Shown piece by piece: positions 1 to 64,000 of a stretch of DNA of 64,000 nucleotides; positions within the stretch are counted from its first letter, which is position 1; every line of letters begins with the position of its first letter. The notes under the pieces are model-generated. The model saw only the letters and a list, made by a program, of their open reading frames with translations. It was not told the DNA's origin and searched no databases. The position numbers and the translations under genes are program-made. This DNA comes from Polyangiales bacterium (GTDB taxonomy: Bacteria; Myxococcota_A; Polyangia; Polyangiales; Ga0077539). The DNA is taken from contig JBGARZ010000013.1 of NCBI GenBank assembly GCA_044229975.1, positions 204,781 to 268,780 on the forward strand, in the 5' to 3' direction.

Positions 1-5
1 GCGGC

Positions 6-2078
6 GTGACGGCGGTGCTCGTCGGGGGACTGAGCCCGTGGCTCGAACTCGACGACGTCTACCGGAGCTTCCTGCAACTGCTGGCGCGGCAGATCTCCGC
101 GAGCGTCACGAGCGCGTCGGCCTTCGAGCACGAGCGGCGTCGCGTCGCCGAGCTCGCGGAGCTCGACCGCGCCAAGACGGCGTTCTTCTCCAACGTGTCG
201 CACGAGCTGCGCACGCCGCTGACCCTCGTGCTCGGGCCGGTGGAAGACGCGCTCGCGCAGCCGGGGCGGTCGCTCGCGGGTGAGGCACTGGAGCTCGTGC
301 GGCGCAGCGCCCAGCGGCTCTTCAAGATGGTCAACACCCTGCTCGACTTCGCTCGCCTGGAGGCGGGCCGGGCCCAGGCGAGCTTCGCGCCGACGGACCT
401 GGCCGCGCTCACCGCCAACGTCGCCGGGCAGTTTCGATCGGCCATCGAGGCCGCGGGGCTGACGCTCGACGTGCGCTGCGCGCCGCAGCCCGACGCGGTG
501 CTGGTCGACGCGGAGATGTGGGAGAAGATCGTGCTCAACCTCCTCTCCAACGCGCTCAAGTACACGCTGCGCGGGTCGGTTCGCGTCGACCTCGCGTGGA
601 CCGACCGGGACGCCGTGCTCACCGTCGAGGACAGCGGCGTGGGCATCGCTCCGTCGGAGCTGCCGCGGATCTTCGAGCGCTTCTACCGCGCGGAGACCAC
701 GCAGGGGCGCAGCCACGAGGGCACCGGCATCGGGCTCGCGCTCGTGCACGACCTCGTCCAGATGCACGGCGGCGACGTCACGGCACGCAGCACCCTGGGC
801 GAAGGAACCACCTTCACCGTGCGCCTCCCGCGCATCACCACCACGGCCGCGGCCATCGACGACGCGCCGACCGGGAGCGCCCTCGCCGAGCAGTTCGTCG
901 GCGAGGCGCTGCGCTGGACGCCGCAGGACGCAGAGCCCGTCGCGATGGTGCGCGACCGCGCCGCGGCCCGCATCCTCGTGGTGGACGACAACGCCGACCT
1001 GCGAAACTACGTCGCGGGGCTGCTCGGTCGGAGCTTCGCCCACGTCGAGACGGCGACCCACGGAGCCGAGGCGCTGGCGTCGGCGCGCGCCCTCCCCCCG
1101 GACCTCATTCTCTGTGACGTGATGATGCCCGTGATGGACGGCTTCGCGCTGGTGCGCGCCCTCCGCGACGACCCGCGCACGCGGACGGTGCCCATCATCC
1201 TGCTCAGCGCCCGGGCCGGCGCCGAGGCGGCGGAGCAGGGGCTCGACAGCGGCGCGGACGACTACCTCGTGAAGCCCTTCGCGGGGCGCGAGCTCCTCGC
1301 GCGGGTGCGCAGCCAGCTCGAGATGGCGAGGGTTCGCGCCGAGGCGGGGCGCGAGAGGCAACGCATCAACGAGGTGCTGAGCGACGCGGCCGCGCGCGAC
1401 GAGTTCCTCGCGATGACGTCGCACGAGCTCCGCACGCCCCTCACGGCGCTCAAGCTACAGCTCGAGATCATGGGGCACACGGCCACCGCGGAGGGGCGCG
1501 GCTCGGAGCGCATGGGCGTCGCGCGCCGCCAGGTCGACCGCCTGGCCGCGCTGGTCGAGGCCATGCTCGACGCATCGCGGGCCTCCACGGGCACGCTCAC
1601 CCTCGCGCCCACCGACCTCGACCTGACCTCGCTCGCGCGCTCCGTCGCGGCGCGCTTCACCGACGACGCGGGCGCGACCGGGTCGACCATCCACGTCGAG
1701 GGCGCGCCGGTGCACGGCCGCTGGGACCGGGCGCGCATCGAGCAGGTGCTGAGCAGCCTCCTGTCCAACGCGGTGAAGTACGCGCCGGGGACGCCCATCA
1801 CGCTCCGCGTCGAGGGCGACGGGGAGACGGTGAGGATCGTGGTCCGCGACCTCGGCATCGGCATCCCGACCGAGGCGCTCCACCGGGTGTTTGAGCGCTA
1901 CGAGCGGGCGGTTCCGGCGGAAAACTACGGCGGGCTGGGCCTCGGGCTGTACCTCGCGCGCCGCATCGTCGAGGCCCACGGCGGCGACATTGGGGTCGAG
2001 AGCGTCGGCGACGGGGCCACGTTTACGGTTACGCTCCCGCGGATGACCGCGAGGACATTGGATCGCGACGAGGGTTGA
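6..2078 (+). CDS. Hybrid sensor histidine kinase (HisKA-HATPase-REC-HisKA-HATPase), probably 5'-truncated by the window edge
   Basis: H-boxes SHELRTPLT occur twice, N-boxes NLLSNALKY and SLLSNAVKY, G-boxes GTGIGL and GLGLGL, receiver motifs ILVVDDN and CDVMMPVMDG. Confidence 0.95.
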   Translation: MTAVLVGGLSPWLELDDVYRSFLQLLARQISASVTSASAFEHERRRVAELAELDRAKTAFFSNVSHELRTPLTLVLGPVEDALAQPGRSLAGEALELVRRSAQRLFKMVNTLLDFARLEAGRAQASFAPTDLAALTANVAGQFRSAIEAAGLTLDVRCAPQPDAVLVDAEMWEKIVLNLLSNALKYTLRGSVRVDLAWTDRDAVLTVEDSGVGIAPSELPRIFERFYRAETTQGRSHEGTGIGLALVHDLVQMHGGDVTARSTLGEGTTFTVRLPRITTTAAAIDDAPTGSALAEQFVGEALRWTPQDAEPVAMVRDRAAARILVVDDNADLRNYVAGLLGRSFAHVETATHGAEALASARALPPDLILCDVMMPVMDGFALVRALRDDPRTRTVPIILLSARAGAEAAEQGLDSGADDYLVKPFAGRELLARVRSQLEMARVRAEAGRERQRINEVLSDAAARDEFLAMTSHELRTPLTALKLQLEIMGHTATAEGRGSERMGVARRQVDRLAALVEAMLDASRASTGTLTLAPTDLDLTSLARSVAARFTDDAGATGSTIHVEGAPVHGRWDRARIEQVLSSLLSNAVKYAPGTPITLRVEGDGETVRIVVRDLGIGIPTEALHRVFERYERAVPAENYGGLGLGLYLARRIVEAHGGDIGVESVGDGATFTVTLPRMTARTLDRDEG

Positions 2079-2103
2079 ACGACCTTCGGTCGGAGGTGTT
2101 GTG

Positions 2104-2487
2104 ATGGCAGGTGGTGGTTCGGTTCTACTGGTCGAGGACGATCGCGATATCCGGGAGTCCATCCAGGACGCGCTCGAGAGCTTCGAATACGAGGTCGTCG
2201 CGGCCCACGACGGCATCGAGGCGCTGGAGCGGCTGCGCGGGGGCCACGCGCTCCCCAGGCTCATCCTCCTCGACATGATGATGCCGCGGATGAACGGCGC
2301 GCAGTTCCGCGCAGAGCTGTTGAAGCACGAGGCGTGGGCGGCCATCCCCGTGGTCGTGCTCACGGCCGACTCCAGCGCGCGGCGCAACGTCGAGGCCCTC
2401 CGGGTGGCGGCCTTCCTCCAGAAGCCGGTGAGCCTCGAAGACCTGCTCGACATCGTGGCCCACCTCATGGGCGGACGGACGTCGTAG
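2104..2487 (+). CDS. Single-domain response regulator (REC)
   Basis: VLLVEDD, LILLDMMMP, FLQKP; directly follows the kinase with GGAGG upstream. Confidence 0.93.
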   Translation: MAGGGSVLLVEDDRDIRESIQDALESFEYEVVAAHDGIEALERLRGGHALPRLILLDMMMPRMNGAQFRAELLKHEAWAAIPVVVLTADSSARRNVEALRVAAFLQKPVSLEDLLDIVAHLMGGRTS

Positions 2488-2514
2488 CGGCGACGGCGGC
2501 AATCGCCGCCTCCG

Positions 2515-4269
2515 TCAGTAGTCGAAGGAGCCGAGGAAGTACGGCGACTCGCGGGTGCACACCGCGCTGCTATCGCTGGCGGTGCGCGTCCCCGGCCAGG
2601 TGTATCGCACCGTCGTCCCCTGGTTGACGGTCACCGTCACGGCCGTCGGGCCCGTGATGCGAAACGGCACCGCGCACACGAGGTACGTCCCGCGCTCGGG
2701 CGCCGCCGCCCAGAAGACGTTCTCGGGCCCGGTGCCCGAGGTGTCGTCGCGATCGAGCTGACCCCCGCACCGGCTCGTCGCCCGAAACGAGATCGCCTGC
2801 ATGCACGGCGGAACCACGTGCAGGTCCATGTCCCCCGCGCGGTCCCAGGTCATCGTCACGCGCAGCATCCCGCTGCCCACGCAGACCCCGTTGGCGCACG
2901 CCTGCCCGGCCGCGCACACGTTGCCGCAACGGCCGCAGTTGGCCACGTCGCTCCGCACGTCGATGCACCGACCCGCGCACAACACCGAGCCCGCCGCGCA
3001 GGCCGCGCAGCCCTCGTCGACCATGCCGCTACAGTTGTCGTCGACCGCGTTGCCGCACACCTCCGCGGCCCCCGGCAACGTCTGTCCCAAGCACGCGCCC
3101 CACACCGACGTGAGCGTCCCGTCCGGGCGCACCAGCGCGTTGCATCGCCGCGTGCCCGCGCGACACGGCGCGACGGTGCGCGTCGCCGCGGGACCCGTGT
3201 AGCAGGCCTCCGACGCGTCGATGGTGCACGCGCACCCGGTGTTGGGGTTGCCATCACAGTTGCGATCGACGCCGTTGCAGACGTCCACCGCCGGGACCAC
3301 CTCGCCCGCGCACGGTCCCCACACCGTCCCGGTGCCCGAGATCGTCGCCACGCAGGTCTGCATCCCGTTGCGGCACAGCCCGCGGCCCGCGGTGCCCGCC
3401 GGGCCCGAGTAGCAGCTCCGCGTCTGTCCCCGCGTGCAGCCGCACCCGGTGTTGGGCACCCCGTCGCAGTCCGTGTCGCGACCGTCGCAGGTGTCCGCGC
3501 TCGGCCGAACCTCCCCCGCGCACGCGCCCCACGCCGACCCCGTCGCGGTCGCCGCGCAGGTCTGCATCCCCGCGCGACACAGCCCGCGCCCCTGCGTGCC
3601 CGTCGGGCCCGTGTAGCAGGCGCGCGACGTCCCCACGGGACACAGGCAGCCCGCGCCCGGGTTGCCATCACACGCGCGGTCGACCGTGGGCATGCGACAG
3701 TCCACCGGCTGCGGCGTGCCGAAGCCCGTGCACGCGCTCCAGGTGCCAAACTCCCCGACGCCGTTGCACCGCTGCATCCCGTAGGTGCAGACCCCGCGCC
3801 CGGCCCGCAGCGGGTCGCCCGGGTAGCACCGCTGCATCGCCCCTGGGACGCACGCGCACTCCTCGTCGGTCATCCCGTTGCAGTCGTCGTCGATGCCGTT
3901 GCCGCAGCGCTCGCGCGGGCCGCACGCCGTCACCCCGCCGTCCGGGAGCATCATCACGGGCAGCACGTCGGCCACGTCGACGCCGCCGTCACCGAGCGCC
4001 CCGTCACCACCGAGACCGGGCACGTCGAAGCTCGGTGTACCAAACGCATCGAGCATCAATCCGCCGTCGCCGATGGGTCGGTCGGCGCTCGCTGCGCGGT
4101 CGCCCGTCGCGCCGTCCCTCGCCCCGGTGGTGGCGCCCTCGGAGCCGCATCCGACCATGGCGGTCGCGAGGCCACACCAGACGACGGACCACTGCCACGA
4201 GCGGAGAGCGCGCATAGACCTCAGGAGAGTGGATGGCGGGACGGGGAAGGGCAGCGACTCTAACACCAC
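2515..4269 (-). CDS. Cys-rich repeat lipoprotein of myxobacterial type with a C-terminal YfaP/DUF2135-like domain; true start probably slightly downstream
   Basis: Lipobox-like MVGC; repeated C-Y-x-GP...G-x-C-x-x-G-x-Q-x-C...WG-x-C and CNGxDxxCDG units; C-terminal RVTMTWD..DMDLHV..LDRDD..GPEN motif. Confidence 0.75.
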   Translation of the reverse strand: MVLESLPFPVPPSTLLRSMRALRSWQWSVVWCGLATAMVGCGSEGATTGARDGATGDRAASADRPIGDGGLMLDAFGTPSFDVPGLGGDGALGDGGVDVADVLPVMMLPDGGVTACGPRERCGNGIDDDCNGMTDEECACVPGAMQRCYPGDPLRAGRGVCTYGMQRCNGVGEFGTWSACTGFGTPQPVDCRMPTVDRACDGNPGAGCLCPVGTSRACYTGPTGTQGRGLCRAGMQTCAATATGSAWGACAGEVRPSADTCDGRDTDCDGVPNTGCGCTRGQTRSCYSGPAGTAGRGLCRNGMQTCVATISGTGTVWGPCAGEVVPAVDVCNGVDRNCDGNPNTGCACTIDASEACYTGPAATRTVAPCRAGTRRCNALVRPDGTLTSVWGACLGQTLPGAAEVCGNAVDDNCSGMVDEGCAACAAGSVLCAGRCIDVRSDVANCGRCGNVCAAGQACANGVCVGSGMLRVTMTWDRAGDMDLHVVPPCMQAISFRATSRCGGQLDRDDTSGTGPENVFWAAAPERGTYLVCAVPFRITGPTAVTVTVNQGTTVRYTWPGTRTASDSSAVCTRESPYFLGSFDY

Positions 4270-4288
4270 ACGCCGTGTGGAGGCGGTG

Positions 4289-5701
4289 TCAGTGCGCGGG
4301 CGCAGCGGCAGGAGCGGGGCGGCGGATGATCGGCGCGGCCTGGAGGGCGGCGGGCGACGGCATCACGATGCCAGGACCACCAGCGCCCTGACCAGCGGCG
4401 CCGAGCGCAGCGACGGGGACGGCCGTGGGGCCGCCGGGCGCTGCGGGGACTTCGCCGCCGAGGGTGATGCGGCCGAAGCGTTCGAGGGTGTGAAAGTCGC
4501 CGCGGCGCGGGGCGCTCCAGGCGGCGCTGCGCTGACCGCCGGTCTTGGGCTCGTCCATCACGAAGAGGTTGAGCCGCACCTGATCGCCCGCCTGCGGGGG
4601 CGTGTGGGCGAGGCCGTCGTTGATGGCGGTCCACGGAATGGCGAGCTCGACGTCGTAGCCGGTGTCGGTGTCGTCGGCGTTGCCCACGGTGCCGGTCACG
4701 TTGACGCCGGAGCGGGTCTCCGGGTTGAAGTCGGCGTGGCCGATGGGAGCAGGCACGCGCGCCTGGTCGTACCGCGTATCAAACCGCTGGTTGCGCGGCG
4801 ACACCTGGAACTCGTAGTAGTTGTTGCCGTCCCCGTTGGGGTCGATCATCACCTCGACGGCGTCGTGCTCCCAGAGGTGGTTGTCGCGCTCGGTGGAGGG
4901 GTCGAGCACGTTGTCGTCAGTCACGTGGAAGGCCACGTAGAGGTTGGTGTCGTCCCACAGCATCTGCGCCGTGGCGCGCGCCTCGGTGGCGCCCGCGGGG
5001 CTGCCGTTGGCCGGGTTGACCAGCGGGCCGGTGCGCGCCGCGTTGGCCCACGCGGGCTCGTCGAGCCGACCGTCGGCCGTGATGGCCCCGGTGGTGCGCG
5101 GAACGTTGGCTTCGGTGAGCTGCACCGCGACGCCCGTGTCGAGCGAGAGCACGCGCGCGCGGCGGTCGCCGTCGGTGCGATCGGCGGGCGTCACCGGGAG
5201 GCGCGTGGCGTCCTTCCAGAGGCCGACGTGGATGCGAACCGTGGGCGAGTCCCACTCCGCCGGGAGCTCGAAGCTCTGCACGTCGCGGATGAACTCACCG
5301 GCGTGCCAGCGCTCGGGCTGGTAGGCGCGGCGCACGTCGCCGACGTTGTCCTGGTTGGTGCGCGGGCCGTTGCTGTCGTCGAGGTGCGTAAACAACCGCC
5401 AGCCGTCGCCGGTGGGGGCGCGGCACTTCCAGTACCAGGTGACGGTGACGCTCTGGCCGGGGCGCAGCGTGTTGCCCGTGATGTTGATGTCGTAGCCGAG
5501 CAGCTCGACCTTGTTGTCGAAGTTGAAGCTCAGCGGGTGCTGCGGCGTCGGGGCCGTGCGCGTCACGACCTGACGCCGGATCCGATCGAGCTCCGCCTGC
5601 GAAGCCCCATTGCGGTTGGGCTGCGTCGGCTGCTCCACGCACGCCCCGCCCAGAGCCAGACACACCACCCACGGCATCCACGTCTTCATCGATGTCCTCA
5701 T
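4289..5701 (-). CDS. Lipoprotein with a CBM9/DOMON-like carbohydrate-binding domain
   Basis: Lipobox GGAC; DGRLDEPAW, LWDDTNLYVAF, DAVEVMIDP, YYEFQVSP and VELAIPW are CBM9-like motifs. Confidence 0.8.
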   Translation of the reverse strand: MRTSMKTWMPWVVCLALGGACVEQPTQPNRNGASQAELDRIRRQVVTRTAPTPQHPLSFNFDNKVELLGYDINITGNTLRPGQSVTVTWYWKCRAPTGDGWRLFTHLDDSNGPRTNQDNVGDVRRAYQPERWHAGEFIRDVQSFELPAEWDSPTVRIHVGLWKDATRLPVTPADRTDGDRRARVLSLDTGVAVQLTEANVPRTTGAITADGRLDEPAWANAARTGPLVNPANGSPAGATEARATAQMLWDDTNLYVAFHVTDDNVLDPSTERDNHLWEHDAVEVMIDPNGDGNNYYEFQVSPRNQRFDTRYDQARVPAPIGHADFNPETRSGVNVTGTVGNADDTDTGYDVELAIPWTAINDGLAHTPPQAGDQVRLNLFVMDEPKTGGQRSAAWSAPRRGDFHTLERFGRITLGGEVPAAPGGPTAVPVAALGAAGQGAGGPGIVMPSPAALQAAPIIRRPAPAAAPAH

Positions 5702-5714
5702 TGGAGTCTATTCG

Positions 5715-7424
5715 TCACTTCTTGCGGTTCTTGCGGCGCGCGTCGCGCTCCTGCTTGCGCTTGTCCTTGGGCTTGCCGAGCACCGCCGTGCGCGGCCGCG
5801 CCGCCGGGGCGCCGCCCATCATCCCGCTGGGATCGCCGCCGCCCATGAGGGCGCGCATCAGCTCGTTGGGGTCGCCCATTCCGGGGAAGCCACCCATGCC
5901 GCCGGGCATTCCGGGGAAGCCACCGGGCATCCCGGGGAAGCCGCCGCGACCGCCGCCGCCGCCCGCCACCGCGGACTCCAGCATCTCCTGCGCGATCTGC
6001 GCGATGGCCGCGTCGTCCCCCTGGACCTTGACCATGTCCTTGAGCTTGCGCGCCATGGCGAGCTGCTTCGCGCCCGGCATCTTCTGGAGGAAGCTCGCCT
6101 GCTGGCCGATGTTGCCCATCATGTCGCGCATCATCACGAACTTCGCGACGAGCTCGGCCACCGCCTCGGGCTGATACCCCGAGCCCTTCGAGACACGCTG
6201 AACGCGCCCCGGCTGGGTCTTGAAGAGGTCGGCGTCGCGGCGCTCCTGCTTCGTCATCGAGGCGACGATGACCTTGGCCTTGTCGAGCTCGCGGTCGTCG
6301 ACCTTCGCGTCGGGCGGGAGCATGCCGCTGAAGAAGGGCATGCGATCGAAGAGGTCTTGCAGCGGACCCATCTTCTGGATGGTCTCGATCTGCGCGACGA
6401 AGTCATCGAGGGTGAACTGCCCACCCAGCATCCGCATCGCGTCTTCTTCGGCGCGCTTCTCGTCGACGACCTTCTTGAAGTCGTTGACCACCGAGACGAT
6501 GTCGCCCATCCCGAGGATGCGCGACGCCATGCCGTCGGGGCGAAACGCTTCGAGCTTGTCGAGCGACTCACCGACACCCGCGTAGCGGATGGGGATGCCC
6601 GTCACTTCGCGGATGGAGAGCGCCGCGCCGCCGCGGGCGTCGCCGTCGAGCATGGTGAGCGCGATGCCCGTGAGCCCGAGCGTGTCGTGGAAGGCCGTCG
6701 CCGTGGCGAGGGCGTTTTGCCCGATGGCCGCGTTGACCACGAGCAGGATGTTGTTGGGTTTCGTCTCGCTCTTGATGGACCGGAGTTCGTCCATCAGCAC
6801 CATGTCGATGGCGAGGCGGCCCGCGGTGTCGAAGATCACCACGTCCTTCTTCTGGACCTTGGCGACCGCGAGCGCGCGCTTGCACACCTCGACGGGGCTG
6901 CTGCCGGGCACCGAGAAGACCGGGACGTTGATCTTCTGCCCGAGCACGTTGAGCTGCTCGATGGCGGCCGGGCGCTGGAGGTCGGCGGCGACCAGCAGCA
7001 CCTTCTTGCCCTCGTCGGTGAGGAGCTTGGCGAGCTTGGCGCTGGTGGTGGTCTTCCCCTGCCCCTGGAGGCCGACCATCATCACGAGGGTGGGCGTTCC
7101 CTTCGGGGCCTCGGTGAGCGAGGCGTTGTCGGGCGAGGCCATCATGGCGATGAGCTCGTCCTGGCAGGCCTTCACGAAGAGCTGATCGGGGGTGACGGTG
7201 GCCTTCTTGCCCTGCGCCTCGGCGCGGAGCTTCACCACCTGCCCGAGGAGCTTCTCCTTCACCCGCGCCAGGAAGCGCTTGGTGACGTTGAGCTCGACGT
7301 CGGCTTCGAGGAGCGCCAGCCGCACGTCGCGGAGGGCCTGCTCGATGTCGGCCTCGGTCAGCTCGGCGACCCCGGTGAGCTTCTGCCTCGCCTTGCGAAA
7401 CCCTTCGGTCAACGTCTTGAACAT
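5715..7424 (-). CDS. ffh: Signal recognition particle protein Ffh
   Basis: ALLEADV, GLQGQGKTT, DTAGR, DGDARGGAALS, SRILGMGD, M-domain SMTKQER. Confidence 0.97.
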   Translation of the reverse strand: MFKTLTEGFRKARQKLTGVAELTEADIEQALRDVRLALLEADVELNVTKRFLARVKEKLLGQVVKLRAEAQGKKATVTPDQLFVKACQDELIAMMASPDNASLTEAPKGTPTLVMMVGLQGQGKTTTSAKLAKLLTDEGKKVLLVAADLQRPAAIEQLNVLGQKINVPVFSVPGSSPVEVCKRALAVAKVQKKDVVIFDTAGRLAIDMVLMDELRSIKSETKPNNILLVVNAAIGQNALATATAFHDTLGLTGIALTMLDGDARGGAALSIREVTGIPIRYAGVGESLDKLEAFRPDGMASRILGMGDIVSVVNDFKKVVDEKRAEEDAMRMLGGQFTLDDFVAQIETIQKMGPLQDLFDRMPFFSGMLPPDAKVDDRELDKAKVIVASMTKQERRDADLFKTQPGRVQRVSKGSGYQPEAVAELVAKFVMMRDMMGNIGQQASFLQKMPGAKQLAMARKLKDMVKVQGDDAAIAQIAQEMLESAVAGGGGGRGGFPGMPGGFPGMPGGMGGFPGMGDPNELMRALMGGGDPSGMMGGAPAARPRTAVLGKPKDKRKQERDARRKNRKK

Positions 7425-7510
7425 GGTCCTCTTTGCTAGGGCCGCGCTGCTACCACGGCGGCGGGGATTCCATCAACCCCGGCCGAGCGGGCCAGGGATT
7501 CGAAGTCGGT

Positions 7511-7713
7511 GATGGCGGCGGTGCCAGGCAAAAGGGGCCGCAAGGGCGCGAGGGTCGCAAGGGGGGGAGTGTTTCTGGAGGAGATGGGGACGAGCGCAAT
7601 GTAGGTGAGGGTGTTGGCTCGAAAGATTGCTGGCCTACCCGTCCGCCCTCTTGAATCACCACCCCTTGCGACCCTCGCGCCCTTGCGGCCCTTCGCCTCT
7701 CCCCGCCGCCATC
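7511..7713. repeat. Long inverted repeat (REP/REPIN-like) upstream of ffh
   Basis: 7535-7564 is the exact reverse complement of 7662-7691 (30 bp); outer arms 7511-7521 and 7703-7713 also pair. Confidence 0.85.
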
Positions 7714-7810
7714 GCCTGCCCCGTCCATCAGGTCCTGCGGGTGAGCTCGTGACCGACCATGGTGGGACCTTCTGATCGACGCGGACGGCCCGGGCGGACG
7801 TCGCTCACGA

Positions 7811-7902
7811 CGACTGGCAAGCGCAGACGTGCGCGGCACCGTCCCGCTCGACCCGACTGGCAGGCGCGGACGCGCCCGGCGCCGTCCCCTTCGACCCGAC
7901 TG
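7811..7902. repeat. 43-bp tandem direct repeat, two copies plus a partial third
   Basis: 7811-7853 and 7854-7896 match at 36/43 positions; a third CGACTG starts at 7897. Confidence 0.8.
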
Positions 7903-7940
7903 AAAGGCCCGGGTGACTCCGACGGCAGGCGACGGATGCG

Positions 7941-8663
7941 TTACGCAGTGACGGGACGTGCAGGCGACGGGACGTCCGGCTCGGGAGGCGCCTCGGTGAC
8001 CTGGGCGTCCGCCGGAACGGCGAGGTCGTAGAAGATCAGCGGGAGCTGGTTGAGCCGCCCCGTGAGGCGCAGCACGCACTCCACCCCGGTGCGCGCCGCG
8101 GTGTAGACCTGGAGCCACGCCATGCGCGCGGCCTCCACCTCCGGGGTGGCCTGGGAGCGATCGGTGCGCGCGTCGTGTGAGTGGTCGACCACGGGCGCGA
8201 GCTGGCGGGCCGCGCGCGAGAACTCGCTGCGCCAGGTGGCGGCATCGCTCACGGGGGTCCCCGCGGCGCCGAGCTTCGCGGAGATGTGGCCCAGCGCCAA
8301 CAGCACGCGCGCGGCGCTGCGGCCGACGCCCCCGGCCGTTCCGTCGGCGGTGAAGAAGGTCTTGCGGTCGACGGAGCCGCGGGCGTGACCGTCGAGGTGA
8401 CGGCTGAAGCGCCCGAGCAGCTCGATCGACTGCGCCAGCGCCGACACCTTGCCCTGCGATCCCTGGCGCAGCTTCGCGTCGGCGGCCCGCGCGCTGTCGA
8501 CGGCGGCCTTCACGGCGGCGGTGGCGTCGGTGATCTCGACGGCCAGATGCTCCATGCCGTCATCGAACGCGGGCACCAGCCCCACGGCCAGCTTGCGGAT
8601 CATCTTCGCGGCGTAGTCCCCATAGATCTTCGTCTCGTCGTGATCGATGTAGCGATCCGTCAT
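7941..8663 (-). CDS. Hypothetical alpha-helical protein, start taken at MTDRYID
   Basis: Clean ORF with GC3-rich codons and a purine-rich RBS (AAGGGG) upstream; no motif recognised. Confidence 0.7.
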   Translation of the reverse strand: MTDRYIDHDETKIYGDYAAKMIRKLAVGLVPAFDDGMEHLAVEITDATAAVKAAVDSARAADAKLRQGSQGKVSALAQSIELLGRFSRHLDGHARGSVDRKTFFTADGTAGGVGRSAARVLLALGHISAKLGAAGTPVSDAATWRSEFSRAARQLAPVVDHSHDARTDRSQATPEVEAARMAWLQVYTAARTGVECVLRLTGRLNQLPLIFYDLAVPADAQVTEAPPEPDVPSPARPVTA

Positions 8664-8849
8664 CGTGCGTCCCCTTCGCATGGGCCTCGCGGGACACTCC
8701 GCGAGCCATGACAGACGTTAACCGGGCCGTGAGGACGGCGACAAGACTCGTCGAACTCGACGGGGGAGAAGGGGCGTAGTAGCGGTCTCTTCGCGACGAT
8801 GGTCACTGCCTCGACAACGGTCCCCGCCGCGAACGACACGCCGGATGAC

Positions 8850-9340
8850 GTGAGGGCGCTCTACGGGATCTGGCTGGAAAACTTCCTCTCCTTTAGAGGG
8901 CGGACGGACTTCGAGTTGCGTCCGCTCAACCTCCTCAGCGAGGACCTCGTCGACCCGCGCCACCGCGCCAACCCCTGGGAGCACCTCGCGAAGCGCGAAG
9001 GGATCTCTGGCCCCAACCCGACGGCACCACGCCCGAGCAGGCGCAGTTGATGGTGGTCTATGTCGAGAGCTGGATCGCGTCCGATCCGCGGGCCCTCGCG
9101 AGCTACTACGGCAAGGACTTCCAGCCGAGCGCTCTCCCGCAGGCGAACGACTTCGAGACGCTTCCCAAGCCCGTCGTGCTCGACTCGCTCAAGAAGGCGA
9201 CCCGCGCCACGAAGAAGGGCGAGTACGGCAAGTCCCACGCGTTCGATCTGGTCGGCCTCATCGACCCGCACGAGGTCGTGAAGCGCTGCCGGTACTTCGC
9301 GCCGCGCTTCCACCGACTCGTCGAGGAGCGCTGCGGGTAA
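8850..9340 (+). pseudogene. Collapsed remnant of an ABC/AAA_21-type ATPase N-terminus fused to a frameshifted DUF4276-like C-terminus
   Basis: IWLENFLSF...LRPLNLL stops just before the expected Walker A; then SEDLVDP..PWEHLAKREG, a frameshift near 9001, then DLWPQPDGTTPEQAQLMVVYVESWIASD...ATRATKKGEYGK. Confidence 0.65.
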
Positions 9341-9345
9341 GGGGG

Positions 9346-10200
9346 TCAGAGCGGCGGGCACTCGCTCCCGAGCGCCGGGTCGGGGTTGCAGTAGATGAAC
9401 CCCGCCCCCCGCGTGACGGTCACCAGCACGATGGTGTCGGCCCGCGTCGCGGCGTCGATGCCCGCCCACGCGCGCGCCACCGCCTGCCCGGCCGCCGCGT
9501 CCACCGCGAAGACGTGCAGGATCTGCTTCACCCACCGCTGCGCCGGGAGCACCCGCACCGAGCTGCGGTTGATGCCCGCGAGCTTGCCGAGGAGCAGGTC
9601 GCGCGCGTTGGCCTCGGTGAGCACCATCGGCAGCGGCCGGTACGCGCGCGTGACGCTGACCCCCACGCGCTCTCCCCCGATGGACACCACGAGGTCGGTG
9701 ATGGAGTTGGCGCCCGCGTCGTCGGGCGGCGCATACATCACCTCGGTCTCCGTCGCGACCAGCGCGGCGTCTTCACAGCGATGCAGCACCTCGTAGCTCA
9801 TCACCTCGGACTCGGCCGAGCTGCCCCCGGCGTTGGGCGTGTCGTAGAGGCGCTGACCGCCCGGCGAGAGTGACGCTCGGTCGTAGCGCTCACCTGCCAT
9901 GAAGGAGAGCCCATCCTCGACCAGCGAGGGGGTCGGGCTGCGGAGCATGGCGCGGAGGGTTCCGCACGAGCCGGTGTGGGCGCCGAGGCCAGGGAGCGGG
10001 CCATCGCGGGTCGCGACGACGTCGGTCGGAAGGCCGACATCGATGACCGATGGAGCGTCGAGACGATTGCCCACATCCGTCGGCGTCGGGATGTCGATGG
10101 GCGCCCCGGCGTCGGCGCAGGTGCACACAGCCGGCGAATCGCTGCACCCGAAGAGGCCGAGCGCGAGCAGCACGAAGGGAACGATGAAGCGGCGCATCAC
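9346..10200 (-). CDS. Lipoprotein with a C-terminal AAC4-like domain (possible restriction-endonuclease fold)
   Basis: Lipobox LFGC; PNAGGSS.ESEVMSYE, TETEVMY, SITD, GVSVTRA. Confidence 0.6.
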   Translation of the reverse strand: MMRRFIVPFVLLALGLFGCSDSPAVCTCADAGAPIDIPTPTDVGNRLDAPSVIDVGLPTDVVATRDGPLPGLGAHTGSCGTLRAMLRSPTPSLVEDGLSFMAGERYDRASLSPGGQRLYDTPNAGGSSAESEVMSYEVLHRCEDAALVATETEVMYAPPDDAGANSITDLVVSIGGERVGVSVTRAYRPLPMVLTEANARDLLLGKLAGINRSSVRVLPAQRWVKQILHVFAVDAAAGQAVARAWAGIDAATRADTIVLVTVTRGAGFIYCNPDPALGSECPPL

Positions 10201-10318
10201 GCGCGGACCCTACCAAAACCGCGGCGCGTCATGGCAACCGCTATGGCCACCGCGGCGGAGCTGTGGCAGGAGTCGGCGGCGCCCGGCGGTGATCGTGCGC
10301 TGCGAGGAGTGCGCCCCG

Positions 10319-11494
10319 ATGACAGACAAGACCCCCGCCACCCTGGTCAAGGCGAAGCCCATCTGGCTCCAGGCGTCGCTCATCGGCTTCGCGAGCATCC
10401 ACGTCCTCGCCCTCGCCCTCCCCTTCGTGGTGGGCGTCAGCGTGAAGAGCCTCGTCCTCGCGTTTGCCCTGTACTGGCTGCGCATGTGGGGCATCACGGC
10501 GGGCTACCACCGCTACTTCGCGCACCGGGCCTACAAGACCTCGCGGTGGTTTCAGTTCGTGCTGGCGTGGGTGGGCGCGAGCTCGCTCCAGAAGGGTCCG
10601 CTCTGGTGGGCCGGGCTGCACCGCACGCACCATCGCTGGAGCGACCAGCCGCGGGACATCCACTCGCCCAGGCAGCGCGGGTTCTGGTACTCGCACGTCG
10701 GCTGGATCACCGCGCCCGACCACGACGGCACCGACCTCGCGCTCATCCCCGACTTCGCGAAGTACCCCGAGCTGCGCTGGGTCGACCGCTTTCACTGGGT
10801 TCCGTTTGCGTCGCTGGTGGCGCTGTGTGTGGCGGTCGATGGCGCGCGCGGGCTCGTGTGGGGTGGCTTCGTCAGCACCGTCTTCGGCTGGCACTGCACC
10901 TTCTTCATCAACTCCCTCGCCCACGTCTGGGGGTCGCGCCGCTACGAGACCACCGACACCTCGCGCAACAACCCCCTCCTCGCGCTCATCACGCTCGGTG
11001 AGGGCTGGCACAACAACCACCACCACTACATGAACAGCGCCAACCAGGGCTTCTTCTGGTGGGAGGTGGACGTCAGCTACTACACGCTCCGCGCGCTCGC
11101 CCTCGTCGGCGTCGTGCGCGACCTGCGCCGCCCGCCCGCCCACGTCCTGCGCGAGAAGCTCGTCGGCGCGGCCGAGGGCGCCGTCCAGAAGCTCGCCGAC
11201 GCGAAGGCCAGCGCCGAGCTCAAGCTCATCGAGGCGCGCACCGCCGTCGGCCACGCCGTCGAGAGCGCCGAGCTCAAGCTGTCTGAAGCGCGCACCTCGC
11301 TGGAGCACGCCGCGAGCGAAGCCCGCACCGCCGTCGGCACCGCCGTCGAGCAGGTGACCCAGGCCGCCGAGACGCGGCTCACCGAGGCCCGCACCGCCGT
11401 GGAGCACGCCGCCAGCGAAGCCCGCGACGCCGTCGAGAGCGCCGTCGAGAGCGCCTCGCAGGCGGTCGACGCGACGGCCCCCATCAAGAACTGA
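10319..11494 (+). CDS. Acyl-CoA (delta-9 type) fatty acid desaturase with an amphipathic repeat tail
   Basis: His boxes HRYFAH, HRTHH and HNNHH; GEGWHNNHH; start set at MTDK. Confidence 0.93.
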   Translation: MTDKTPATLVKAKPIWLQASLIGFASIHVLALALPFVVGVSVKSLVLAFALYWLRMWGITAGYHRYFAHRAYKTSRWFQFVLAWVGASSLQKGPLWWAGLHRTHHRWSDQPRDIHSPRQRGFWYSHVGWITAPDHDGTDLALIPDFAKYPELRWVDRFHWVPFASLVALCVAVDGARGLVWGGFVSTVFGWHCTFFINSLAHVWGSRRYETTDTSRNNPLLALITLGEGWHNNHHHYMNSANQGFFWWEVDVSYYTLRALALVGVVRDLRRPPAHVLREKLVGAAEGAVQKLADAKASAELKLIEARTAVGHAVESAELKLSEARTSLEHAASEARTAVGTAVEQVTQAAETRLTEARTAVEHAASEARDAVESAVESASQAVDATAPIKN

Positions 11495-11507
11495 AAGAGG
11501 CAGAGCC

Positions 11508-11915
11508 ATGGCCGTGTCGATGAGCGGAACGATGCTGGGCGCCACGCACGGCGTGGTGGTTCATGGGCCGTCGGGGACGGAGCTGCGGGTGATGGCCCCG
11601 CAGGACAACGGCGGCGACGGCAGCAGCTTCTCGCCGACGGACCTGTGCGCGGTCTCGCTGGGCGCCTGCGCCGCGATGACCATGAGCCTCTACGCGGGGC
11701 GCAACGACATCGACGCGCGCATCACCTTCGACGTCACCAAGGAGATGAACCCCTCGCCGCGGCGCATCGGCAAGCTCACGGTGCGCATCACCGTGGCGGG
11801 CCCGGTGACCGATGAGCAGTTCGAGAAGCTCAAGGCGGCCGCGCACACCTGCCCGGTGCGCCGCTCGCTGCACCCCGACGTGGTCATCGACGAGACCTTC
11901 GAGCGGGTGGGCTGA
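11508..11915 (+). CDS. OsmC family protein
   Basis: DNGGDGSSFSPTDL..SLGAC and CPVRRSL two-Cys pattern. Confidence 0.9.
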   Translation: MAVSMSGTMLGATHGVVVHGPSGTELRVMAPQDNGGDGSSFSPTDLCAVSLGACAAMTMSLYAGRNDIDARITFDVTKEMNPSPRRIGKLTVRITVAGPVTDEQFEKLKAAAHTCPVRRSLHPDVVIDETFERVG

Positions 11916-11916
11916 G

Positions 11917-13317
11917 CTACTCCGGCTCGTTGTCGGTGCTGCGCAGCCCGTAGCGCTTGCACAGCTCGCGCAGGTGGTAGCGCGTGAGCCCCGCCGCCGC
12001 CGCGCTGCGGGTGATGTTGTCGCCGTGGCGCTTGAGCATCGCGGCCAGGTACTGCGGCTCGAAGCCCTCCAGCAGCCGCGTCTTGGCGTCCTTGAAGGGC
12101 ATCGCCAGCAGCTCGTCGGACAGCGCGCCAGCGCCCGGGTCCGACGCCCGCGCGGGTACTGCGAGCAGCCGCGACGCGCTCGCCGGGAGCATGTCGTCGG
12201 CGGTGATCTCCGCGCCGTCGGCCAGCGAGGCCGCGCGCTCGATGACGTTGCGGAGCTCGCGCACGTTGCCCGGGAAGGGTAAGCCCGAGAGGCGATCGAG
12301 GGCGTTGTCCGAGAAGCTCCGCGCGCCCAGGTCGGGGTTGCGCTGGCAGAACCCCTCCAACAGATGACGCGCGAGCAACGGGATGTCCTCGCGCCGCGAC
12401 CGCAGCGGCGGCAGCTCGATGGTTAGCACACCGAGGCGATAGAAGAGGTCTTCGCGAAACGTCCCCGCGGCGGCCATCGCGCGCAGGTCGCGGTGCGTCG
12501 CGGCGATGACCCGCACGTCCACCGGGATCACCTGCGTCCCACCAAGACGGCGCACCTCGCGGCCTTCGAGCACCCGCAAGAGCTTCGGTTGCAGCCCCTG
12601 CTCCAGCTCACCCACCTCGTCGAGAAACACCGTGCCCTTGTGGGCCTGCTCGAAGCACCCCGGGCGGCGCTCGTTGGCGCCCGTAAACGCCCCGCGCTCG
12701 TGGCCGAAGAGGATGCTCTCGGTGAGGTCCTTCGGGAGCGACGAGCAGTCCTGCACCACCATCGGGCCCGACGCGCGCTTGGACACCCGATGGATGGCGC
12801 GCGCGACGAGCTCCTTGCCCGTCCCCGTCTCGCCCGTCACCAGCACCGTGACGTCGAGCGGCGCGATCTTGTCGAGCTCGGCGAACACCTGCCGCATCGC
12901 CACCGAGCGCCCCACCAGCTCCTGCCAGCGGTCGCCCTCCAGCAGCGGAATCTCGATGGCCCCGTCGCCGGGGTCGATCTGCAACAGCGTCGCGCCCACG
13001 CGGAAGCGCGCGCCGAGCGGCAGCACCACCTCGCGCACCTTGATGTCGCCGAGGAAGGTTCCGTTGGTGCTGCCGCCATCGCGCAGCACCCAGCCCTCCT
13101 CGACGGCCTCGATCTCGGCGTGCGTGCCCGACACCGATCGGTCGTTGAGGCACACCTCGCACACGGCGCTGCGACCCACCACGCAGCGCGCCTTGTCCAT
13201 CGCCCAGCTCTTGCCGCGGTCGGGCCCGTCGATGGCCGTCAGCCGCGCCTTGCGCAGCCGCCGCGCCGTCGCCCGACCCGCGATGAACAACGTCTCCAGC
13301 GGCGCAGCGTCGCTCAC
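11917..13317 (-). CDS. FHA-domain sigma54-dependent transcriptional activator
   Basis: FHA (VGR..VSGTHA..STNGT), [28 protein letters not shown]-terminal Fis-type HTH. Confidence 0.95.
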   Translation of the reverse strand: MSDAAPLETLFIAGRATARRLRKARLTAIDGPDRGKSWAMDKARCVVGRSAVCEVCLNDRSVSGTHAEIEAVEEGWVLRDGGSTNGTFLGDIKVREVVLPLGARFRVGATLLQIDPGDGAIEIPLLEGDRWQELVGRSVAMRQVFAELDKIAPLDVTVLVTGETGTGKELVARAIHRVSKRASGPMVVQDCSSLPKDLTESILFGHERGAFTGANERRPGCFEQAHKGTVFLDEVGELEQGLQPKLLRVLEGREVRRLGGTQVIPVDVRVIAATHRDLRAMAAAGTFREDLFYRLGVLTIELPPLRSRREDIPLLARHLLEGFCQRNPDLGARSFSDNALDRLSGLPFPGNVRELRNVIERAASLADGAEITADDMLPASASRLLAVPARASDPGAGALSDELLAMPFKDAKTRLLEGFEPQYLAAMLKRHGDNITRSAAAAGLTRYHLRELCKRYGLRSTDNEPE

Positions 13318-13321
13318 GGCC

Positions 13322-13984
13322 TTACGCCTCCACCCGCAGCGCCTTGATGGCCGCCGCATAGTCCTTGTGGCCGAACACCGCCGAGCCCGCGACGAAGACA
13401 TCGGCCCCCGCCGCGCGCACCGCCGGCGCCGTCTCGGCCGTGATGCCGCCGTCCACCTGGAGGTCGATGTCACGCCCGGTCGCGTCGATCATCGCGCGCA
13501 GCGCCCTCACCTTCGGCAGCACCGCGGGAATGAACGACTGCCCGCCAAACCCCGGGTTGACGCTCATCACGAGGATGAGGTCACAGCAGTGCATGACGTA
13601 CTTGAGCGTGTCCTCGGACGTGGACGGGTTGAGCACGGCGCCCGCGCGACAGCCGAGCGCGCGAATCGCCTGGAGGGTGCGTTCGAGGTGGGGCGACGCC
13701 TCGACGTGCACGGCGATGCCGTCGGCGCCCGCCTTCGCGAAGTCGGCGATGTAGCGCTCGGGCTCGACGATCATCAGGTGGCAGTCGACGAAGCGCTTCG
13801 TCACCTTGCGCACGGCGCCCGCCACCAGCGGGCCGATGGTGAGGTTGGGCACGAAGCGCCCGTCCATCACGTCGACGTGTATCCAGTCCGCGCCCGCGGC
13901 GTCGATGGCGCGGACCTCGTCGCCGAGGCGCGAGAAGTCCGCCGAAAGAATGGACGGCGCGATGCGGAGATCTTTGCGGCTCAC
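13322..13984 (-). CDS. rpe: Ribulose-phosphate 3-epimerase
   Basis: IAPSILSADF, HVDVMDGRFVPNLT, MSVNPGFGGQ, VDGGI, VAGSA. Confidence 0.97.
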   Translation of the reverse strand: MSRKDLRIAPSILSADFSRLGDEVRAIDAAGADWIHVDVMDGRFVPNLTIGPLVAGAVRKVTKRFVDCHLMIVEPERYIADFAKAGADGIAVHVEASPHLERTLQAIRALGCRAGAVLNPSTSEDTLKYVMHCCDLILVMSVNPGFGGQSFIPAVLPKVRALRAMIDATGRDIDLQVDGGITAETAPAVRAAGADVFVAGSAVFGHKDYAAAIKALRVEA

Positions 13985-14109
13985 GCGGGCAGCGACACCA
14001 CAGCGCCGCGGAGGTGTCAACGACGGCAATGAATGGTACTGCACCCGACGTTCGCTGCGCACGTCGCTGAACCAAGAACTTTTACCCTGCAACGCACGAC
14101 CTGATCACG

Positions 14110-15228
14110 ATGCGCGTCCTGCATGTCATCAACTCCATGCGCCGTTCGGGCGCCGAGCGTCACCTCGCCAACATCCTCGAACCGCTGGCCGCTCTCGGGG
14201 TCGAAAACCACCTGGTCACGCTGGTCTCCGGCAACGCCTTCGAGCCGCAGGTGACGCCCTGGACGAGCCGCAGCGAGTTCGCCGTCGAAGACCGGCTCGG
14301 GCCCCTCACCATCCCGCACCTCGCCTCTCTCGCCCGTGAGGTCGACCTCGTGCACACGCAGCTCACCCGCTCGGATGTCTTCGGTCGCGCCGCGGCGGCC
14401 CTCGCCGGTCGCCCCTCGGTCACGACGCTCCAGGTCGCCCGCTACACCCCGCTCGAAGCTGACGCCCTGCCCCTCCCGCGGCGCCTGCGCACCTCCCTGG
14501 AGAAGGTCATCGAGCGCGCCACCATGCGCCCGTCGTGTCGCTTCATTGCGGTCTCCAACGCCGCGCGCGACGCCTACGTGCGCCACGTCCACTTCGACCC
14601 GAACCTCATCGAGGTCATCCCCAACTCGGTCGATCTCCGCGCCTTCGACCCGAGCGTGCGCGACGACCGCGACGCGCTCCGCGCGAAGTTCGGCTTCGAC
14701 CCGAACACCTTCTGCGTCGTGATGGTCGCGCGCTTCGAGTCACAGAAGGCCCACGAGGTCGCCATCCGCGCCGTCACCGCGGCGGCCCGCGAGGCGCCGG
14801 TGCACCTCTACTTCGCCGGCCACGGGTCGACCGAAGCCTCGATGCGCGCGCTCGCCGCGTCGATCTCGGCCCCGGTCACCTTCCTCGGTCTCTGCGAGGA
14901 CGTGGTCTCCCTCCTCGGCGCCGCCGACCTCTTCCTCCTGCCATCGCGCTTCGAGGGCATGCCGCTCGCGCTCATCGAGGCCCTCGCCGCGGGCACCCCG
15001 AGCCTCTGCTCGGACATCCCCGAAAACCTCGAGACCGCCGGCCCCGCGGCCGAGTACTTCCCCGTCGACGACGAAGCGGCCCTCACCCGCAGCTTCCTCC
15101 AGCTCCGCGCCAACGACGACCACCGGCGCGACCTCGGCGAGCGCGGCCGCGTCCGGGTCGCCGACTACGACGCGCGCCGGGTGGCGGCCCGCGTCGCGCG
15201 GGTGTTTACAGAAGCCCTCCGCTCCTGA
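14110..15228 (+). CDS. Glycosyltransferase family 4 (GT-B)
   Basis: RVLHVI..SGAE, VIPNSVD, PSRFEGMPLALIEA. Confidence 0.92.
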   Translation: MRVLHVINSMRRSGAERHLANILEPLAALGVENHLVTLVSGNAFEPQVTPWTSRSEFAVEDRLGPLTIPHLASLAREVDLVHTQLTRSDVFGRAAAALAGRPSVTTLQVARYTPLEADALPLPRRLRTSLEKVIERATMRPSCRFIAVSNAARDAYVRHVHFDPNLIEVIPNSVDLRAFDPSVRDDRDALRAKFGFDPNTFCVVMVARFESQKAHEVAIRAVTAAAREAPVHLYFAGHGSTEASMRALAASISAPVTFLGLCEDVVSLLGAADLFLLPSRFEGMPLALIEALAAGTPSLCSDIPENLETAGPAAEYFPVDDEAALTRSFLQLRANDDHRRDLGERGRVRVADYDARRVAARVARVFTEALRS

Positions 15229-16177
15229 GCCGACGCATCAGCTCGCCCCCGTTGGCCTGCACGTAGGCGAGCACCTCGGGACCCACGAGCCCGGCGCCCA
15301 CGACGACCCAGAGCCGCTTCATGCGCCACGTCGAGCGCGGGGCGCTGCGAACGAGCCTCAGCGCCGCGGCGCGCTGCCCGGCCAGGAGCCGATGCATCAC
15401 CGCCGTCTGGATGAAGCGGTTGTGGAGCGCAGGCGAGACGCGCGCCATCACCTCGCCGTGGCGTTGCAGCGTGCGCTCGAAGTCATCGGCGCTGTCGCGG
15501 GCGTCGCGCAGGAGCCTCCGCGCCGTGGCGGCGGGCGGCGACGCGGTGATGCGGTTGTTGGCGTCGGTGTGGATGAGCACGAAGCGCTGCCGGGTCAGCG
15601 AGAAGCGGTGGGTGCGCGCCATCTCGAGGTGAAAGCCGCCCTCGTAGGCGCGGCCCTCGGGGTACCGCAGCGTCTCGAACACCGACCGCCGGATGCAGTT
15701 GAACGACTCCGGGATGCGCAGCGCGCCCCAGTACCGGACGTAGCCCTCGTAGTCGTAGACCGCGTCCTCCGACGGGGGGGGAATGGGCGTGTCCGGGCCG
15801 TTGTCCCAGGTGCACATGGAGGCGACGTTGCCGACGTCGGGCGCTGCCTCCGCGCAGAGCTTCGCGAGTCCCGACAGCGCGCCGTCGAGCAGCTCGAAGT
15901 CGCTGTCGAGCATGATGCACCACGCGCCGCGCGCCGCGTCGATGGCGGTGTTGCGGGCCGCGCACACCCCGCGGTTGACCGGGTGCCGCAGCAGCGTGAC
16001 GCGCGGGTCGTTGTAGGAGGCGACCCGCTCGCTGGTGTGGTCGCTGGAGGCGTCGTCGACGATGATGACTTCGAAGCTGGGGTAGTCCTGCCGGAGACAG
16101 CTCTCCAGCGCCCGACCGATCATCCCGGCGCGGTTGTAGACCGGGATGATGATCGAGAAGGTCGGCGCCTCACCCAA
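15206..16177 (-). CDS. Glycosyltransferase family 2
   Basis: SIIIPVYN, VDDASSD, NRGVCAARN, LDSD. Confidence 0.92.
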   Translation of the reverse strand: MGEAPTFSIIIPVYNRAGMIGRALESCLRQDYPSFEVIIVDDASSDHTSERVASYNDPRVTLLRHPVNRGVCAARNTAIDAARGAWCIMLDSDFELLDGALSGLAKLCAEAAPDVGNVASMCTWDNGPDTPIPPPSEDAVYDYEGYVRYWGALRIPESFNCIRRSVFETLRYPEGRAYEGGFHLEMARTHRFSLTRQRFVLIHTDANNRITASPPAATARRLLRDARDSADDFERTLQRHGEVMARVSPALHNRFIQTAVMHRLLAGQRAAALRLVRSAPRSTWRMKRLWVVVGAGLVGPEVLAYVQANGGELMRRLRSGGLL

Positions 16178-17090
16178 GGCGCTCGCCCTTCGTGGCGGCG
16201 AGGTGCTCGCGGAAGAGCCGCGTCAGGTCGAGCATGCCGTCTTCGATGGACATTGTCGAACGCCACCCGAGGAGCTTCTCGGCCCGCGTGGTGTCGCCGT
16301 AGAAGCGCGCCACGTCGTAGCTGCGCGAGGGGCCCTGCACGACCTTGCCGCCGTTGTTCGCACAACGGAGCGCGAGCGCGGCGAGCTGACCGAGGGTGGT
16401 CCCGCGGCCCGTGAGGAAGTGGATCGGCGGCAGCGCGCGCTCGCCCCCGATCAGCGCCTGGGCGGTGGCCACGAGGCCGCGCACGGTGTCGCCGACGTGG
16501 GTGAAGTCGAAGGTGTGCTCCTCGCCGTCGACCCGGAGGTCTTGACCCTCCACCGCGCCGCGCGCGAAGGCCGGGATGACCCGGTCGACGTGGTCGTGGA
16601 CGCTGCCGTAGACGTTGGACAGGCGCACCACCGCCGTCGCGATGCCCGCGTCGCGAGCCGCCAGCGTGTGCTGCTCGCCCATCAGCTTCGAGCGGCCGTA
16701 CACGTTGATCGGAACCACCGGGTCGTCTTCCTTCACGGGCAGCCCGTGGGGCTCGCCGTAGACCTCGCGGCTGCTCGACAGGATCACCCAGGGCTTGCGC
16801 TTGGACTCGACGGCGCACTTCAGCACGTTGTCGACGCCGCCGACGTTGACCTGCATGCAGCGCTCGGGGTCACGCTCGCCCCAGACGACGCGCGAGACCG
16901 CGGCCAGGTGCACGATGCCGTCGACGTTGGCCACCACCTCGCGCACCCGATCGAGGTCGAGGACGTCGATGCGCTCGGAGGGGCTCTCGGCCCGGACGTC
17001 GATCTTCGAGACGACGTGACCGAGCGCAGTGAACGCAGCAGCGAGAGGGACGCCGATGAGCCCCGACGAACCCGTGATGAGGATGTTCAT
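16170..17090 (-). CDS. NAD-dependent epimerase/dehydratase
   Basis: ITGSSGLIG, HLAA, SSREVYG, YGRSK, RLSNVYG. Confidence 0.93.
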   Translation of the reverse strand: MNILITGSSGLIGVPLAAAFTALGHVVSKIDVRAESPSERIDVLDLDRVREVVANVDGIVHLAAVSRVVWGERDPERCMQVNVGGVDNVLKCAVESKRKPWVILSSSREVYGEPHGLPVKEDDPVVPINVYGRSKLMGEQHTLAARDAGIATAVVRLSNVYGSVHDHVDRVIPAFARGAVEGQDLRVDGEEHTFDFTHVGDTVRGLVATAQALIGGERALPPIHFLTGRGTTLGQLAALALRCANNGGKVVQGPSRSYDVARFYGDTTRAEKLLGWRSTMSIEDGMLDLTRLFREHLAATKGERLG

Positions 17091-17371
17091 GATCTGGCCT
17101 TCGATCTAGAGGATGCCTTCGTTCGGTGGAGAGGCGCTCTCTCCACCCACCAGCGATGCCCGCGACTCACGTCCGCTGCCCCGCCAAGGGGCACCAGTGT
17201 CGCCAGGCACGACGTGCGTTCAAGAACTACTTTCGAATCGCGGATTTTCTCCCCGAAATCACCGTCGCCACCCCCGTCATGGACCGCGGTGATCATGGGG
17301 CCGCGCGCGTAGGTTCCATTTTCGCGGCACATGGGGTTGCAGCTCCGCAGCGAGACCACCGTCGCTCGTCG

Positions 17372-19285
17372 TCAGCGCTCGCCGCCGCTCTTGCGCCAGG
17401 TGCTGCGCGGCGGCGGACGGCGGGGTGCCTGTTCGTCCATCGGCATGGCGCGCAGCGTCGGGTCGAGGCGGTCGGGCATCGAGGTACGCGCCTGGAAGGT
17501 GCCGGCCGCGCGGCCGAGAATCTCCACGCGGGTCTCGCGGTCCATCACGCGGATGACCCCGATGTCCTCCTTCTGGAGGCCGCCCCAGCGGCAGAGCACC
17601 GGGATGAGCCACCGCGGGTCGGCCCGCTTCTCCCGCCCCACGTTGAGCACGAACCACGTCCCCGCGCCGCCCTGCCGCTCGTCCGGGCGCGCCGGGTAGC
17701 GCTCCTCCGGCCTCGGCACGAAGCGCTCCTCCTGCCGCGGAGCGAACTCCTGCCGCGGAGCGAACTCCTGCCGCGGGGCGAACTCCTGCCGCGGGGCGAA
17801 GCGCTCCTCGGTCCTCGGGGGGAAGCGCGGATCGACCCTCGGCCCGCGCGGGTCACCGCGGAACTCGTTGCGCTCGTAGCGCGGCCCGCCGACGGGCATC
17901 GGCCGCTCGTACCGCTGCTGCGGCGGACCGTTGACCTGCGCGAGCAGCTTGTGCGCGAAGGACACCGTCATCGGCAGCTCTTCGGGCTCCGGAAACTCTC
18001 CCCGCGTCATCGTCACCAGCGCCGCGACGAGCTCCTCCGCGGGGCGCTTGTCGAGCAGCCGACGGGCCACCGCGCGATCTTCCTCCGACGGCGTCACCCC
18101 CGTCGCTTCGAGCTTCGCCACGAGCCGGTCGTCGTCGAAGCCGCGGATGGCCTCCGCCGTCGGGCACGGCTCCCACGACGCCGTCTGCACGTTGGACGTC
18201 CGCAGCATGCGCGCGACCACCTGCCGGCGGTCGGGCGACACCAGCAGCACCGCCGTGCCCTTGCGGCCCGCGCGGCCCGTGCGCCCGCTGCGGTGCTGCA
18301 AGGTCATCGCGTCGCGCGGCGGGTCGGCGTGGATCACCAGCGAGACGTCCGGCAGGTCGAGACCGCGCGCCGCCACGTCCGTCGCCACGAGCACCTTCGC
18401 GTGCCCGTCGCGCAGCATCTGTAGCGCGCGCGCCCGCTCGGGCTGCGTCAGCTCGCCGCTCAGGCCCACGCAGCGGAAGCCCCGCTCGCGCAGCGTCGAC
18501 TGCATCCGCGAGACCTCCTCGCGCGTCGCGCAGAACACGATCGCCCCCGGCGCGTCGTGGGCCCGCAGCACGTTGACCACCGCGTGCTCGCGTTCGCGAA
18601 ACGCCACGATGTGCACCACGTACTTGATGTCCCGGTGCTGCTCCTGCGCCGGGGTCGCCGCCACGCGCGCCGCGTCGGGCAGCCACTTGCCCGCGAGCGA
18701 CACCACCTCGCGCGGCAGCGTCGCCGAGAACCACAGCGACCGGTGCCCCTTCGGCGCCACGGCCAGCACCCGGTCGAGCTCGTCGCGGAAGCCCATGTCG
18801 AGCATCTCGTCGGCCTCGTCGAGCACCAGCGCCTGCATGTCGTCGAGCTTCAGCGTCCCGCGCTCGATGTGATCGCAGACGCGCCCGGGCGTCCCCACCA
18901 CCAGGTGGACCCCGTCGGCCAGCGCCCGGAGCTGCTGCGCCAGCGGCGCCCCGCCCACGCACGCCACGCTCCGCATGCCCGTCGAGCCATAGAGCCACGA
19001 CAGCTCCTGCTGCACCTGGAGCGCGAGCTCGCGCGTGGGCGCCAGCACCAGCGCCTTCGGGGTCGTCGCCCGCGGAAACGAGGTGGCCTCGCCGAGCAGC
19101 GTGTGGGCGAGCGCGAGCCCGAAGGCCACGGTCTTTCCGGAGCCGGTCTCGGCCGACACGAGGAGGTCGCGACCGAGCAGCGTGGGGTCGAGCACCGACG
19201 CCTGCACGGGGGTCGGGGTGACGAACTGCTTCGCCTCCAGGGCCTGGAGCAACGTCGGGTGCGCACCGAGATCAGCGAAGGACAT
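17372..19285 (-). CDS. deaD: DEAD-box RNA helicase (DeaD/CsdA-like with a DbpA-type RNA-binding domain)
   Basis: AETGSGKT, PTRELA, TPGR, DEAD, SAT, ARGLD, HRSGRTGRAG; start set at MSFADLG. Confidence 0.9.
   Translation of the reverse strand: MSFADLGAHPTLLQALEAKQFVTPTPVQASVLDPTLLGRDLLVSAETGSGKTVAFGLALAHTLLGEATSFPRATTPKALVLAPTRELALQVQQELSWLYGSTGMRSVACVGGAPLAQQLRALADGVHLVVGTPGRVCDHIERGTLKLDDMQALVLDEADEMLDMGFRDELDRVLAVAPKGHRSLWFSATLPREVVSLAGKWLPDAARVAATPAQEQHRDIKYVVHIVAFREREHAVVNVLRAHDAPGAIVFCATREEVSRMQSTLRERGFRCVGLSGELTQPERARALQMLRDGHAKVLVATDVAARGLDLPDVSLVIHADPPRDAMTLQHRSGRTGRAGRKGTAVLLVSPDRRQVVARMLRTSNVQTASWEPCPTAEAIRGFDDDRLVAKLEATGVTPSEEDRAVARRLLDKRPAEELVAALVTMTRGEFPEPEELPMTVSFAHKLLAQVNGPPQQRYERPMPVGGPRYERNEFRGDPRGPRVDPRFPPRTEERFAPRQEFAPRQEFAPRQEFAPRQEERFVPRPEERYPARPDERQGGAGTWFVLNVGREKRADPRWLIPVLCRWGGLQKEDIGVIRVMDRETRVEILGRAAGTFQARTSMPDRLDPTLRAMPMDEQAPRRPPPRSTWRKSGGER
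17728..17800. repeat. 18-bp in-frame tandem repeat encoding QEFAPR units in the helicase C-terminal linker
   Basis: GCGAACTCCTGCCGCGG(A/G) repeated; protein reads RFAPRQEFAPRQEFAPRQEFAPRQE. Confidence 0.9.
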
Positions 19286-19358
19286 GGGCGCGCCGCTACC
19301 AGATTCAGCGGCGGAGCGCCATCGCAGCCCGCACGAATGATCCCGCCGGGTCCGCGGG

Positions 19359-20624
19359 TTACGACGCTCCGCGCAGTGCCGAGCCGCGCAGGGCGGTAAT
19401 GATGAGCGCGCCGTTGTAGAGCGTGTGCACCAGCCACGGCGCGGCAACGCCCCCCGACCTGTGCCGCAGCCAGCCATTGACCAGCGCGACCGCCGCGATG
19501 GGGCACAGACCCAGCAGCGCGCCCTTGAGCTGGATCGCGTGCAACGAGGTGAATACCAGCGCCTGTAAGAGAACGGCCACGGCAGGCCCCGCGCGCCCGA
19601 GCACCCGCTGCGCCGCACCGCGGTAGAACAGCTCCTCCGAGAGCGGCGCGAGCAGCGCCGTGAAGAGCAGCACGAGGCACCGCGGCGACGACGCGAACTC
19701 CCGCGCGACGGGGCTCTCGGAGGTGTCGGTGATCCAGAGGCTCGTGGCCATGGCGAAGCCCACCAGCGCCGCGGCGATGGGCACCGCCGCCAGCAGCCAT
19801 CGCGACGAGGTGCGCCCGAGGCCGAGCGCCTCACGCAGCGGTGGACCGTCGGCGTCGAGTCCGCCGAGCAACCACGCCGCGGAGAGACAGAAGCCGGCAC
19901 TCTGCGCGAGCTGCGCCGCGAGCACCGTAAACGGCGACGCGGGCAGCGCGCTGACCACCAGCAGCGGAAGGAAGAAGCTGCACCCGACGAGCGCACCGAG
20001 GAGCGCGAGCACGGCGCCCGGTCGATCGGCGACGGGGCGGAAGATGGAGGAGCGCAGCGACGGATCGGGGCGCGACGGCGCGGCGGTGAACGACGGCGAG
20101 AGCACCAGCAGGGCGAGCGCGATCACCAGCGCAGCGAGCGGCCACACGACGCGCGCGTGGAGCATCGGCCCCGCGTAGAGCGAGAGGCGACGCAGCGGGG
20201 TCGCGGGCGCGGCGTCGAAGGACAGGTCGAGCGGGGTGGAGCGCGGAGCGGTCCAGCGGAAGCCGACGCAGCGACGGGCGTCGGAGAGCGCGGCGGTGAG
20301 CGGGCGATCGAAGACGAGCTGCCCGGCGGGCGAGCGCGCGTCGAGTCGGAGCAGCGGGTCAGCGCCCGAGACGCTGCACGCGGTGACGCGGATCACGTCG
20401 CCCGCGCGGAGGTCGAAGCGGCCGAGCGGGTGTGGCGTGGTGCGCCACTCAGCGGACGATGGGTCGCTCACGACGAGCGAGCGCTCTGCGTGGGAGAGCT
20501 GTCGCGCGTGATGAACGACACCGACGAGACTTGCGGCGACGAGGGCCCACGCGAGTGCGACGAAGGGGCCGCGCGGCGGAGCGCTCCGGGGCGTGCGAGC
20601 GCTTGCAGGCAACACGGGCCACAT
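19359..20624 (-). CDS. CPBP (CAAX/Abi) family intramembrane glutamic endopeptidase with an N-terminal extracytoplasmic domain
   Basis: [21 protein letters not shown]; several TM segments; start uncertain. Confidence 0.85.
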
Positions 20625-20683
20625 TGTACGAGGATCGCCGAGTCGGGTCGTCAAACCTTCTACCGCTGCGTCGGTGTTCGTGG

Positions 20684-21376
20684 GTGCTTCGGGTGCGTCG
20701 CTGGTGCAAAGAACTCTGCTGGGTCGCATCGCTCGGCGCGTTCACCGGGTTCGCGCTGCCTCGCATGATGCTCCCCGGGCAGTACGCCCGCGCGCAGCGG
20801 ATGCCCTGGGTGGCGCCGCGACACGTCGACGCCGACGCGGGCGCGCGGTCGTCACCGGGTCCCGCGGAGGAGATCCGGCTCACCGACCTGCCCGAGAGCC
20901 CGATGCCACCGGGCGTCGCGACGAGGGACGCGGGCGCCGCGGCGTTGAGCGTCGAGGAAGACGACGACGCCGCCACGACAGCCAGCGTGCGCGAGCCGTC
21001 GCCCGCCGAGGCCGCCGCCCGTCGTGAGCGCGACCGACTGCTGCATCGTGAGCGCGACCGCTGGGTGCTCGACCTCACCGGCGTGGAGCGTCCGCGCACG
21101 CTGCTGTCGGGCGCGCGCGTGCGCTGGCTGGGCGAGGACGACTCGGGCGAGGGCTACGAGATCACCGGGCTCGATCGCAACGGGCTCATGGCGCGCGCGG
21201 GCATCCGCCCCGGCGACAAGCTGGTCTCGCTCAACGGCACGCCGCTGCGCAACCCCGACGAGGCGCTCGACGCGTACGTGCGGGCGCGCAACGCCACGCG
21301 CTTCGACCTCACGCTCTCGCGGCGCGGGAGCAACTACACGGTGCCGGTGACGGTGCGCGGAAACCGGGGGCTGTGA
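20684..21376 (+). CDS. PDZ-domain protein (GspC-like C-terminus); start uncertain
   Basis: [23 protein letters not shown]...LSRRG. Confidence 0.75.
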
Positions 21377-22230
21377 GGCCGGGTCTGGCCGCGCTGATCG
21401 TTGTTCTCTTCGCCCGCACGGCGCTCGCCCAGGACGCGGGCGCACCTCCCGACGCCACCCCCGTCGCAGACGCAGACGCTGCCACGACCGACGACGCCGC
21501 GACGCCCGTCCCCGACGACGACGACCCGGCCCGCGCCACGCCCGCCGAGGACGAGGCCGCCGCCCGCGCGCTCGGCCCCGACGACGACGACGGCACGCCC
21601 GAAGGAGACGCCCTCCCCGACGTGCCCGCCGTCGCCTCGGAGATCGCCGCGATGTCGTCGCGCACCTGCCTGCGCGCGATGGTTCGCGCCCACATCGACT
21701 TCGAGCGCCCGCGGCAGTTTCCCGTCGGCGTCGGCACGCCCGTCATCGTGCGCGGGCCCATCCGCGGCGTGACCTTCCACGGCTCGCGCGACACCGCCGT
21801 GCGTGAGCTCATGGACTGCCGCCTCGCCGTGGTGCTCGTGCGCTACGCGACCTTCCTGCGCGCGCATCACATCCGCGAGGTGCGCCACCTGTCGCTGTGG
21901 CGCATCGCCGGTCGCAGCGAGCCCATGGCCAACGGGCTCTATCCGCGACACCCGGGCGGCATGGCCATCGACGCCGGGGTGTTCGTTCGCGACGACGGGA
22001 CGCAGCTCAACGTGCTGCGCGACTACCATGGCCGCCGCGGTCGGCCGCCGTGCGGGCCCAACGCGCGCGTGACGCCGTCACCCGCAGCGCGAGAGCTGCG
22101 AACGCTCCACTGCGAGCCCGCGCGGCGCGGCTGGTTTCACGTCGCGCTGGGGCCCAACTTCAACTTCGAGCACCGCAACCACCTCCACCTGGAGGTGACC
22201 CGCAACGTGAGCTGGAACTTTATTCGTTAG
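21373..22230 (+). CDS. Secreted extensin-like C-terminal domain protein (peptidase M15-like fold)
   Basis: Signal peptide, acidic linker, [30 protein letters not shown]. Confidence 0.8.
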
Positions 22231-23474
22231 GCGGTGGGGACGGTCGTCGCGCGGTGGGCGTCGACGACGGCGAGGATGGTGGCGGTGTCGAGGATGTGGC
22301 CCGCGTTCTTGGCGTGCTGGAGGATGGCCTGCACCATCCCGGCGTCGGGCTCGACCTTGTGGGTCTTCAGCCAGTGATGGACGTTGCTGGCGCCGCTCAT
22401 GGGGCCGATCTCGATGGACTGACCGCGGCCGAACATACCCGCGGGCACGCCCGAGTAGATGCGGTCGGCGAGCCAGGCGTCGCCCTTGTTCTGGGCCTTG
22501 ATGATCGCGGCCGCGTGCACACCGGTGGACGTGCGAAACGCGTCGGCGCCGACCAGCGGGTAGTTCACCGGAACGGGCAACCCGACGGCCTTCGAGGTGA
22601 GCTCGCAGTAGCGGATGAGGTCGGTGAGGTCTTGATGTTCGAGGGCGCCCGCGAGCTTGAGGTTGAGGAGGATGAACTCCATCGCCGTGTTGCCCACGCG
22701 CTCGCCGATGCCGAGCGCGGCGCCGTGCACGCGGTCGATGCCCTCTTCGACGGCGGTGAGCGCGTTGACGAGGCCGAGGCCGCGGTCGTTGTGGTTGTGG
22801 TAGTCGAGCTTCACGTGCGTGGCGCCGTACCCCTTGAGGAGGTTCTGCGTGAAGCGGATGAGGTTGCGCGTGCCATCGGGCGTGGCGTGACCGACCGTGT
22901 CGCAGAGCACCAGGCGCTCGGCGCCGTGGTCGATGGCGTTCTTGAAGAGCGCGGCGAGCACCTCGGGGCGCGAGCGTGTGGTGTCCTCGGTGACGTAGGC
23001 CACCGGGAGGCCGTTCTTCACGGCGACGTCGATGGCGTCGGCGCTGTGCTTGAGCAGCGTCGCGACGTCCCAGCTCTCGGCGAAGAGGCGGATCGGCGAG
23101 CTCCCGATGAAGGTGTAGACCTCCACCGGGATGCCCGCCTTCTGGGAGATGTCCACCATCGGGAGGATGTCCGCCGCGACGGTGCGGCCCGCGCACGCCG
23201 GGCGGAGCTTCATCTTCGTGGCGACGATCTCCTGGCACATGCGCAGCACGTCATCGAAGGCGCGCTTCGTCGAACCGGGCAACCCGATGTCGGCGGCGTG
23301 GATGCCGAGCGACTCCATGAGGTGGAGCAGCTCCAGCTTCTGCTCGATGGTGGGGTCCTGCACTGACGGGTTCTGGAGCCCGTCGCGCAGGGTCTCGTCG
23401 AAGAACTCCACCGGCCCGAACGGCGGGTGACGTCGGTCGACCTCGTTCCAGTCGTAGATGAGCTCTTCGTCCAT
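22227..23474 (-). CDS. LeuA/2-isopropylmalate synthase-like Claisen condensing enzyme without a C-terminal regulatory domain
   Basis: DETLRDGLQ, CDTVG, HNHNDRGLG, GIGERVGN, GPMSGASN; start MDEELIYDWN. Confidence 0.88.
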   Translation of the reverse strand: MDEELIYDWNEVDRRHPPFGPVEFFDETLRDGLQNPSVQDPTIEQKLELLHLMESLGIHAADIGLPGSTKRAFDDVLRMCQEIVATKMKLRPACAGRTVAADILPMVDISQKAGIPVEVYTFIGSSPIRLFAESWDVATLLKHSADAIDVAVKNGLPVAYVTEDTTRSRPEVLAALFKNAIDHGAERLVLCDTVGHATPDGTRNLIRFTQNLLKGYGATHVKLDYHNHNDRGLGLVNALTAVEEGIDRVHGAALGIGERVGNTAMEFILLNLKLAGALEHQDLTDLIRYCELTSKAVGLPVPVNYPLVGADAFRTSTGVHAAAIIKAQNKGDAWLADRIYSGVPAGMFGRGQSIEIGPMSGASNVHHWLKTHKVEPDAGMVQAILQHAKNAGHILDTATILAVVDAHRATTVPTA

Positions 23475-23482
23475 GGCGCGAC

Positions 23483-24676
23483 TCAGATGCGCTCGATGAG
23501 GACCGCGAGCCCCTGGCCGCCGCCGATGCAGGCCGAGCCCACGGCGGTCTTCAGGTTGCGCTTGCGGAGCGCGTGGACGAGGTGCGCCGTGATGCGCGCG
23601 CCCGACGCGCCGAGCGGGTGACCGATGGCGATGGCGCCGCCGTCGACGTTGGTCTTGTTGCGGTCGAGGCCGAGCTCCTTCTCGACGGCGAGGTACTGCG
23701 CCGCGAAGGCCTCGTTGACCTCGACGAGGTCGATCTGGTCGAGCGTGGTGTCCGCGCGACGCAGCACCGACTGGATCGCCGGAACCGGCCCGATGCCCAT
23801 GATGCTCGGCTCTACCGCGGCGACGCCCCACTGCACCAGGCGAGCGAGCGGCTTGAGCCCACGCGAGCGCGCGAAGTCGGCGCTGGCGAGCACGAGCGCC
23901 GCGGCGCCGTCGTTGATGCCCGAGGCGTTGCCGGCCGTGACGACGCCGTCCTTCTTGAAGGCGGGGTTGAGCTTCGCGAGCGTCTCCAGGGTGGTCTGGG
24001 GCCGCGGGTGCTCGTCGCGCGAGAAGACGACCGAGCCCTTCTTGCCCGCGATCTCGACGGTGGTGAGCTCGTCGTTGAAGGCGCCGGCCTCGCTCGCCGC
24101 GGCCCAGCGCTGCTGCGAGAGGAGCGCGAACTTGTCGCAGTCCTCGCGGGTGAGGCCGTACTTCTGCGCGAGGTTCTCGGCCGTGATGGCCATCGGGGTG
24201 TTGCAGTAGGAGTCGGTGAGCGCAGCGGCGAGGGAGTCTTCGAGGGCGGGCGCGCGGCCGAAGGCGAAGCCGTCGCGGGCGCCGCGGATGATGTGCGGCG
24301 CCTGGGTCATGTTCTCGGTGCCGCCGACGAGGACGCACTCGGTCTCGCCGAGGAGGATCTGCTCGGCGCCGTTGATGACGGCCTGGAAGCCGGAGCCGCA
24401 GAGGCGGTTGACGGTGAGGGCGGGCGTGGTGATCGGCAGGCCGGACTTCAGGCCGACGTGGCGGGCGAGGTAGATGGCGTCGGCGCTGGTCTGCTGGACG
24501 TTGCCGAAGATGACGTGGCCGACATCCTCGTTGGCGACGTTGGCGTCGACGAGGGCGGCCTTCGAGGCGTTGACCGCGAGGTCGGTGGCCGAGACGCTCT
24601 TGAGCGCGCCCGAGAGGGTGCCGAAGGGGGTACGACGGGCCGAGAGGATCACGATCTCGCGCGAGAGCTTCGCCAT
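23483..24676 (-). CDS. Acetyl-CoA C-acetyltransferase (thiolase)
   Basis: NRLCGSG, NEAFA, GHPLGASG, CIGGGQG. Confidence 0.96.
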   Translation of the reverse strand: MAKLSREIVILSARRTPFGTLSGALKSVSATDLAVNASKAALVDANVANEDVGHVIFGNVQQTSADAIYLARHVGLKSGLPITTPALTVNRLCGSGFQAVINGAEQILLGETECVLVGGTENMTQAPHIIRGARDGFAFGRAPALEDSLAAALTDSYCNTPMAITAENLAQKYGLTREDCDKFALLSQQRWAAASEAGAFNDELTTVEIAGKKGSVVFSRDEHPRPQTTLETLAKLNPAFKKDGVVTAGNASGINDGAAALVLASADFARSRGLKPLARLVQWGVAAVEPSIMGIGPVPAIQSVLRRADTTLDQIDLVEVNEAFAAQYLAVEKELGLDRNKTNVDGGAIAIGHPLGASGARITAHLVHALRKRNLKTAVGSACIGGGQGLAVLIERI

Positions 24677-24785
24677 GGGGAGTATCTCCGTTGGGGGTAT
24701 GAGCGGCGGGGTGTGGTGGCCGCTCGGGCGGGAGTTATGGCGGCTCGACGGGCCGGGCACAAGGGCGCCGGTGACGCCGCAGGGT

Positions 24786-26525
24786 TCAGTGCTGCGGCAC
24801 GCGCTCGGGGCCGCCGCGGGTGCCCAGCGGCTGCTCGTCGTAGTGCACGTACACCCGCGTCCCCGGGCGCTGCGCGCTGGCGTACGCGCCGCTCCACCCC
24901 GGCGGCACGTGCGGTTCGGTCCAGTTGTAGAGCCAGCGCGCGTCGGGCGGGCTCATGTTGACGCAGCCGTGCGAGTGCATCGCGCCGAAGCCGTTGTGCC
25001 AGAACGCTCCGTGCAGCGCGAACGACCCCTCGAAGTACATCACCCAGGGCACGTCCTCGATGCTGTACGGGCCGTCGTTGGCGCTGTTGCCATCCATGGT
25101 CGTCGCGACGTGCTTCGACAGGATGCGATAGCCGCCTTGGATGGTCTCGTAGTTCTCCTCGGGGTTGCTCCGGTTGCGACGGCCGGTGCTCACCACGGTC
25201 ACGTACACGGGCCGCGCGCCGACGTAGGCCACCACGCTCTGGTGGTCGAGGTTCACGTCGATCCACTTCTCGTCGACGCCGAGGTCCGTCGGCGGGTCGT
25301 GGCGGGTCACCACGCGCACCTGCCGCGAGCGCAGGAAGTACCCGTCGGCCGTGTGGTAGTACTGCTCGTTGCCGACCGTCACCGGGGGCTCGTCGGCGAG
25401 CTGGATGATGGTCAGCCGCGGCGTGCGACCCAGCGGCGACATGGTGCGCCCGGTGGCCTGGTACGTCGTCGCCTGCGAGCTCAACACGAACGCGATCGGC
25501 AGGTGGCGCTGCTCGTCGATGGCGACGCCCTGGAAGTACCCCGGGTCGCGCAGCGTCGAGAGCGAGCCCGACCGGATGTAACCGCCCGACTGCGTGTGCC
25601 AGAAGTTGGTGCCCGCGTCGGAGCGCATCTCGCGGTGCAGCGAGACGTACATCCCTCGCAGCATCCTGCGCATCACGGCGGTGCCCGAGGCGCCCTCCAG
25701 GTCTTCGATGCGCACCTGTCCCCCCGCGTCGGGCCGACCCCCATCGGCGCCGTTGATCGCCGCGACCGCCGCGACCGCCGCGACCGCCGCGTCGTCGAGG
25801 GTCCCGCCGTCCGCGTTCGTGTTCGCGTTCTCACGCGGGGCGAAGCGCTCGGGCTCCGCGGCGCGCTCCTCGTCGTCCGAGGGCATCCATCGGTACACGA
25901 CGCCGTTGCGGGTGCTGCGCGCGTAGGTGAAGGGCATCGACGCGTCGACGTCGGGCGGATTGGGCAGCCGCCGCGTCATCGCCGTGTTGCCCATCGTCGC
26001 GCTGAAGGCCGCCAGCGGACCGACGCACACGAAGCCGCCGCCTTCGACCTCGTACCAGCCGGCGCCGCGCATGTCGCGACGCACCGGGCAGCCGTCGTTG
26101 CCGACGGGACCACGCACGACGGCGATCTGTCCGCCCGCGCGGATGTACCCGATCCAGTGGGCGTTGGACTGCGGCGCCTCGACGACGCCGGTGCGCCAGC
26201 CGAGGGCGGTGATCATCGTGCGAGGGCCCGCGTCGACCGCACCCGCTTCGGCCGTAGCATCGTCGGGCTGCGCCGTGCCGGCGTCGTCGTGGGGGTTGGG
26301 CTCCAGGGCTGATCCGCCCGTGTCGTCGGTGGCGCTCGGAGGGAGGCTCGGGTCGACGGGCAGCGTGAGCGCGCCATCGAGCGGAGGCGACGCGGAGTCG
26401 GGCGCGGTGGCGCGGCTCCAGAGGTTGTCGAGGCGCGAGCAGCCGCCCGTCGAGGCGAGCGCCGCCGAAGCGGCGCAGGCGAAGAAGAAGCGGCGAGAGG
26501 TGCGGTTCGTAGCGGGGTGGCTCAT
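24786..26525 (-). CDS. L,D-transpeptidase family lipoprotein, probably TAT-exported
   Basis: SRRFF twin-arginine motif followed by GGC; VSTG; ALHGAFWH..SHGCVN catalytic motif. Confidence 0.92.
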   Translation of the reverse strand: MSHPATNRTSRRFFFACAASAALASTGGCSRLDNLWSRATAPDSASPPLDGALTLPVDPSLPPSATDDTGGSALEPNPHDDAGTAQPDDATAEAGAVDAGPRTMITALGWRTGVVEAPQSNAHWIGYIRAGGQIAVVRGPVGNDGCPVRRDMRGAGWYEVEGGGFVCVGPLAAFSATMGNTAMTRRLPNPPDVDASMPFTYARSTRNGVVYRWMPSDDEERAAEPERFAPRENANTNADGGTLDDAAVAAVAAVAAINGADGGRPDAGGQVRIEDLEGASGTAVMRRMLRGMYVSLHREMRSDAGTNFWHTQSGGYIRSGSLSTLRDPGYFQGVAIDEQRHLPIAFVLSSQATTYQATGRTMSPLGRTPRLTIIQLADEPPVTVGNEQYYHTADGYFLRSRQVRVVTRHDPPTDLGVDEKWIDVNLDHQSVVAYVGARPVYVTVVSTGRRNRSNPEENYETIQGGYRILSKHVATTMDGNSANDGPYSIEDVPWVMYFEGSFALHGAFWHNGFGAMHSHGCVNMSPPDARWLYNWTEPHVPPGWSGAYASAQRPGTRVYVHYDEQPLGTRGGPERVPQH

Positions 26526-26691
26526 GGCGACTCCGAGGCGGCGGTCCCGGGTGCGCTACCACAGCGCGGGGGACCATTGTCCAATTGACCGTCTCTGCGA
26601 CAACCGCACCAACGGGTCTACGGCGTCGAAGCGGCGGCGCGCGGAGGGCTTTGCTGGTAGAGGGAGCGCGAGGTTGTTGCTGGCCCACGTG

Positions 26692-28329
26692 ATGACACGC
26701 CGCGGAACGACGCACACGCCCCCATGGCACCAGAGACTCACGCTCTACCTCGCTGCGTCCTTCGCGCTGCACGGTGCGGTGCTTGTGGTTCGTCCCCCGG
26801 CGGTGCGGCTCCCGACGATCCCGGTGGTCATCAACCAGACCGTCGAACTCGGCCTGGAGACCGCGCGCCCCGCGACCGCGCCGACCCCGACTCCTGCCCC
26901 GCCGACACCCGCGCCACCCGCCGAGCCCGCGCGTCCGACGCCCCCGCGGCCGCGCGCTGAGCCACGCCCGCCGCGGGTCATCGCGCCTCGCCCCGTCGCG
27001 CTCCCGGAGCCTCCTCCGACCAACCTGCACGAGCCCACGCTCATCCGCGAGCCCGACCAGATGCTGGTGGTGCGAGACCGCGATGCGGACGTTGATGTGT
27101 TGCTCGCGAGCGCCGACGCGGGCTCGATGGAAGACGTCGCGCTGGCCAGCGCCGACGCTGGATCGATGGACGACGTCGCCCTCGCGCTCGCCGACGCGGG
27201 CCTGACGGAAGACGCTCCGAGCGCGCTCGCGCTCAACGACGCGGGCACTGCGGCCGACGTCGAGCCGGGCGCCCTGCCGACGATGGCCGAGGCCGCAGGC
27301 GCGATGGCGGCGGCGGTACCCGAGGGAGCGGTGGTGACGCTGCTGCTGCGCACCGATCGACTGCGCGAGAGCCCGCACGCGGCGCGGGTGTCGGGCCTGC
27401 TCGAAGGCATCCGCGACTGGCAGGCCGTGCTCGGCGGAACGGAGCTCGACCCCATCCGTGACTTCAACGCCGTGCTGCTCGCGAGCGCCAACCCCATCGG
27501 CACGCGGGGCTCACCGCCCGACCTCATGGCCATCGTCCGCACCCACGCGCGGCGCGACTTCCTGCGGGCCTCGGTCGAGCAGATGGCGGGCGTTCGCACC
27601 AACACCCCGTCGGGCCAGCTCCCCTCTGACGCCGGAACGCTCCGCGACCACTTCTCGCGTCCCGACGCGAGCGCACTGCCCCGCCCCACGCGCTCCATCT
27701 GGACGCGTCGCAACGGCGTCGAGACCACCACCGTCGACCGCTACATCGGTCCGACCTCGGTGGCGCTTCTGCAGGACGACCTCGCGGTCTTCGCGTCGCC
27801 CAACCGCCTCCCAACGTTGCTCTCGGTGCTCGGCGGACAGACCGCCATCGCGAGCGCCCTCCCCCGCACCGACGACGCTGGTCACGGCCCTCGCCTCGTC
27901 GCGCTGCTCACGGCCCACGGCGTCCGCAACCTGATGTCCGTCCCGACGGCAGCGGGTCGCGGCAACCCCGTCCCGACGGCCGTCGACCTCTCGCTACAGG
28001 CCACGCGCAACGCCAGCGGAACCGACGATGGCGGCGCCATCCTGCGCTCGACCTGGCGCTACGACTCGCCCGAGCAGGCGGCCTCGGCGCGACGGCTCGT
28101 CGAGGTGTTCATCCTCGACGTGCAGGACACCATCAACCAGTTTGCAGGAACGGTGCAGGGCCGCCTCGCGACGAGCACGGGCATCGTGCGACTGCCGCTG
28201 CTGCGCCGCGCGCTCACCCGCCTGTCGGCGACGACGGAGGGGTCGACGGTGCGCCTCGACGCGACGCTCGACCGCGACGAGGTGGGCGAGCTGCTCAACG
28301 TCCAACGATTCTCGGGGCTGCTCCAATGA
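26692..28329 (+). CDS. Hypothetical membrane-anchored protein with a Pro-rich linker and short acidic repeats
   Basis: N-terminal SFALHG TM anchor (TonB/TolA-like), PT-rich stretch, ASADAGSM(E/D)DVAL repeats. Confidence 0.7.
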   Translation: MTRRGTTHTPPWHQRLTLYLAASFALHGAVLVVRPPAVRLPTIPVVINQTVELGLETARPATAPTPTPAPPTPAPPAEPARPTPPRPRAEPRPPRVIAPRPVALPEPPPTNLHEPTLIREPDQMLVVRDRDADVDVLLASADAGSMEDVALASADAGSMDDVALALADAGLTEDAPSALALNDAGTAADVEPGALPTMAEAAGAMAAAVPEGAVVTLLLRTDRLRESPHAARVSGLLEGIRDWQAVLGGTELDPIRDFNAVLLASANPIGTRGSPPDLMAIVRTHARRDFLRASVEQMAGVRTNTPSGQLPSDAGTLRDHFSRPDASALPRPTRSIWTRRNGVETTTVDRYIGPTSVALLQDDLAVFASPNRLPTLLSVLGGQTAIASALPRTDDAGHGPRLVALLTAHGVRNLMSVPTAAGRGNPVPTAVDLSLQATRNASGTDDGGAILRSTWRYDSPEQAASARRLVEVFILDVQDTINQFAGTVQGRLATSTGIVRLPLLRRALTRLSATTEGSTVRLDATLDRDEVGELLNVQRFSGLLQ

Positions 28330-28703
28330 CGAAGACGGTGGTGCGGTGGTTGGTCGCGATCGCGATGGTGGTGGTCGGCGTGATGCACTTCGTCGACCCG
28401 ACGCCCTTCGTGCGCATCGTGCCGGCGGTGCTTCCGGCGAAGCTCTGGCTGGTGTGGATCAGCGGCGTCGCGGAGATCGCGGGCGGCCTCGGGCTGCTGG
28501 TTCCGCGCACGCGACGATGGGCGGGCTACGGGCTCATCGCGCTCTACGTCGCGGTGTTTCCGGCCAACATCAACATGGCGATCAACCACATCCAGATGGG
28601 CGAGCAGCCGCTGCCCGCGTGGGCGCCGTGGGCGCGGCTACCGTTCCAGGCGGTGTTCATCGCGCTGGTGTGGTGGGTGTCGCGCGACGACGAGAAGCGC
28701 TGA
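28326..28703 (+). CDS. DoxX-like membrane protein
   Basis: GVMHF..P..F..IVP, SGVAEI.GG.GLL, VFPANI, ARLPFQ. Confidence 0.85.
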   Translation: MTKTVVRWLVAIAMVVVGVMHFVDPTPFVRIVPAVLPAKLWLVWISGVAEIAGGLGLLVPRTRRWAGYGLIALYVAVFPANINMAINHIQMGEQPLPAWAPWARLPFQAVFIALVWWVSRDDEKR

Positions 28704-28708
28704 CGGTT

Positions 28709-29794
28709 TCAGCCGGGGCGTAGCGATTCGAGCACGCGGAGGAAGTTGCCGCCGAGCACCTTGCGGATGCGGGTGTCGGACCATCCGCGGTCGAGCATGG
28801 CCTGCACGAGCTTGGGGAGTTCGAGGCAGGTGCGCATGTCGACGGGCGGAACGATCATCCCGTCCCAGTCGCTGCCGAGCGAGACGTGGTCTTCGCCGAC
28901 GGTGTCGACGACGTGCGCGATGTGCTTCACCACGGAGCTCATCTTCCCGCTGAAGTTCGGGTCTCCGAGGAAGCTCGACTGGTACATGATGCCGACGGTT
29001 CCGCCGAGGTCGGCGATGGCGCGGAGCTGCTCGTCGTCGAGGTTGCGCCAATGCGGCGTGACGCCCGTGACGCCCGTGTGCGTGACGATGGGCGACTGGG
29101 TCTTGTCGTGCACCGCGAGCGCGTCGAAGAAGCCCTTGCGCGAGATGTGCGCGAGGTCGACGAAGATCTTCCGCGCGTTGAGGGCGCGGACGTAATCGCG
29201 ACCGCGGTCGGTGAGCCCGGTGTCGCCACCGACGCCGAGCGGTGAACTCGTCACGCCGAGCGGTGACGTCGACAGGTGCACCAGCGTGACGCGAAGCACG
29301 AGGTCGTCGGGGATGAGGTCGAGCGCGCTGCCGTCGGCGGCGTGATCGAGGGCGTTGCCCCCTTGGATGCCGATGAAGGCGGCGTGCTTTCCCTCGGCGC
29401 GGGCGGCGCGATACTCGCGGGCGTTGCGAACGACGGCGACGTCGTCGGAGGCGCGGGCGAGCTCGTCGCGCAGGCGGTTGATGTTGCGGACGAAGGTGTG
29501 CGCGCGGTCTTCGGACGATCGCGCGGGGTTGGTGGTGATGACCCAGGTGGCGCCGCTGACCTGGGCCTCACGGATGCGCGGGAGGTCGACCTGGCGGGCG
29601 AAGGCGGCGTTGAGGGGACCGGGCGTGTGCCGACGGGTGAGGTCGTAGCCGAAGATGCGGGTCCAGATGAACGAGTCGACGTGGAGGTCGACGACCTCCG
29701 AGTCGAGGTACAGCTGGATGGCTTCGGGGGAGATTCCGAGCGAGCGCGCCCAGGCCGCTGGGTCCTGGCGATGGTCGGTAAACGCTAGGCCCAT
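28709..29794 (-). CDS. Membrane dipeptidase (peptidase M19)
   Basis: DLHVD, VDLAH, THTG, RNLDDEQL, GSDWDG, GGNFLRV. Confidence 0.92.
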   Translation of the reverse strand: MGLAFTDHRQDPAAWARSLGISPEAIQLYLDSEVVDLHVDSFIWTRIFGYDLTRRHTPGPLNAAFARQVDLPRIREAQVSGATWVITTNPARSSEDRAHTFVRNINRLRDELARASDDVAVVRNAREYRAARAEGKHAAFIGIQGGNALDHAADGSALDLIPDDLVLRVTLVHLSTSPLGVTSSPLGVGGDTGLTDRGRDYVRALNARKIFVDLAHISRKGFFDALAVHDKTQSPIVTHTGVTGVTPHWRNLDDEQLRAIADLGGTVGIMYQSSFLGDPNFSGKMSSVVKHIAHVVDTVGEDHVSLGSDWDGMIVPPVDMRTCLELPKLVQAMLDRGWSDTRIRKVLGGNFLRVLESLRPG

Positions 29795-29812
29795 GGTGGT
29801 GTTCTCGGTAGG

Positions 29813-30835
29813 TCAGCCCGCGGACTCGGGTGCGTCGGCCGGACCGTCGTCGGGTCCGTCATCGGGACCGTCGTCTGAGCCGCCCTCACCGCCCTCGGCG
29901 GAGGCTCCTTCGGCGGCGGCGCCGGGCTCGCCGGGCTTGCCATCGTGGTTCTTGCGACGACGACGGCGGCGCCGCTTGCGCTTGGGTGCATCACCCGTGG
30001 CGGCGTCCCCCGCAGCGGCGGGCGCGTCCCCCGCGGTCGCGTCGGTGGCGGCGGGCGCGTCGACGGCGGGCGCCTCGCTCGCGGCCGGAGCGGCGGGCGC
30101 AGCGTGGCGCTGCTCGTGCTGACCGCGGCCGGGATGGTTGTTGTTGTTGCGGCGCGGGCCGTCGTCGCTGGGGAAGTGGATGCGCGACCAGACGTCGGAC
30201 GCGGGGAAGTTGCGGGCGAGCGCCTGGAGGGCGCGGCGCGAGCGAAACTTGTTGCGCGGGTTCCAGGTGTTGACCCACTCGGCGAAGCGGCGGAGCGCGT
30301 CGCGGTCGCGGTGGAGGTCGAGGGCGTTCCACCCGAGGAGGTCGCCGAGGCGCTGCACGAACGACTCGCGCTGGAAGGCTGCGGGCGTGGTGTGCAGGCT
30401 GCCGAAGGACTTCGGGTGGCGCAGCCAGGCGGCGAGGAGCTCGTCGACCATGGCGCTGTCGGTGCTGAGTTCGAGGAGGTTGGCGACCAGCACGGTCATG
30501 TGCGCGTGGAGCGCGGGCGTGGGGTCGGACACGAGCGCGATGGCCTGCACGACGACGCGCACGGCATCGATCCACGCGGGCTTGACGGCGGGGTCGCGGA
30601 TGAGGGCGAAGACCGTGTTGAGGGTCTCGACGGCCGTCTCTTCGGCGGGGTGTTCGCCGCACCAGACGAGGGCGTCGAGGGCGATGGCGCGCTCCTGCGC
30701 AGGGTCGGGCGGCGCGGCGGGCTCGGCGTTGGCGGACTCGGCGACGGGCTCGGATGCGGCGTCGGCGTCGGGCTCGACGACGGGCTCGTTGGCGTCGGTG
30801 GTGGGGTCCGTCGGATCGGTGGGATCAGTGTGCAT
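29813..30835 (-). CDS. Hypothetical protein with a basic RKRRRRRRR tail
   Basis: Clean ORF, helical core, low-complexity ends. Confidence 0.7.
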   Translation of the reverse strand: MHTDPTDPTDPTTDANEPVVEPDADAASEPVAESANAEPAAPPDPAQERAIALDALVWCGEHPAEETAVETLNTVFALIRDPAVKPAWIDAVRVVVQAIALVSDPTPALHAHMTVLVANLLELSTDSAMVDELLAAWLRHPKSFGSLHTTPAAFQRESFVQRLGDLLGWNALDLHRDRDALRRFAEWVNTWNPRNKFRSRRALQALARNFPASDVWSRIHFPSDDGPRRNNNNHPGRGQHEQRHAAPAAPAASEAPAVDAPAATDATAGDAPAAAGDAATGDAPKRKRRRRRRRKNHDGKPGEPGAAAEGASAEGGEGGSDDGPDDGPDDGPADAPESAG

Positions 30836-30879
30836 AAGGTCCTGAGTGGGGGGACGCAGGGTGCGGAACGGCGGGACGC

Positions 30880-30885
30880 TTGACA
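30880..30885 (+). promoter_or_regulatory. Consensus sigma70 -35 hexamer upstream of tRNA-Gly
   Basis: TTGACA about 55 bp upstream of the tRNA; no clear consensus -10. Confidence 0.45.
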
Positions 30886-30940
30886 AGCGCCGAAACGCCG
30901 TGACACAAGGTTTGTCCCTCGGCGCTCTGCTTCGAGGGCC

Positions 30941-31012
30941 GCGGGCGTAATTCAGCGGTAGAATGTCAGCTTCCCAAGCTGAACGTCGCCGGTTCGATCC
31001 CGGTCGCCCGCT
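30941..31012 (+). tRNA. tRNA-Gly (anticodon CCC)
   Basis: Acceptor stem GCGGGCG/CGCCCGC, anticodon arm TCAGC-TTCCCAA-GCTGA, T-loop GGTTCGATCCC; followed by CCG, so no encoded CCA. Confidence 0.97.
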
Positions 31013-31026
31013 CCGAAGATTCCTCT

Positions 31027-32337
31027 CTACTTTCGGCCCGTTGCGAGCTTAGCTCCAGCGGGCCGATCTTGGTTCTGGGGGTTCTTCACACCCCGCTTCA
31101 CACCCCGACGGCCGTCGGGGCGAGCCATCGCCTCGCGCGCCCCGGCGAGGTCGACCACCTTCGCCAAGCCCGCGCGCTGCTCGGCCTCGGCGGGGCTGCT
31201 GTAGTGCTCCTGCATCGCCTCGGTGTGGTGCCCCGAGATCGACCGCGTGACCACGTTGGTGATCTCGGCGGCGCGCGCCAGGTCCTGGAACGTCCGCCGC
31301 ATCGCGCGCGGCGTGATCTTCTTCCTCAGCCCCAGCGCCTTGTGGACGGCGGCGAAGGGCTTGGCCAGCACCGACGCGGCGCGGAACTTCCCCTGGCGCG
31401 ACGGGAAGAGCAGTTCGCTCTCCTCCATCTTGCCCTCGGGCAGTTCGTCGGCGTGGCGGCGCAGGATGTCGACCAGCTCCTTCGGCACCGCGATGCGCTG
31501 CCGGTTGCCGGTCTTGGTGGTGTTCATCACCTCGTCGGTGCGGGTGTGCGAGCGGCGAACCAGCAGCACCCCCTCGTCCCACAGGACGTCGGCGTTGGGG
31601 CCCTGGCGGCGCAAGGCCCGCAACGACGAGGGCCTGAGCCCCGTCGCGAGGCCCAACACCACCATGGCGAAGTGCTGCGGGTAGAGCTCGTTCATCTTCT
31701 TGAGGAACGCCCGCCCCTCCTCCACGGTGAGCGCGTTGGGCTCCTCGTGGGTGTAGGCCGGGTGCTCCGAGGTGTCGAAGGGCTCGACCCCGGCGATGGG
31801 GTTCCGCTCCAGCTCGAACTCGTGCACCGCGGCGTTGAGGATCGACCGCAGCGCGCTGAACCAACTGTTGGCCGTGTGCGGGCTCAACGTGTCGGCCTTG
31901 ATCCGCTTGGCGACGTCCGCCTTCCAGGCGATCACGTCCGCCCGGCGGATCGCGTCGACCTGGAGCCGGCCGAAGGTCGGGAAGAGGTGCTTCCTCATCA
32001 CCGACGCGAACACCACGCGGCTGTGGGCGCCCTTCATGGTGCCGTCAGCGATCTTTCGTTCCATGAGCGAGACGCTGTAGACGCTGAAGGACGGCAGGGT
32101 CTGCACCTGCGTCCCCTGCCGGAGGCGCTGCTGCTCGTCCTCCAACCACGCCCGCGCTTCGAGGGCCGTGGCCACGTCGAGCGCCTTGAGGATCTGGTGC
32201 TGCTTGCCGGTGCGCGGGTCGGTCACCTTCCCGCGCACGACGAAGCCCAGGCTTTCCTCCCTCTTCCACACGCCGGGCAGCACCGGCTTCGCGCTGATCT
32301 TGAACCGCCATCGAGTCACCCACTTCGTTGCAGTCAT
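31027..32337 (-). CDS. int: Tyrosine recombinase (integrase)
   Basis: TGLRPSS (R), TKT (K), RAMRRT (H-x-x-R variant), SGH and EHY (H, Y); start MTATKW. Confidence 0.92.
   Translation of the reverse strand: MTATKWVTRWRFKISAKPVLPGVWKREESLGFVVRGKVTDPRTGKQHQILKALDVATALEARAWLEDEQQRLRQGTQVQTLPSFSVYSVSLMERKIADGTMKGAHSRVVFASVMRKHLFPTFGRLQVDAIRRADVIAWKADVAKRIKADTLSPHTANSWFSALRSILNAAVHEFELERNPIAGVEPFDTSEHPAYTHEEPNALTVEEGRAFLKKMNELYPQHFAMVVLGLATGLRPSSLRALRRQGPNADVLWDEGVLLVRRSHTRTDEVMNTTKTGNRQRIAVPKELVDILRRHADELPEGKMEESELLFPSRQGKFRAASVLAKPFAAVHKALGLRKKITPRAMRRTFQDLARAAEITNVVTRSISGHHTEAMQEHYSSPAEAEQRAGLAKVVDLAGAREAMARPDGRRGVKRGVKNPQNQDRPAGAKLATGRK
31084..31107. repeat. 12-bp tandem direct repeat, candidate integrase arm-type sites
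   Basis: CTTCACACCCCG twice, about 70 bp from the tRNA 3' end. Confidence 0.6.
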
Positions 32338-32596
32338 CGGCTCGTCCTCCGTCGTCGTTGGAGGGCGCCGCCGTTGGTCCGGCGGGCACCATAGCGTCCG
32401 GCGAGGCGCCGCGCATGAAGGCCAGGACGGCCGATCGCTCGAAGACCATCGTGCCCTTGCCGCCGCGGCGGCCGGCGGGCACGAGGCGCTTCTCCATGAC
32501 GGCCTTGCGGATCGCGCCGGTCGTCTTGTAGCGGCAGATATCCGCTGCCTCGCGGGTTGTGAGCAGCGCGGCGACCGTCTCGATGGGCTCACTCAT
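32045..32596 (-). CDS. HTH_17/excisionase-like DNA-binding protein; the ORF tail overlaps int out of frame
   Basis: LLTTREAADICRY.T..AIRKAV..KRL.PAGRRG...VFERSAVLAFM; lies just upstream of int. Confidence 0.7.
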   Translation of the reverse strand: MSEPIETVAALLTTREAADICRYKTTGAIRKAVMEKRLVPAGRRGGKGTMVFERSAVLAFMRGASPDAMVPAGPTAAPSNDDGGRADDCNEVGDSMAVQDQREAGAARRVEEGGKPGLRRAREGDRPAHRQAAPDPQGARRGHGPRSAGVVGGRAAAPPAGDAGADPAVLQRLQRLAHGTKDR

Positions 32597-33160
32597 CGAA
32601 GCCCTCGTCCGGCGTCGAGGGTGGCCCCGCGGTCGCTCGGTCGGATGCAGCGCACCCTCGCTGGCACGGCCCCAGGGACCTCACTGAAGCGAGCCGTCTG
32701 CCCCGCGCGCTGACGATGGGCTCACCTCAACGCGGTTGTCGTAGACCCCATGCCGCCGGCGGGGCTTGGAGGGGTCGCGCGACGCCTTCGCGTCGCCCGA
32801 CGACTCTGGGCCTCCTGGGCCGTCGTCGTACGGCGCAGCCACAGAGTTTGTCTCGGTGCCGGGGGTGATCGAGTCCTGCCTGTTCTTGGTCATCGGGTGC
32901 CCTGTGAGATGAGAGATAGCGTTCCCAGCGAGATCGCGTGCCGGCCCACCGCACCGTGCGTTGAGGGTGTAGGGGGCTCGGTGTCGGCCGCAGTGCCGAC
33001 GTGGCGCGGGGGGCGCCACAAATCGCATGGGGTGACATCTCACGCCGCCGGACGCCGGCACGCCCTCGATCGCGCTGCTTTCCCTCCGTTGGCAGGGTTT
33101 CTCTGCTCGGATGAAATCGACGACCACCCCGAGAATCTCTCCGGAGCCGTGGGCGGCGAT

Positions 33161-33175
33161 TTGTAACCGTTACAA
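33161..33175. promoter_or_regulatory. Palindromic operator-like site
   Basis: TTGTAAC-C-GTTACAA, perfect 7-bp arms, AT-rich in a GC-rich context. Confidence 0.5.
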
Positions 33176-33189
33176 TCGAGGCTGCGGCC

Positions 33190-34812
33190 TCACTCGACCT
33201 TGAACACAGGCAGCCACGCTCCCTGGCCGGCGTCGAACTTGATGCCGTCCGGCTCCAGGTCGAAGAACCGCGCCAAATCCCGCCGTAGACCGTAGACCGG
33301 TGCAGAATCCCTGGGCTCCATCAGCACTCCCTCGCCGAGCAGTTTGGCCAACAGATCCTCCGACGCGACCGAGGTGACCACCGCCTTCAAGCGGAAGACC
33401 TCCCCAGCCCCCTGCGTCTCCGGCGTGCGTCCGCTGGCTGCGTCCTGTCGACCCTCGTCGTGCGGATGCCGAACCGTGACCTCGATCATTTCCTCCCACG
33501 CGCTCCGCTGAAGCCGGACAATCAGGTCTGACCACGTCACCCCTACCGGCGTCCGGAAGCACGGGTCTGGGAGAGAGGTGATCTGAAACCGGAACCGGTA
33601 GGCCCTACCGTTGTTGGCGATGCGCTGGGGCCCCTTCGGCACGCTTAAGATGGGGTCGCACTTCGTGCTCGGGACCGAGGGGAAGAGCCGTCGCAGGCGG
33701 GGGCGGAGCCGGCTCATCGGCTCCCTCGACATCGCTGGCGGTTTCCCCGCCGGACGGCCGCGCCCCCCGCTCGTGCCCTCGGTCGATGGCGATGGCGACG
33801 CAGCGCTCGCGACTTCCACCAGCAGTCTCCACAGTTTCGTGACCTCACCGGAACCCTCGTCCCGTCGGCCGTCAGCGAAGCCCGCCTCCGCGAAGTGCCG
33901 CCAGTGCCGCTCGCCTTGGATCCGGGCGCACAAGTGCTTCTCGCCGACTCGAACATGGATGGCCTCCCACACGGTTCCTTCGGGAGTCGGGATGGGCCGG
34001 ACGCGGCCCCGCGGCTGGGGGGCCGCAATCGCCGGGGTCACCGTGAGCGACGGCGATGGGGTGCCCCCCTCGCGTCTCACGAAGCCCGCCCCTGTCCACT
34101 GGAGCAGGTCGTTAAGCAGCAGCATCTCCGAACTGCGCGCGGTTGCGAGATCCGGCGCCACGGTGCCGAGCACCACCCCGACGACGCGGTCGAACCCCCC
34201 GGCGGCGTGCCCCGCCGTGTTCATGATGCGGTCAGCACCCTCCCAGGCGGGCCCGCGGATCAGAAATACGTCACGGTGCGGCGGCCCCGGCTCGGTGCCG
34301 AGGTGGAACAACCTCCCAGGGTCGAGCTCCCTCACCCGCCCGCGGGTCCCCAGGAGCGTTGCGGTCACCTTCGCCAACACTGGGAGGTCCACCTCCCAGA
34401 GCCGCACGAGGTTCGGCGTGATCTCGCGGGTCTCTCCGTTGCGAGGACAGTGCGCAACCGCGCTCACGATGACGCCATCCGCCCGGTCGAGCACCACTGT
34501 GGCCCAGCACCAATCGCGGTCTGGATCCTCGGCGTACGGCTGGTACACCCCGCCCGGATCCCGTTGCTGCAACAACTGCGTGAGCTGCTTGTCGTACCGT
34601 GGGCGGCACACGGGGCAGTGAATCTTGCCGAGAGGCTCGACTTCGCGAACGACGCGTAGCGCGGCCCAGTGATTGAGGATGTTGAGGCCGACGTGAACTG
34701 CATCCTCGGGCCAGATCCGGGGGTCGTGCTCAGCGGCGCATCGACAGAGTAGGGCGGCGGCGTCGACCATCGGCGTAGAGATCCTCGCGGCGGGGCCGAC
34801 GATCGCTCTCAC
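33190..34812 (-). CDS. Hypothetical protein with a putative N-terminal metal site and a duplicated C-terminal module
   Basis: HCPVC...HCP; modules starting PTPEGTVWEAI and RTPVGVTWSDL. Confidence 0.65.
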   Translation of the reverse strand: MRAIVGPAARISTPMVDAAALLCRCAAEHDPRIWPEDAVHVGLNILNHWAALRVVREVEPLGKIHCPVCRPRYDKQLTQLLQQRDPGGVYQPYAEDPDRDWCWATVVLDRADGVIVSAVAHCPRNGETREITPNLVRLWEVDLPVLAKVTATLLGTRGRVRELDPGRLFHLGTEPGPPHRDVFLIRGPAWEGADRIMNTAGHAAGGFDRVVGVVLGTVAPDLATARSSEMLLLNDLLQWTGAGFVRREGGTPSPSLTVTPAIAAPQPRGRVRPIPTPEGTVWEAIHVRVGEKHLCARIQGERHWRHFAEAGFADGRRDEGSGEVTKLWRLLVEVASAASPSPSTEGTSGGRGRPAGKPPAMSREPMSRLRPRLRRLFPSVPSTKCDPILSVPKGPQRIANNGRAYRFRFQITSLPDPCFRTPVGVTWSDLIVRLQRSAWEEMIEVTVRHPHDEGRQDAASGRTPETQGAGEVFRLKAVVTSVASEDLLAKLLGEGVLMEPRDSAPVYGLRRDLARFFDLEPDGIKFDAGQGAWLPVFKVE

Positions 34813-34982
34813 GGCCAGTGCACGATCGCAACCGCCGTCGCGGGCGACCGGTCCTCCGCGCCGTCGTTACCGGCCCTATGGCGGATGTCGCCGGACCAGA
34901 AACCCTCTGGTATTCCGGGTAAAAGAACATGGAGCGCAACGAGCGGCCCGCTGCCGCCCGCGCTCTAGAAGGAGCCCATCCC

Positions 34983-35117
34983 ATGAAGGACCTCGTCGAG
35001 TTCGTCCGCGCCGCCGTGGCCAACCACGGCCTCACCCTCACCAAGACCGTTCTCCGCTTCGGCGGCAAGACGGTCCGCCTCACGCTCCGCGTCGGCATCA
35101 CCGACGACGCGGGCTGA
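34983..35117 (+). CDS. Small hypothetical protein (44 aa)
   Basis: AAGGAG RBS before MKDLVEF; GC3-rich codons. Confidence 0.5.
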   Translation: MKDLVEFVRAAVANHGLTLTKTVLRFGGKTVRLTLRVGITDDAG

Positions 35118-35241
35118 CCCACCGACCGCCCGTCGCGCTCGGCCCGCCGCCCTACAGAAGTACGCCGTATTCCAGGCGTCTTGGGGGCGTCGTGCGTCCG
35201 CGGGCTCGGGCCCCAACCCATTCACCCAGGAGTCCACAACC

Positions 35242-36399
35242 ATGCTCACGTTGCCCTCTCACGCCTCTCCGTCCGGCGCCTCCTCGCGCTTCGCCGCCGT
35301 CGCCCGCGACAAGCTCGGCGCCCTGATCGAGCGCGGTCGCACCCGCGCCGCCGCCGTGCTCGACCACGTCGAGCGCCACCAGCCCCGCGACCTCCTCGTC
35401 ACCGCCGGGGAGCTCGCCTTCGAGCCCGACGCGGCGCGCCCCGGCGGGATCGTCGTCGTGCCCGACGAGGGCGTGACGATGCCGCTGCACCGCTTCGCGC
35501 TCGGCCAGGCCGCCGCCAAGGTGGGTCTGCCCCACGCCTACCTCGGGCGCCTGCTCGACCCCGAGCACCGGGCCTTCGGGCCCGAGCTGCTCGCCCACAG
35601 CCTGACGCGCCTCTACCGCGAGGGCCGCGCCGTCGCCGACGAGGAGGACGCGGGAGGCACCTTCCTCCTGCGCGCGCTCTCGCTCCCCGACCGCCGCGAG
35701 GTGCGGGGCTTCGTGAGCTCGCGCTTCCGGCGCCTCGACTCGCGCCCCGTCGTGGGGGCCTTCGCCCACGCCTGCCAGCAGATCGGCGCGGTGCCCGTCG
35801 AGGGCTACGCGCTCGACACCAAGATCGCGATCAAGGCCATCCTCGCGAAGGTCTACGAGCCCGTGCCCAACGAGGTGATGGTGTTCGGCATGGCGCTGGA
35901 GAACAGCGACTACGGCAACGGCGCCCTCCAGGTGTCGTTCTACTCGCTCCGGTTGGCCTGCGAGAACGGCCTCTTGATGGAGCGCTCGCTGCGTCGGGTC
36001 CACCTCGGAACCCGCCTCACGGGTGACGTCGCGTGGAGCGCCCGCACGCTCGCGGCGGAGACCGAGGCGACGGCGGGCGCGGTGCACGATCTCGTCACGC
36101 GCCGCCTCAACGACCGCAACATCGCCGTCCTCCAGGACGGCATCCGCCGCGCGAACGACGAGCGAATCGAGCCCGCCCGCGTGCAGGACTTCCTCAAGAA
36201 GCACCTGCTCAAGGGGGAGGCCGAGGCCGTCGTCGCGGCGTTCAACTCGCCCGACGTCGAGAACATGCCCGCCGGGCAGACCCGCTGGCGCCTCGCGCAG
36301 GCGGTGAGCTGGATCGCGGGCAAGACCGAGGACGAGGAGCGCCGTCTCGACCTCATGCGCGTCGCGGGCAACCTCGTGCCGATGCCGGAGGCGGCGTGA
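35242..36399 (+). CDS. DUF932-like protein
   Basis: VRGFVSSRFRRLD, LENSDYGNGALQV...RLACENGL, RRVHLG, TRWRLAQAVS; AGGAG RBS. Confidence 0.75.
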   Translation: MLTLPSHASPSGASSRFAAVARDKLGALIERGRTRAAAVLDHVERHQPRDLLVTAGELAFEPDAARPGGIVVVPDEGVTMPLHRFALGQAAAKVGLPHAYLGRLLDPEHRAFGPELLAHSLTRLYREGRAVADEEDAGGTFLLRALSLPDRREVRGFVSSRFRRLDSRPVVGAFAHACQQIGAVPVEGYALDTKIAIKAILAKVYEPVPNEVMVFGMALENSDYGNGALQVSFYSLRLACENGLLMERSLRRVHLGTRLTGDVAWSARTLAAETEATAGAVHDLVTRRLNDRNIAVLQDGIRRANDERIEPARVQDFLKKHLLKGEAEAVVAAFNSPDVENMPAGQTRWRLAQAVSWIAGKTEDEERRLDLMRVAGNLVPMPEAA

Positions 36400-36776
36400 T
36401 GAAGTACGCCGGACTCCTGCGGATCAAGGGCCTCCTCGACGGGTACTTGGCCGCACTCGCCGATGAGGGTCGGCAGGCCATGCAGGACGCGCTCGGGGAG
36501 TTCCTGGGCGAACACCCCGAGGTGCTGGCGATCGCCTGGTACCAGGGCGCGGGACTGAGCCACCTCACGTTCGAGTTGCGCGGCGGCGTGCGCTACCTCG
36601 CCGCCGAGGATCAGATCGTCGGCGCCGCAATGGACGACACCTTCGACACGTCGGCCTACGCGGCCTTCGCCGACGTCCTCTGGAACGCGCTCGACGTGCT
36701 CGTGGCGAAGTTCGGCTTCGACGTGAACCTGCGCGCGACCCGCGAGGACATCACGGCGCTGCCGATCGCCGCGTAG
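36399..36776 (+). CDS. Hypothetical protein, translationally coupled (TGATG overlap)
   Basis: Start overlaps the DUF932 stop; GC3-rich codons. Confidence 0.7.
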   Translation: MKYAGLLRIKGLLDGYLAALADEGRQAMQDALGEFLGEHPEVLAIAWYQGAGLSHLTFELRGGVRYLAAEDQIVGAAMDDTFDTSAYAAFADVLWNALDVLVAKFGFDVNLRATREDITALPIAA

Positions 36777-36796
36777 GCGCCCACCTCCCAGCCCGA

Positions 36797-36922
36797 CGTG
36801 CGGCGCCCGGTGCCCTCGCTCTCGGAGCGGGCGCCGGGCGCCGCACGCCCCTCCCGCACCTGCCCTCGGAGCGACGACGAAGCCCCCGCGGTGACCCCCG
36901 GTGTGCTTCGTCGTCGCTCCGA
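36797..36922. other. Two adjacent long stem-loops
   Basis: 36797-36810 pairs with 36834-36847 (14 bp perfect, extendable inward); 36866-36883 pairs with 36905-36922 (18 bp perfect). Confidence 0.85.
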
Positions 36923-36966
36923 CCTTCCCGCTCGCCAGCGCCCCTTCCACCAAAGGAACCCTCACG

Positions 36967-38067
36967 ATGAACCTCGACACCCGACTCGCGCCCGAGCGCG
37001 AGCAGTCCGCTCCGGCGCCCGACGACGGCGCGCCGAGTCGCCTCTCCGTGGCGCCCGTCGACCCCTTCGCAGCGGTCGGCCTCGTCGGCACGTCACGACC
37101 CATGCAGCGCGTGCGAGCCGACGTTCTGCGGTACGCCCGCTCGTCCGCGCCGGTGCTAGTCACGGGCGAGACCGGGACCGGCAAGGAGCTGGTCGCCCGC
37201 GCCCTCCACCTCGCGTCGCCGCGGGCCCGCGGGCCGCTCGTGACCGTCAACGTCGCGACCCTGCGGACCGAACTCGTCGCCTCGGAACTGTTCGGCCACG
37301 AGCGCGGCGCGTTCACCGGCGCCCTCACCCGGCGCCGGGGCGTCTTCGAGCAGGCCCACGGCGGCACGCTCTTCCTCGACGAGCTGGGCGAGCTCGACGC
37401 CCGCACCCAGGCCGACCTGCTGCGCGCGCTGGAGACCGGCGAGGTGCGTCCGCTGGGCTGCGAGCGCCCGCGCGCCGTCGACGTCCGCATCATCGCCGCC
37501 ACCCACCGGGACCTCGGCGCGATGGTCACGGCGGGGTGCTTCCGCGCCGACCTCTACTACCGGCTGAACGTGCTGACCGTGGGGCTGCCCGCCCTGCGGG
37601 AGCGCCGCGCGGACCTCCCCGCGCTGGTCGAGCACCTCCTCGGTCGGCTCCGCCCCGAGGTCGGCGACCGTCGCCTCACCAGCGATGCGCTCGCCCTCCT
37701 CGTCCGCCACCCGTTCCCGGGCAACATCCGCCAGCTCTTCAACGTGCTGCGCCGTGCCCTGGTGCGCGACGAAGGTCTCGTCCTCGACGCCGCGGCCGTG
37801 GCCGACGCGTTGGCCGACGAGCCCGGCACGCCGGTCCCCTACCAGACGCCCGCCCGAGACCTCTCGGTCCCCGCCGTCGCCGAGGCCATGCAGGCGAGCG
37901 GCGGCTCCATCTCGGCCGCCGCGCGGCGCCTCGGCATCGCGCGGTCGACGCTGCGCGAGCGGCTGAACGCGAGCCGCCGCAGCGACGTCACGCAGATCCA
38001 AGGCGGCGGGCTTCCGCCCGTGGCGTGGGTCGCGGGCGCCGCCGCGCGCCCTACGGGGGACCCGTGA
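36967..38067 (+). CDS. Sigma54 activator (AAA+ plus Fis HTH) without an N-terminal sensor domain
   Basis: [47 protein letters not shown]; only about 35 aa before the AAA+ domain. Confidence 0.9.
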
Positions 38068-38411
38068 GCACCGCGCCCCCGCGGGCGTGGTCGCTCGGCC
38101 ACAAGCTCGGCACGATCGAGCAGGCCGTCGAGGGCTCCGCCTCGGTGCTCGCGCGCATCCAGGACGCGCAGGGCGACCTGCACGCCATGCAAGCGTGGGC
38201 GTCGCAGGCGGAGGGCATGCTCGCGCTCGCGCACCGCCGTCTCCACGATCTCGGCCGGGTGTTGCGCGGCGAGCTCGCCCCAGCGCTTCTCGCGGCACCC
38301 CACAACGTCGTCGCCCCCGGCGCCGAGCCCCTGAACTCCGGCGAGGACGTCCTGTTCCCCGCACGGCTCGACGTCCGCGCGAGCCGCTCCGCGCGACCGC
38401 CCCATCGCTGA
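38064..38411 (+). CDS. Hypothetical helical protein (GTGA overlap)
   Basis: Start overlaps the activator stop; GC3-rich codons. Confidence 0.6.
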
Positions 38412-38522
38412 CCAACCGCCTCGCTCGCTGCCCCGCCGCCGACCCGACTTCGGGGCGATGCCGGGTGCGCGGGCGCTCTCTCTTCCCCCAACGCTCACCC
38501 CAACCATCGTCACGAGGAACCC

Positions 38523-39641
38523 ATGAACGCAGCACTCGCCATCGTCACCACCCTGACCACGTCTCTCTGCGCGTCGCTCGACCGCCGCGCCCTCGCCCTC
38601 GCCCTCACGCGCCTCAAGCACGTCGTCGACCGCCGCGCCTCGCTGCCCGCGCTGGAGGCGGTGCTCCTCGCGGGCACCGGCGACGCCCTCCACCTCACCG
38701 CCACGGACGGCAGCGTCTTCGTGCGGGTCGTTGTGCCCGCGACGGTGACCTCGTCCTGGGCGTCGCTCCTGGTGCCCCTGCACCGCATCCTGGCGGTCGC
38801 CAAGGGGCCCGCCGGCCTGCTCCAGCTCGCCGGGGACCAGATCACCGCCAGGGGCGCCACGCACCGCCTCTCGGCCCTCCCCACGACGACCTTCCCGGCG
38901 GTGCCGCCGCCGGGCGGAGCGGTGCTCTTCACCCTCATGCGTCCGACGCTGGCGCGGGTGCTCCGGCAGGCCAGCTACGCGATGAGCTGCGACGACACCC
39001 GGCCGCACCTGGCGTCGATGCTCATCGAGCGTCGCCGCGGGGAGCTGCTGTTCGTGGCGACCGACGGCCACCGGCTCGCGCGGGTGAGCGTGCCCGACGA
39101 CGGCGCCGAGTTCGCGGTGCTCGTCGGGCGCCGCACGGTCGAGTCCGTCGAGCGCATGCTGGCGGTGGACGGCGGGCTCGTCCGCCTCCGGCGCGAGAGC
39201 GACCGCGTGTGGTTCACCTCGGGCGACGAATGGGTCTCCGGGCCCGTCGTCGACGCGGTGTTCCCCAGCTACGAGCAGGTCATCCCGGCGCGCGCGGGAG
39301 GGAACCTCACGATGACCACGACGGAACTCGCCGCCGCGATCCGCGCGGTGGCAGCGAAGGGGACGCCGACCGTGCGGCTGCGGCTCGACGGCGCCGCGTC
39401 GTCGGTCACGCTCTCCGTCGACGACGGCGAGGGCAACGCCGCCGAGGCGGCCGTCGCCGCGACCTTCGAGGGCGCCGTACCCGAGGCCATCGGCATCAAC
39501 GGGCAGTACCTGCGGGAGATGGTCACGGCCCTCGCGGACGAGGGCGCGACGGTCACGATGCAGGTGACCGGCGAGCTCGACCCCGTGCGGGTGGACGGCA
39601 CGCACGGCACGACGGCTGTGGCGATGCCGCTACGGGTGTAG
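38523..39641 (+). CDS. dnaN: DNA polymerase III beta sliding clamp homologue (element-encoded)
   Basis: RASLPALEAVLL, LTATD, YAMSCDDTRPHL, VATDGHRLA, FPSYEQVIP, IGINGQYL, C-terminal MPLRV. Confidence 0.9.
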   Translation: MNAALAIVTTLTTSLCASLDRRALALALTRLKHVVDRRASLPALEAVLLAGTGDALHLTATDGSVFVRVVVPATVTSSWASLLVPLHRILAVAKGPAGLLQLAGDQITARGATHRLSALPTTTFPAVPPPGGAVLFTLMRPTLARVLRQASYAMSCDDTRPHLASMLIERRRGELLFVATDGHRLARVSVPDDGAEFAVLVGRRTVESVERMLAVDGGLVRLRRESDRVWFTSGDEWVSGPVVDAVFPSYEQVIPARAGGNLTMTTTELAAAIRAVAAKGTPTVRLRLDGAASSVTLSVDDGEGNAAEAAVAATFEGAVPEAIGINGQYLREMVTALADEGATVTMQVTGELDPVRVDGTHGTTAVAMPLRV

Positions 39642-39758
39642 ATCTGGGCGAAAGTGGCGGGTGTGCGCTGGCGCGACCGAGACGTTGCGCCGGTGCACAT
39701 CCGCGGCCGCCTTCTTTCGGTTCCCCTCCAGGCGGCAGAGATGGGGCGCGTCGGACAG

Positions 39759-40115
39759 TCAGGTCCGAGCGACCGAAAGAAGCACGCGCACGAGCTTCTC
39801 CGCCGCGTCCTGGACCTCGTCAGGCTGTGACGCCAACTGCGCGACGATGCGCTGCACCGGCGGCTTGAACCGCGCCGGCGGCAGGGCCTCGGTCCGAACC
39901 AGATCGCCCACCTCGACGCCGAGCGCCGCGGCCAGATTGGCCAGCGTGGCGATCGTCGGCACGCGCGTACCGTTCTCGATGCGGTTCACGGCGTCCAGGC
40001 TCACGCCCGCGCTCTCGCAGAGTTGCTCCTGGGTGAGCCCCCGGGACGCGCGGAGCTCGCGCAGTCGGGCGCGCACGACCTCCTCGATCGTCTGACGGCG
40101 GACTCGACGCGGCAT
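39759..40115 (-). CDS. XRE/Cro-CI family HTH regulator
   Basis: RLRELRASRGLTQEQL...SLDAVNRIENGTRVPTIATLANLAAALGV. Confidence 0.92.
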   Translation of the reverse strand: MPRRVRRQTIEEVVRARLRELRASRGLTQEQLCESAGVSLDAVNRIENGTRVPTIATLANLAAALGVEVGDLVRTEALPPARFKPPVQRIVAQLASQPDEVQDAAEKLVRVLLSVART

Positions 40116-40176
40116 GCAGTGGGCATGGCGTGGAGCACAGCCTCGCGACAGTGACAGGAGCACATGAACGAGTTAT

Positions 40177-42687
40177 GTGCTCCGGCACAGAACCGACGGG
40201 TCGTGCCGCTGTCGGCCGTCGTCGGGGCGTAGGGGACCAGGGATGATGGGACAGATCACAGGCAGGGCATGGGCACCGATCGGCAGACCGTTCGCGGCTG
40301 CGGGCCTCCTCGCGATGTCCGTCGCGGGCGGCGCGAGCGCGCAAACCTCACAAGCGTTCGCTAACCTCGCGTCCCGCGCGACCGACGCGCCCGGAGAGCC
40401 CGCGCGCTTGACGGCCCCGTTCTTCCAGACGTGCGAGGATCTCGGAGACGACGCGCGCCTCGCCGCGTGCCAGCGGTCGCTCGACGCACTGCGGGCGCAG
40501 CGTCGTGCCGCGACGTATCGGATGCGCCTGCGGGGCCGTGCCGCTGTGGGGACGAACTACCTGGTGCGCGTGGGCGCGTACAACCCGATCGACCACCGCG
40601 TGCCGATCGAAGTCGGCCCGCTGGTCTTCGGCGCGTTGTTCCACACCCCGGGCCACTCCAGCGGCGCGCTGAGCACCGTTCCGAGCGTGCGCGGGGCCTT
40701 TCCCAGCACCCCAGTTCTCCAGGGCGGCTATCGCGTTCAGGACGACCAGGCAGGGCTCGACTTCACGAACCGTCACCACCTCGGCGCCGGCTTCGGGGTC
40801 GACGTCGTCTTTCGGTTGGCGACGCCGTGGGAAGATCATGTGGGGGCCGGAGCATCGGCCGAGGTGCGCGAGGGCGTCACGCTGGACGTCTTGGCGATTC
40901 GCGTCGTCGAGTTGAACGACGGCTTGGAGGTGCGCGGGACACTCGATCGCCTCTACGACGCCACCTTCGACGCGGCCGCTGGCGAGCCGGTCATCATGGA
41001 GCGCGTGGGCTCGGGGCGCGACGCCCAGCCTTCGACCGCGCCTGCGGTCGAGTCGAGAGGTGATGCGGCCGCGCCAACGGAGGTCGGCACGCCCCCGGCG
41101 GGAGAGCCCTCCTGGCGCGCGCCGCTGTCGAGCGCCGCGCTCCAGCACCTCGGCGGCTCCCGAGAGGCAGTCCTGGCCCAGCTCGCCCGCGAGGGCGGCT
41201 CCTGCCGTGAGATCGCGGGTGGGTTCCGAGGGCAGCCCGCGTCGGTCTGCCGGGGCCTCGGCGCGACGACCGGCCTGGAGCGCGAGTCGCCGGAGGTGAC
41301 GCTCGTCTTCGACGGCGACCACCTGCGCAGCCTCATGGTGCTCCTCGGTCGGGACGCCGCTCAGTCCGAGGCGGTCGACGCGTATCGGCGGGACGCTGCC
41401 TTCTGGTCGGCGCGGTTCGGCCAGCAGCCGCCCCCAGGGCCCCACGACCGGCCCGAGATCATTCGCTACGAGGTGGGCGGCGCGACCATCCGAATCGTCC
41501 TCACCGCCGCGCAGGGGAGCGGCGGCGGATTCCTGCGCATGCTCCTGGTCGAAGAGAGGGACTTCGCCCTGCGACAGGACGCGATCTCGCGCGGCTACGT
41601 GCCCAACGTGACCTGCGGGCTCCGGGGCACGCTCGACGAACGCGCGCTCGACTGCGCCCGCCCCGTCGCACAGGGAGGAGCCGGGCCGGCGGCGGTGCGA
41701 TCCTTCGAGGTCACGGAGTCAGGCCAGCCGCGACGATTCCTGAGGTACCGATTGATCCGCCAGGAACCCGACGGGACGCGCGTCTGGCTGACAGGGCACA
41801 GCGGCGCGTTGGCGGCGGTGATGCGCCCGGCGCGGCGCGAGGAGGCGCTCCGTCACTGCGCCCAGATGCCGCAATGGGCAGAGCTGGGCGCCGTGCCTCC
41901 CGGTACGATGCACGCGTTGCAGCAAGGGCAGGACTCCGCCCGCGAGCTCGCCGAGCTCTTCCCCGACGTCGTCTCCCCCATGCGGTCGGAGTGGTTCTGG
42001 GCGGGCACCCAGTGGGGGCGGGAGGTGTCGATCCAACTCGGCGACGGCTACGGCACCGGGCGGCGAACGCCGTTCATCCGGGCCAACCAAGGGGCGCCGT
42101 CGAGCGAGCCGCTGAGGTACTTCTGCCAGGCATCGACGACCACGGACACACGGGCGCCTGCGGGGCGTGCAATCTTCGCGGAGTCCGAGGTCGACTCCGA
42201 CGCCCCGTGCGGCCTGTCCGGCAGCGTCGAGGAGCGACAGAGCGACTGCGCGCAACGGCTCGGCGAGGCCGCCAACTACCCCCTTCACGCACCCGCCGGA
42301 ACGGCCCCTTGGCGGATCGTCTCCCAGACCGTGCAGGGCGAGCGTGTATGGCGCGAGCCTGGGTCCAATCGTGTCTGGTTCTACGTGCCGGAATCGGCCC
42401 GCCTGAACGACGCTTCCGCCGTCTGCGCCGTGCCTGCCCGGGCACAAGGCCGCCGCGCCTACCTGCCGCTCCCGGCGCGGCTGCCGACGGGCGCGGAGTT
42501 TCGCGACGCGGCGGTGCTCGGACTCAACCGGGTGCTCCTGACGGACCCTCCACAGTATTGGAGCGCGTCCTCGCGGCCCGGGCGACTCCTCGTGTTGGGT
42601 TGGGAGGGCGCCGCGAGGTGGTATGAACCCCACTCGCCTGGACTCCCTGCGGAGCTGCCATTCTTCTGCGTCGCAGACGCACCTTGA
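40177..42687 (+). CDS. Secreted multidomain protein with two tandem DUF1566/C-type-lectin-like domains; start probably near 40243
   Basis: Signal peptide ending ASA-Q; repeated CGL.G...ER..DC units; RLPT..E, YWS and terminal FC(V/Q) motifs. Confidence 0.6.
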   Translation: MLRHRTDGSCRCRPSSGRRGPGMMGQITGRAWAPIGRPFAAAGLLAMSVAGGASAQTSQAFANLASRATDAPGEPARLTAPFFQTCEDLGDDARLAACQRSLDALRAQRRAATYRMRLRGRAAVGTNYLVRVGAYNPIDHRVPIEVGPLVFGALFHTPGHSSGALSTVPSVRGAFPSTPVLQGGYRVQDDQAGLDFTNRHHLGAGFGVDVVFRLATPWEDHVGAGASAEVREGVTLDVLAIRVVELNDGLEVRGTLDRLYDATFDAAAGEPVIMERVGSGRDAQPSTAPAVESRGDAAAPTEVGTPPAGEPSWRAPLSSAALQHLGGSREAVLAQLAREGGSCREIAGGFRGQPASVCRGLGATTGLERESPEVTLVFDGDHLRSLMVLLGRDAAQSEAVDAYRRDAAFWSARFGQQPPPGPHDRPEIIRYEVGGATIRIVLTAAQGSGGGFLRMLLVEERDFALRQDAISRGYVPNVTCGLRGTLDERALDCARPVAQGGAGPAAVRSFEVTESGQPRRFLRYRLIRQEPDGTRVWLTGHSGALAAVMRPARREEALRHCAQMPQWAELGAVPPGTMHALQQGQDSARELAELFPDVVSPMRSEWFWAGTQWGREVSIQLGDGYGTGRRTPFIRANQGAPSSEPLRYFCQASTTTDTRAPAGRAIFAESEVDSDAPCGLSGSVEERQSDCAQRLGEAANYPLHAPAGTAPWRIVSQTVQGERVWREPGSNRVWFYVPESARLNDASAVCAVPARAQGRRAYLPLPARLPTGAEFRDAAVLGLNRVLLTDPPQYWSASSRPGRLLVLGWEGAARWYEPHSPGLPAELPFFCVADAP

Positions 42688-43372
42688 ACCCTGCCTCACC
42701 AGCGCGAACGAGATCCCCGGTCGGCACCGCACATCGGGCGGTGTCGATCGTCATGCGAGGTCGACGATCAGCGCGGCTTGGTCGACTACACTGGGCCCGG
42801 GACGTCCCCTCCCACCCTTTGGGCCCCCTGCAACTCGTACTGCGCCTGCGACCTGCTTCACCGAGCACGTGATCACCAACTCGCGCCGTGAGTTGCCCGA
42901 ATTCGTCAGTAGCACCCGCATCCGCCATTGGTCGCGTGAGCGATGATCTTCTGCGTCGTCGCAATACGGCGTACCGCAGTCTGGGCGCGAGACACCTAGG
43001 AAGCCCTCGCCGAGCGCAGCGAACTGTCGGGTGACGCGATCTGCCGCATCGAACTTGGTGGGTTCTCGCCATCGTTGAACACCGTCGCCTCGCGCGCGGG
43101 GTCTCGACGTGTCGCTCGCCACGCTCTTCGCCGTCCTCGATCACGCGCAACGCACCGACGCGGCCGAGGTCGCCGACCATCTCAGCACGCGCACGGCCCG
43201 CGAGGTGCGCATGGCGTGGCGAGTCATGCGGGCTCTCTTCGAGGAAGAGTAAGTAAGCAGAGTCCGCTCACGCCGCATTCGCCCGAGGGAGAGATCATCC
43301 CACAGCGAGCGGGTCGGGCTCTAGAGTAGGCTAGCGTGCCTTTCTATTGCCTCAACACCACTATCAAATTCG

Positions 43373-44983
43373 CTATCGGTGTCGAAGGAACGACTTATGA
43401 ACCCTCAGAGTCACCCTCCCATCGGGTAGCACGTGAAGTCGTGCGCCGAGCTGACCGAACTTCACCACGCTCCACATCGAATAGAAGCGCTTGAGCACGC
43501 CGATTTCCCAGTAGCTCCTCAACCGCCTCCATTCAACGGATTCAACGTCAGGCGGCATGAGTTGCCATCCAAGAGATATGGCGCGATCGCCGACCCCCGC
43601 TTTGACCTCCTGAAGTGGGACACTCCAGTTCGGCGGCAACAGTGGTCCCCCGACAATCCTTAGACACGCTGCGATCAAGCGCATTGCGATCGCGGATGCA
43701 ACCTCTGAGCTTTCAACGAGAACACTCGTCCACCACTCGCGCGACATTAGACGAAAATACAGGAAGTCCTTCCAAAGAGTCACGGTCATCGACTCCGGGA
43801 GCGGCAACTGGATCGACGCGCTGAACGGCAGAGTGTCCGCGCCCTGTGCCAACCAGGCGCTGACACCTTCCTCGGTCGACTCGCGAGCTACTGGTTCTGC
43901 CAGTGGGACTGACTCCCATTCGACGCCATATTCGCGAGGGTCAATTTCAGCCAAAGGCCCAGGCAGCTCGATGTCGAGGCCTTTTGCTCTAGTCGCGAAA
44001 CGCAAGTATGCACTCCAGAAAGCTCTCACCGCATCGCTGCCAGGCTCGGTCCGTCGCGCAAGCCATGCCACGGTAAGCTCGCAAAGGCGCGACAATCTGT
44101 CTCTTGCCGAGAAGATATCACGTGCTGCCAATGCCTGCGCCCAGCCCCGGTATGCAAGAAACCAAGTCTGGTCGCCGTCGTATCCTCCTCCTAGCGCGAG
44201 AAACCCGGGGGCATTGGGCATTGTCACAAGCACGATGTGACAGCCAACAGGCACGCAAGTCCAGCAGGCACGGCCTGCGGTGCGGCACTGCCTCGGCGTC
44301 CTGTATCGACTATCGCTTCTGAGGGAATCAATCCGACCGTCGAGGGCAAGGAAGGCAATGGCGACTCCGCCGCTGACAGGGAATGGAACGATCGTACCCT
44401 TTGGAAGGACAAGCGAGTGCTGCTGAGGAGCGAAGCTCTGTCCTACATACGCCAGTTGAGGCAGCGCTCGCGCTCTACAGACAGCAGCGGAGGTACATGG
44501 CTGCAACCAAGTCCACTTCGCCACCTTGTCCCGCAAGTCCAAGAAATCAAACACCTCGGTCGACTTCACCTCGACCGCAGAAATTGCACCCGCAGCACGG
44601 ACTAGGAAATCGGGCTGCGGAAACACCGCCCCTTTGACGACCTGTCCTTTGCCGTGCTGCCACGAGACGACTCGCACGATATCCTGGCCTCGGCTGCGAC
44701 CCACGACGAACGACAAGACCTCTCCCAACTCCCCCAGTCGGGATCCGCTCATGCCGCGCGCTTTGCTGCGATAGAGACCTTGCACATAACGTTCGGCATC
44801 GGCAAGGAGCCCCTCTGCGTCTAACTCGATCTCGTCAGCAATAATGTCGAGAGCGTGGTCGTCGATAGACACCGTCACCAAACTGCTTGCAGCGGAGAAC
44901 GTACTCAGCCACGGCGACTGATTGGGCGCCTCCACTACACCGAACAATGGCGCTTGCACTTGCTTGATCTGGAATGTGTGCAT
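43373..44983 (-). CDS. Putative PD-(D/E)xK nuclease, compositionally foreign
   Basis: GELGE helix, PDF...AVEVKS; visibly more A/T-rich than flanking genes. Confidence 0.65.
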   Translation of the reverse strand: MHTFQIKQVQAPLFGVVEAPNQSPWLSTFSAASSLVTVSIDDHALDIIADEIELDAEGLLADAERYVQGLYRSKARGMSGSRLGELGEVLSFVVGRSRGQDIVRVVSWQHGKGQVVKGAVFPQPDFLVRAAGAISAVEVKSTEVFDFLDLRDKVAKWTWLQPCTSAAVCRARALPQLAYVGQSFAPQQHSLVLPKGTIVPFPVSGGVAIAFLALDGRIDSLRSDSRYRTPRQCRTAGRACWTCVPVGCHIVLVTMPNAPGFLALGGGYDGDQTWFLAYRGWAQALAARDIFSARDRLSRLCELTVAWLARRTEPGSDAVRAFWSAYLRFATRAKGLDIELPGPLAEIDPREYGVEWESVPLAEPVARESTEEGVSAWLAQGADTLPFSASIQLPLPESMTVTLWKDFLYFRLMSREWWTSVLVESSEVASAIAMRLIAACLRIVGGPLLPPNWSVPLQEVKAGVGDRAISLGWQLMPPDVESVEWRRLRSYWEIGVLKRFYSMWSVVKFGQLGARLHVLPDGRVTLRVHKSFLRHR

Positions 44984-45253
44984 GCCTGATGCGTCCTACC
45001 AACCGCCCTCGCAGCCGGGTGAAAATCATCACTTAGAGAGCCATTGATTCAGTGGCCTCCAACGCAATCGTCAGCGAAGTCGTGTTCCGCCACATTGTGA
45101 TACGAGAGGGTCGACGACGAATCTGTAGCGAACATCACACGCTCAGTGCCCACGACACCCCGCAAGAGATCGCGTGGCCGGTAGATGGCAATCAGCGCAT
45201 CATCTTGGCTCGCCGTTGTCATCGAGCCCCGGCCCTTCTCGGGTCGTTCCTCA

Positions 45254-46090
45254 TCACAAAACGGGCTCGCCGGTCTTGAACGCCTGGACGCGCAGCGCGA
45301 ACGTCCGCAGCGCCGCCACCAGCCCCGCGTCGTCCACGCGGGCGACTTGGATGACCGAGGCCACCTGGCCTCCATCGTCGACGTCGATGAGGTGATGGTC
45401 GAAGGCGGCGTGGACCTCCGCCTTGGTGACCCGCCTGCCCGTCGCGGTGAGCCTTGTGCCCCGGTGCAGCAGCCAGAGGCCATCCTCGGCATCCCGCCCG
45501 AAGCAGCCGTTGATGCCCCGTTCGGGCCGAACCGTGGTGGTCGGCACGTTGACCTCGACCACCGGGCAGATTCTTGGCACGGCCGGCGAGGGCGCGATCA
45601 GGATCGGCGTCCGGTTGCCCCAGTCCCCTTCGGCGCCAACGCCAACCGCGATCGCGCTCGCACCGCCCCGTGACCAGGTTCTCACCCCCTTGCCGGTGGA
45701 ACCGTGGCCGGGAAAGCTCCAGTGCAGGGAGACCGTCTTCGGCATCTCCTGCTTCAGCGCCGAGCGGAGTTCGCGGAAGGCAGCGCTCACCTCCCGGGCC
45801 TTGAACAACACCCGCATGCCCGCTTCCTCATCGACGCGTTCGGAGGGCGAGCCGTCGTCCACCCCGCCGAACTGTTCGGTGCAGTTCGCGCAGTAGTCGA
45901 GGCCCGACCAGGGGCCGAATCCCTGCTCACCCACACAGCCCTCGCAATGGGCCCCTCCACAGTTATTGCAATGGCTGGCCTCGTCGGCGCTCAGCTGTTC
46001 ACCGCACACCACGCATGGCACAGTGGCATCCCTGTCGGACCCGGCCCGCCCTGTCTTCCGCCTCGCCTTCGTCGATCCACGCTTGCTCAC
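45254..46090 (-). CDS. Hypothetical protein with an N-terminal multi-CxxC zinc finger
   Basis: CVVC, CNNC, HCEGC, CANC; GGAGG RBS; starts 27 bp after the hsdR stop. Confidence 0.7.
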   Translation of the reverse strand: MSKRGSTKARRKTGRAGSDRDATVPCVVCGEQLSADEASHCNNCGGAHCEGCVGEQGFGPWSGLDYCANCTEQFGGVDDGSPSERVDEEAGMRVLFKAREVSAAFRELRSALKQEMPKTVSLHWSFPGHGSTGKGVRTWSRGGASAIAVGVGAEGDWGNRTPILIAPSPAVPRICPVVEVNVPTTTVRPERGINGCFGRDAEDGLWLLHRGTRLTATGRRVTKAEVHAAFDHHLIDVDDGGQVASVIQVARVDDAGLVAALRTFALRVQAFKTGEPVL

Positions 46091-48326
46091 AGACGCCTCC
46101 CCTCCACCGGTGGACCATCACTCCGTGACCGGAGTCTTCACCAACAACAACCACTGGAACACAGCCTCCACCCCACGCGCGTAGGCCTCGTCGGACACGT
46201 CCTCCGGCAGCCCCCCCAGCGCCCGCTTCACGCGCGCCCGCACCTTGTCCCGGAGTTGCTGGTGGAGCTTCCAGTCGAGGGACATCACCTTCGCGACCTC
46301 GCCCGGCAGCGCCTTCGCCACAGCGGTGAGCGCCTCCTTGGGCGCGTCGCCCACGGCCCGCGCGAGGACGTCGCGGAACGCCAACTCATGCTCCGAGAGG
46401 CCCTCGCGCTCGGCGCGCGTCGACTCCGTCTTCAGCGTGCCGAGCAGCTTCACCAACTCCGCGAAGAAGGCCTCGGCGTTGTCGATGCCCTCGTTGTACC
46501 GCGCCACCAGCGCCTCGAAGCGCGCCTGGAGCTCGTCCCGCGTCGGGTTCGCCTGGAGGAGGTTGTTGAGCGCCCGCCGCACGACGGTCTGGAGGCTCAT
46601 CGCGCTGGCGTTGGGCGTCTTCTGCTGCTGCGCGATCGCGTTCGCCAGGCCGTCCACGTCCAGGCGGCGCAGGTCGAGCGGCGCGCGTTCGTAACCCGGC
46701 GACCAGCCCTCGGTCACGCGGTGGACGACCACCGACTCGGCCAACATCGCCCGCACGCGGTCGACGTACTCGCTCACGTCGGGGCGGTCGATGGTGGCCC
46801 GGATGTAGCCCGCCACGTCTGTCAGGAACCCGTGCCGGAGCGCGAAGGGCTTCACCACGTCGTCGAGCACCATCGCCGAGAAGATCCGGTCGACGAGGTT
46901 CACCTGGGCCAGGAAGTTCCGCCGCCGATCGTCCGGGTGGATCAGCGCCTCCTTGGCTGCGTTGCGCAGCGCGAGCCGGTCGGCGAGCGAGACGTTCGGC
47001 GGCTCGCGTGGGTCGACGCCCGCGTCGCGCACCATGGTCTCGGCCGCGTCGATGGACCGCGCGAGCGCCGCGATCAGCGCCTTACGGGGTTGCACCGGGG
47101 TCGCGCCCGCCGGGGCGCCGGGCCGGTTGGCGTAGATCGACAGCGCGCTCCGCAGGTCATGGAACACCCCCGCGTAGTCGACGATCATCCCGCACGCCTT
47201 GCCCGCGTCGACGCGGTTGGCGCGCGCGATGGTCTGCATGAGCGTGTGGTTGCGCATCGGCTTGTCGAGGTAGATGACGTCGCAGCTCGGCACGTCGAAG
47301 CCCGTCATCCACATGCCGCAGACGAACACGATCCGCAGCGGGTGTTTCGGGTCCTTGAAGCAGGCGTCCAGGGCCGGCGGCTCGTTGATCCGCTTGCGGA
47401 TGGGCACGATGTCCAGGGGGAAGCCCTGGAGGTTCGTGGTCGTGACCTTGTGGTTCTTGAAGTCGTCGACCTCGCCCTGCGACTCCGAGATCACCGGCGC
47501 CATCTCGGTCGCGCGCATCCAGGCGATGAGCTCGGCCAGGTCGTCCCGGCGCGTGGACCCCTCGGGCAGCGCCGCGTGCTCGGCCTCCAGCGCCACGAGC
47601 CGGGCGTCCCAGTGGCGCTTCACTCGCACCGACATTTCGACGGCGGTGAAGCGGTCGATCGAGACCACCATCGCCTTGCCGCGCGAGGTGCGCGACGTGT
47701 AGTGCTCGACCAGATCGCGGGCGACCTCGTCGAGCCGCGCGTCGTCCGTGATGAGGCTGTAGAGCTTCGCAAGCTCGCGCCGCAGCACCCGCGCCTCGTC
47801 GGGGTCGAGCGTCGCAGCCTCCAGCATCTTGTAGACGCGCTCGCCCAGCTCGGCGTCGGCGAGCTCGATGCGGGGCAGGCGGTTCTCGTAGTAGAGCGGA
47901 ACCGTGGCCTCGTCGGCGATCGCCTCCTCGAAGGGGTAGATCGAGAGGTAGTCGCCGAACTTGACCTTCGTCTCCCCGTCGGCGGACTTCGACGGCCCGT
48001 GAGCCCTGTCCACGTCGACCAGCGGCGTGCCCGTGAAGGCGAGGTAGCGCGCGTTGGGGAGGGCGTCGCGCATGTTGCTCGCGAAGGTGTCGTACTGCGA
48101 GCGGTGCGCCTCATCGGCCATCACGACCACGTCGTCGCGGGTCGAGAGCGTGGGGTAGGTGGTGCCCTTCACCTCGGTCGAGAACTTCTGGATGAGCGTA
48201 AACACGTAGCGCTGGTCACCTCGGAGCAGCTCGCGCAGGTGGTCGCGCCCCTGGGCCTGCACGAGCACCTTACGCCCCTGCTTCGCGTCGGGCGCCCGCA
48301 CGGCCCCGGCCGACACGAAAGTCTTA

Positions 48327-49661
48327 GGGCGTCGCAGTTTTCTCGTCGGGGTGCTGGTGCGTTCAGTGCGCTCCGTCGCCCCGCACGGCCTTCGGCGCGC
48401 AGAGGATCTCCACGAACCACGCTTCCAAGCCCGCGAGACGCTGGACCTGCGCCTCGACTTTCGCCATCGCCGCACGCGTGAGCGAGATCCCCTTGGCGTA
48501 CGTCGTGGTGACCAGTTGCACGACGGGCGCGACCCCTTTCCAGGTCATGGTCTGAGCGAAGTTCACGACCGTCTCCACGGTGTCCAAGATGCTCCCATTC
48601 CAGTGCTGTTCGAGGACGCCCCAGCAGCGCTCCACGGGGTTGTACTTGCTGTGGTACGGCGGGTAGTAGGCGAGGCGTACGTTGATCCGATGGGCCTGCG
48701 CAAAGGCCACGATCCGCGACAGAAACTGTGTGCGACGGCTCTGGTTTTCGGGCCCGTTGTCCTGAAGCAAAAGGAGCGTATCGACCTCCGGAAAGCGCGC
48801 CCGGTGAGCGCACCACCACGCCTCGATCCGATCGACGATGAAGTCCGCCGTGACGGGCCCCGTCGCCAGAGACACCGTCAGCTCGTTGTGGGCTGTGAGC
48901 AGGATGCCGTACGGCGTCACCTTCGCCTCGGCCCCGTGGTCGTGATCGAGCGCAAACACCAGCACGCGACTGACGCCGTACCGAGAGAACTCCCCCACCT
49001 TGATGACGGCCTTGGCGTCCATCGACAGTTCCAGCACGTTGGGCGAACGCGCGGCCGTCGCCCGCTCACGACTCATCTGTTCGAAGATGGCGTCCGTCGC
49101 GGCGACCTTTTTTTCGGCTTGGTCTTGGCCACGGCGCGCAGCCCATATCCCAGGTCGTTGAGCTTGACGCGGATCGTCTCCTCACACGGCAACTCCTCGT
49201 CCGTGTACCCCTTCTGCGCGATGAGTTGCCGACGGACTTCGGCCGACGTGATGCGTGTGTAGAGCCGCTGCGTTTGAAAGCGCGGATCGGTCTGACTCTG
49301 ACCATCGACGAGGTCGCGCAGATCCCGCATCAGGTTCGGCAGTCGCGATTGCGCCGTCGGACGTCCGCCGCCGGAGCGACCGTCGAGGCACTCGATCCCG
49401 GAGCGCAGCTCGTTCTTGCCTTTGCGCAACGTCCGCTCGTCCCAGTCGAGCGCGCGAACGGCTCGGTTCATCACGCCGTCGAACAGGTCGCGCACCGTCC
49501 GCGCCATGAACCGCCGACGTTCGCTGCCCTTCAAGGCGGCGGCCGTCTCCTTCAACACCTTCGTCACGTTGGTCGCGAGTTGCATGCCCGACTGCCTGGG
49601 AGCTCTGGCGAGCGCTGGACACCCTACGCCCGTTCAGCCCGAGCACTTTGCTGCGGCGCCC
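48327..49661 (-). mobile_element. ISAzo13-family insertion sequence, 1335 bp
   Basis: Terminal inverted repeats GGGCG(T/C)CGCAG; TTA duplicated at 48324-48326 and 49662-49664. Confidence 0.92.
48363..49585 (-). CDS. ISAzo13-family DDE transposase in two ORFs joined by a -1 frameshift
   Basis: SQTDPRF, SMDAKA, DNGPEN, YYPPYHSKYNPVERCW; A7 run at 49108-49114 gives KPKK-VAATDAIF after -1 slip. Confidence 0.9.
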
Positions 49662-50709
49662 TTATAGATCTGGTCGTCGAGGTCGTCGCGATCGGTGATC
49701 ACCACGAAGGTCCAGTTGCCCGGCACCTTCCGCAGCGCCTTCTGCGAGAAGAACACCATCGAGTAGCTCTTGCCCGAGCCCTGCGTGTGCCAGAAGACGC
49801 CGAGGGGCGTACCCTTGGACGGCGCCCCCACTCGGCGCGACGGGGCTTGGGTCTTCGATCGGCGTAGCGCCTCGACGGCGTTGTTCACGCCGAGGAACTG
49901 GTGGTTCTGCGCGACGATCTTCGCGAGGCCGCCGGGCACCTCCACGAAGAGCGTGAAGTTCTCGATCAGGTCGAGCATCCGCGCCGGGTCGCAGACGGCG
50001 CGCAGGAGGGTCGCCTGCCCGGGTGCCGGTGGCTCATCCTCGCGGGCGACGCGCTTCCAGGGCTTGAAGTGCTCCCAGCCGCTGGTGAGCGTTCCCAGGC
50101 GCGCATCGCTCCCCTGCGCGAACATCACGAGCGCGTTGAAGAGGAAGAGGCGCGGGATGGTCACGCGGTAGTCGGTGAAGTTCTCGTCGAAGGCCGCGCG
50201 CAGCGGGACGTCGGGAGACTTGAGCTCTACGAAGAGCAGCGGCAGACCGTTGACGAAGCCCACGAGGTCCGCCCGGCGGGTGTACACGTCGCCCCGCAGC
50301 TCGAACTCGCGCACGGCCACGTAGCTGTTGCGCGCAGGCGTGTCCCAGTCGATCACGCGCACCCGCACCGTTTCGGTGCCGCTGTCGTCGGTCTTCACCT
50401 CCACCGGCACGCCGTCGCGCAGGAGCGCGTAGAGTTCCTGGTTGGCGCGTTCGAGCGAGAGTGCGCTGCGGTCGCGCAGGAGCTCGTTGAGCGCGGCCTC
50501 ACGCGCCCCTGCGGGGACCGTGGGGTTCAGCACCTCGACCGCCTCGCGCAGTCGTCGCGGGAGCACGTGCTCGGTGTTGCTGCCCCGGCCGTAGGTCGAC
50601 ACCGCCCCACCGAAGGTCTCCTTGAAGCCGTTGTCGACGGTCCAGTGGAGCGCTTCGAGCTGCCCTTGGAAGACTGTGGCGACCGCCTGCTCCTTAAGGT
50701 TCGCGGAGG

Positions 50710-51945
50710 TCATGCGAGTTCCTTCTTGCGACGCCCGTGACGCGGCGAGTTGGCGGATGGCAAGTCGGGTGGTGTGTCGTCAACGGCCTCAGGGGGCGGC
50801 AGCGGCAACCGCGAGACGTCAACCTCGCCCGATAGCAACTTGGGAAGGAGAAACCCGCGTAGCTTTCGGAGGGTCGCATTGCGAGTCCCAAGGGACTGCA
50901 ATAGGGCGATGCAGGGTTCCAAGATCTCGTTGAGTGCGAGACGCTCGCTCTCGGTGCCGAGCGGAACTGCATACGTTGCCATGTCTTCCCACCGCGCACG
51001 CGGCATCTTCGACCCATTCGCTTTATTGCTGATTTCGGCAACGAAGTCATCGCTCGACGCGCACATCAACACGGCCAAGCGATCTAGCGCGCTGCGCGCG
51101 CGCATTACAATCGCGTCCGCAGAGGTTACGCCATCGAAAGCTACCGGGCCGACTTTGTGAAAGTAGGGCCGGATCTTCCCAAACAGGAGATCGCCAGCTT
51201 CGAACGGAATCTTCGAACTCACCACGTCCCGCGTGTATCCATGATCGGAGAGGTCGAACGATCGCCGGGGAATGTGTTCCAACCCGATATAGCGCGTATC
51301 GCTGTCGATTTCGGCAGGACTGACCTGCATCCGCACAAGATGCACGAGATCACCCAAAGGAGCCGTGACACGTCTTGCGTCGCGGGCCCATCGCGACCAA
51401 TAGAGACGTGCCACATCTTCAGACATATGAACGCGGCGAAGATTGTTCTCAATGAGGCGCGAGATCCCATCGAGGAAGCCTGCGACGCGCCGCTGTGTTG
51501 GGAGATCTGGCACTCTGAGCGGAACCCGACGGAGTTCGCTCTGTTTGATGCCAGCCACCGTTGTGCCGGTAGCGCGTTTGCGTAGTTCGCCCTGAACCTG
51601 CGGACCCTGGAGCAGGTGATAGAGATATGAGGGATCGATTACGGAGGACTTCGCTCGAAGCAGGATCACGCGTTGGGCAAGCGCCACCCTCGGATCGTCG
51701 ACGCGAGCTACCTGTCCCAGTGGCGCTTCGGTCGTGATGAGAACGTCTCGTTCGCGCGGAAGTCCACGACGCATCCACGTGTCGTAGTCATCTTCTGCAA
51801 TGTACTCATTTTCCGCCTGAAGAACGAAGCCGTCTTTGATGACTTTGGCTGTCACGAGCAGCACGCCGGCATTCGACTTCTCGGGCGTCTTGCCTCGATA
51901 GTCAATCAGCACTTCAACAGCCTCTTCGAGTTCAACCGTCCGCAT
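50710..51945 (-). CDS. hsdS: Type I R-M specificity subunit S
   Basis: DYRGKTP, VPDLPTQRRVA..L, GDLLFGKIRPYF, LRKLRGFLLPKLLSGEV; two-TRD layout. Confidence 0.93.
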   Translation of the reverse strand: MRTVELEEAVEVLIDYRGKTPEKSNAGVLLVTAKVIKDGFVLQAENEYIAEDDYDTWMRRGLPRERDVLITTEAPLGQVARVDDPRVALAQRVILLRAKSSVIDPSYLYHLLQGPQVQGELRKRATGTTVAGIKQSELRRVPLRVPDLPTQRRVAGFLDGISRLIENNLRRVHMSEDVARLYWSRWARDARRVTAPLGDLVHLVRMQVSPAEIDSDTRYIGLEHIPRRSFDLSDHGYTRDVVSSKIPFEAGDLLFGKIRPYFHKVGPVAFDGVTSADAIVMRARSALDRLAVLMCASSDDFVAEISNKANGSKMPRARWEDMATYAVPLGTESERLALNEILEPCIALLQSLGTRNATLRKLRGFLLPKLLSGEVDVSRLPLPPPEAVDDTPPDLPSANSPRHGRRKKELA

Positions 51946-53491
51946 GAGTCGGCTCCAGAAGAAGACGCATCGCCTCACTCACGGTCGCTTCCTGTACATG
52001 AGCCTCCGCCGTAAGGGTCTCGAACTCCTCTTGCAACTCCATCAACCGTTCCTCGAAGTCGACCTCGTCGGCGTCGGTCTTCGCGCCTACGCCCACGTAG
52101 CGGCCAGGATTGAGGCTCCAGCGGTTCTCCTCAATGACCTTGCGCGAGACCTTCTTGCAGAGTCCTTCCACGTCGCTGTACGCCGTGCCTATACGCTCCC
52201 TTGTCAACGCCAACCCGCCATGCCGGTTCTCGACCCCCTTACCTCTCCACAACCTCACAATGTTCGCCAGAAACTCCACTTGCGCGGGGGTAATGTTTCG
52301 ATGCGCTCGGTCCACCTGTTCGAAGACCTCACGGGCGTCAATGAATAGCACTTCGTCGGCGCGTGGCCCCTTTGCTTTTGCCCGATCGAAGAACCATAGC
52401 GTTACCGGCAGCGTGACCGTATAAAAGAGGTTGGTCGAGAGCGAGACGATCACGTCCACGGCGCCGCTCTTCACGAGATCGCGACGCACTTCGAGGTCGC
52501 GACCACCCGCGTCGCTGGCGCTGTTGGCCATGACAAAGCCTGCGCGACCGCCTGGGTTGAGGGCACTATAGAAGCGCTGGATCCACAGGTAGTTGGCCTT
52601 ATCGCCCGATGTCATGCCCCAGGGGTAGTGGACGCGGTCGTCCTTCAAGCGCGCCTTATCGACGCCCTTGAGGTTGAAGGGCGGGTTTGACATCACGAAG
52701 TCGAAGCCCTCCTTCACGTCCTTCTCAACCGGGAACTCGTAGAGCGAGGAGACTACCTGGCGGATGGACCCCTGAAGCCCGTGAATGGCGAGGTTCATTC
52801 GGCAGAGCTGGATGGTCTGGGCCATCTTCTCCTGGCCGAACACGCTGAGCCCCTTGCCCTTGTGTTCAGCCACGAAGCGCGCGCTCTGCACAAACATCCC
52901 GCCTGAGCCGCACGCGGGGTCGAAGATGCGCCCCTCAAAGGGTTCGAGGATCTCGACGATGAGCCGCACCACTGAGAACGGTGTGAAGTACTCGCCGCCC
53001 TTCTCCAGGGTGTTCGGCGCGAGGGCGCCCAGGAAGTACTCGTAGACCCGGCCGTAGACGTCCCCCTCGGGCGACTCTTCGAGCACGTTGAAAGCCTTGA
53101 GCAGGTCGCGCAGGATCTTCTTGTCGATCTTCGCGTAGTCCTTCGGGAGCACGCCCTTGAGGGCGTCGTTGTCTTCCTCGATGGCGCGCATCGCGTCGTT
53201 GAGGACCTTCCCCAGCTCGGCGCCGTCGGGGAGGTCCAGGAGCGCGCCCCAACGGTGCTCGGGGCGGAGGTACACGGCCCCTTCGGCGCGGTAGTCCTCG
53301 GGCTCGGGGGCGCCACGCCGACGACCCGCCTTGAGCTTCGCGTGGGCCTTCGCGAACCCCTCGTCGGCGTACTTCAAGAACAACAGCGCGAGCACCGGGA
53401 GCTGGTACTCCGTCGGCTTGAGCGCGGTGCCGGCCCATAGGGCGTTGGCGGCCTTCCAGAGCGTCGACTCGAAATCCTTGGGCAGGGGCAT
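51932..53491 (-). CDS. hsdM: Type I R-M methyltransferase subunit M (m6A)
   Basis: LWKAANAL, GEYFTP, FDPACGSGG, NPPF, SLNPGRYVG. Confidence 0.96.
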   Translation of the reverse strand: MPLPKDFESTLWKAANALWAGTALKPTEYQLPVLALLFLKYADEGFAKAHAKLKAGRRRGAPEPEDYRAEGAVYLRPEHRWGALLDLPDGAELGKVLNDAMRAIEEDNDALKGVLPKDYAKIDKKILRDLLKAFNVLEESPEGDVYGRVYEYFLGALAPNTLEKGGEYFTPFSVVRLIVEILEPFEGRIFDPACGSGGMFVQSARFVAEHKGKGLSVFGQEKMAQTIQLCRMNLAIHGLQGSIRQVVSSLYEFPVEKDVKEGFDFVMSNPPFNLKGVDKARLKDDRVHYPWGMTSGDKANYLWIQRFYSALNPGGRAGFVMANSASDAGGRDLEVRRDLVKSGAVDVIVSLSTNLFYTVTLPVTLWFFDRAKAKGPRADEVLFIDAREVFEQVDRAHRNITPAQVEFLANIVRLWRGKGVENRHGGLALTRERIGTAYSDVEGLCKKVSRKVIEENRWSLNPGRYVGVGAKTDADEVDFEERLMELQEEFETLTAEAHVQEATVSEAMRLLLEPTHADG

Positions 53492-53495
53492 GGGC

Positions 53496-56282
53496 TCAGT
53501 TCTCGGAGGAGCGGTGCGGGCAGAAGGAGCGGAAGTCGCAGTGGGTGCACTGGACGCCGGGGGTCGCGTCGAAGCGCCCGTCGCGCAGGTCGCTGGCGGC
53601 GGAGTTCAGTGCCTGGAGTGACCCCGCGACGGCCGCGTCGCCCAGATCAACCGGGTGGCGCGCGGTGCCCTTGGCGGCGGTGAGGTCGTGCAGGTACGCG
53701 GCGCGGACGGTGAGCCCCTCACGGCGCGCGGCTGCCGCGTAGACCTGGAGCTGCGCAGCCGCTTCGTCGTCCGCCTGCACGGGGCGGGTCTTGTAGTCGA
53801 GGATCGCGAGCTGGCCGACAACCCCACCCTCGCGATCGAGGATCACGTCAGCGCGCCCCTCGACGTCGGCGGACTCCAGGTGGAGAGCGAGCGGGCGCTC
53901 GACGGCCCAGTGGCGCGCGAGGTCATCGCGCCAGTCGGTGAAGCAGGTCTTCACCACCCGCCGTGCGCGTCGTTCGAGGGCGTCGTAGGCCGCCTGGTCG
54001 GCGTGCGGCAGGTAGAACTCCTCCGCGAGCAGGGCGTCGACCGCTTCAGGCACCGGGTCGGCCCCGCTGGCGCGCACGAGTTCCACCAGACGCCGCAGGA
54101 GGTGGTGCACCGCGCGCCCGTAGCCCGCCTCGCGTACCACCGGCGAGGCGAAGCCCAGCCGCGACGCGAGCCAGTAGCGGTGCGGGCAGGCGACGTAGGC
54201 AGCAAGCGCGCTGTAGGAGAGCGACGGCCGCTCGTCGGCCGCCTGCGGTGTGTGCGGGGCGGCGTCGGGCAGCGGCAGCGGATCATCGCTCACGGTGATC
54301 GAGCCCGGCAGCAAGCCCTGGAGGAGCGGCGAGGCCTTGACCTTGTCCCCGTCCTCGTCGCGCTGGTGAAGCGAGAGGTACAGGTGGTCCCGCGCGCGGG
54401 TGATCGCGACATAGAACAGCCGCCGCTCGTCGTCGTCGGAGCCCTCGTACCGCTCGGCCGGGAAGCGATCGCGCGGGAGGAGCCACGTCCCTCTCCGCCC
54501 GGTCATCTTCGAGGGGAAGACGTTGAGGTTGAGGCACGGCACGAACACCACCGGCCACTGGAGCCCCTTGGCGCCGTGCACGGTGCTAACGGTCACCGCC
54601 GGAGCGGCCGCGTCGAGGTCGCCGGCGAAGTCCTCGTAGGCGGACTGCGCGTAGAACGAGAGGTAGTCGCTGAGGGCGCGCAGGAAGGCCGGGCCCCCGG
54701 CGTGTCCCGCACCGAAGGAGACCACGCCGTCGGTGGCCTGCGTCCACGCGCGGCGCGTGACGGACTCGAAGTCGGCCAGGATCTGGCTGAAGCGGGCGAG
54801 CACACCGAGCCGGTCGGTGGCTTCACCGCCCGCCCAGGTCGACGCACCGAGCGAGGCGAGCAGGCGGTAGAAGTGCCCCACGAGGTCGGCGGCCCCCTCG
54901 TGGGGGAGCCGCGTGCGGAGGCTCAGCAGGTCGGCGCGCAGCCGCTGGCTCTCCTCCGCCGAGCGCCCGAAGGCGGACGCGAGCCGCCCGAGGAGTTCGT
55001 CGAGGGCGATGGACACCTCGCGGCGGGCGCGCGCCCGGTAGAAGGTGTCGCGGCCACAGAGCCACGCGAAGAGGTCCCCCAGCACCTCGGCCTCCGGCTG
55101 GAGGAACAGGCCCTCTCGCCCGGAGCAGCGCCACGGGATCGACGCCTCCGTGAGGGCGGCCAGGAAGGGGGCGGCGTCGTTCTTCGTCGAGCGGAGGAGG
55201 ATCGCCACGTCCGCCGGACTCGCGCCGCGATCGAGCAGCGCGCGGATCGCCTTGGCCACGCGGGCCGCCTCGTGCGCCGGGTCGCGCGCGCCCGAGAGGT
55301 GCACCGCGTGGGGGCCGTCGCCCCGCGCAGCGGTGATGACCTTGGGCAGTCGCCCGCCGATGGTCTCGGCGAAGCGACCCGCGAGGGCGACGATGGGCGC
55401 CACCGAGCGGCGGTTGACGCCGAGGGTCTCGCGCACGGCGCCCGTCTCCTGCTGGAACGTCTGGAGGTAGGCCACCGACGACCCGCGCCACTGGTAGATG
55501 GCCTGGTCGTCGTCGCCCACCACGCAGAGCGAGACGGGGCCGCTGCCGAGCCGTCGGATGAGGCGCGCCTGGGCGGGGTTGATGTCCTGGAACTCGTCGA
55601 CCACCAGGTGGCGTAGCTGCGCGTGCACGGCGGCGAGCACCGGGTCGCGCCCGAGCTCGCGGAGGGCCAGCGCGACGCACTGGGCGTGGGTGAGCACGTG
55701 GTAGCGGTCGAGCAGCGCCAGGTACCGCTCGTAGATCTCGCGGAACGTGCCCGGCGGGAGGTCTTCTAGTGAGAGGCCCTCGTTCTCCACCACGTCGATG
55801 CTGCGCAGGAAGGAGCGCACGGCCTGGACCCTGAGCTTCTGGCCGAGCGCGTCGAGTCCGAGCGCGTCGTACTCCCGGAGCAGGAGGCCGATCACGCGGT
55901 GGGCGTCGTACAGGTCGAAGGTCGCGAAGCGCGGCGCGTGGTCTTGCAGGAAGCGCATGCACCAGGCGTGGATGGTGCCGACGAACATGGGCGCGAGGCG
56001 TTCGAGTGCGAACCCCGGCATGCGCTCAGCGGCGCGGCGCAGGATGCGGGCGCGCAGCTCGGCGGCGGCGGCGCGGGTGAAGGTGAACGCGAGGATGCCG
56101 ACGGGCGCGACGCCGTCGGAGAGCAGCACCGCGACCCGCTGCGCCACCGTCTCGGTCTTGCCCGAACCCGCGCAGGCGACGACCTGGAGGTGACCTCCCC
56201 GGTGCTCGATGATCGCGCGCTGCTCGGCCGAGTAGGCGACGGTGGGGGTGCCAGGTGTCTGTGGTGTCCCGGCGTCGTCCAT
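53496..56282 (-). CDS. UvrD/Rep SF1A helicase fused to a C-terminal PD-(D/E)xK nuclease with a Cys cluster
   Basis: ACAGSGKT, VDEFQD, GDDDQAIYQWRG, TVHGAKGLQW, ERRLFYVAITRA; ACP...GRAD...ILDYKT...CTHCDFRSFC. Confidence 0.92.
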   Translation of the reverse strand: MDDAGTPQTPGTPTVAYSAEQRAIIEHRGGHLQVVACAGSGKTETVAQRVAVLLSDGVAPVGILAFTFTRAAAAELRARILRRAAERMPGFALERLAPMFVGTIHAWCMRFLQDHAPRFATFDLYDAHRVIGLLLREYDALGLDALGQKLRVQAVRSFLRSIDVVENEGLSLEDLPPGTFREIYERYLALLDRYHVLTHAQCVALALRELGRDPVLAAVHAQLRHLVVDEFQDINPAQARLIRRLGSGPVSLCVVGDDDQAIYQWRGSSVAYLQTFQQETGAVRETLGVNRRSVAPIVALAGRFAETIGGRLPKVITAARGDGPHAVHLSGARDPAHEAARVAKAIRALLDRGASPADVAILLRSTKNDAAPFLAALTEASIPWRCSGREGLFLQPEAEVLGDLFAWLCGRDTFYRARARREVSIALDELLGRLASAFGRSAEESQRLRADLLSLRTRLPHEGAADLVGHFYRLLASLGASTWAGGEATDRLGVLARFSQILADFESVTRRAWTQATDGVVSFGAGHAGGPAFLRALSDYLSFYAQSAYEDFAGDLDAAAPAVTVSTVHGAKGLQWPVVFVPCLNLNVFPSKMTGRRGTWLLPRDRFPAERYEGSDDDERRLFYVAITRARDHLYLSLHQRDEDGDKVKASPLLQGLLPGSITVSDDPLPLPDAAPHTPQAADERPSLSYSALAAYVACPHRYWLASRLGFASPVVREAGYGRAVHHLLRRLVELVRASGADPVPEAVDALLAEEFYLPHADQAAYDALERRARRVVKTCFTDWRDDLARHWAVERPLALHLESADVEGRADVILDREGGVVGQLAILDYKTRPVQADDEAAAQLQVYAAAARREGLTVRAAYLHDLTAAKGTARHPVDLGDAAVAGSLQALNSAASDLRDGRFDATPGVQCTHCDFRSFCPHRSSEN

Positions 56283-56491
56283 CGTCCCCTCCATCCCGTG
56301 CTCCTGCGCGATCGAGCCGGCCTGCGGCGTGCCGAGGATCGCCGCGCGATCATCGACCCGTCAACGACCATCGACGCGAGCGGACCGGGCCCAGCGCACC
56401 CTTCGCCGGTCGGCACCGATCGCTGAGCCACCCGGAGACGATCCCTCTCGATCCTTCCAATTTCCGATCGCTAAGGCCGATACTTTGCGCG

Positions 56492-59400
56492 ATGACATCC
56501 GACCAGGACCTGAAGTTGCGCGGAAAGCATCCGGGCCCGGATGAGGTGCGCGCGGCCGTCACCGGAATACTTGCGGCCGTCGCCGCCACGCGAGAGCTCG
56601 ACCAGGCGAACGAGGCGACGACGAGAGTCGGGTTGGTCGACAAGCTGCTGGACGCGATGGGTTGGCCCTTTGGCGAAATCAAGCGCGAGCAACCGTCTGG
56701 AACGGGCCTTTTCCTGGACTACGAGTTGCGGGTCCGCGGAGAGCCTTGGATGGTCGTTGAGGCGAAGCGTACCGAGAGAACCTTTCGCTTGGCGCGCCCC
56801 ACCGCATCGGGGCGCGCGACGCCGCTGAGAAGCCTCCAGAGCCTCCTCACCTCCGGCGGGCAACCCCTACGCGAGGTTTTGAATCAAGCCGCCGGATACT
56901 GCAACGATCGTGGCATCCCCCTCGCGGCGGTGACAAACGGCACGCAGTGGGTGTTCTTCAGGGGCCTATCCGCCCGACATCGCCAGTGGATGGACGGCGT
57001 TGCGATCGCGTTCGACCGCGCCGATTTAGTCGAGGCATCCGGTGAGTTCTTCGGGTGCCTTTCCAGAAGCTGCGCTGGAACTCCCTATCTCCCCGACCTC
57101 CTCGACCGGGTCACGCATGTGGACCCACCTGCCGCGCATGTTCCCCGCGACCACATCGAACTCCGACGACCGACGATCGACCCCCACACCGCCGCCGTCC
57201 TCGGCTCCGTCTGCGACTACCTGCTCGCCGACATCTACGGGTCCAACCGTCAAGCGATGCTGAAGCAGTGCTACATCGAGCCGGGCGTCAAGGGGGAGTT
57301 CGAGCGCAGCATCGAGCGCCTCCTGCGAGACACCGCCAATCCGATCACGCTGCTCGATAGCCAAAGGGACGATGGCCCCAAGCGAGCGGCCGACGATCGA
57401 AAGGGCGAGGAATCGAATCTGCTCGACGGCGACAGTCGCGACTTTGTCGAGCACGTCACCCTCCTCGACCGAACGACCGAGATTCAAAACCCCGTCGTCG
57501 TCGTCGGTCACGTCGGAGCCGGCAAGACCACCTTCCTGCATCGCTCGCTATCTCACTTCGAGCCGAACAAGGGGGCCAAAGGCAACAACGAGGCCTTCTA
57601 CGCTCTCGTCGACTTGGAGGGCCACGGCGAGGGAGGCGCCGTGGAGGCCAATCAGGAGGAGCAAAAGGTCGCGGAGGACATTCTGCGAGGGCTAAAGTAC
57701 TCCGCGCAGGAGGCCGTGCGCAGCCGTAAGGCAGGCCGCTCCGACGCTGGTGAGACCAACCTCGAACGGCTTCTCGAACGCACCGACCCCTACTCCCTCG
57801 CGACACTCCAAAGCCTCTTCGGCGGGCGTCTGAAGAACGATAGGAAACTGGGGGAGAAGGTGTGGGCGAAGGACCCCGGCGCGTGGGATCGCAAGGAGTA
57901 CGAGATCCTTTCTGAGGCCAAGAAGGATGCTGTCGATCTGCTTGTGCGCTTCGTCAAGCACCTCCGGGAGCACTTCCACCGCGCCGACAAACGAAGGTAC
58001 CCCGTCCTGATCGTACTGGACAACCTGGACCAGGCGACGGACGACTACCAACGCTGTATCTACGGGCTGGCGCGCCAGTTGGCGCGTCGAACCCACGCCA
58101 TCATCGTCGTGTGTCTTCGCGAGGACACGTACAATTCGGGGTTGGGACCCAACGGCTTTCTTGCCTCAAGCAACCTCCAGTTCGTGTTTCACGTGAAGGC
58201 GCCTCCGCTCGACCATGTCGTTCGGCAGCGGGCGAAATTCGGGAAGCAAGCCGTCGAGTCGGGCAAGCTCCCCACGGCCCTCGCGGTCGAGTCCGACGCA
58301 TTGATCGGCGTGTGTGACCTTCTCGGGGACGTGTTCTTGACGCCCAAATCGGAAGCGATCGAGTTGGCGTCATCCGTTTCTGGTCACAACATCCGCGAAG
58401 CCCTCGGGATCGTTCGATCGGTGGTCGCCGGCCGCCCCTCCATCGCCGGTGAGGCCAAGAGCAGTGCCGCATTCGCGCTCGATTGCATTCTCGCCACGCG
58501 CAGCCAAGAGTCCGTCCGGAATCTGCTGGGCCCCGGCAACTGCCTGGACGCGGACCCATGGAACCCTCCATGTCACGCCCTGCGTGTCCGGATGCTGGCA
58601 TACCTATCGTGGTCCTTCGAATCGAACAACGATCGCGTTCTGCACGAGATGACGGACCTGATTCTGGCGCGCTTCTCGTCGTGGGGATACCCGCTCGGGC
58701 TTGTGAAAATGGCCGTGGCCTCTCTGCTCGCGGCCCGGTTGATCCGTCCCCGCACCAAGGCGGATTTCTCCCCACTCCGAGCCCCCTACACGTTGCCTCA
58801 GGGGCTGTCACTCACCGCATCGGGCAGGGTGCACCTCACCCGGCTCGTGAACCTCCCCGTGTACCGGGCGGCCACCGCCCTGAGGGTCAGGTGGTACGAC
58901 AAGGAATTCTTTACGGAGTTCGTGCGTGCCGCCCAGGCCGCTGGCGGGGATGAGGGTCCCAGTGTCGCGGACATCGCCGCGTCGAAGGCCCTCGACATCT
59001 TTGACTCCTACCTTGCCGTCGCGGTCGGACGCGAGGACGGGTACCTAGGTTTGAGCGCAGCCAAGCCGCAGTGGCTTTCGGAAGTGATATCCCGATCGGC
59101 GCAGGTGCTGCCATCCACGGATCTTCTGCAAGCGAAGGCCACGATCGTTCCCCCTCCCCGCCCCTCACGCCGTGCGAAGTCCAAAGACGTCGACAAGCAA
59201 CTCCCGCTCTTCGAGGAGACTGGACAGCCCCCGTCGTCATTAGGGAAGCTCCTGGCAGACGCCTCCTTTGGAGGCGACCCCTGGGTCGTCAGGGTCTTGT
59301 GGGCGCTTGAGTGGGGACGAGAGCGCGGCACACCGGCCATGTTGGAATCTGACATCTGGCGAACGCTCAACGAGCACACTTCGCTGCGATTCGAGCAGGC

Positions 59401-59530
59401 GGACCTCGAACGCGCGCTGCGCTCGCTCAATCGGAACACCACCGATTCTCTGTGGTCCCTCTCGAAGAAGCGCTACCAGATCACCCCTGCGGGCAGCCTC
59501 CTCGTCACGGCTTTGGCGCGGCCCGAGTAG
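56492..59530 (+). CDS. HsdR_N-like restriction-endonuclease domain fused to a P-loop ATPase and a C-terminal winged helix
   Basis: NEATTR...LDY...VVEAKR...QAAGYC...AVTNG.QW; Walker A GHVGAGKTT; Walker B LIVLDNLD; terminal YQITPAG. Confidence 0.8.
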   Translation: MTSDQDLKLRGKHPGPDEVRAAVTGILAAVAATRELDQANEATTRVGLVDKLLDAMGWPFGEIKREQPSGTGLFLDYELRVRGEPWMVVEAKRTERTFRLARPTASGRATPLRSLQSLLTSGGQPLREVLNQAAGYCNDRGIPLAAVTNGTQWVFFRGLSARHRQWMDGVAIAFDRADLVEASGEFFGCLSRSCAGTPYLPDLLDRVTHVDPPAAHVPRDHIELRRPTIDPHTAAVLGSVCDYLLADIYGSNRQAMLKQCYIEPGVKGEFERSIERLLRDTANPITLLDSQRDDGPKRAADDRKGEESNLLDGDSRDFVEHVTLLDRTTEIQNPVVVVGHVGAGKTTFLHRSLSHFEPNKGAKGNNEAFYALVDLEGHGEGGAVEANQEEQKVAEDILRGLKYSAQEAVRSRKAGRSDAGETNLERLLERTDPYSLATLQSLFGGRLKNDRKLGEKVWAKDPGAWDRKEYEILSEAKKDAVDLLVRFVKHLREHFHRADKRRYPVLIVLDNLDQATDDYQRCIYGLARQLARRTHAIIVVCLREDTYNSGLGPNGFLASSNLQFVFHVKAPPLDHVVRQRAKFGKQAVESGKLPTALAVESDALIGVCDLLGDVFLTPKSEAIELASSVSGHNIREALGIVRSVVAGRPSIAGEAKSSAAFALDCILATRSQESVRNLLGPGNCLDADPWNPPCHALRVRMLAYLSWSFESNNDRVLHEMTDLILARFSSWGYPLGLVKMAVASLLAARLIRPRTKADFSPLRAPYTLPQGLSLTASGRVHLTRLVNLPVYRAATALRVRWYDKEFFTEFVRAAQAAGGDEGPSVADIAASKALDIFDSYLAVAVGREDGYLGLSAAKPQWLSEVISRSAQVLPSTDLLQAKATIVPPPRPSRRAKSKDVDKQLPLFEETGQPPSSLGKLLADASFGGDPWVVRVLWALEWGRERGTPAMLESDIWRTLNEHTSLRFEQADLERALRSLNRNTTDSLWSLSKKRYQITPAGSLLVTALARPE

Positions 59531-59636
59531 TGCCGTCGTTCCTGCCTCACTTCACCCCGGGTCGCCGAGCACCTCGACGGGCTCCGTGACCGCTTCGGAG
59601 TGGTCCGACTCTTGACCGCCGTTCGCAGGTCGTGTT

Positions 59637-60122
59637 GTGGTCATCCGCATGAGCGGGGAGAAGATCATCATGGGTGCGTTGGAGATCGTAGGCCGTCCGC
59701 TCACGGAAGTGCTCGATCGCCTTCTGTCGACCGCGAGTCGCAATGAGTTCATCCTCGTGGTGTCGAACAACGCGCGACACCCGATGCGGCGGTCAGAGAC
59801 CTTCAACGACTCGGACCACTGGCCGTTCGACGACGTGCCGCCAGGGGCCACGGCGACCGTTGCCCTTCAGCGCAAGAACTTCTCTTTCGCTGCGAAGTAC
59901 GCGCTCGGGGATTCCGGCCGCGCGGTCATCCTGGCGGGTTCCAGCCCGTTCTTGGGCACCGAGAAGATCGATATCGAGCCCTCCGGCAGCCGCGTCACCT
60001 GCAAAGACGTCTGGGAGAGAATGGACGACGGTCACGACAAGGGAAGCGCTCAGGCGAGGGCCTACATCAAGTCGGGTAAGGCGCCGGGAAGCCGGGCCTG
60101 GGTTTGGGACATCGGCCCTTAG
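59637..60122 (+). CDS. Hypothetical protein
   Basis: ORF co-oriented with and directly after the nuclease-ATPase; no motif recognised. Confidence 0.5.
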   Translation: MVIRMSGEKIIMGALEIVGRPLTEVLDRLLSTASRNEFILVVSNNARHPMRRSETFNDSDHWPFDDVPPGATATVALQRKNFSFAAKYALGDSGRAVILAGSSPFLGTEKIDIEPSGSRVTCKDVWERMDDGHDKGSAQARAYIKSGKAPGSRAWVWDIGP

Positions 60123-60306
60123 AACGGCTCTCGGCTGAGGTTGGTACTGGCTTGCCCGGCCGCAGATCGGGGCGGAAACTTCCAGCAGGAGGCGTCCCAC
60201 GGCCTCATACAGTATGGATCTCCGCGAGCGCGTGGTCGCCGCGCACCGAGCCGGCGAGGGCTCGATCCGCGAGCTGGCCGACGTGTTCTATGTGGCCAAC
60301 AGTACC
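60120..60306 (+). pseudogene. IS630-family transposase 5' remnant
   Basis: SYSMDLRERVVAA...G.GSIRELADVF.VANST HTH; possible end TAGAACGGCTCTC. Confidence 0.65.
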
Positions 60307-60344
60307 CGGTGCGTTATGCCCATGGACATCTCGCACCGGGTACG

Positions 60345-60550
60345 CGGAGTTCGCGGCGCTGCTCATCGAGATCGTCCGGCACATTCCACTGGCGACGGCC
60401 GAGAAGGCGAAGCGTGGACCGAAGAAGCCCGTTCCGAAGCGCACGCGCTCCGAGTACACCCCTCACGTCTCGACCAAGAAGCTCCCCGATCGAGGCAACT
60501 CATGACGAGGCGTGGAGGCGCTCATCCAACCGACGTTGACAGGGATAGAC
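60345..60550 (+). pseudogene. IS4-family transposase 3' remnant
   Basis: EFAALLIEI...KAKRGPKKPVPKRT...PHVSTKKL; possible end TTGACAGGG. Confidence 0.6.
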
Positions 60551-60562
60551 GCAGGTGACCGA

Positions 60563-61387
60563 TCACTTGTCTGACGGGGGGGTCTTCGTCTTGCTGTCGG
60601 AGTGATTAGAGTTCAAGACGTCTCGCGTCGCGTTCTTCTCACGGTCTTTGATGAATGATTTGAGTTTCTCCGCCCGGCCGGGGTGGCGCACCTTGCGGAG
60701 GGCCTTGTCCTTGATCTCGGCCATGCGTTCCGATGAAACCTCAAAACGTTCGGCAACTTCGTCGAGGGTCGGCTCGGATCCTCTCGGAAAGCCAAATCGC
60801 ATCCGCAGAACTTGTTCTTCGCGCGAGGTCAACGTCTTCAGGACCTTCCGCAGTTGCTCCCACTGAACGTCTGCCAGCATCGAATCGAGTGGTGAGAGCG
60901 CCTCCGCCGGAAGGTCGTCCAGCGCCTCGGAGTCATGCAGATTGTCCTGCGGATCCCGGGTCGCTTCGAGGATGGATCGGACCGCTTCCGGTGGCACCTC
61001 CAACTTCTCGGCGATCTCCTCCGGTGTCGGCTCTCGATGAAACTCGTCTCGAAGGTATCCTGCGATGCGCCGGATATCGCGTCCCTGCTTAACCAGATGC
61101 TCCGGAACATGGACGACCCTGGCGCCATTCTTGACGGCCCGTTCGATCTTCCAGCGGATCTGCCGCCCCGCATAGTGCGAGAAGGGAGCACCCTGTTCCG
61201 GCTCGTAGGTGCCACTGGCGTTCCAGAGGCCGATCTCCCCCTCCTGCAACAGGTCCTCCCACGGCAGGCCACGGCCCCGAAAATCCGCAGCAACCTCCAC
61301 CACGAGCGCGCGGTGCTGAGCGAACAGTGCGATCCGCCTTGCTCTGGTCTCGCCGTCCGTCGTCCGATCCGTAGGTCTGTCAGTCAT
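60563..61387 (-). CDS. RpoD-derived sigma70-family factor (regions 2-4, 274 aa) with altered DNA-contact residues
   Basis: RGL..EDLLQEGEIGL, REPTPEEIAEKL, TLTSREEQVLRMRFG, KALRKVRHP; GGAGAGG RBS before MTDRP. Confidence 0.88.
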   Translation of the reverse strand: MTDRPTDRTTDGETRARRIALFAQHRALVVEVAADFRGRGLPWEDLLQEGEIGLWNASGTYEPEQGAPFSHYAGRQIRWKIERAVKNGARVVHVPEHLVKQGRDIRRIAGYLRDEFHREPTPEEIAEKLEVPPEAVRSILEATRDPQDNLHDSEALDDLPAEALSPLDSMLADVQWEQLRKVLKTLTSREEQVLRMRFGFPRGSEPTLDEVAERFEVSSERMAEIKDKALRKVRHPGRAEKLKSFIKDREKNATRDVLNSNHSDSKTKTPPSDK

Positions 61388-61730
61388 TGACCACCTCTCC
61401 TCCGCTGACCAGGAAGCCGGGACCAGGGGTCGTCCCGCGATTGGAGGTACCCTGCCATAGAGGGCTGGTGCGCGGCCAGCCTTCTCGACGACAGCTAGCC
61501 ACGAGCCGTCGGTCATCGCGGTGCCTGTCCACCAGTGGGTGGCGCCGCAGGTCTGACCTCGGGTGAACAGGTGTGGAGTGTCCAGCGACGCAAGCAGATC
61601 GGGTCCCGATGCGTGCTGGGTCTTCAATGCTATTGGGATCGATGAGCTGAGAGAAGCACACTGCTATGGGTCGGGTGCCCGGCGAGCATACGCCGTATTG
61701 CGCCTGTCCGGACCTGCCTACCCTTGGTCC

Positions 61731-62210
61731 ATGACGAATCTCGCCGAGATCCATCACCACCGCTTGGCATTCACCCCCGAGCGCGAGCCCCCGGCCGCCG
61801 CGTCCGACGCGAACCGCCTCAGCGTGCTGGAGACCACCCCGCTGACGGTGGGGATCCCCGACCTGGGCGGCGTGCGCCCCATGCTCGACCAGGTGGAGCA
61901 CTGGGCCAGCGAACTCCTCGATCCGGCGACCCGCGACAACCAGCGGATGCGTCTGCTCTCCCGCATGATCGCCGCGCAACGAGCGAAGCTCGCGCTCCGG
62001 GAGACCCAACGCGAGCAGGCGCTGCTGGCGGGCGAGTTCGGGGCCGCGCTCGTGGTCGACAAGATCGTGCAAGGCGACGCGCGCCGACTGGCCGCGCTCA
62101 TCCGCGAGCACCGCCACGAATGCCTGGGCGAGCACCGCGCCGTGACGGTCTCCGTCGTCGCGGCCGGGGATCGCCCGCAGGTGAACGTCCTCGCCAGCGC
62201 GGGACGGTGA
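61731..62210 (+). CDS. Hypothetical helical protein
   Basis: GC3-rich ORF from MTNLAEI. Confidence 0.6.
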   Translation: MTNLAEIHHHRLAFTPEREPPAAASDANRLSVLETTPLTVGIPDLGGVRPMLDQVEHWASELLDPATRDNQRMRLLSRMIAAQRAKLALRETQREQALLAGEFGAALVVDKIVQGDARRLAALIREHRHECLGEHRAVTVSVVAAGDRPQVNVLASAGR

Positions 62211-62214
62211 CGCC

Positions 62215-62589
62215 GTGACCTACCGCGACGCGGTGCCGCGCGTGTCCATCGCGCAGGTGCGGGGGCAGTTCAGGCCGAGGGTGTTCCGGGCGATGGCGTC
62301 GGTGCGGCTGGCGCTCGCGGGCGCGGTGAGCGAGGTGCTCGTCGTCCACGCACCGGGCACCGGAGCGGTAGGTGCCCGGCGCCCCTGGTTCCTTTGCCCG
62401 CGATGCGCGCGCAGGGTCAACGTGGTCGGCGTGGCGCCAGGGGGCGGATGGGCGTGCGGAAAGTGCGTGGGGTGGCGTTCGAGGAACGCCCCGGCCCGGA
62501 CGGGCGCGTGCGTCGACGCCACCGCCGGGACGCTCGGCCCCGCGGAGGGAGGGGTCAGTCCGGCGCTTGGTGTGGGGGAGGTTCGATGA
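62215..62589 (+). CDS. Zinc-ribbon protein of a type seen in mobile elements
   Basis: GARRPWFLCPRC.RRV...WACGKC. Confidence 0.65.
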   Translation: MTYRDAVPRVSIAQVRGQFRPRVFRAMASVRLALAGAVSEVLVVHAPGTGAVGARRPWFLCPRCARRVNVVGVAPGGGWACGKCVGWRSRNAPARTGACVDATAGTLGPAEGGVSPALGVGEVR

Positions 62590-62941
62590 CGTTCGTCGGT
62601 GGCGCGGTCACGTTCATGGTCAGCGTCAGGGTCGTGCTGCGGGTGACGACCACGACCCTCATCATCCCCGGCGGCACCGGCGCGGCCACGAACGCGCGCC
62701 ACTCGGGGTGCTTCATCTTCCGAAGGAGGGCCTCGCAGGGCTCGATGGTCACCACCGGTCGGCCCGTGGCCGCCGCGATCTCCGGCTCGACGGCGACGAC
62801 CACGAACTCGTCGGGGCTGAGGCCCTTCGCGGCGAGGACGGGTTGGAAGGCGATCATCACGTCCCGCGCGTGGTCGAGGATGACCGCGTGGTCGTGCAGC
62901 GCGGCGGGCGGGGCGTTCATGTCGACGATTGCGTCGGGCAT
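62555..62941 (-). CDS. Hypothetical protein
   Basis: AGGAG RBS before MPDAIVD; GC3-rich codons. Confidence 0.6.
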   Translation of the reverse strand: MPDAIVDMNAPPAALHDHAVILDHARDVMIAFQPVLAAKGLSPDEFVVVAVEPEIAAATGRPVVTIEPCEALLRKMKHPEWRAFVAAPVPPGMMRVVVVTRSTTLTLTMNVTAPPTNVIEPPPHQAPD

Positions 62942-63045
62942 CGAGAGTCTCCTGCTGGGGGTTCGACGAGAAGGGTAGGGCGGTGCGCCGGATGGCGCGG
63001 CAGGGCGGTTCGCGCGCGACGGCTTCCCCGAGCGCGACGCGTCCC

Positions 63046-63456
63046 TCAGGGCGCGCCGGGCGAGCCGCCTCGGCCCCCGGCGGCGCCCGTCGGAGGGCGG
63101 TGGGGCACGTCGTCGGGGATCTCCACCGAGCCCACGGACACCCCGTCGTGCCCGAACTGCATCACGGCGACGTGCCCCGCGGGGACCGATCGCAGCTTCA
63201 CATTCCAGTGCCAGTCCTCCGCGCTCAGGTTCTCGATCACCGTGTCGCGATCGGCCAGGCCCACCCACGGCGGGGTGCCGCGCGGGTCACCCGGAGTGTC
63301 GGTCGCGACCAGCACGATCTCCCTCACGGGGTCGACGCCGTCGGTGCCCGCGGCGCGGAGGGTGTCGCGGACCCAGGCCGCGAGGTTGGGGGCGACGCGG
63401 GGGAGCACAGACGACTGCTGGACATCGGGGGTGACGTGGGGTTCGCGAGAGTTCAT
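63046..63456 (-). CDS. Hypothetical protein
   Basis: AAGGA RBS before MNSREP; GC3-rich codons. Confidence 0.55.
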   Translation of the reverse strand: MNSREPHVTPDVQQSSVLPRVAPNLAAWVRDTLRAAGTDGVDPVREIVLVATDTPGDPRGTPPWVGLADRDTVIENLSAEDWHWNVKLRSVPAGHVAVMQFGHDGVSVGSVEIPDDVPHRPPTGAAGGRGGSPGAP

Positions 63457-64000
63457 TGGCAGATCCTTCGACAAGACGGTCTGCGGCAAGCGTAGGCGGT
63501 CGTGGCGGGTCGCCCGGCGAACGCATCGCCCGCTGGCATCCCGGGCGCTGCTGACGCCTCCAGTGCGTTCCCAGGGCCATCCCCCGCCCGGGCCGAGTCG
63601 CTGACGTCCCCCAAGCCGAGCGCCTCCGTCGGAGGGATGGCATCCATCACTGCAGGCGCGAGTTCGACCACCAGCCGCGCGCCGAACGCGCCCGCGCCGT
63701 CGAGGCGCCGCGCTGCTATGTCACCCCGGACGCCGGCGACGATGGCCAGCCGCGCGAAAGCGTCCACCAGATCGCAGGCGGAGGCGTCGCCTGCCGCCGC
63801 GAGCCCCAGGATCGCCCTGGTCCGGGGCGCGCAGGTCGGTCACCCGGAACCGCTGAAGCTCGGTAAGCGCCCGGCGTAGGCCATCTCGCGGGCACCTGAC
63901 GGCGACCCCACCTTCGTGGCGTGATCCCGATCGCCCTCCTCCTCGCTCTCGTCGTTCTCTCGCCGCTGGTCGCCTGGCTCGTCGGACTACGGGTCCGTCG

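Follow-up and report, generated by a model that had tools for sequence, protein, structure and literature searches.

DUF932/TIGR03299 genes occur on phages, plasmids and cryptic islands, in the mobile-element backbone near recombination and replication genes. We know of no function assigned to the family, and we take the YafZ/YfjQ/YubP backbone operons to be its settings on cryptic islands and plasmids. Enhancer-binding proteins that act on sigma-54 as a rule depend on a sensor and on a promoter close by. PspF and HrpR/HrpS, which we take to be sensor-less (group IV) members of this class and the closest kin of the activator described below, consist of an AAA+ domain with GAFTGA and an HTH. 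Mobile elements usually borrow the host clamp. The layout of PICI/P4-like satellites is integrase, excisionase and primase-helicase, and typical phage satellites are smaller than ~41 kb. Phage beta clamps (phrog_947) represent a second DnaN on a mobile element, and a study of Cluster O mycobacteriophages places the clamp among DNA-handling genes encoding Ku, an ATPase of the AAA type and a protein resembling ParB (PMC4351075). Plasmid leading-region or establishment operons (PMC11541004, PMC8708921) have co-oriented genes that follow a conserved promoter, have strong ribosome sites and are plausibly expressed early. Integration at tRNA or tmRNA genes and defence cargo are features of PICI/P4-like satellites and of integrative elements with a primase-polymerase (PMC11724360). 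The locus described here shares these features with both groups.

Six-gene operon

A 64,000-nucleotide stretch of a Polyangiales bacterium genome (contig JBGARZ010000013.1, positions 204,781 to 268,780; hereafter the window) encodes the following genes:

34983-35117, +, 44-aa leader ORF (40-46 aa in relatives), no family match
35242-36399, +, DUF932/TIGR03299-fold protein, 385 aa
36399-36776, +, conserved protein of 125 aa without a family match, its translation coupled to that of DUF932
36967-38067, +, sigma-54 activator without sensor, 366 aa, AAA+ with GAFTGA and Fis-type HTH
38064-38411, +, protein of 115 aa without a family match, in genus g1 coupled to the activator
38523-39641, +, beta sliding clamp (DnaN), element-specific, 372 aa

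The initial annotation described six co-oriented genes with two start/stop overlaps, and this is borne out by the coordinates (overlaps TGATG at 36397-36401 between DUF932 and the 125-aa gene, and GTGA at 38064-38067 between the activator and the 115-aa gene), by a GC3 of 0.91-0.97 across all six genes and by recurrence in six further islands. The strong ribosome-binding sites that it reported are evident as a clear Shine-Dalgarno before each of the four uncoupled genes; at the two coupled genes the Shine-Dalgarno is G-rich and located within the preceding gene. The DUF932, sigma-54 activator and DnaN labels are upheld by profile matches, and for DUF932 also by predicted structure. Because the cassette recurs in six other islands, the six-gene arrangement is more than chance. 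All six are real genes, and they make up a conserved backbone operon that is apparently undescribed. The combination, which the initial annotation did not recognise as a described system, has no description in the literature searched, which was taken partly from the best 10 of 531 matches and lay outside supplements and most subscription journals; nothing was found there on DUF932 together with a beta clamp. Papers on leading regions may include DUF932 in their supplementary gene tables.

Host island and flanking features

The operon sits in a ~41-kb island integrated at tRNA-Gly in a member of an uncultured myxobacterium-like family (genome G000), in which contigs C10 and C15 were joined via an IS whose 8-bp target duplications match. 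The flanking features are:

30941..31014, +, tRNA-Gly(CCC), integration site
30971..31017, +, 47-bp attachment repeat, second copy at G000:C15:206579-206625
31027..32337, -, tyrosine integrase (PF00589, phrog_1)
32045..32596, -, excisionase-like HTH_17 ORF (E 1.8e-4, under cut-off)
33190..34812, -, 540-aa ORF divergent from the operon, no family, with no counterpart found in other islands
39759..40163, -, XRE/HTH_3 regulator convergent on the operon, with a 76% identical homolog in the G027:C5 island

The island also encodes a D5 primase-helicase and defence-like cargo (type I R-M, DISARM-like DrmD/DrmMI and DUF499/SNF2). The attachment repeat, integrase, excisionase, primase-helicase and ~41-kb extent support the earlier assignment of the operon to a mobile element. 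The island has a phage-satellite layout (integrase, excisionase and primase-helicase) without a capsid module, and no PHROG match to packaging or capsid-redirection genes was obtained among the 54 proteins scanned, several ORFs being without family. It differs from PICI/P4-like elements in its size of ~41 kb, in that PolA replaces primase-D5 in three islands, and in that no packaging genes were recognised.

No relaxase, coupling protein or T4SS was detected by Pfam on the island ORFs scanned, nor any relaxase or coupling protein by tblastn with the family's own proteins over the available stretches of six islands (the G000 island covered end to end apart from an IS, the others in part). With no relaxase or coupling protein in the island, the early-transferred region raised in the initial annotation is at most a possible setting here. 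The island class lacks an oriT or relaxase, in contrast to leading-region operons, which come first after oriT and have an ssDNA promoter. PADLOC gave no match for the operon beyond generic bEBP domains.

Recurrence and distribution

The cassette was found in seven islands (the window and six others) of one bacterial family, so that the loci, as kin, are non-independent. The six integrases compared are ≤50% identical, the sites include tRNA-Gly (two), tRNA-Phe, tmRNA and probably tRNA-Leu, and the replicases are Prim-Pol/D5 or PolA. DUF932, activator and clamp do co-occur outside the window, as a synteny check proposed in the initial annotation asked, occurring together at 6 of the 26 full-length family DUF932 loci (5 genomes, 2 genera). 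The three-gene unit recurs, but the steadier unit is the activator with DUF932, and it is in one element class that a clamp is added. The activator lies ≤2.2 kb from DUF932 at 19/26 loci, nine of which adjoin Replic_Relax and/or a TrwB-like coupling protein; on these relaxase/coupling-protein elements the pair is without a clamp, and adjacency is kept despite reversed order and changed element class. The activator and DUF932 are the more stable and more widespread unit, and the clamp, leader and 125-aa gene track one island class. All six full clamp-clade matches in 31 family genomes (E<1e-170) are inside the cassette, as is a contig-cut copy in G002. The G007 island has the clamp, followed by a PD-(D/E)XK nuclease, and is missing the activator. 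The leader ORF is present in 7/7 cassettes and also in G029:C86, and the 125-aa protein has a homolog in 7/7. In g1 the 115-aa gene, which matches no family, is coupled to the activator and lost together with it; in g5 it is elsewhere, two islands having a homolog 6-7 kb off on the opposite strand. Contigs in X1 and X5 carry relatives with identical gene order.

Within genera, DUF932 and the 125-aa gene have NG86 dN/dS ratios of 0.14-0.42, the activator of 0.29-0.39 and the clamp of 0.38-0.53, ratios of a kind that is biased in a 71% GC genome; for the leader ORF dN/dS is uninformative, and g1 copies are without measurable constraint. Judged by these ratios, the genes are under purifying selection. 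Decay, which the initial annotation had named as a possible objection, is seen as frameshifts in the G002 copy.

Of 216 other DUF932 loci, none has an activator and one has a clamp, 8 kb away; no wide distribution of the linkage was found. DUF932 is absent from the viral loci compared, 80 with a clamp and 79 with an activator, and PF06067 from 36 neighbours of viral activators that lack a sensor. Scoring the best four candidates per genome recovered the clamp clade neither from 370 genomes of the order nor from 396 of the class, all of them outside the family, and in two DUF932-bearing genomes outside the family no activator lies within 1.5 kb. In the genomes compared the linkage is lineage-restricted. 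DUF932 of the window shares only 26-29% identity with its counterpart at this position in g5 islands; given this and the 0/216 loci with an activator, no specific protein partnership is implied.

DUF932 protein

PF06067 scored 22.8 bits on the DUF932 protein against a 23-bit cut-off, and phrog_1362 matched it with an E value of 3e-31. Predicted-structure matches (BFVD) named DUF932, including DUF932/TIGR03299, reached E 4e-15 and TM 0.62, and the ESM Atlas gave a feature score of 0.98 to a cluster with PF06067 on 18% of members. On these models the protein shares the predicted fold of annotated DUF932 members, including those of phages, plasmids and cryptic islands. Foldseek against the PDB returned no match at E≤0.001. 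In 7 of the 8 best rows residues 48-161 align to the OB folds of RPA70-C/Teb1 at Z 5.5-6.0, below the Z 8 that unrelated folds often attain; the modelled N-domain weakly resembles ssDNA-binding OB folds. The relatives comprise 2950 clusters at E≤0.001, and neighbours elsewhere include Gp157, RecA, RuvC, PolA, ligase and ParB. The operon is like the phage, plasmid and cryptic-island settings in its backbone position near recombination and replication genes; its DUF932 neighbours are a sigma-54 activator and a clamp in place of anti-restriction or RadC genes.

Sigma-54 activator

The activator consists of PF00158, AAA_lid and HTH_8 (residues 303-334), with 38 residues preceding the AAA+ domain, and TIGR02974 matches it below cut-off. 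Walker A/B, the GAFTGA loop, arginine finger and sensor II are all present. Across 16 element activators the catalytic motifs are nearly invariant and the HTH recognition helix is near-invariant, and all 16 form one clade separate from 58 host activators (FastTree, support 0.986). The host encodes sigma-54 (one PF04552 match). No -24/-12 promoter was found near the operon at 11/13 consensus positions, and no conserved intergenic -24/-12 site at 10/13 positions across the element stretches scanned, so the activator is without an identified target there; one may lie further away. Near-consensus -24/-12 sites are nearby in 8/20 viral loci with a sensor-less activator. The small coupled neighbour could regulate the activator in trans, as the partners of PspF or HrpR/HrpS do. 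Unlike PspF and HrpR/HrpS, the window activator belongs to an element-specific clade and is paired with DUF932; neither a divergent -24/-12 promoter nor PspA/HrpV homology was detected at its locus.

Sliding clamp

PF00712, PF02767 and PF02768 (the last under cut-off) match the clamp, and TIGR00663 scores 144 against 137.65 bits. The model (pLDDT 89.7; TM 0.83 to E. coli beta) indicates a full three-domain beta fold, and three domains are retained in 38 aligned family members. The clamp is 29% identical to host DnaN, which is located in what looks like the usual dnaA-dnaN-recF-gyrB arrangement; the private beta clamp of the initial annotation is thus a second, element-specific copy. Residues R160, G182, H183 and P248 are present in 38/38 members and L163, R184, V253, M368 and P369 in 37/38; mapped to E. 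coli pocket residues, they indicate an intact peptide-binding pocket. Relative to host DnaN the clamp is short by 5 residues in domain I and by 3 residues in the interface helix of domain III, deletions that fall on both dimer-interface faces. Position 276 is still hydrophobic, and the interface has new near-invariant residues (H114, E91 and E308). In sequence, the substitute residues look like a co-evolved interface, and the deletions would also fit a monomer. The E. coli entry 1jqj, in which AA replaces IL in the interface helix and which we take to be monomeric, scores slightly better. Among the island genes with annotation no clamp loader was seen, and the element replicases show no clear motif for binding a clamp; it is the cargo proteins that have QLxLF-like motifs. 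The clamp differs from phage clamps in its capsid-less island, its interface deletions and a DDTRPHL motif shared with DnaN of the host lineage. Clamps of the 80 viral loci fetched are 21-33% identical to it.

Promoter-like motif and leader

Two elements precede the leader ORF:

34897..34929, +, conserved promoter-like motif (AA, 14 variable bases, CGGGTA-N-RAG)
34930..34967, +, hairpin predicted in the 5' leader, stopping just short of the ribosome-binding site

The motif blocks are invariant and their spacing fixed in 7/7 islands, and the exact pattern, derived from these seven sites, matches only them in 31 family genomes. The motif does not have the sequence of a -24/-12 site. Autoregulation of the operon through sigma-54 was rejected, the motif being without GG-N10-GC and kept in activator-less G007. 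The candidate reader is likely a sigma factor of the ECF type or another alternative one; with region 3 present in only 3/54 sigma factors, a reader of the SigB/FliA type is unlikely. A host regulon was likewise rejected: in G000 the full matrix matches a single site, and loose patterns are without spacing enrichment. The same fold is predicted for 7/7 leaders (z -0.5 to -2.7), with matching 2-nt deletions on both arms in 3/7 and no two-sided pair changes. The hairpin lies downstream of the -10 block, which is not the case in ssDNA promoters.

Proposed role and alternative explanations

We lean, with slightly less than even confidence, towards a backbone operon that promotes copying of the island and retuning of its host following excision or arrival. 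The six genes form a conserved backbone operon of integrating islands with their own primase-helicase or DNA polymerase, likely acting upon island excision or entry into a new cell. A single transcript would arise from the non-sigma-54 promoter, probably via an ECF sigma. The DUF932 protein would bind ssDNA and so supply a predicted single-strand-binding protein. The clamp, putatively a self-specific ring, would support island copying, with loading by the clamp loader of the host and use by its Pol III or repair enzymes. The activator, likely always on, would fire sigma-54 promoters outside the cassette, probably those of the host or of partner elements. It is doubtful that all of a stricter version holds, in which the islands run replication on an orthogonal clamp that pairs with itself alone, joined by an OB-fold ssDNA-binding DUF932 protein and by an unregulated activator, shared by capsid-less islands and relaxase-type elements, that reprograms the large sigma-54 network of the host. 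If true, ssDNA binding would be the first function for a widespread family, and a self-specific clamp with an unregulated activator would be a new foothold route in a host with ~60 activators. The significance is limited by the narrow range (one family), and the role is one that we infer.

A rather unlikely alternative is that the operon is a decoy: a monomeric clamp would act as a sink for the clamp loader of the host or for proteins that bind clamps, and the activator would draw sigma-54 holoenzyme away from roughly 58 host activators, damping host replication, repair or defence during establishment. The dimer interface with deletions at both its faces beside a conserved peptide pocket, the slightly better score of 1jqj, and the lack of an element client for the clamp or a sigma-54 target in the elements are consistent with this. 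Three domains kept in 38 members, the hydrophobic 276 and near-invariant H114, E91 and E308 argue against it, and the ATPase motifs and near-invariant recognition helix of the activator exceed a decoy's needs. We consider it improbable that the island represents a phage satellite or a defence island whose operon is active during helper or invader infection, with, for example, the clamp evading a phage clamp inhibitor and the activator mistiming phage sigma-54 promoters. Its layout without transfer or capsid genes, its defence-like cargo and the sites in 8/20 viral activator loci point that way, as do the DUF932 variants that a preprint reports as selected after phage treatment (10.1101/2025.06.20.660599). 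Yet neither a helper phage nor any gene for packaging or interference was identified, the ~41-kb island exceeds typical satellite size, PADLOC matched only generic bEBP domains in the operon, and the activator and DUF932 pair is also on relaxase-bearing elements.

Independent backbone genes, each having a ribosome site of its own, may also simply stand behind one good promoter, with no joint mechanism and co-occurring by descent, which we judge unlikely. The islands differ in gene order and gene content (the activator is relocated or missing, one DUF932 is exchanged for another of a distant subfamily, and a nuclease follows the clamp in G007), all loci come from one family of non-independent kin, and the link is absent from the 216 other DUF932, 80 viral clamp and 79 viral activator loci. 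Against this, the clamp clade is found only within the cassette, the genes are under purifying selection, and the adjacency of activator and DUF932 outlasts both order reversal and a change of element class.

The operon and its products

We rate the six-gene operon at 34983-39641 as a mobile-element backbone operon in which each part has precedent and the combination is apparently new. DUF932 has precedent on mobile elements, and PspF is a precedent for sensor-less activators. Phage-encoded clamps (PMC4351075) provide a precedent for the island clamp. No description of DUF932, a sensor-less activator and a clamp in combination was found in the literature available to the search.

Sequence inspection bore out the six ORFs, shared strand, two stop/start overlaps and ribosome sites of the initial annotation. 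Its sigma-54 activator (366 aa) has AAA+ and HTH domains with 38 residues N-terminal of them, and its DnaN (372 aa) scores above the DnaN equivalog cut-off. The DUF932 label of the 385-aa product holds by model comparison, which gives the DUF932/TIGR03299 fold, although its PF06067 score lies just below the cut-off. The 44-, 125- and 115-aa proteins had no match in Pfam, PHROGs or NCBIfam. No clear solved-structure relative of DUF932 was found; its modeled N-domain aligns weakly to the OB folds of RPA70-C, Teb1, Stn1 and CTC1 (best Z 6.0, rmsd 3.8, 89 residues), and a resemblance to the OB fold is offered as a lead only.

Island anatomy and cargo

Features of the window on and beside the operon.
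30941-31014: tRNA-Gly
34983-39641, + strand: operon (44-aa leader, DUF932, 125 aa, activator, 115 aa, clamp)
46118-53491: type I restriction-modification (R-M) genes
48363-49585: ISAzo13-like transposase interrupting HsdR
53496-56294: UvrD helicase-PD-(D/E)XK nuclease fusion, adjoining the R-M genes
56255-59530: STAND-type ATPase
60563-61627: sigma-70 factor with regions 2, 3 and 4

An integrase and an excisionase-like ORF follow the tRNA-Gly, whose final 47 bp are repeated on contig C15. The ends of C15 and of the window's contig, C10, enter opposite ends of one multi-copy IS with a common 8-bp target duplication, and joining them gives an island of ~41 kb. Cargo comprises the type I R-M with its IS-split HsdR, the UvrD-nuclease, the STAND ATPase and the sigma-70 factor, with a D5-type primase-helicase at the far end; no relaxase, coupling protein, T4SS or virion genes were recognised on the island. 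Identical copies of the ISAzo13-like IS occur at other genome sites. The UvrD fusion is likely defence cargo. Only three sigmas of the genome contain region 3, the island's sigma-70 factor among them, and this factor was not seen in the other islands.

Recurrence of the operon

A homolog of the window's DUF932 (88-90% identity) is present in 3/8 congeners. The G004 island, which lies at the same tRNA as the window's island and has an unrelated integrase and PolA, keeps all six genes in order; the G002 island, at tRNA-Phe and also with PolA, carries all six genes, two of them frameshifted; and the G007 island encodes the leader, DUF932, 125-aa gene and clamp, then a PD-(D/E)XK nuclease, without the activator. 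Searching with the clamp recovered three islands in a second genus (one in G012, two in G027), ordered leader, DUF932, a 111-aa gene, activator, 125-aa homolog and clamp. The DUF932 of these islands belongs to a distant subfamily (26-29% identity to the window's; profile probability 98%). The replicase of the G027:C5 island (L321:6934-11616) is a 1560-aa DUF3854 primase-like/3'-5' exonuclease/PolA fusion.

Promoter and activator

Upstream of the leader ORF, at a distance of 60-68 bp, all 7/7 clamp cassettes have a promoter-like motif in which invariant blocks stand around a variable-sequence spacer of fixed length; a hairpin and the ribosome site follow. The exact pattern, built from these seven sites, matches only them among 31 genomes scanned; a one-mismatch match precedes another leader-DUF932 pair. 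The motif is not of the -24/-12 type. The host encodes a single sigma-54 alongside 54 members of the sigma-70 family, of which 3 contain region 3; we therefore infer an ECF sigma as the likeliest reader. Scans of the element stretches revealed no conserved sigma-54 promoter.

The 16 element activators form a single clade separate from 58 host activators, and keep the ATPase motifs, GAFTGA (with two GAFTSA and one GSFTGA variants) and a near-invariant recognition helix; on that basis a single conserved DNA site is their likely target. Viral contigs L425, L458, L460, L463, L464 and L472 carry short sensor-less activators with near-consensus -24/-12 sites nearby, followed in L463 and L472 by PD-(D/E)XK nuclease genes.

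The clamp

The island clamp shares 29% identity with the host's own DnaN, encoded on contig C23 in what looks like a dnaA-dnaN-recF-gyrB block, and belongs to a protein family of 46 clusters. Its model fits E. coli beta with a TM of 0.83; the peptide pocket is conserved, and relative to host DnaN there are deletions on both dimer faces. The STAND-type ATPase has a QLPLF clamp-binding-like motif close to its C-terminus, and QLPLF/QLALF occurs in DrmD-like helicases of the G012 and G027:C5 islands; these proteins are possible clients of the island clamp.

Proposed role

Direct observation of the operon covers its anatomy and conservation only, including within-genus dN/dS of 0.14-0.53 for DUF932, the activator, the clamp and the 125-aa gene, values subject to GC bias. 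The likeliest reading is that excision or arrival of the island turns the operon on; DUF932 would handle single-stranded DNA, the clamp would serve host or element polymerases in copying the island and would not mix with the host clamp, and the activator would drive sigma-54 promoters located elsewhere. The main rivals are that the clamp and activator are decoys, that the operon acts during phage infection, or that the genes are a loose array behind a common promoter.

DUF932 loci in the family and beyond

The second-genus DUF932 subfamily as query gave 26 matches in 11/31 family genomes. Of 29 DUF932 loci tabulated, three fragments were excluded; an activator lies within 2.2 kb on the same strand in 19 of the 26 full-length loci, a clamp is present in 7/26, and both occur together in 6/26, counts that are not independent events since the genomes are kin. 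A contig edge terminates three of the seven loci lacking an activator. Every clamp-clade match in the family lies inside a cassette, and the DUF932-activator-clamp link was not found in searches outside the family. Among 165 dereplicated loci elsewhere, the commonest DUF932 neighbours were Gp157 (14), helicase (13), ParB (12) and RuvC-like (10).

A Replic_Relax relaxase and/or TrwB-like coupling protein lies upstream, without a clamp, in 9/26 full-length loci. A second element class in the family, with HTH, relaxase, coupling protein, sensor-less activator and DUF932, is found at L368-L376 and L380 (G025, G027, G020, G005, G029, G004, G011 and G016), with several copies per genome. DnaA-box-like 9-mers (at most one mismatch) lie upstream of the activator in 6/10 stretches of 128-588 bp (L368:15456, L369:12914, L370:4436, L373:1009, L376:5048 and L382:3632), against a background of 0.062 per kb, and in these relaxase elements they may link the activator-DUF932 pair to the replication state of the host. 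At L368:11939-14182, two tandem DUF932 paralogs, 82% and 35% identical to the second-genus cassette copies, lie behind a single activator. The window's genome itself has a second DUF932, of the second-genus subfamily (G000:C26:148322-149389), without activator or clamp, flanked by two long ORFs upstream and a ParB-like ORF on the other side.

Follow-up and report, generated by a model that had tools for sequence, protein, structure and literature searches.

The window, i.e., the whole stretch of 64,000 nt analyzed here, contains a helicase-nuclease gene at the head of a type I restriction-modification (R-M) operon. The features are listed below by position in the window.

30941-31014, plus strand: tRNA-Gly(CCC), island boundary
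30971-31017: 47-bp att repeat, island boundary, with a second copy on contig C15
31027-32337, minus strand: tyrosine integrase, island boundary
43373..44983, minus strand: 536-aa gene whose unnamed family conserves a PD-(D/E)XK-like motif (alignment)
45254..46090, minus strand: 278-aa gene of unassigned family (homologue comparison)
46118..48326, minus strand: 3' part of hsdR, SF2 motor and C-terminal domain (Pfam, PADLOC)
48327..49661, minus strand: ISAzo13-family insertion sequence (IS), 1,335 bp, with a TAA target duplication (profile matches)
49073-49585 and 48363-49076, minus strand: ISAzo13 transposase in two ORFs
49662..50713, minus strand: 5' part of hsdR with nuclease domain and Walker A, interrupted by the IS (HSDR_N; in-frame empty site)
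50710..51945, minus strand: hsdS specificity subunit, start ATG 51945 or GTG 51978 (Pfam, PADLOC)
51932..53491, minus strand: hsdM, type I methyltransferase, 519 aa, intact (DPACGSGG, NPPF) (Pfam, PADLOC)
53496..56282, minus strand: helicase-nuclease, UvrD SF1A helicase with a C-terminal RecB/Cas4-like PD-(D/E)XK nuclease (Pfam, motifs, AF2)
56492..59530, plus strand: divergent P-loop (AAA_16/STAND-like) ATPase (profile matches)

The coordinates bear out the order given in a sequence-only reading of this DNA, with the helicase-nuclease gene, hsdM, hsdS, hsdR and two more genes all on the minus strand. However, hsdR is not continuous, as the ISAzo13 element splits it. The helicase-nuclease product is 928 aa (932 aa from an alternative ATG at 56294), and its gene is separated from hsdM by 4 bp (GCCC). 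The hsdM and hsdS genes overlap by 14 nt from ATG 51945, or by 47 nt from GTG 51978, and hsdS overlaps hsdR, which starts at 50713, by 4 nt. The 278-aa gene is 27 bp from hsdR and 270 bp from the 536-aa gene. A promoter scan was uninformative, with 0 sigma-70-like sites and fewer terminators than in shuffled sequences. The helicase/hsd cluster is cargo of the tRNA-Gly island.

The type I genes hsdM, hsdS and hsdR are all present by Pfam and PADLOC. Removal of ISAzo13 in silico gives a single hsdR ORF of 1,085 aa in which all HsdR motifs checked are present. The insertion is recent, because the genome has three further full ISAzo13 copies at 100% identity. The linked HsdR is inactive in this assembly, and since its hsdR is broken the window locus is a poor model. 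A second, intact-looking type I system is found on contig C8 of the same genome and could still supply DNA cuts. Intact-looking cassettes are present in relatives such as L213 and L217. No public sequencing run matches at a share above 0.06, and none of the matching runs listed is an RNA run; the public-run contigs across the locus derive from relatives and are silent on fixation of the IS in the source population.

The helicase-nuclease has Pfam matches above cut-off to PF00580 (UvrD-helicase), PF13361 (UvrD_C) and PF12705 (PDDEXK_1). The match to the Cas4 profile TIGR00372 is weak (E 4.6e-9, below cut-off), and the NCBIfam AddA, RecB and PcrA scores are all far below cut-off. The complete SF1A motifs and the 1+3 Cys nuclease reported from the sequence are confirmed. 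The four Cys are C699, C912, C915 and C921 (928-aa numbering), and they and the SF1A-motif residues are near-invariant, being kept in 108-109 of 109 aligned sequences. They represent a predicted Fe-S site, and the nuclease residues are conserved as well. The AF2 model has a pLDDT of 92.9, with Foldseek matches to UvrD, PcrA, AddAB, AdnAB and RecB; sequence matches are to AdnAB, AddAB and RecB. AddA/AddB, AdnA/AdnB and RecB likewise join an SF1A motor to a C-terminal nuclease of the RecB family that has QxxxY and 1+3 Cys. However, AddAB and AdnAB are heterodimers encoded by two adjacent genes, whereas the window gene is single, mobile and patchy and has no partner subunit. As had been stated, no AddAB or AdnAB partner is adjacent in the window; the host AddB-AddA-PcrA cluster is on contig C8. 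Among the neighbours that recur across the first 94 family loci there is also no AddB-like cluster.

Three known defence systems have partial similarity to this protein or its setting. Gabija uses a UvrD-like SF1 helicase in defence and GajB profiles match the motor, but these profiles (about 430-725 positions) cover the motor only and not the fused nuclease. A PADLOC scan of 10 window proteins, named as a check in the sequence-only reading, recovers the hsd type I genes but not GajA (ATPase-TOPRIM). Nhi is, in the available part of its report, one protein with a PD-(D/E)XK nuclease and an SF1 helicase in defence (10.1101/776245). There the nuclease is N-terminal and the helicase is SF1B-like (PF09848); in the window protein an N-terminal SF1A helicase is followed by a C-terminal four-Cys nuclease, and a Pfam search gave no PF09848 match. 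PrrC, from the type IC EcoprrI locus, is likewise encoded as an accessory within type I R-M genes, as described in the available part of a review (PMC12707154). It differs in cleaving tRNA anticodons once the R-M complex is inhibited, whereas the window protein, which accompanies many types of system, is predicted to be a DNA motor-nuclease.

The closest counterpart is not among these three systems. The sequence-only reading recognized no named system here, but a family of defence-linked UvrD-Cas4 fusions had been described in 2017 (Hudaiberdiev et al., PMC5704561). In the available text of that paper these fusions, identified computationally, combine an SF1 UvrD helicase with a pfam12705 Cas4-like nuclease, as does the window gene. 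They form one clade located beside type III Mod/Res most commonly and then Dcm/Vsr, as do the homologues here, and their hosts, like this one, keep their own RecB/AddA-type enzyme. An ancillary role by site-specific unwinding and cleavage is predicted there. The window gene fits the UvrD-Cas4 family on architecture, clade and, at the level of its homologues, contexts as given in that text. It differs from the family norm in its type I context, where it heads hsdMSR. BREX, DISARM and type III CRISPR neighbours are also seen here, and the available text names no type I or BREX context; these two contexts are what is new relative to it. The seven supplementary files gave 0 matches to HsdM, HsdR, COG0286, COG0610, PglZ and COG0210, a weak blank because COG0210, the expected positive control, is also absent. 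Since 2017 the family has stood as a computational prediction; an experimental test of it or of a role in R-M was not found in the literature searched.

The homologues total 103 full-length sequences including the window protein, and they form one clade with a local support of 100 (FastTree, whole protein). The tree also held 12 PcrA rows and 5 rows of another UvrD-nuclease fusion, both outside the clade. The five Acidobacteriota fusions (L239-L243) were thus rejected as family members and used as controls only. The gene is present in 19 of 31 genomes of the window's bacterial family and in at least 11 of 401 genomes of the phylum (two candidates scored per genome). A plasmid collection gave no match at E 1e-60, a strict cut-off that would miss distant members.

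Linkage was determined for 51 loci, i.e., full-length homologues flanked on both sides by 5 kb or more, with PcrA loci and the other UvrD-nuclease fusion as controls. Methylation-defence genes are within 5 kb in 41 of these loci. They are near 0 of 4 loci of the other fusion and 0 of 40 PcrA loci, although the PcrA controls could hide methylases of other families because the marker set was built from the helicase family's own neighbours. The 41 loci divide into type III (18), BREX (10), Dcm (7) and type I (6). Two of the other loci adjoin type III CRISPR only. Among all 103 loci, type III is found at 37, BREX at 12, Dcm at 11 and type III CRISPR at 3, with DISARM at L140; a separate helicase clade sits with BREX. 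The extended defence system that had been proposed therefore stands in its strong tie to R-M and methylation systems, but not as a dedicated type I system, as type III is the commonest partner.

A different explanation is that the protein is a stand-alone anti-phage helicase-nuclease (Nhi/Hna-like) that has replication intermediates or DNA ends as its substrates and only rides a cargo slot heading R-M/BREX operons. Partner genes do vary in kind and in orientation, some being divergent from or convergent with the helicase gene, and 8 of the 51 loci, among them the paralogue on C18 of the same genome, have no marker system or methylase nearby. In relatives the slot upstream of hsdM is filled by other defence genes, a cyclase and TIR in L260 and an ATPase pair in L257, and Nhi defends alone as a single protein according to the available part of 10.1101/776245. 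However, the bias in 41 of 51 loci is towards methylation systems in particular and not towards defence genes at large, and the link survives inversions, with a core methylation-system gene within 300 bp in 23 of 51 loci. In Nhi itself, as described in that source, the domains come in the opposite order and the helicase is of SF1B type. This explanation is considered unlikely.

The link to hsdM recurs. Of 82 loci, 9 have an hsdM gene within 2 kb downstream, and every one of these belongs to the bacterial family of the window; a type I partner is present at 9 of 30 loci in that family vs 1 of 73 elsewhere. The HsdM proteins of the nine loci fall into three distant lineages (about 25-35% identical). 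Given this recurrence and the tie to R-M and related methylation systems, the outcome named in the sequence-only reading as refuting its proposal, homologues rarely beside hsd genes, is not what the loci show. The three closest homologues with DNA available (74-81% identity) all head a type I cassette, with HsdM 74-90% identical. Small genes intervene between helicase and cassette in these three, two each in L004 and L212 and one or more in L213. At five further loci the helicase gene accompanies an HsdM only 26-29% identical to that of the window. The helicase-hsdM gap is < 100 bp in five loci, and two unrelated public runs yield short contigs that span the direct junction. The helicase gene is split in two at L009 and L010, although the hsd genes next to it at L010 look intact.

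The adjacency might be inherited co-location on an island within one bacterial family, with no functional link to hsd. All nine helicase-to-hsdM loci are from one family, and a single origin of the type-I-linked helicases is left standing by an AU test (p 0.49). Yet the link is kept across HsdM proteins as divergent as those above and with the short gaps in five loci, and members of the same helicase family in many phyla are linked to type III and Dcm systems. Co-location without function is very improbable. Independent origins of the type I link were also considered. A first AU test gave p 4.8e-60 against a single clade of type-I-linked helicases, but this rejection arose because L008, which is of unknown context and nested among the type I rows, had been constrained to lie outside. 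When L008 and L105 are left out, the single clade is kept with the p value above, and independent origins are thus not claimed.

The helicase gene is regarded as an optional accessory, because 7 of 16 type I loci of the same bacterial family with visible hsdM surroundings lack it. A 16-member clade of one bacterial family consists of nine type I loci, three type III loci, three with no methylase and one locus too short. This swapping of partners (type I, type III, none, BREX) narrows the function to something common to all these systems, most plausibly the fate of DNA after recognition. The partners are unrelated (three HsdM lineages, Mod/Res, Dcm/Vsr and BREX) and their orientations vary, so that the DNA product and not a partner protein is probably what is recognized.

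As judged from gene content and sequence, there is an even chance that the helicase-nuclease is an optional accessory of methylation-based defence that degrades foreign DNA from restriction ends. The SF1A motor would load on a DNA end or nick and move 3' to 5', by homology to AddA/AdnB/RecB, and would feed strands to the Fe-S RecB-family nuclease. A restriction cut would then be made irreversible independently of host AddAB, whose action can be blocked by phage end-binding and inhibitor proteins. This would explain completed restriction when phages block RecBCD/AddAB. RecBCD does degrade DNA after restriction cuts and lambda Gam blocks the degradation, as stated in the available part of PMC12707154. 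The BREX neighbours (10 of 51 loci) fit end-degradation poorly, because the section on BREX type 1 in the same part of this review is entitled "restriction without cleavage".

The host AddB/AddA/PcrA genes and the patchy, island-borne distribution of the gene argue against housekeeping repair. Another possibility is host protection, where the enzyme resects self-inflicted restriction breaks or Vsr-type nicks and eases establishment of a new R-M/BREX island. The modelled fold matches the repair enzymes AddA, AdnB and RecB, the Dcm/Vsr loci (11 of 103) are repair-type contexts, and being first in the operon would favour early expression. Self-cleavage by type I systems is a known hazard in the available part of PMC12707154. 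However, host AddAB is already present, no AddB-like partner is encoded alongside, and many type I systems persist without the helicase gene. Host protection is quite unlikely. A broader form of the accessory role in foreign-DNA degradation is that UvrD-Cas4 is a universal plug-in executioner, a mobile single-chain RecBCD substitute that is swapped among type I, II and III R-M, BREX and DISARM and destroys invader DNA though phages disable AddAB/RecBCD. This is put forward tentatively, as somewhat doubtful. If true, the type I and BREX pairings would extend UvrD-Cas4 to all main methylation-based systems. One gene with several unrelated partner systems provides a clean test case.

The 278-aa and 536-aa genes were found in none of the relatives' loci compared, and from these comparisons they are not conserved parts of the cassette. 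The former was read as a Zn-finger gene, but the Cys-rich N-terminal ~92 aa are missing from 4 of 4 homologues, which begin at an internal Met. The conserved part is the C-terminal ~185-aa domain, which one homologue has joined to a longer C-terminal part. The nuclease gene placed after hsdR is a real gene of a conserved family, with invariant residues E88, D125, E138 and K140, but its place in the cassette is not supported, given the 270-bp gap and a GC3 of 0.64 vs 0.92-0.96 for the helicase gene and hsdR. It is likely a separately acquired predicted nuclease outside the cassette. Fold matches of the 536-aa protein are all sub-threshold, with Holliday-junction resolvases at the top; the ESM Atlas gave only leads under 0.9 for it and no usable match for the 278-aa protein. 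The divergent ATPase was not found beside relatives' helicases and is island cargo. It has a restriction-nuclease-like motif at its N-terminus, spotted by eye.

The six genes share one strand, and the minus-strand order of helicase-nuclease, hsdM, hsdS, hsdR, a 278-aa gene (45254-46090) and a 536-aa gene (43373-44983) is borne out. The main features are as follows.

53496-56282, minus strand: helicase-nuclease, UvrD plus PDDEXK_1 architecture by Pfam, PADLOC and NCBIfam
51932-53491, minus strand: hsdM, 4-bp gap from the helicase-nuclease; Pfam, PADLOC and NCBIfam
48327-49661: ISAzo13 element, 1,335 bp, with a TAA duplication; splits hsdR

The identities of HsdM, HsdS and HsdR are all supported by the same three resources. 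The whole helicase-nuclease is without a PADLOC model; only the motor is matched, by the GajB and RTasHel profiles. The complete SF1 motifs and the nuclease with its Cys pattern, both proposed by the sequence-only reading, are present: Walker A, DEFQD and the remaining SF1 motifs, the D...DYK and QxxxY motifs, and Cys 699, 912, 915 and 921. In an alignment of 109 homologues, 108-109 retain these motor, nuclease and four-Cys residues. AF2 models the protein with confidence (pLDDT 92.9), and the fold matches are UvrD/PcrA first, then AddAB, RecB and AdnAB; none of the solved structures is closely related.

A homologue search gave 3,635 matches among 7,990 scored candidates, and among the top 120 the usual length is ~920 aa, with the domains shared. 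Close homologues carry the source label Polyangiales. The protein, in an operon that the sequence-only reading did not recognise as a named system, fits the UvrD-Cas4 fusion family, which Hudaiberdiev et al. 2017 (PMC5704561) describe as a single clade, with mostly type III Mod/Res and also Dcm/Vsr neighbours; they predict that it assists in unwinding and cleavage as an ancillary factor. Searches by family name and by domain combination gave this paper only, and no experimental study of the family was found in the largely open-access literature searched. The helicase-nuclease is a member of a known family whose function is a prediction. Its context here is type I R-M and, in relatives, BREX; the 2017 section on the family names neither.

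Loci for a neighbourhood census came from relatives, order and phylum samples and two collection scans (among ~600 stretches listed). After removal of duplicates and type I test loci 208 were scored. Full-length members are present in 103; partial ones, under the threshold for score or coverage, were left out before counting. Neighbours were identified by clustering, Pfam and PADLOC, and tblastn then gave the counts, its markers being proteins encoded beside the family itself. Related loci are not independent of one another, and the window's own bacterial family supplies 30 of the 103. Of the 51 full-length loci flanked on each side by 5 kb or more, 41 have a methylation system within 5 kb (type III 18, BREX 10, Dcm 7, type I 6, other type II 2, some loci counting twice). 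The rest have type III CRISPR only (2) or none (8). Loci of ordinary PcrA helicases, scored with the same markers from UvrD-Cas4 neighbours, have a methylation system in 0 of 40. Over all 103 loci the counts are type III 37, BREX 12, Dcm 11 and type I 10. A core gene is at most 300 bp from the helicase in 23 of the 51, in co-directional, convergent and divergent layouts. We consider a stand-alone defence enzyme in a cargo slot rather unlikely.

A separate helicase clade adjoins BREX-type clusters (L012, L014, L015, L018, L019, L020, L220, L222, L228, L016, L221) with BrxC, PglZ, BrxD, a DEAD helicase and PglX, mostly convergent with the helicase. Three unrelated family members (loci L034, L229, L232) adjoin type III CRISPR (Cas10/RAMP) operons. 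A different UvrD-nuclease fusion of ~970 aa (L239-L243, Acidobacteriota) has housekeeping genes around it and no methylase close by, and it falls outside the defence-linked clade.

The position directly upstream of hsdM recurs in part. In 82 loci the downstream flank is 2 kb or longer; hsdM follows the helicase at under 100 bp in 5 of them and at up to 2 kb in 9, and all nine are in the window's family. Outside it, type I genes are nearby in 1 of 73 loci (L145, where hsdR precedes the helicase). The closest homologues with genomic sequence (L212, L213, L004; 74-81%) all lead the window's hsdM lineage. Between helicase and hsdM these relatives have extra genes that are absent from the window: one PNP-phosphorylase-like, in L004 and L212, and one uncharacterised, of ~210 aa.

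L004:10447-11881; L212:1345-2759; L213:12227-12859: helicase-hsdM slot genes

In loci L007, L009, L010, L217 and L218 the partner HsdMs belong to two further lineages, which share about 25-35% identity with each other and with the window's HsdM. In the tree, type-I-linked helicases fall in a 16-member clade (type I 9, type III 3, none 3, short locus 1), compatible with a single origin (p 0.49). A reciprocal search with PF04313 gave 29 matches in 16 of the 31 family genomes, 7 of them sharing a contig with a nearby helicase. Twenty of the remaining 22 were examined: hsdM stands without the helicase in 5, lies at a contig end in 1 and is not seen in 12; the last 2 are probably continuations of helicase-hsdM contigs beyond an assembly break, judging by 74-83% identity and contig ends. 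The family tally is 9 type I systems with the helicase and at least 7 without, including two extra systems of the window's genome, both lacking the helicase-nuclease, which the PF04313 search missed. That the helicase-nuclease has no link to the hsd genes is very improbable.

In relatives, type I operons have further defence genes within them or on their upstream side: cyclase, E2 and cNMP-TIR genes (L260:6211-9371), an ATPase pair (L257:14806-16808) and Septu-like PtuAB (L218:12948-16441).

What the data show directly is the architecture, its conservation and the linkage. That the helicase-nuclease degrades DNA after restriction is the leading reading, with even chances. As an AddA/AdnB-like enzyme it would load on DNA ends or nicks, move 3' to 5' and cut with an Fe-S nuclease; the polarity and Fe-S assignment are predicted from knowledge of the family and the 2017 paper. 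The unrelated partner systems point to a DNA product as the shared signal. After restriction, RecBCD, itself a phage target, degrades DNA (PMC12707154), so R-M genes might well travel with a degrading enzyme of their own. BREX neighbours, CRISPR neighbours and methylase-free loci fit degradation after restriction less well. A role in self-repair is improbable, somewhat more so than the stand-alone enzyme. The genome (10.0 Mb, about 71% GC) has its own AddB-AddA-PcrA-like cluster, with best matches under curated cut-offs, and a helicase-nuclease paralogue on contig C18 (55% identical), where a search of 7-10 kb around it showed no methylase.

The window locus is restriction-dead, since hsdR is split by ISAzo13. 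Without the element the empty site reads as a single 1,085-aa hsdR frame with 74-83% identity to relatives' intact HsdRs. The genome has three further identical full copies and three contig-end pieces, so the insertion is recent. One identical copy is in a second type I system on contig C19 (L267:8407-9741; G000:C19:26406-27740), at the 3' end of the hsdS frame. It cuts off ~81 codons; specificity profiles are nearly complete before the insertion and the effect is uncertain. Two of the four identical full copies are within hsd genes, which make up ~0.2% of the genome.

An island carries the cluster as cargo. Its bounds are tRNA-Gly(CCC), an integrase and a 47-bp repeat with a partner copy on contig C15. 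The island occupies 30941-64000 of the window, its other end apparently on C15, and also contains a DUF932 protein, a sigma-54 activator, an HTH regulator, a DNA polymerase III beta-clamp homologue (38523-39641) and a sigma-70 factor (60563-61627).

The six genes are not a dedicated system, though the genes and their order are real. The Zn-finger gene (278 aa) and the nuclease (536 aa), taken as its parts, were found in none of the relatives' loci examined, and neither was the divergent ATPase; the 536-aa gene is in 0 of 30 other family genomes. Both genes are best read as separate island cargo. The 278-aa gene has a GTG start with a good ribosome-binding motif and 4 homologues, all without the Cys-rich part. 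The unnamed family of the 536-aa protein (members ~540 aa) has 33 homologues (116 representatives at E up to 1e-10) and no Pfam, PADLOC or NCBIfam match. It has an invariant E...PD...EVK (PD-(D/E)XK-like) motif, three invariant Cys and weak, Hjc-type fold matches (best E 0.06), and is a candidate stand-alone defence nuclease. One homologue, in a viral-collection contig, is downstream of large genes without marker match. The divergent 1,012-aa P-loop ATPase (56492-59530; AAA_16, weak nSTAND5) has, by eye, an N-terminal restriction-nuclease-like motif and resembles nuclease-STAND defence proteins.

Follow-up and report, generated by a model that had tools for sequence, protein, structure and literature searches.

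A Polyangiales bacterium carries, beside a type I restriction-modification (R-M) operon, a long gene whose product joins a restriction-like nuclease to an ATPase, and the locus raises the question of what this protein does and whether it represents a defence system of its own. The original prediction, made from the letters of the window (the whole stretch of 64,000 nt analysed here), was an undescribed anti-phage system of one or two genes. The features that bear on the question are the following.

46118..56294 (-): context, outside the system; UvrD-PD-(D/E)XK gene and type I R-M operon with hsdR split by an insertion sequence (IS)
56492..59530 (+): DS-14-family nuclease-AAA+ ATPase gene, tailed branch; 1012 aa, ATG start
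56537..57106 (+): HsdR_N/BpuSI_N-type PD-(D/E)XK nuclease, residues ~16-205 (E41, D76, E90, K92, Q132, Y136)
57179..58201 (+): AAA+ ATPase core, residues ~230-570, with a ~110-residue helical insert; Pfam AAA_16 above cutoff
57506-57532 (+): Walker A
58007-58030 (+): Walker B
58202..58501 (+): helical lid, residues ~571-670 (P571, R580; sensor-2-like motif N-x-R635 at 58388-58405)
58559..59101 (+): first winged helix and helical bundle, residues ~690-870, common to DS-14
59198..59212 (+): QLPLF, residues 903-907, candidate beta-clamp-binding motif in a disordered linker
59264..59521 (+): second winged helix, residues ~925-1010, absent from DS-14
59637..60122 (+): gene of unknown function, 161 aa, real, outside the system; homologs at 80% and 45% identity

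Gene and domain architecture

The single chain of about 1010 aa anticipated from the sequence is borne out by the reading frame, and every motif quoted for it is in place: E41-A-T-T-R45, D76-Y77, E90-A-K92, Q132xxxY136 and T148-N-G150 in the nuclease, and GHVGAGKTT 339-347 (Walker A), LIVLDNLD 506-513 (Walker B), CLREDTY 541-547 and NIREAL 633-638 in the ATPase. These are not chance matches, since key and catalytic residues are conserved at 97-100% across 284 family proteins (98-100% for the nuclease-domain motifs). Close homologs begin aligning at query residues 9-49 of the ATG-started protein. An alternative upstream GTG start at 56255, giving 1091 aa, was set aside: the added stretch would run into the start of uvrD, and its GC3 is lower (0.63 vs 0.79). 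No promoter-like site was found, terminators occurred at chance level and repeats were uninformative.

In the AlphaFold model of the protein (pLDDT 84, pTM 0.83) the predicted order is nuclease, AAA+ domain with a large helical insert, lid, winged helix, helical bundle, disordered linker and second winged helix. The helical and winged-helix regions expected after the ATPase are thus seen there, and neither the model nor the Pfam searches contain TPR or other repeat matches, in line with the proposed lack of a TPR sensor. The HsdR_N-type nuclease is fused to an ATPase, and no SF2 motor shows up after it in the fold matches, the model or Pfam. The nuclease matches BpuSI (3s1s; Z 10.6, rmsd 3.7, 148 aligned), with Pfam HSDR_N weak for this protein and above cutoff in several relatives; the AAA+ fold matches ORC/Cdc6, TnsC, Avs3 and RdrA in a tie at Z 11-12. 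Arg543 occupies the sensor-1 position, and together with the Walker B it forms what we read as a STAND-like site. A homodimer prediction for residues 225-680 with ATP and Mg scored 0.00 and carries no weight either way.

Folded without an alignment, the tail modelled poorly (pLDDT 60), and in this low-confidence model the second winged helix resembled other winged helices in a generic way only (best Z 7.9, rmsd 2.8, 88 aligned). Used by itself as the query of a word-index search, the tail returned nothing beyond itself. A HARE-HTH identity was considered and found no support in Pfam. In a related genome a GmrSD-type protein ends in this same second winged helix.

Kinship with DS-14

The family includes DS-14 (working id RMOR, WP_040091717.1, 816 aa, E. 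coli), a validated single-gene anti-phage system from the DefensePredictor study (PMC13092281). There it is marked defensive and replicated, and alone it reduces plating of 3 of 24 E. coli phages, with -log EOP of 4.7 for Bas50, 3.7 for Candy and 1.1 for RB69 (PMC13092281); the passages and table rows consulted contained no DS-14 mutants, biochemistry or mechanism. The HHpred rows of that paper report a BpuSI_N/HsdR_N-type nuclease and an ORC1-like AAA+ domain (PMC13092281), and both proteins carry, within one chain, an N-terminal PD-(D/E)XK domain of this type with intact D and ExK followed by an ORC1-like AAA+ domain.

Profile alignment of the two by hhalign gave a probability of 99.9% (E 4e-35) over 662 columns in the same order, collinear to the end of the first winged helix and in each case within a single gene. 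With DS-14 as query, the window reading frame was the sole match in its genome (E 2.7e-14), as it was for a profile of 104 tail-less members (E 8e-103). Of 30 chosen family positions 28 are identical, although these were picked from an alignment that included DS-14. Overall identity is 18% over 746 aligned positions and 24% over the N-terminal 352, and the two fall in different branches of the family. DS-14, at ~816 aa, is tail-less, whereas the window branch adds ~150 residues, namely a QLxLF-bearing linker and the second winged helix; with its 1012 aa and its tailed branch the window protein is therefore a variant of the DS-14 family and not DS-14 itself.

Because a relative already protects E. 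coli, the window gene likely defends its host against phage, as the original prediction had it, although identity is low and the branches differ, so that the functional transfer spans a large evolutionary gap. The claim that the system is undescribed does not survive, since the family contains a named system. DS-6, the first suspected identity, was dropped, being a HipA kinase system. DS-14 is hereby placed in a broad family with candidate residues for mutation.

A candidate clamp motif in the tail

A feature missed in the original prediction, and new relative to DS-14, is the candidate clamp-type motif of the tail. By the published definition a beta-clamp-binding motif reads Q-phi-x-[LM]-[FL] or Q-phi-x-[LM]-x-[FL] and lies at a terminus or in a disordered stretch; QLPLF fits this consensus, and its flanking segments have pLDDT <50. 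Strict matches occur in the linkers of 32 of 69 tailed members (37 lack one) against a mean of 1.8 and a maximum of 8 in shuffles (n=1000). As further controls, the motif turned up in 11 of 746 core windows and, among members that lack the wHTH, in 3 of 113; these counts overstate independence because the motif had been noticed before the test and the members are related. A held-out new member has two tandem QLSLF copies, and the linker around the QLxLF-type motif is otherwise unconserved. The model gives residues 903-907 a slightly higher score than their flanks, a pattern that intramolecular docking would explain as well.

The tail of the window branch is predicted to tether the protein to the host beta sliding clamp. 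EndoMS/NucS is a reported precedent for a clamp-activated nuclease, and like Hda it pairs a short clamp-binding motif with a nuclease or AAA+ protein; both are repair or replication-control proteins, however, while clamp binding of the window protein is a prediction. A literature search, with subscription journals mostly outside its coverage, returned no clamp motif linked to defence. The island of the window gene encodes a second DnaN; no second dnaN accompanies the other family loci. DS-14 protects without a clamp motif. Across the family the tail is absent, a winged helix (in part with the clamp motif), two cold-shock domains or S1.

Proposed mechanism and alternatives

We read the protein as likely a nucleotide-gated anti-phage nuclease tethered to clamp-loaded replicating DNA; its fuller form, a stand-alone DS-14-family nuclease-ATPase in which DNA is cut against phage once the ATPase is switched on and the tail tethers the protein to the clamp, is the account that we consider probable, with real room for doubt. 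The protein would rest inactive until triggered, as suggested by the lack of a conserved cognate methylase in the family. Exchange of the bound nucleotide at a slow, STAND-like site, so read from the Walker B DNLD, the Arg at the sensor-1 position and the lack of a conserved arginine finger, would then allow the AAA+ and winged-helix regions to oligomerise the protein on DNA, by analogy with ORC/Cdc6 and TnsC. Nuclease domains brought together in this way could cleave double-stranded DNA and so either destroy the invader or abort the infection. Since the variable tails are all nucleic-acid-binding folds, the trigger may be a nucleic-acid state rather than a protein bound by a repeat sensor, and in the window branch QLxLF would dock on the clamp and concentrate the enzyme on replicating DNA. 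The NTPase-gated nuclease with mixed STAND/AAA+ features of the original prediction agrees with this scheme, the gating being our interpretation.

A bolder version, possible but in our judgement somewhat short of an even chance, is that a large branch of the family comprises anti-phage or anti-plasmid nucleases riding the host clamp, with replication itself as the trigger. Foreign forks, or phage hijack or blockade of the clamp, would then set the enzyme off, and swapping of tails (no tail, winged helix with clamp motif, cold-shock or S1) would change what it watches. The family shows swappable nucleic-acid-binding tails where Avs systems have repeat sensors; if the clamp motif is functional, it would link an immune nuclease to a host replisome hub and suggest, in a form open to experiment, how defence systems could recognise foreign DNA as it replicates.

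Relationships of the ATPase do not single out one class, as STAND, ORC, TnsC and RdrA folds lie within ~1 Z of each other. ORC/Cdc6, TnsC, MuB and BrxC are the best fold matches (Z 10-12) but differ in that the window protein has Walker B DNLD, not DE, lacks a conserved arginine finger and is fused to a nuclease. With KAP NTPases (PifA, RdrA; RdrA Z 11.3) and Sll1717 it shares a large insert of helices that separates Walker A from Walker B. DS-14 narrowly exceeds the Pfam KAP cutoff (23.8 vs 20), as do some relatives, and among Atlas neighbours 11-54% of members have KAP, whereas the window protein has no KAP match and, for Sll1717, reaches 32 bits where the cutoff is 75.

An Avs/NLR-like system is the least improbable of the alternatives, though unlikely. 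Here a phage protein would be bound by the helical C-terminal part, oligomerisation of the STAND-like domain would follow, cell death would come from the nuclease, and the tail would tune localisation only. The N-terminal nuclease effector and the central P-loop switch with winged helix are shared with Avs/AVAST and bNACHT proteins, the Walker B and the sensor-1 Arg look STAND-like, the fold scores of Avs3 (Z 11.3) and of Avs5 (Z 10.8) are level with that of ORC, and the DefensePredictor table (PMC13092281) gives bNACHT09 as the nearest known defence homolog of DS-14 at 54% coverage. The window protein, however, has no TPR, WD40 or other repeat sensor (just ~80 helical residues follow the winged helix in the model), whereas the STAND survey PMC13581612 clusters sensors of at least 400 aa; its lid retains a Cdc6-like N-x-R motif and the family tails are nucleic-acid-binding folds. 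PADLOC Avs/bNACHT models were absent among the matches of 46 members at E 0.01. The main text of the survey and seven of its supplements hold no HsdR, KAP or sll1717 text.

Less probable still is modification-dependent (type IV-like) restriction, with the winged-helix, cold-shock or S1 tail reading modified bases and the ATPase licensing cutting. Of the three phages that DS-14 restricts, two are T-even-like, namely Candy, a member of Tevenvirinae, and RB69, which has modified cytosine; the fusion of the tail winged helix to a GmrSD protein, Mrr-like neighbours at two family loci (L044, L069) and the absence of a conserved methylase partner point the same way. Bas50, the strongest target, is a vequintavirus, however, and phages of this group are described as highly susceptible to ordinary R-M. 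The DS-14 hit rows of PMC13092281 do not include T4, and DS-14 functions without any tail.

Neighbours and distribution

As stated in the original prediction, the gene is divergent from the R-M operon. It lies 197 bp from the minus-strand run of UvrD-PD-(D/E)XK, hsdM, hsdS and hsdR; a scan for inverted repeats of the IS that splits hsdR found none. The small reading frame at 59637-60122, noted there as unknown, is a real gene that starts 106 bp downstream on the same strand. HsdR shares with the window protein a nuclease domain with QxxxY but carries an SF2 DEAD-box translocase where the latter has AAA+, and HsdM/HsdS partners are not conserved in the window family. That the protein serves as an alternative restriction subunit with the adjacent HsdM/HsdS, or forms a two-gene system with the small gene, is very improbable: the neighbouring hsdM-hsdS is intact beside a broken hsdR and relatives lie beside type I R-M genes at three loci (L015, L020, L039), but L020 retains its own hsdR-like gene, most family loci have no R-M genes, the small gene has no homolog in the other family loci searched, its G002 copy has no family gene within 1.5 kb and DS-14 protects as a single cloned gene. 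Of the proposed one or two genes, the single-gene part thus stands, and the two-gene part is unsupported because the small gene is absent from the other loci searched and DS-14 acts alone.

Defence genes lie within ~3.5 kb of 8 of 24 family loci vs 2 of 24 control stretches ~40 kb away on the same contigs, a suggestive but not significant difference (p=0.07), and there is no enrichment in a comparison with random stretches of the genome that holds the window (17/65 vs 4/20, p=0.77). PADLOC v2 (2023) had no real match for the window protein or 46 close members, as an undescribed system would have it, but this silence is not evidence of novelty because DS-14 itself is also unmatched at E 1e-12. 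NCBIfam placed no family above cutoff for the window protein or 20 relatives, PDB sequence searches returned P-loop-level matches only, and annotated phage genomes held no match for the window protein or DS-14.

The family spans hundreds of clusters in many phyla and is patchy and mobile, with 8 of 301 genomes of the phylum and 8 of 5426 E. coli genomes carrying it. The most widely shared neighbour family occurs in at most 5 of 79 loci, which points to a single-gene organisation. Members are also found on plasmids and viral contigs, and those of E. coli lie in a Rac-prophage insert in both regions examined.

Relation to the anti-phage system DS-14

All motifs quoted in the original prediction, which described an undescribed anti-phage nuclease-ATPase system of one or two genes, are found in a single ORF (56492-59530). 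The anti-phage nuclease-ATPase part of that reading is supported. It is not undescribed, since the family includes a named system, and the two-gene version is not borne out, since the downstream ORF (59637-60122, + strand, 161 aa), although it has relatives sharing 80% and 45% identity with it, lacks homologs in the other family loci; it is not a system partner.

The window gene is, on sequence grounds, related to DS-14 (WP_040091717.1), a single-gene system. A distant Enterobacter family member has relatives in 8 of 5426 E. coli genomes, DS-14 being one of them; in the two E. coli regions examined, the gene is inserted in the Rac prophage on the opposite strand. A profile of the close family aligns with DS-14 at an hhalign probability of 99.9%, across 662 columns. 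With DS-14 as query the window ORF is the sole match in its genome, and a profile built from 104 tail-less members matches it at E 8e-103. The two proteins share little identity (18% over 746 positions).

The DefensePredictor supplements list WP_040091717.1 as DS-14, annotated by the authors as PD-(D/E)XK (BpuSI_N) plus ORC1-like AAA+, and give it as defensive and replicated, the affected phages in a 24-phage panel being Bas50, Candy and RB69, with -log EOP values of 4.7, 3.7 and 1.1, respectively (PMC13092281). Its pBAD flag is inconsistent between those tables (1 vs 0; PMC13092281), and pBAD was used for DS-44 only according to the preprint (bioRxiv 2025.01.08.631726). The main text of the journal version (PMC13092281) does not name DS-14, which has a single mention in the preprint (bioRxiv 2025.01.08.631726).

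Locus and protein architecture

The gene lies inside a segment of lower GC (~43-62 kb; GC 59-73% against ~70-73% in most of the window, in 2-kb windows). Its predicted divergence from an R-M operon holds, as both the UvrD-PD-(D/E)XK gene and the type I R-M operon are oriented away from it:

38523-39638, + strand, second dnaN (beta-clamp) gene, passing the NCBIfam cutoff
46118-50713, - strand, hsdR interrupted by an ISAzo13-type transposase region
53496-56294, - strand, UvrD helicase with a C-terminal PD-(D/E)XK domain, 932 aa, 5 bp upstream of hsdM
56492-59530, + strand, DS-14-family nuclease-ATPase ORF, 1012 aa
60563-61627, - strand, extra sigma-70 family factor at the island edge

Because hsdR is split by the ISAzo13-type element, of which the same genome holds three other full-length, identical copies, the type I system has probably lost restriction activity. 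Two low-GC genes downstream of hsdR (43373-44983 and 45254-46090, both - strand) gave no convincing family match, and the 536-aa product of this pair contains a PDF...EVKS stretch resembling a PD-(D/E)XK site. The same genome (G000) also carries CBASS-type genes adjoining a type I methylase (loci L193 and L208; contig C8, 39-55 kb) and an Ssp-type system (L194; contig C4, 267-274 kb).

In an AlphaFold model built on a 46-sequence alignment (mean pLDDT 84), residues ~16-205 fit the N-terminal nuclease of BpuSI (Z 10.6, rmsd 3.7, 148 aligned), and residues ~230-680 match ORC/Cdc6, TnsC, Avs3 and RdrA folds, level at Z 11-12; Foldseek likewise ranks ORC/Cdc6 first for the ATPase region. The model then places a winged helix and a small helical bundle, joined by a disordered linker to a second winged helix. 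Conservation reaches 97-100% in 284 family proteins at E41, E66, D76, E90, K92, Q132 and Y136, as well as at the glycines and lysine of Walker A and at D510, N511, D513, R543, R580 and R635. Three traits are STAND-like (a DxxD Walker B, Arg in the sensor-1 position, no conserved arginine finger), and two are Cdc6-like (the P...R lid start and N-x-R).

A candidate clamp-binding motif in the tail

The main interest of the window gene lies in its predicted clamp-binding tail, the new feature of its branch. In an unrooted, quick FastTree of 142 core regions, the window protein falls in a 66-row winged-helix-tailed group (support 99), whereas DS-14 falls in a 66-row tail-less group (support 97) with cold-shock- and S1-tailed members, both tails confirmed by Pfam, beside it. 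Two tailed rows were mislabelled by the tail-detection pattern, and the tailed group also contains five tail-less rows, of which a stop or contig end truncates at least two.

Conservation is lowest (0.2) in the linker that precedes the second winged helix, yet a Q-h-x-L-type core is kept in 61/69 tailed members (set filtered to <60% identity), nearly always 20-42 residues upstream of that helix. Clamp-binding motifs are defined as Q-phi-x-[L/M]-[F/L] or Q-phi-x-[L/M]-x-[F/L], QLxLF being strongest (PMC11139829). This definition is satisfied by 32/69 linkers, against a mean of 1.8 and a maximum of 8 in 1000 shuffles, and against 11/746 core windows, 123/5924 neighbour-protein windows and 3/113 members without the winged helix; a looser pattern, devised after seeing the data, covers 48/69. 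The window protein has QLPLF at residues 903-907. No match was found in DS-14, nor in three unrelated proteins of related genomes, one GmrSD-type and two unassigned, that end in the same winged helix (L084:1-1950, L085:881-2788, L086:271-1113). Among 26 loci added later two were tailed: one, already in the set, fails the strict pattern, and the other, new and 63% identical to a set member, has two tandem QLSLF.

From these sequence patterns we lean slightly towards functional clamp docking by the motif, and an intramolecular role may also apply. The window dnaN, 28.6% identical to another copy on contig C23, lies ~17 kb from the nuclease gene among DUF932, sigma-54 activator and XRE genes; no dnaN was found in other family loci.

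Proposed mechanism

The window gene is most likely a single-gene anti-phage nuclease under ATPase control. By analogy, a defence function is quite probable, because DS-14 was shown to be defensive rather than because of linkage counts. The nuclease would stay off until the ATPase switches, after which the protein would oligomerise on DNA and then cut it. A nucleic-acid trigger appears reasonably likely; the full replication-sensing reading is put forward tentatively. Competing explanations are an Avs-like sensor of protein and a modification-dependent enzyme.

Distribution and defence linkage

Defence-island linkage, a check suggested with the original prediction, proved suggestive only. ORFs near family genes, called with a simple script that will have missed some, were scanned with PADLOC, and a locus was counted if a match reached E 1e-25, leaving out generic matches (Ser/Thr kinases, sigma-54 activators, ABC ATPases, polA, dnaG/rpoD). 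Matches occurred at 5/18 loci of the close group and 12/47 of the broad group (the 47 of 107 loci having 3.5 kb on either side). There was no enrichment over stretches picked at random from the genome of the window (4/20; p=0.77), and a matched control ~40 kb off on the same contigs gave 2/24 vs 8/24 at family loci (p=0.07). No neighbour family was present in more than 5/79 family loci.

A word-index search with the window protein returned 62 proteins; identity was 35-46% for 45 of these, and all but one of the 45 had query coverage >90%. A full scan retrieved 904 cluster representatives with the cutoff at E 0.001 and 92 with it at 1e-30. Close relatives with names are mostly from Myxococcota and cyanobacteria, and distant ones are spread across many phyla. 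Occurrence is patchy, with the gene in 8/301 genomes of the window's phylum and in 14/401, 3/400 and 9/301 of three other groups, each count including a centre genome picked because the gene is present.

An Embleya chromosome has two family copies ~8 kb apart (loci L025/L026). Loci L247-L257 and L267 hold more members, some with S1-like tails and others related to the cold-shock branch but lacking a tail; several come from ~2 Mb genomes of the phylum of genome G101. DS-14 relatives of 46-87% identity occur on Klebsiella, Enterobacter, Serratia and Kosakonia plasmid records (matches H22-H34), two of them interrupted by IS903B.

Follow-up and report, generated by a model that had tools for sequence, protein, structure and literature searches.

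An RpoD-like sigma factor of an integrative element with a rewritten, apparently constrained -10 face: a candidate alternative sigma of new specificity

We have analyzed a stretch of 64,000 nucleotides (hereafter the window) from a Polyangiales bacterium, in which a sigma70-family gene lies within an integrative element (Table 1). The reading frame of this gene translates without a stop into 274 residues (P0001), with Pfam models of sigma regions 2, 3 and 4 scoring above their cut-offs (PF04542 and PF04545 for sigma2 and sigma4), neither region 1.1 nor region 1.2 present by Pfam, and a variable tail of 28 residues at the C-terminus. In the window, the frame remains open for another 80 codons 5' of the ATG; since an in-frame stop is found 7 codons before the ATG in the contig of its homologue (L027, described below), the start chosen in the first-pass annotation of this DNA stands, with both the start and the ribosome-binding site conserved between the two loci. 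A structure model built from an 87-sequence alignment yielded a mean pLDDT of 77, with all helical domains predicted mostly at 80-93 and a disordered linker, and folding of the single sequence was poor (pLDDT 48). Foldseek returned SigA/RpoD chains as best matches throughout, at a low global TM because the placement of the domains in the model is unsettled. The best NCBIfam models were also those of RpoD, all far under cut-off (e.g. 168 vs. 354 bits). As judged from its sequence, P0001 is an intact sigma70-family protein, real and under selection.

Table 1. Features of the sigma gene and of the element around it (coordinates are those of the window).
Feature	Coordinates	Strand	Basis or remark
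tRNA-Gly(CCC), left end of element	30941..31016	+	3' 47 bp repeated on contig C15 (206579-206625)
Tyrosine integrase of element	31027..32337	-	Pfam
Cargo block beside sigma	46118..59530	.	Type I restriction-modification, UvrD-PDDEXK helicase-nuclease, large P-loop ATPase
Sigma70-family gene, 274 aa (P0001), regions 2, 3, 4	60563..61387	-	Pfam, homologue comparison
Recognition helix of region 4.2, without R584 and R588	60704..60736	-	Varies between the two copies
Shortened region 3.2 (sigma finger)	60893..60958	-	Shorter than RpoD by 7 residues; evolves fast
Rewritten region 2.3-2.4, residues 69-83	61139..61183	-	Protein identical in both copies
Region 2.2 core-binding segment DLLQEG	61238..61255	-	D403, Q406 and E407 retained
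Purine-rich ribosome-binding site 5' of sigma ATG	61393..61403	-	Identical in homologue P0002
Divergent two-gene module	61731..62589	+	Present in related sigma-less elements

The element comprises window positions 31015-64000 together with G000:C22:2950-5472 and C15:206626-212213, ~41 kb in all across a presumed contig join. Its probable continuation runs via an IS66-like repeat onto contig C15, where the 47-bp repeat of the tRNA gene is likely its right end and where a D5-type primase-helicase lies near its far end. The element proteins scanned included no relaxase, conjugation or virion protein, and the element resembles a satellite or a mobilisable island. Its backbone operon (35242-39641) encodes a DUF932 protein, a beta-clamp homologue and a sigma54 activator with a short N-terminus only, the latter having dozens of related paralogues in the genome. 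In the cargo, hsdR is split by an ISAzo13-family element (48363-49585) with several near-identical copies in the genome. Directly 3' of the sigma gene (60214-60505) are short remnants that we take to resemble a transposase family, with only a weak HTH match in Pfam. The sigma gene itself is located between the defence-type cargo and the divergent two-gene module, for which Pfam, PADLOC and the Atlas gave no match (the neighbouring gene at 61731 had none in Pfam or PADLOC, and another small gene none in Pfam). This module was found in 6 of 30 family genomes, with a sigma orthologue in none of the 6. The GC3 of the sigma gene is 0.73 (host rpoD, 0.94), as compared with 0.64-0.93 in six cargo genes and 0.91-0.97 in five backbone genes. 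Given the module relatives without sigma and a GC3 in the cargo range, the sigma probably belongs to the cargo instead of serving as a backbone regulator.

Among the matches listed, there was one full homologue, P0002, a protein of 274 residues with 85% amino acid identity that is encoded on the 1293-bp metagenome contig L027, making at least two full sigma sequences in total. A word-index search yielded 65 matches with P0002 as the one close match, and further word-index searches with sigma2 alone (2 of 73 candidates) and among shorter proteins (0 of 9) gave nothing beyond P0002; when 1.84 billion representatives were searched with a profile, the 150 top-ranking matches outside the cluster of the query were ordinary RpoD/SigA. 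No sigma orthologue was detected in 40 relatives, 8 genomes of the genus (searched as DNA), 30 genomes of the family or 400 of the order, and a scan of contigs returned 6 distant loci only from genomes and none from viruses. Among 213 retrieved sigma proteins, W-W-I is retained in 206, and P0002 alone shares the rewritten motif of P0001. Parts of the gene are also represented, at 97-99% identity, on short low-depth contigs in two runs of a single study; the 10 changed codons of these contigs consist of 5 synonymous ones, 3 that match P0002 and 2 (S188L and L208P) confined to a single contig of depth 3.5, which may be sequencing errors or a damaged allele.

The closest gene in its own 10-Mb genome is an intact rpoD of 621 residues (G000:C11:211456-213321), and E. 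coli numbering was assigned to P0001 through alignment with this host RpoD. Identity between the two is 45% over residues 28-246 and 64% in sigma4 (45 of 70 residues, vs. 39 for SigA, 34 for an RpoD paralogue and 8-27 for seven other alternative sigmas). This comparison bears out the first-pass annotation on three points, namely that the scaffold is close to that of a primary sigma factor, that the core-binding DLLQEG segment (residues 45-50) is kept in the absence of region 1, and that six promoter-contact residues are all changed, comprising W433R, W434Q, Q437W and T440E in region 2.3-2.4 (residues 69-83, FSHYAGRQIRWKIER) and R584S and R588A in the -35 helix (residues 218-228, SSERMAEIKDK). 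The T-7 pocket is also altered (N383H, L384R, R385A), as are R423Q, Y425A, R451H and E458K, while F427, S428, Y430, R436, R441, H455, E585, R586 and K593 are retained. Near the DLLQEG segment we noticed L402E, N409E and M413W. Core contacts in sigma have been described for the regions 402-413, 384, 387, 563, 565 and 598 (PMC8716302; bioRxiv 2020.09.07.285775). Using the list in PMC8716302, 11 of 20 core-contact positions are identical to host RpoD and 9 differ, including L384R, L402E, N409E and M413W; with lists that we compiled from the literature, 6 of 18 positions contacting the -10 element and 3 of 9 contacting the -35 element are identical. Regions 2.2 and 4.1, at 60% and 71% identity to host RpoD, are the best-kept parts. 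The sigma2 domain of P0001 has a net charge of -1 (0 in P0002), a value that ties for the lowest among 31 of the 54 host sigma2 domains found (most of the 31 carry +2 to +8), and this lost positive charge would argue for weak DNA binding.

Substitutions of the W-dyad have been described in working sigmas. The W433A change is reported to slow opening, with core binding and transcription persisting (PMC4593229), and the group 3 sigmas described in PMC10911233 all lack at least one melting residue and hence need stricter promoters. In E. coli sigma28 the dyad is QR, as compared with RQ in P0001, with dyad strength following the order WW > HW > QR (PMC10216364). The Pseudomonas sigma28 has I/R at the dyad, with A-11 stacking on the Y430 equivalent, the R436 equivalent being needed and the -7 base not flipped (PMC12784957). 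With Y430 and R436 kept and the W-dyad lost, P0001 presents the pattern of a working group 3 sigma28 on an RpoD scaffold.

The selection tests rest on a single pair, P0001 vs. P0002, which differ by a dS of 0.32 and a dN of 0.078 without any indel or stop, giving a dN/dS of 0.25 (95% bootstrap 0.16-0.38, P=5e-11); in neutral simulations, the sigma frame was kept open in 1 of 2000. The dN/dS amounts to 0.017 in residues 38-89 (regions 2.2-2.4; 14 synonymous changes and 1 non-synonymous), 0.16 in region 3.0-3.1 and 0.18 in region 4, and reaches 0.42 in region 4.2, 0.54 in the linker (residues 143-181) and 0.56 in the tail, none of the last three being distinguishable from 1. Counted by codons, there are 3 synonymous and 0 non-synonymous in residues 38-58 (region 2.2), 9 and 0 in residues 66-89, and 2 and 3 in the region 4.2 helix; region 4.1 also has 0 non-synonymous codons, and the adjoining region 2.1 takes 6. 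Region 2.3-2.4 is more constrained than the remaining gene (Fisher P=0.01). At the 21 positions within 414-446 that differ from host RpoD, we counted 1 non-synonymous change vs. 12.8 expected (P=7e-6), a deficit that rejects decay of the rewritten positions. The nine -35 helix positions yielded 3 vs. 5.6 expected (P=0.14), with S/P at position 584 and A/G at position 588 (P0001/P0002), and the direct contrast of the -35 helix with region 2.3-2.4 reached P=0.06 only. Within the reach of this one pair, these data show a new -10 face that appears fixed, with the changes in region 2 and region 4 differing in kind; the -35 substitutions, unshared between the copies, look like contact loss and not a new code. 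The first-pass expectation that homologues share the substitutions under purifying selection therefore holds for region 2.3-2.4 and fails for the -35 changes. Conversely, the signs of decay that it had named, i.e. substitutions unique to this copy and a dN/dS near 1, are at odds with the region 2.3-2.4 shared by P0002 and the whole-gene value of 0.25.

The first-pass annotation had also suggested an element-specific sigma serving private promoters, to be sought by motif discovery upstream of the island genes, and had named the sigma54 activator as the other possible handle of the island on host transcription; an element-specific role was not borne out. In 18 upstream regions, a spaced-dyad search gave nothing above control, the best motif being present in 9 of them and at least 9 also being reached in 7 of 30 controls (a low-power test), and, as described above, relatives of the flanking module occur without the sigma. 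A sigma70 promoter scan of 59500-64000 gave 0 sites. Likewise, a sigma54 scan found one site, within a coding region, and none in the non-coding DNA of the window's element part, and no tie to the activator, 22 kb away, was found. A 14-bp block conserved 5' of both sigma copies has 2 more near matches in the element vs. 0.7 expected (not significant). A near copy of this block (12/14) at L028:6975-6995 (G000:C15 near 206978), 5' of replication genes and inside an inverted repeat, is not significant vs. chance and offers a weak lead to a candidate target promoter.

The only enriched repeat was the palindrome TACG-S-CGTA, found at window positions 35161, 42965 and 61689 and at G000:C15:207025, with 4 of its 9 copies in the 10-Mb genome residing in non-coding DNA of this element. 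As similar palindromes are found 5' of the 61731 homologue in six related sigma-less loci, we have rejected the palindrome as the promoter of this sigma. The palindrome probably serves as the operator of a repressor encoded by the element or the host, for which the XRE gene at 39759-40163 is a candidate, and it may be a LexA-type box. At window positions 61719-61733, a TANNNT hexamer precedes the ATG of gene 61731 by 6 bases; related loci have a similar hexamer near the gene start, and this arrangement suggests a leaderless promoter of the host RpoD type for the two-gene module.

Based on the retained core-binding parts, the fixed -10 face and the drifting -35 helix, we surmise that P0001 is, on balance, probably a weak-melting alternative sigma, born from RpoD and relying mainly on a new -10 element, and that it likely steers host RNA polymerase to promoters that RpoD does not read. 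P0001 would bind core via region 2.2 and region 4.1, with a new -10 sequence being read by the fixed H429, R433, Q434, W437, K438 and E440 (E. coli numbering). Opening of DNA would be weak and would depend on the kept Y430 and R436, as in group 3 sigmas needing near-perfect promoters, and the -35 element would be read weakly or not at all, leaving specificity to the -10 region or to a helper protein. Its targets would likely be found among the cargo or host genes, few in number, rather than in the element backbone. Counting against this reading are the absence of a promoter motif above control in the 18 upstream regions, the net charge of sigma2, the short and variable sigma finger, the 9 altered core-contact positions and the contrast of only P=0.06 between the -35 helix and region 2.3-2.4. 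More tentatively, we speculate that P0001 may represent a new sigma class soon after its birth, in which an element captured the rpoD of the host lineage, dropped region 1, fixed a new -10 code and gave up reading of the -35 element, thereby arriving at an orthogonal holoenzyme that reads the -10 element only and is built on a housekeeping scaffold.

The choice put forward in the first-pass annotation was between new specificity and a decoy. A core decoy would bind core RNA polymerase and be incapable of opening promoters, thereby depressing transcription by the host or a phage and acting as an effector of dormancy or abortive infection, and we regard this as rather unlikely. Such a role might be read from the parts that are best kept, regions 2.2 and 4.1 with 0 non-synonymous codons, from the loss of the positive charge of sigma2, the -35 arginines, the T-7 pocket and E458, and from a location that adjoins defence-type cargo with no target motif found in the 18 upstream regions. 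However, a pure core decoy needs no fixed DNA-facing surface, and residues 66-89 have nevertheless accumulated only synonymous changes (9 vs. 0); in addition, Y430 and R436 are retained, functional group 3 sigmas exist without the same melting residues, and no cognate inhibitor gene was identified for a would-be toxic protein. New specificity is thus the favored half of that proposal, with the decoy being less likely.

The fixed surface of P0001 could also bind a protein instead of DNA, either as a bait for or sensor of a phage anti-sigma or in a sigma that recognizes promoters only with a helper, and to this reading we likewise assign a low probability. It would account for a constrained, non-basic sigma2 surface together with a drifting -35 helix, and there are precedents in the RpoD-like sigma that belongs to the MZA defence system (as seen in model matches) and in the dedicated sigma described as controlling a Myxococcus defence island (PMC11506125). 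Nonetheless, no conserved partner accompanies the sigma: homology with L027 ends a few bases past the sigma stop codon and the downstream genes differ between the two loci, a search of 301 genomes yielded no match to the downstream gene of the homologue, the upstream module is also found at loci lacking the sigma, and PADLOC gave no match to MzaB-E among 18 proteins scanned.

With respect to the origin of the sigma assumed in the preferred reading of an alternative sigma born from RpoD, descent of regions 3-4 from RpoD is well supported by similarity, and it seems likely that the donor belonged to the host lineage and that sigma2, too, came from RpoD. Among 10 sequences compared, host RpoD is the top scorer for residues 75-115, 109-146 and 176-246, and in a quick mixture-model tree P0001 and P0002 fall within the RpoDs of the order to which the host belongs, with moderate support (SH-aLRT 83-92) and a long branch of 2.7 changes per site. 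The pair could instead be a mosaic or an older alternative sigma, in which a sigma2 derived from group 2 or 3 was fused to regions 3-4 of an RpoD and the unusual residues were simply inherited, P0001 being an alternative sigma all the same; we consider this very unlikely. It is prompted by residues 21-90, in which three Lentisphaerota sigmas score 146-152 vs. 121 for host RpoD, and by a second tree that left the position of the pair open, with AU tests rejecting 0 of 3 alternative placements (host FliA-like sigma, p=0.49; C34 sigma, p=0.29; four SigA-type sequences, p=0.38). The Lentisphaerota sigmas, however, were picked by the shared motif, which biases their scores, and retain a W-W or C-W dyad, and the scores of the other segments and the mixture-model tree point to RpoD. 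Some same-order genomes (L048-L052) harbor extra RpoD paralogues with moderately long branches and a normal W-dyad, which could be raw material for such sigmas. Least probable of all is a decaying RpoD duplicate with no current function, a reading in keeping with the great rarity of the gene, its GC3 of 0.73 vs. 0.94 in host rpoD, the IS-like remnants directly 3' of it and the dN/dS of 0.4-0.6 in linker, tail and region 4.2, but one that the whole-gene dN/dS, the frame left intact over a dS of 0.32 and the conserved start and ribosome-binding site largely refute for the period after the two copies diverged.

Sigmas carried by mobile elements and alternative sigmas are familiar, most of them being members of old ECF or group 3 lineages. 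P0001 differs in that its scaffold is still 45-64% RpoD while the DNA-reading residues that are otherwise the most conserved have been replaced and held fixed, and we found no description of an RpoD-derived sigma with a recoded region 2.4 on an integrative element in the literature searched, which included few subscription papers. If active, P0001 would offer a direct test of recoding -10 specificity on a housekeeping scaffold and possibly an orthogonal sigma; a role as decoy or bait would represent an unusual mode of RNA polymerase control. A new class would allow the emergence of group 3-like sigmas from group 1 to be followed in a natural case, together with the residue code by which the -10 element is recognized. 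The significance is limited by rarity, with two full sequences among the matches listed.

Among known systems, P0001 resembles group 1 RpoD (TIGR02393, PRK05658) in its co-linear regions 2-4 and in keeping the region 2.2 core segment and the C-terminal helix. In contrast to RpoD, it is devoid of regions 1.1 and 1.2 as well as of the invariant W433/W434, Q437, R584 and R588 of group 1, T440 and E458 are changed, the finger is 7 residues shorter, the score is 168 bits vs. a cut-off of 354, and the gene resides on a mobile element in a host that also has an intact rpoD. Group 2 (RpoS-like) sigmas are described as keeping region 1.2 and group 1-like DNA-binding determinants (PMC4598750), neither of which is found in P0001. 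The architecture of sigma2, sigma3 and sigma4 without region 1 is that of group 3, and in the missing W-dyad and the kept Y430 and R436 equivalents P0001 resembles sigma28/FliA; unlike the FliA-, RpoH- and SigB-like sigmas of the host, its regions 3-4 are far closer to RpoD, and unlike group 3 it scores 103 bits vs. a cut-off of 234 with the SigBFG model and has an unstable -35 helix. As for descent from FliA, RpoH, SigB or sporulation sigmas, pairwise scores favor RpoD, with the trees being long-branched and AU tests rejecting nothing. Similar to MzaA of the MZA anti-phage system (NF041931, PDLC02203), P0001 is an RpoD-like sigma in a defence setting and matches the C-terminal third of that model; it differs from MzaA in covering only positions 487-716 of 726 at 164 bits vs. 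a cut-off of 800, with neither a full-length MzaA nor MzaB-E neighbours among the 18 proteins scanned. The best tblastn matches in phages and plasmids were ordinary RpoD at no more than 41%. Finally, the sigmas encoded by Bacillus phages are described as sporulation-like (bioRxiv 10.1101/2021.11.12.468384) and DdvS of Myxococcus as the ECF sigma of an island (PMC11506125); P0001 is like them in that a mobile element or island supplies its own sigma to redirect host RNA polymerase, and unlike them in that its sigma is RpoD-like.
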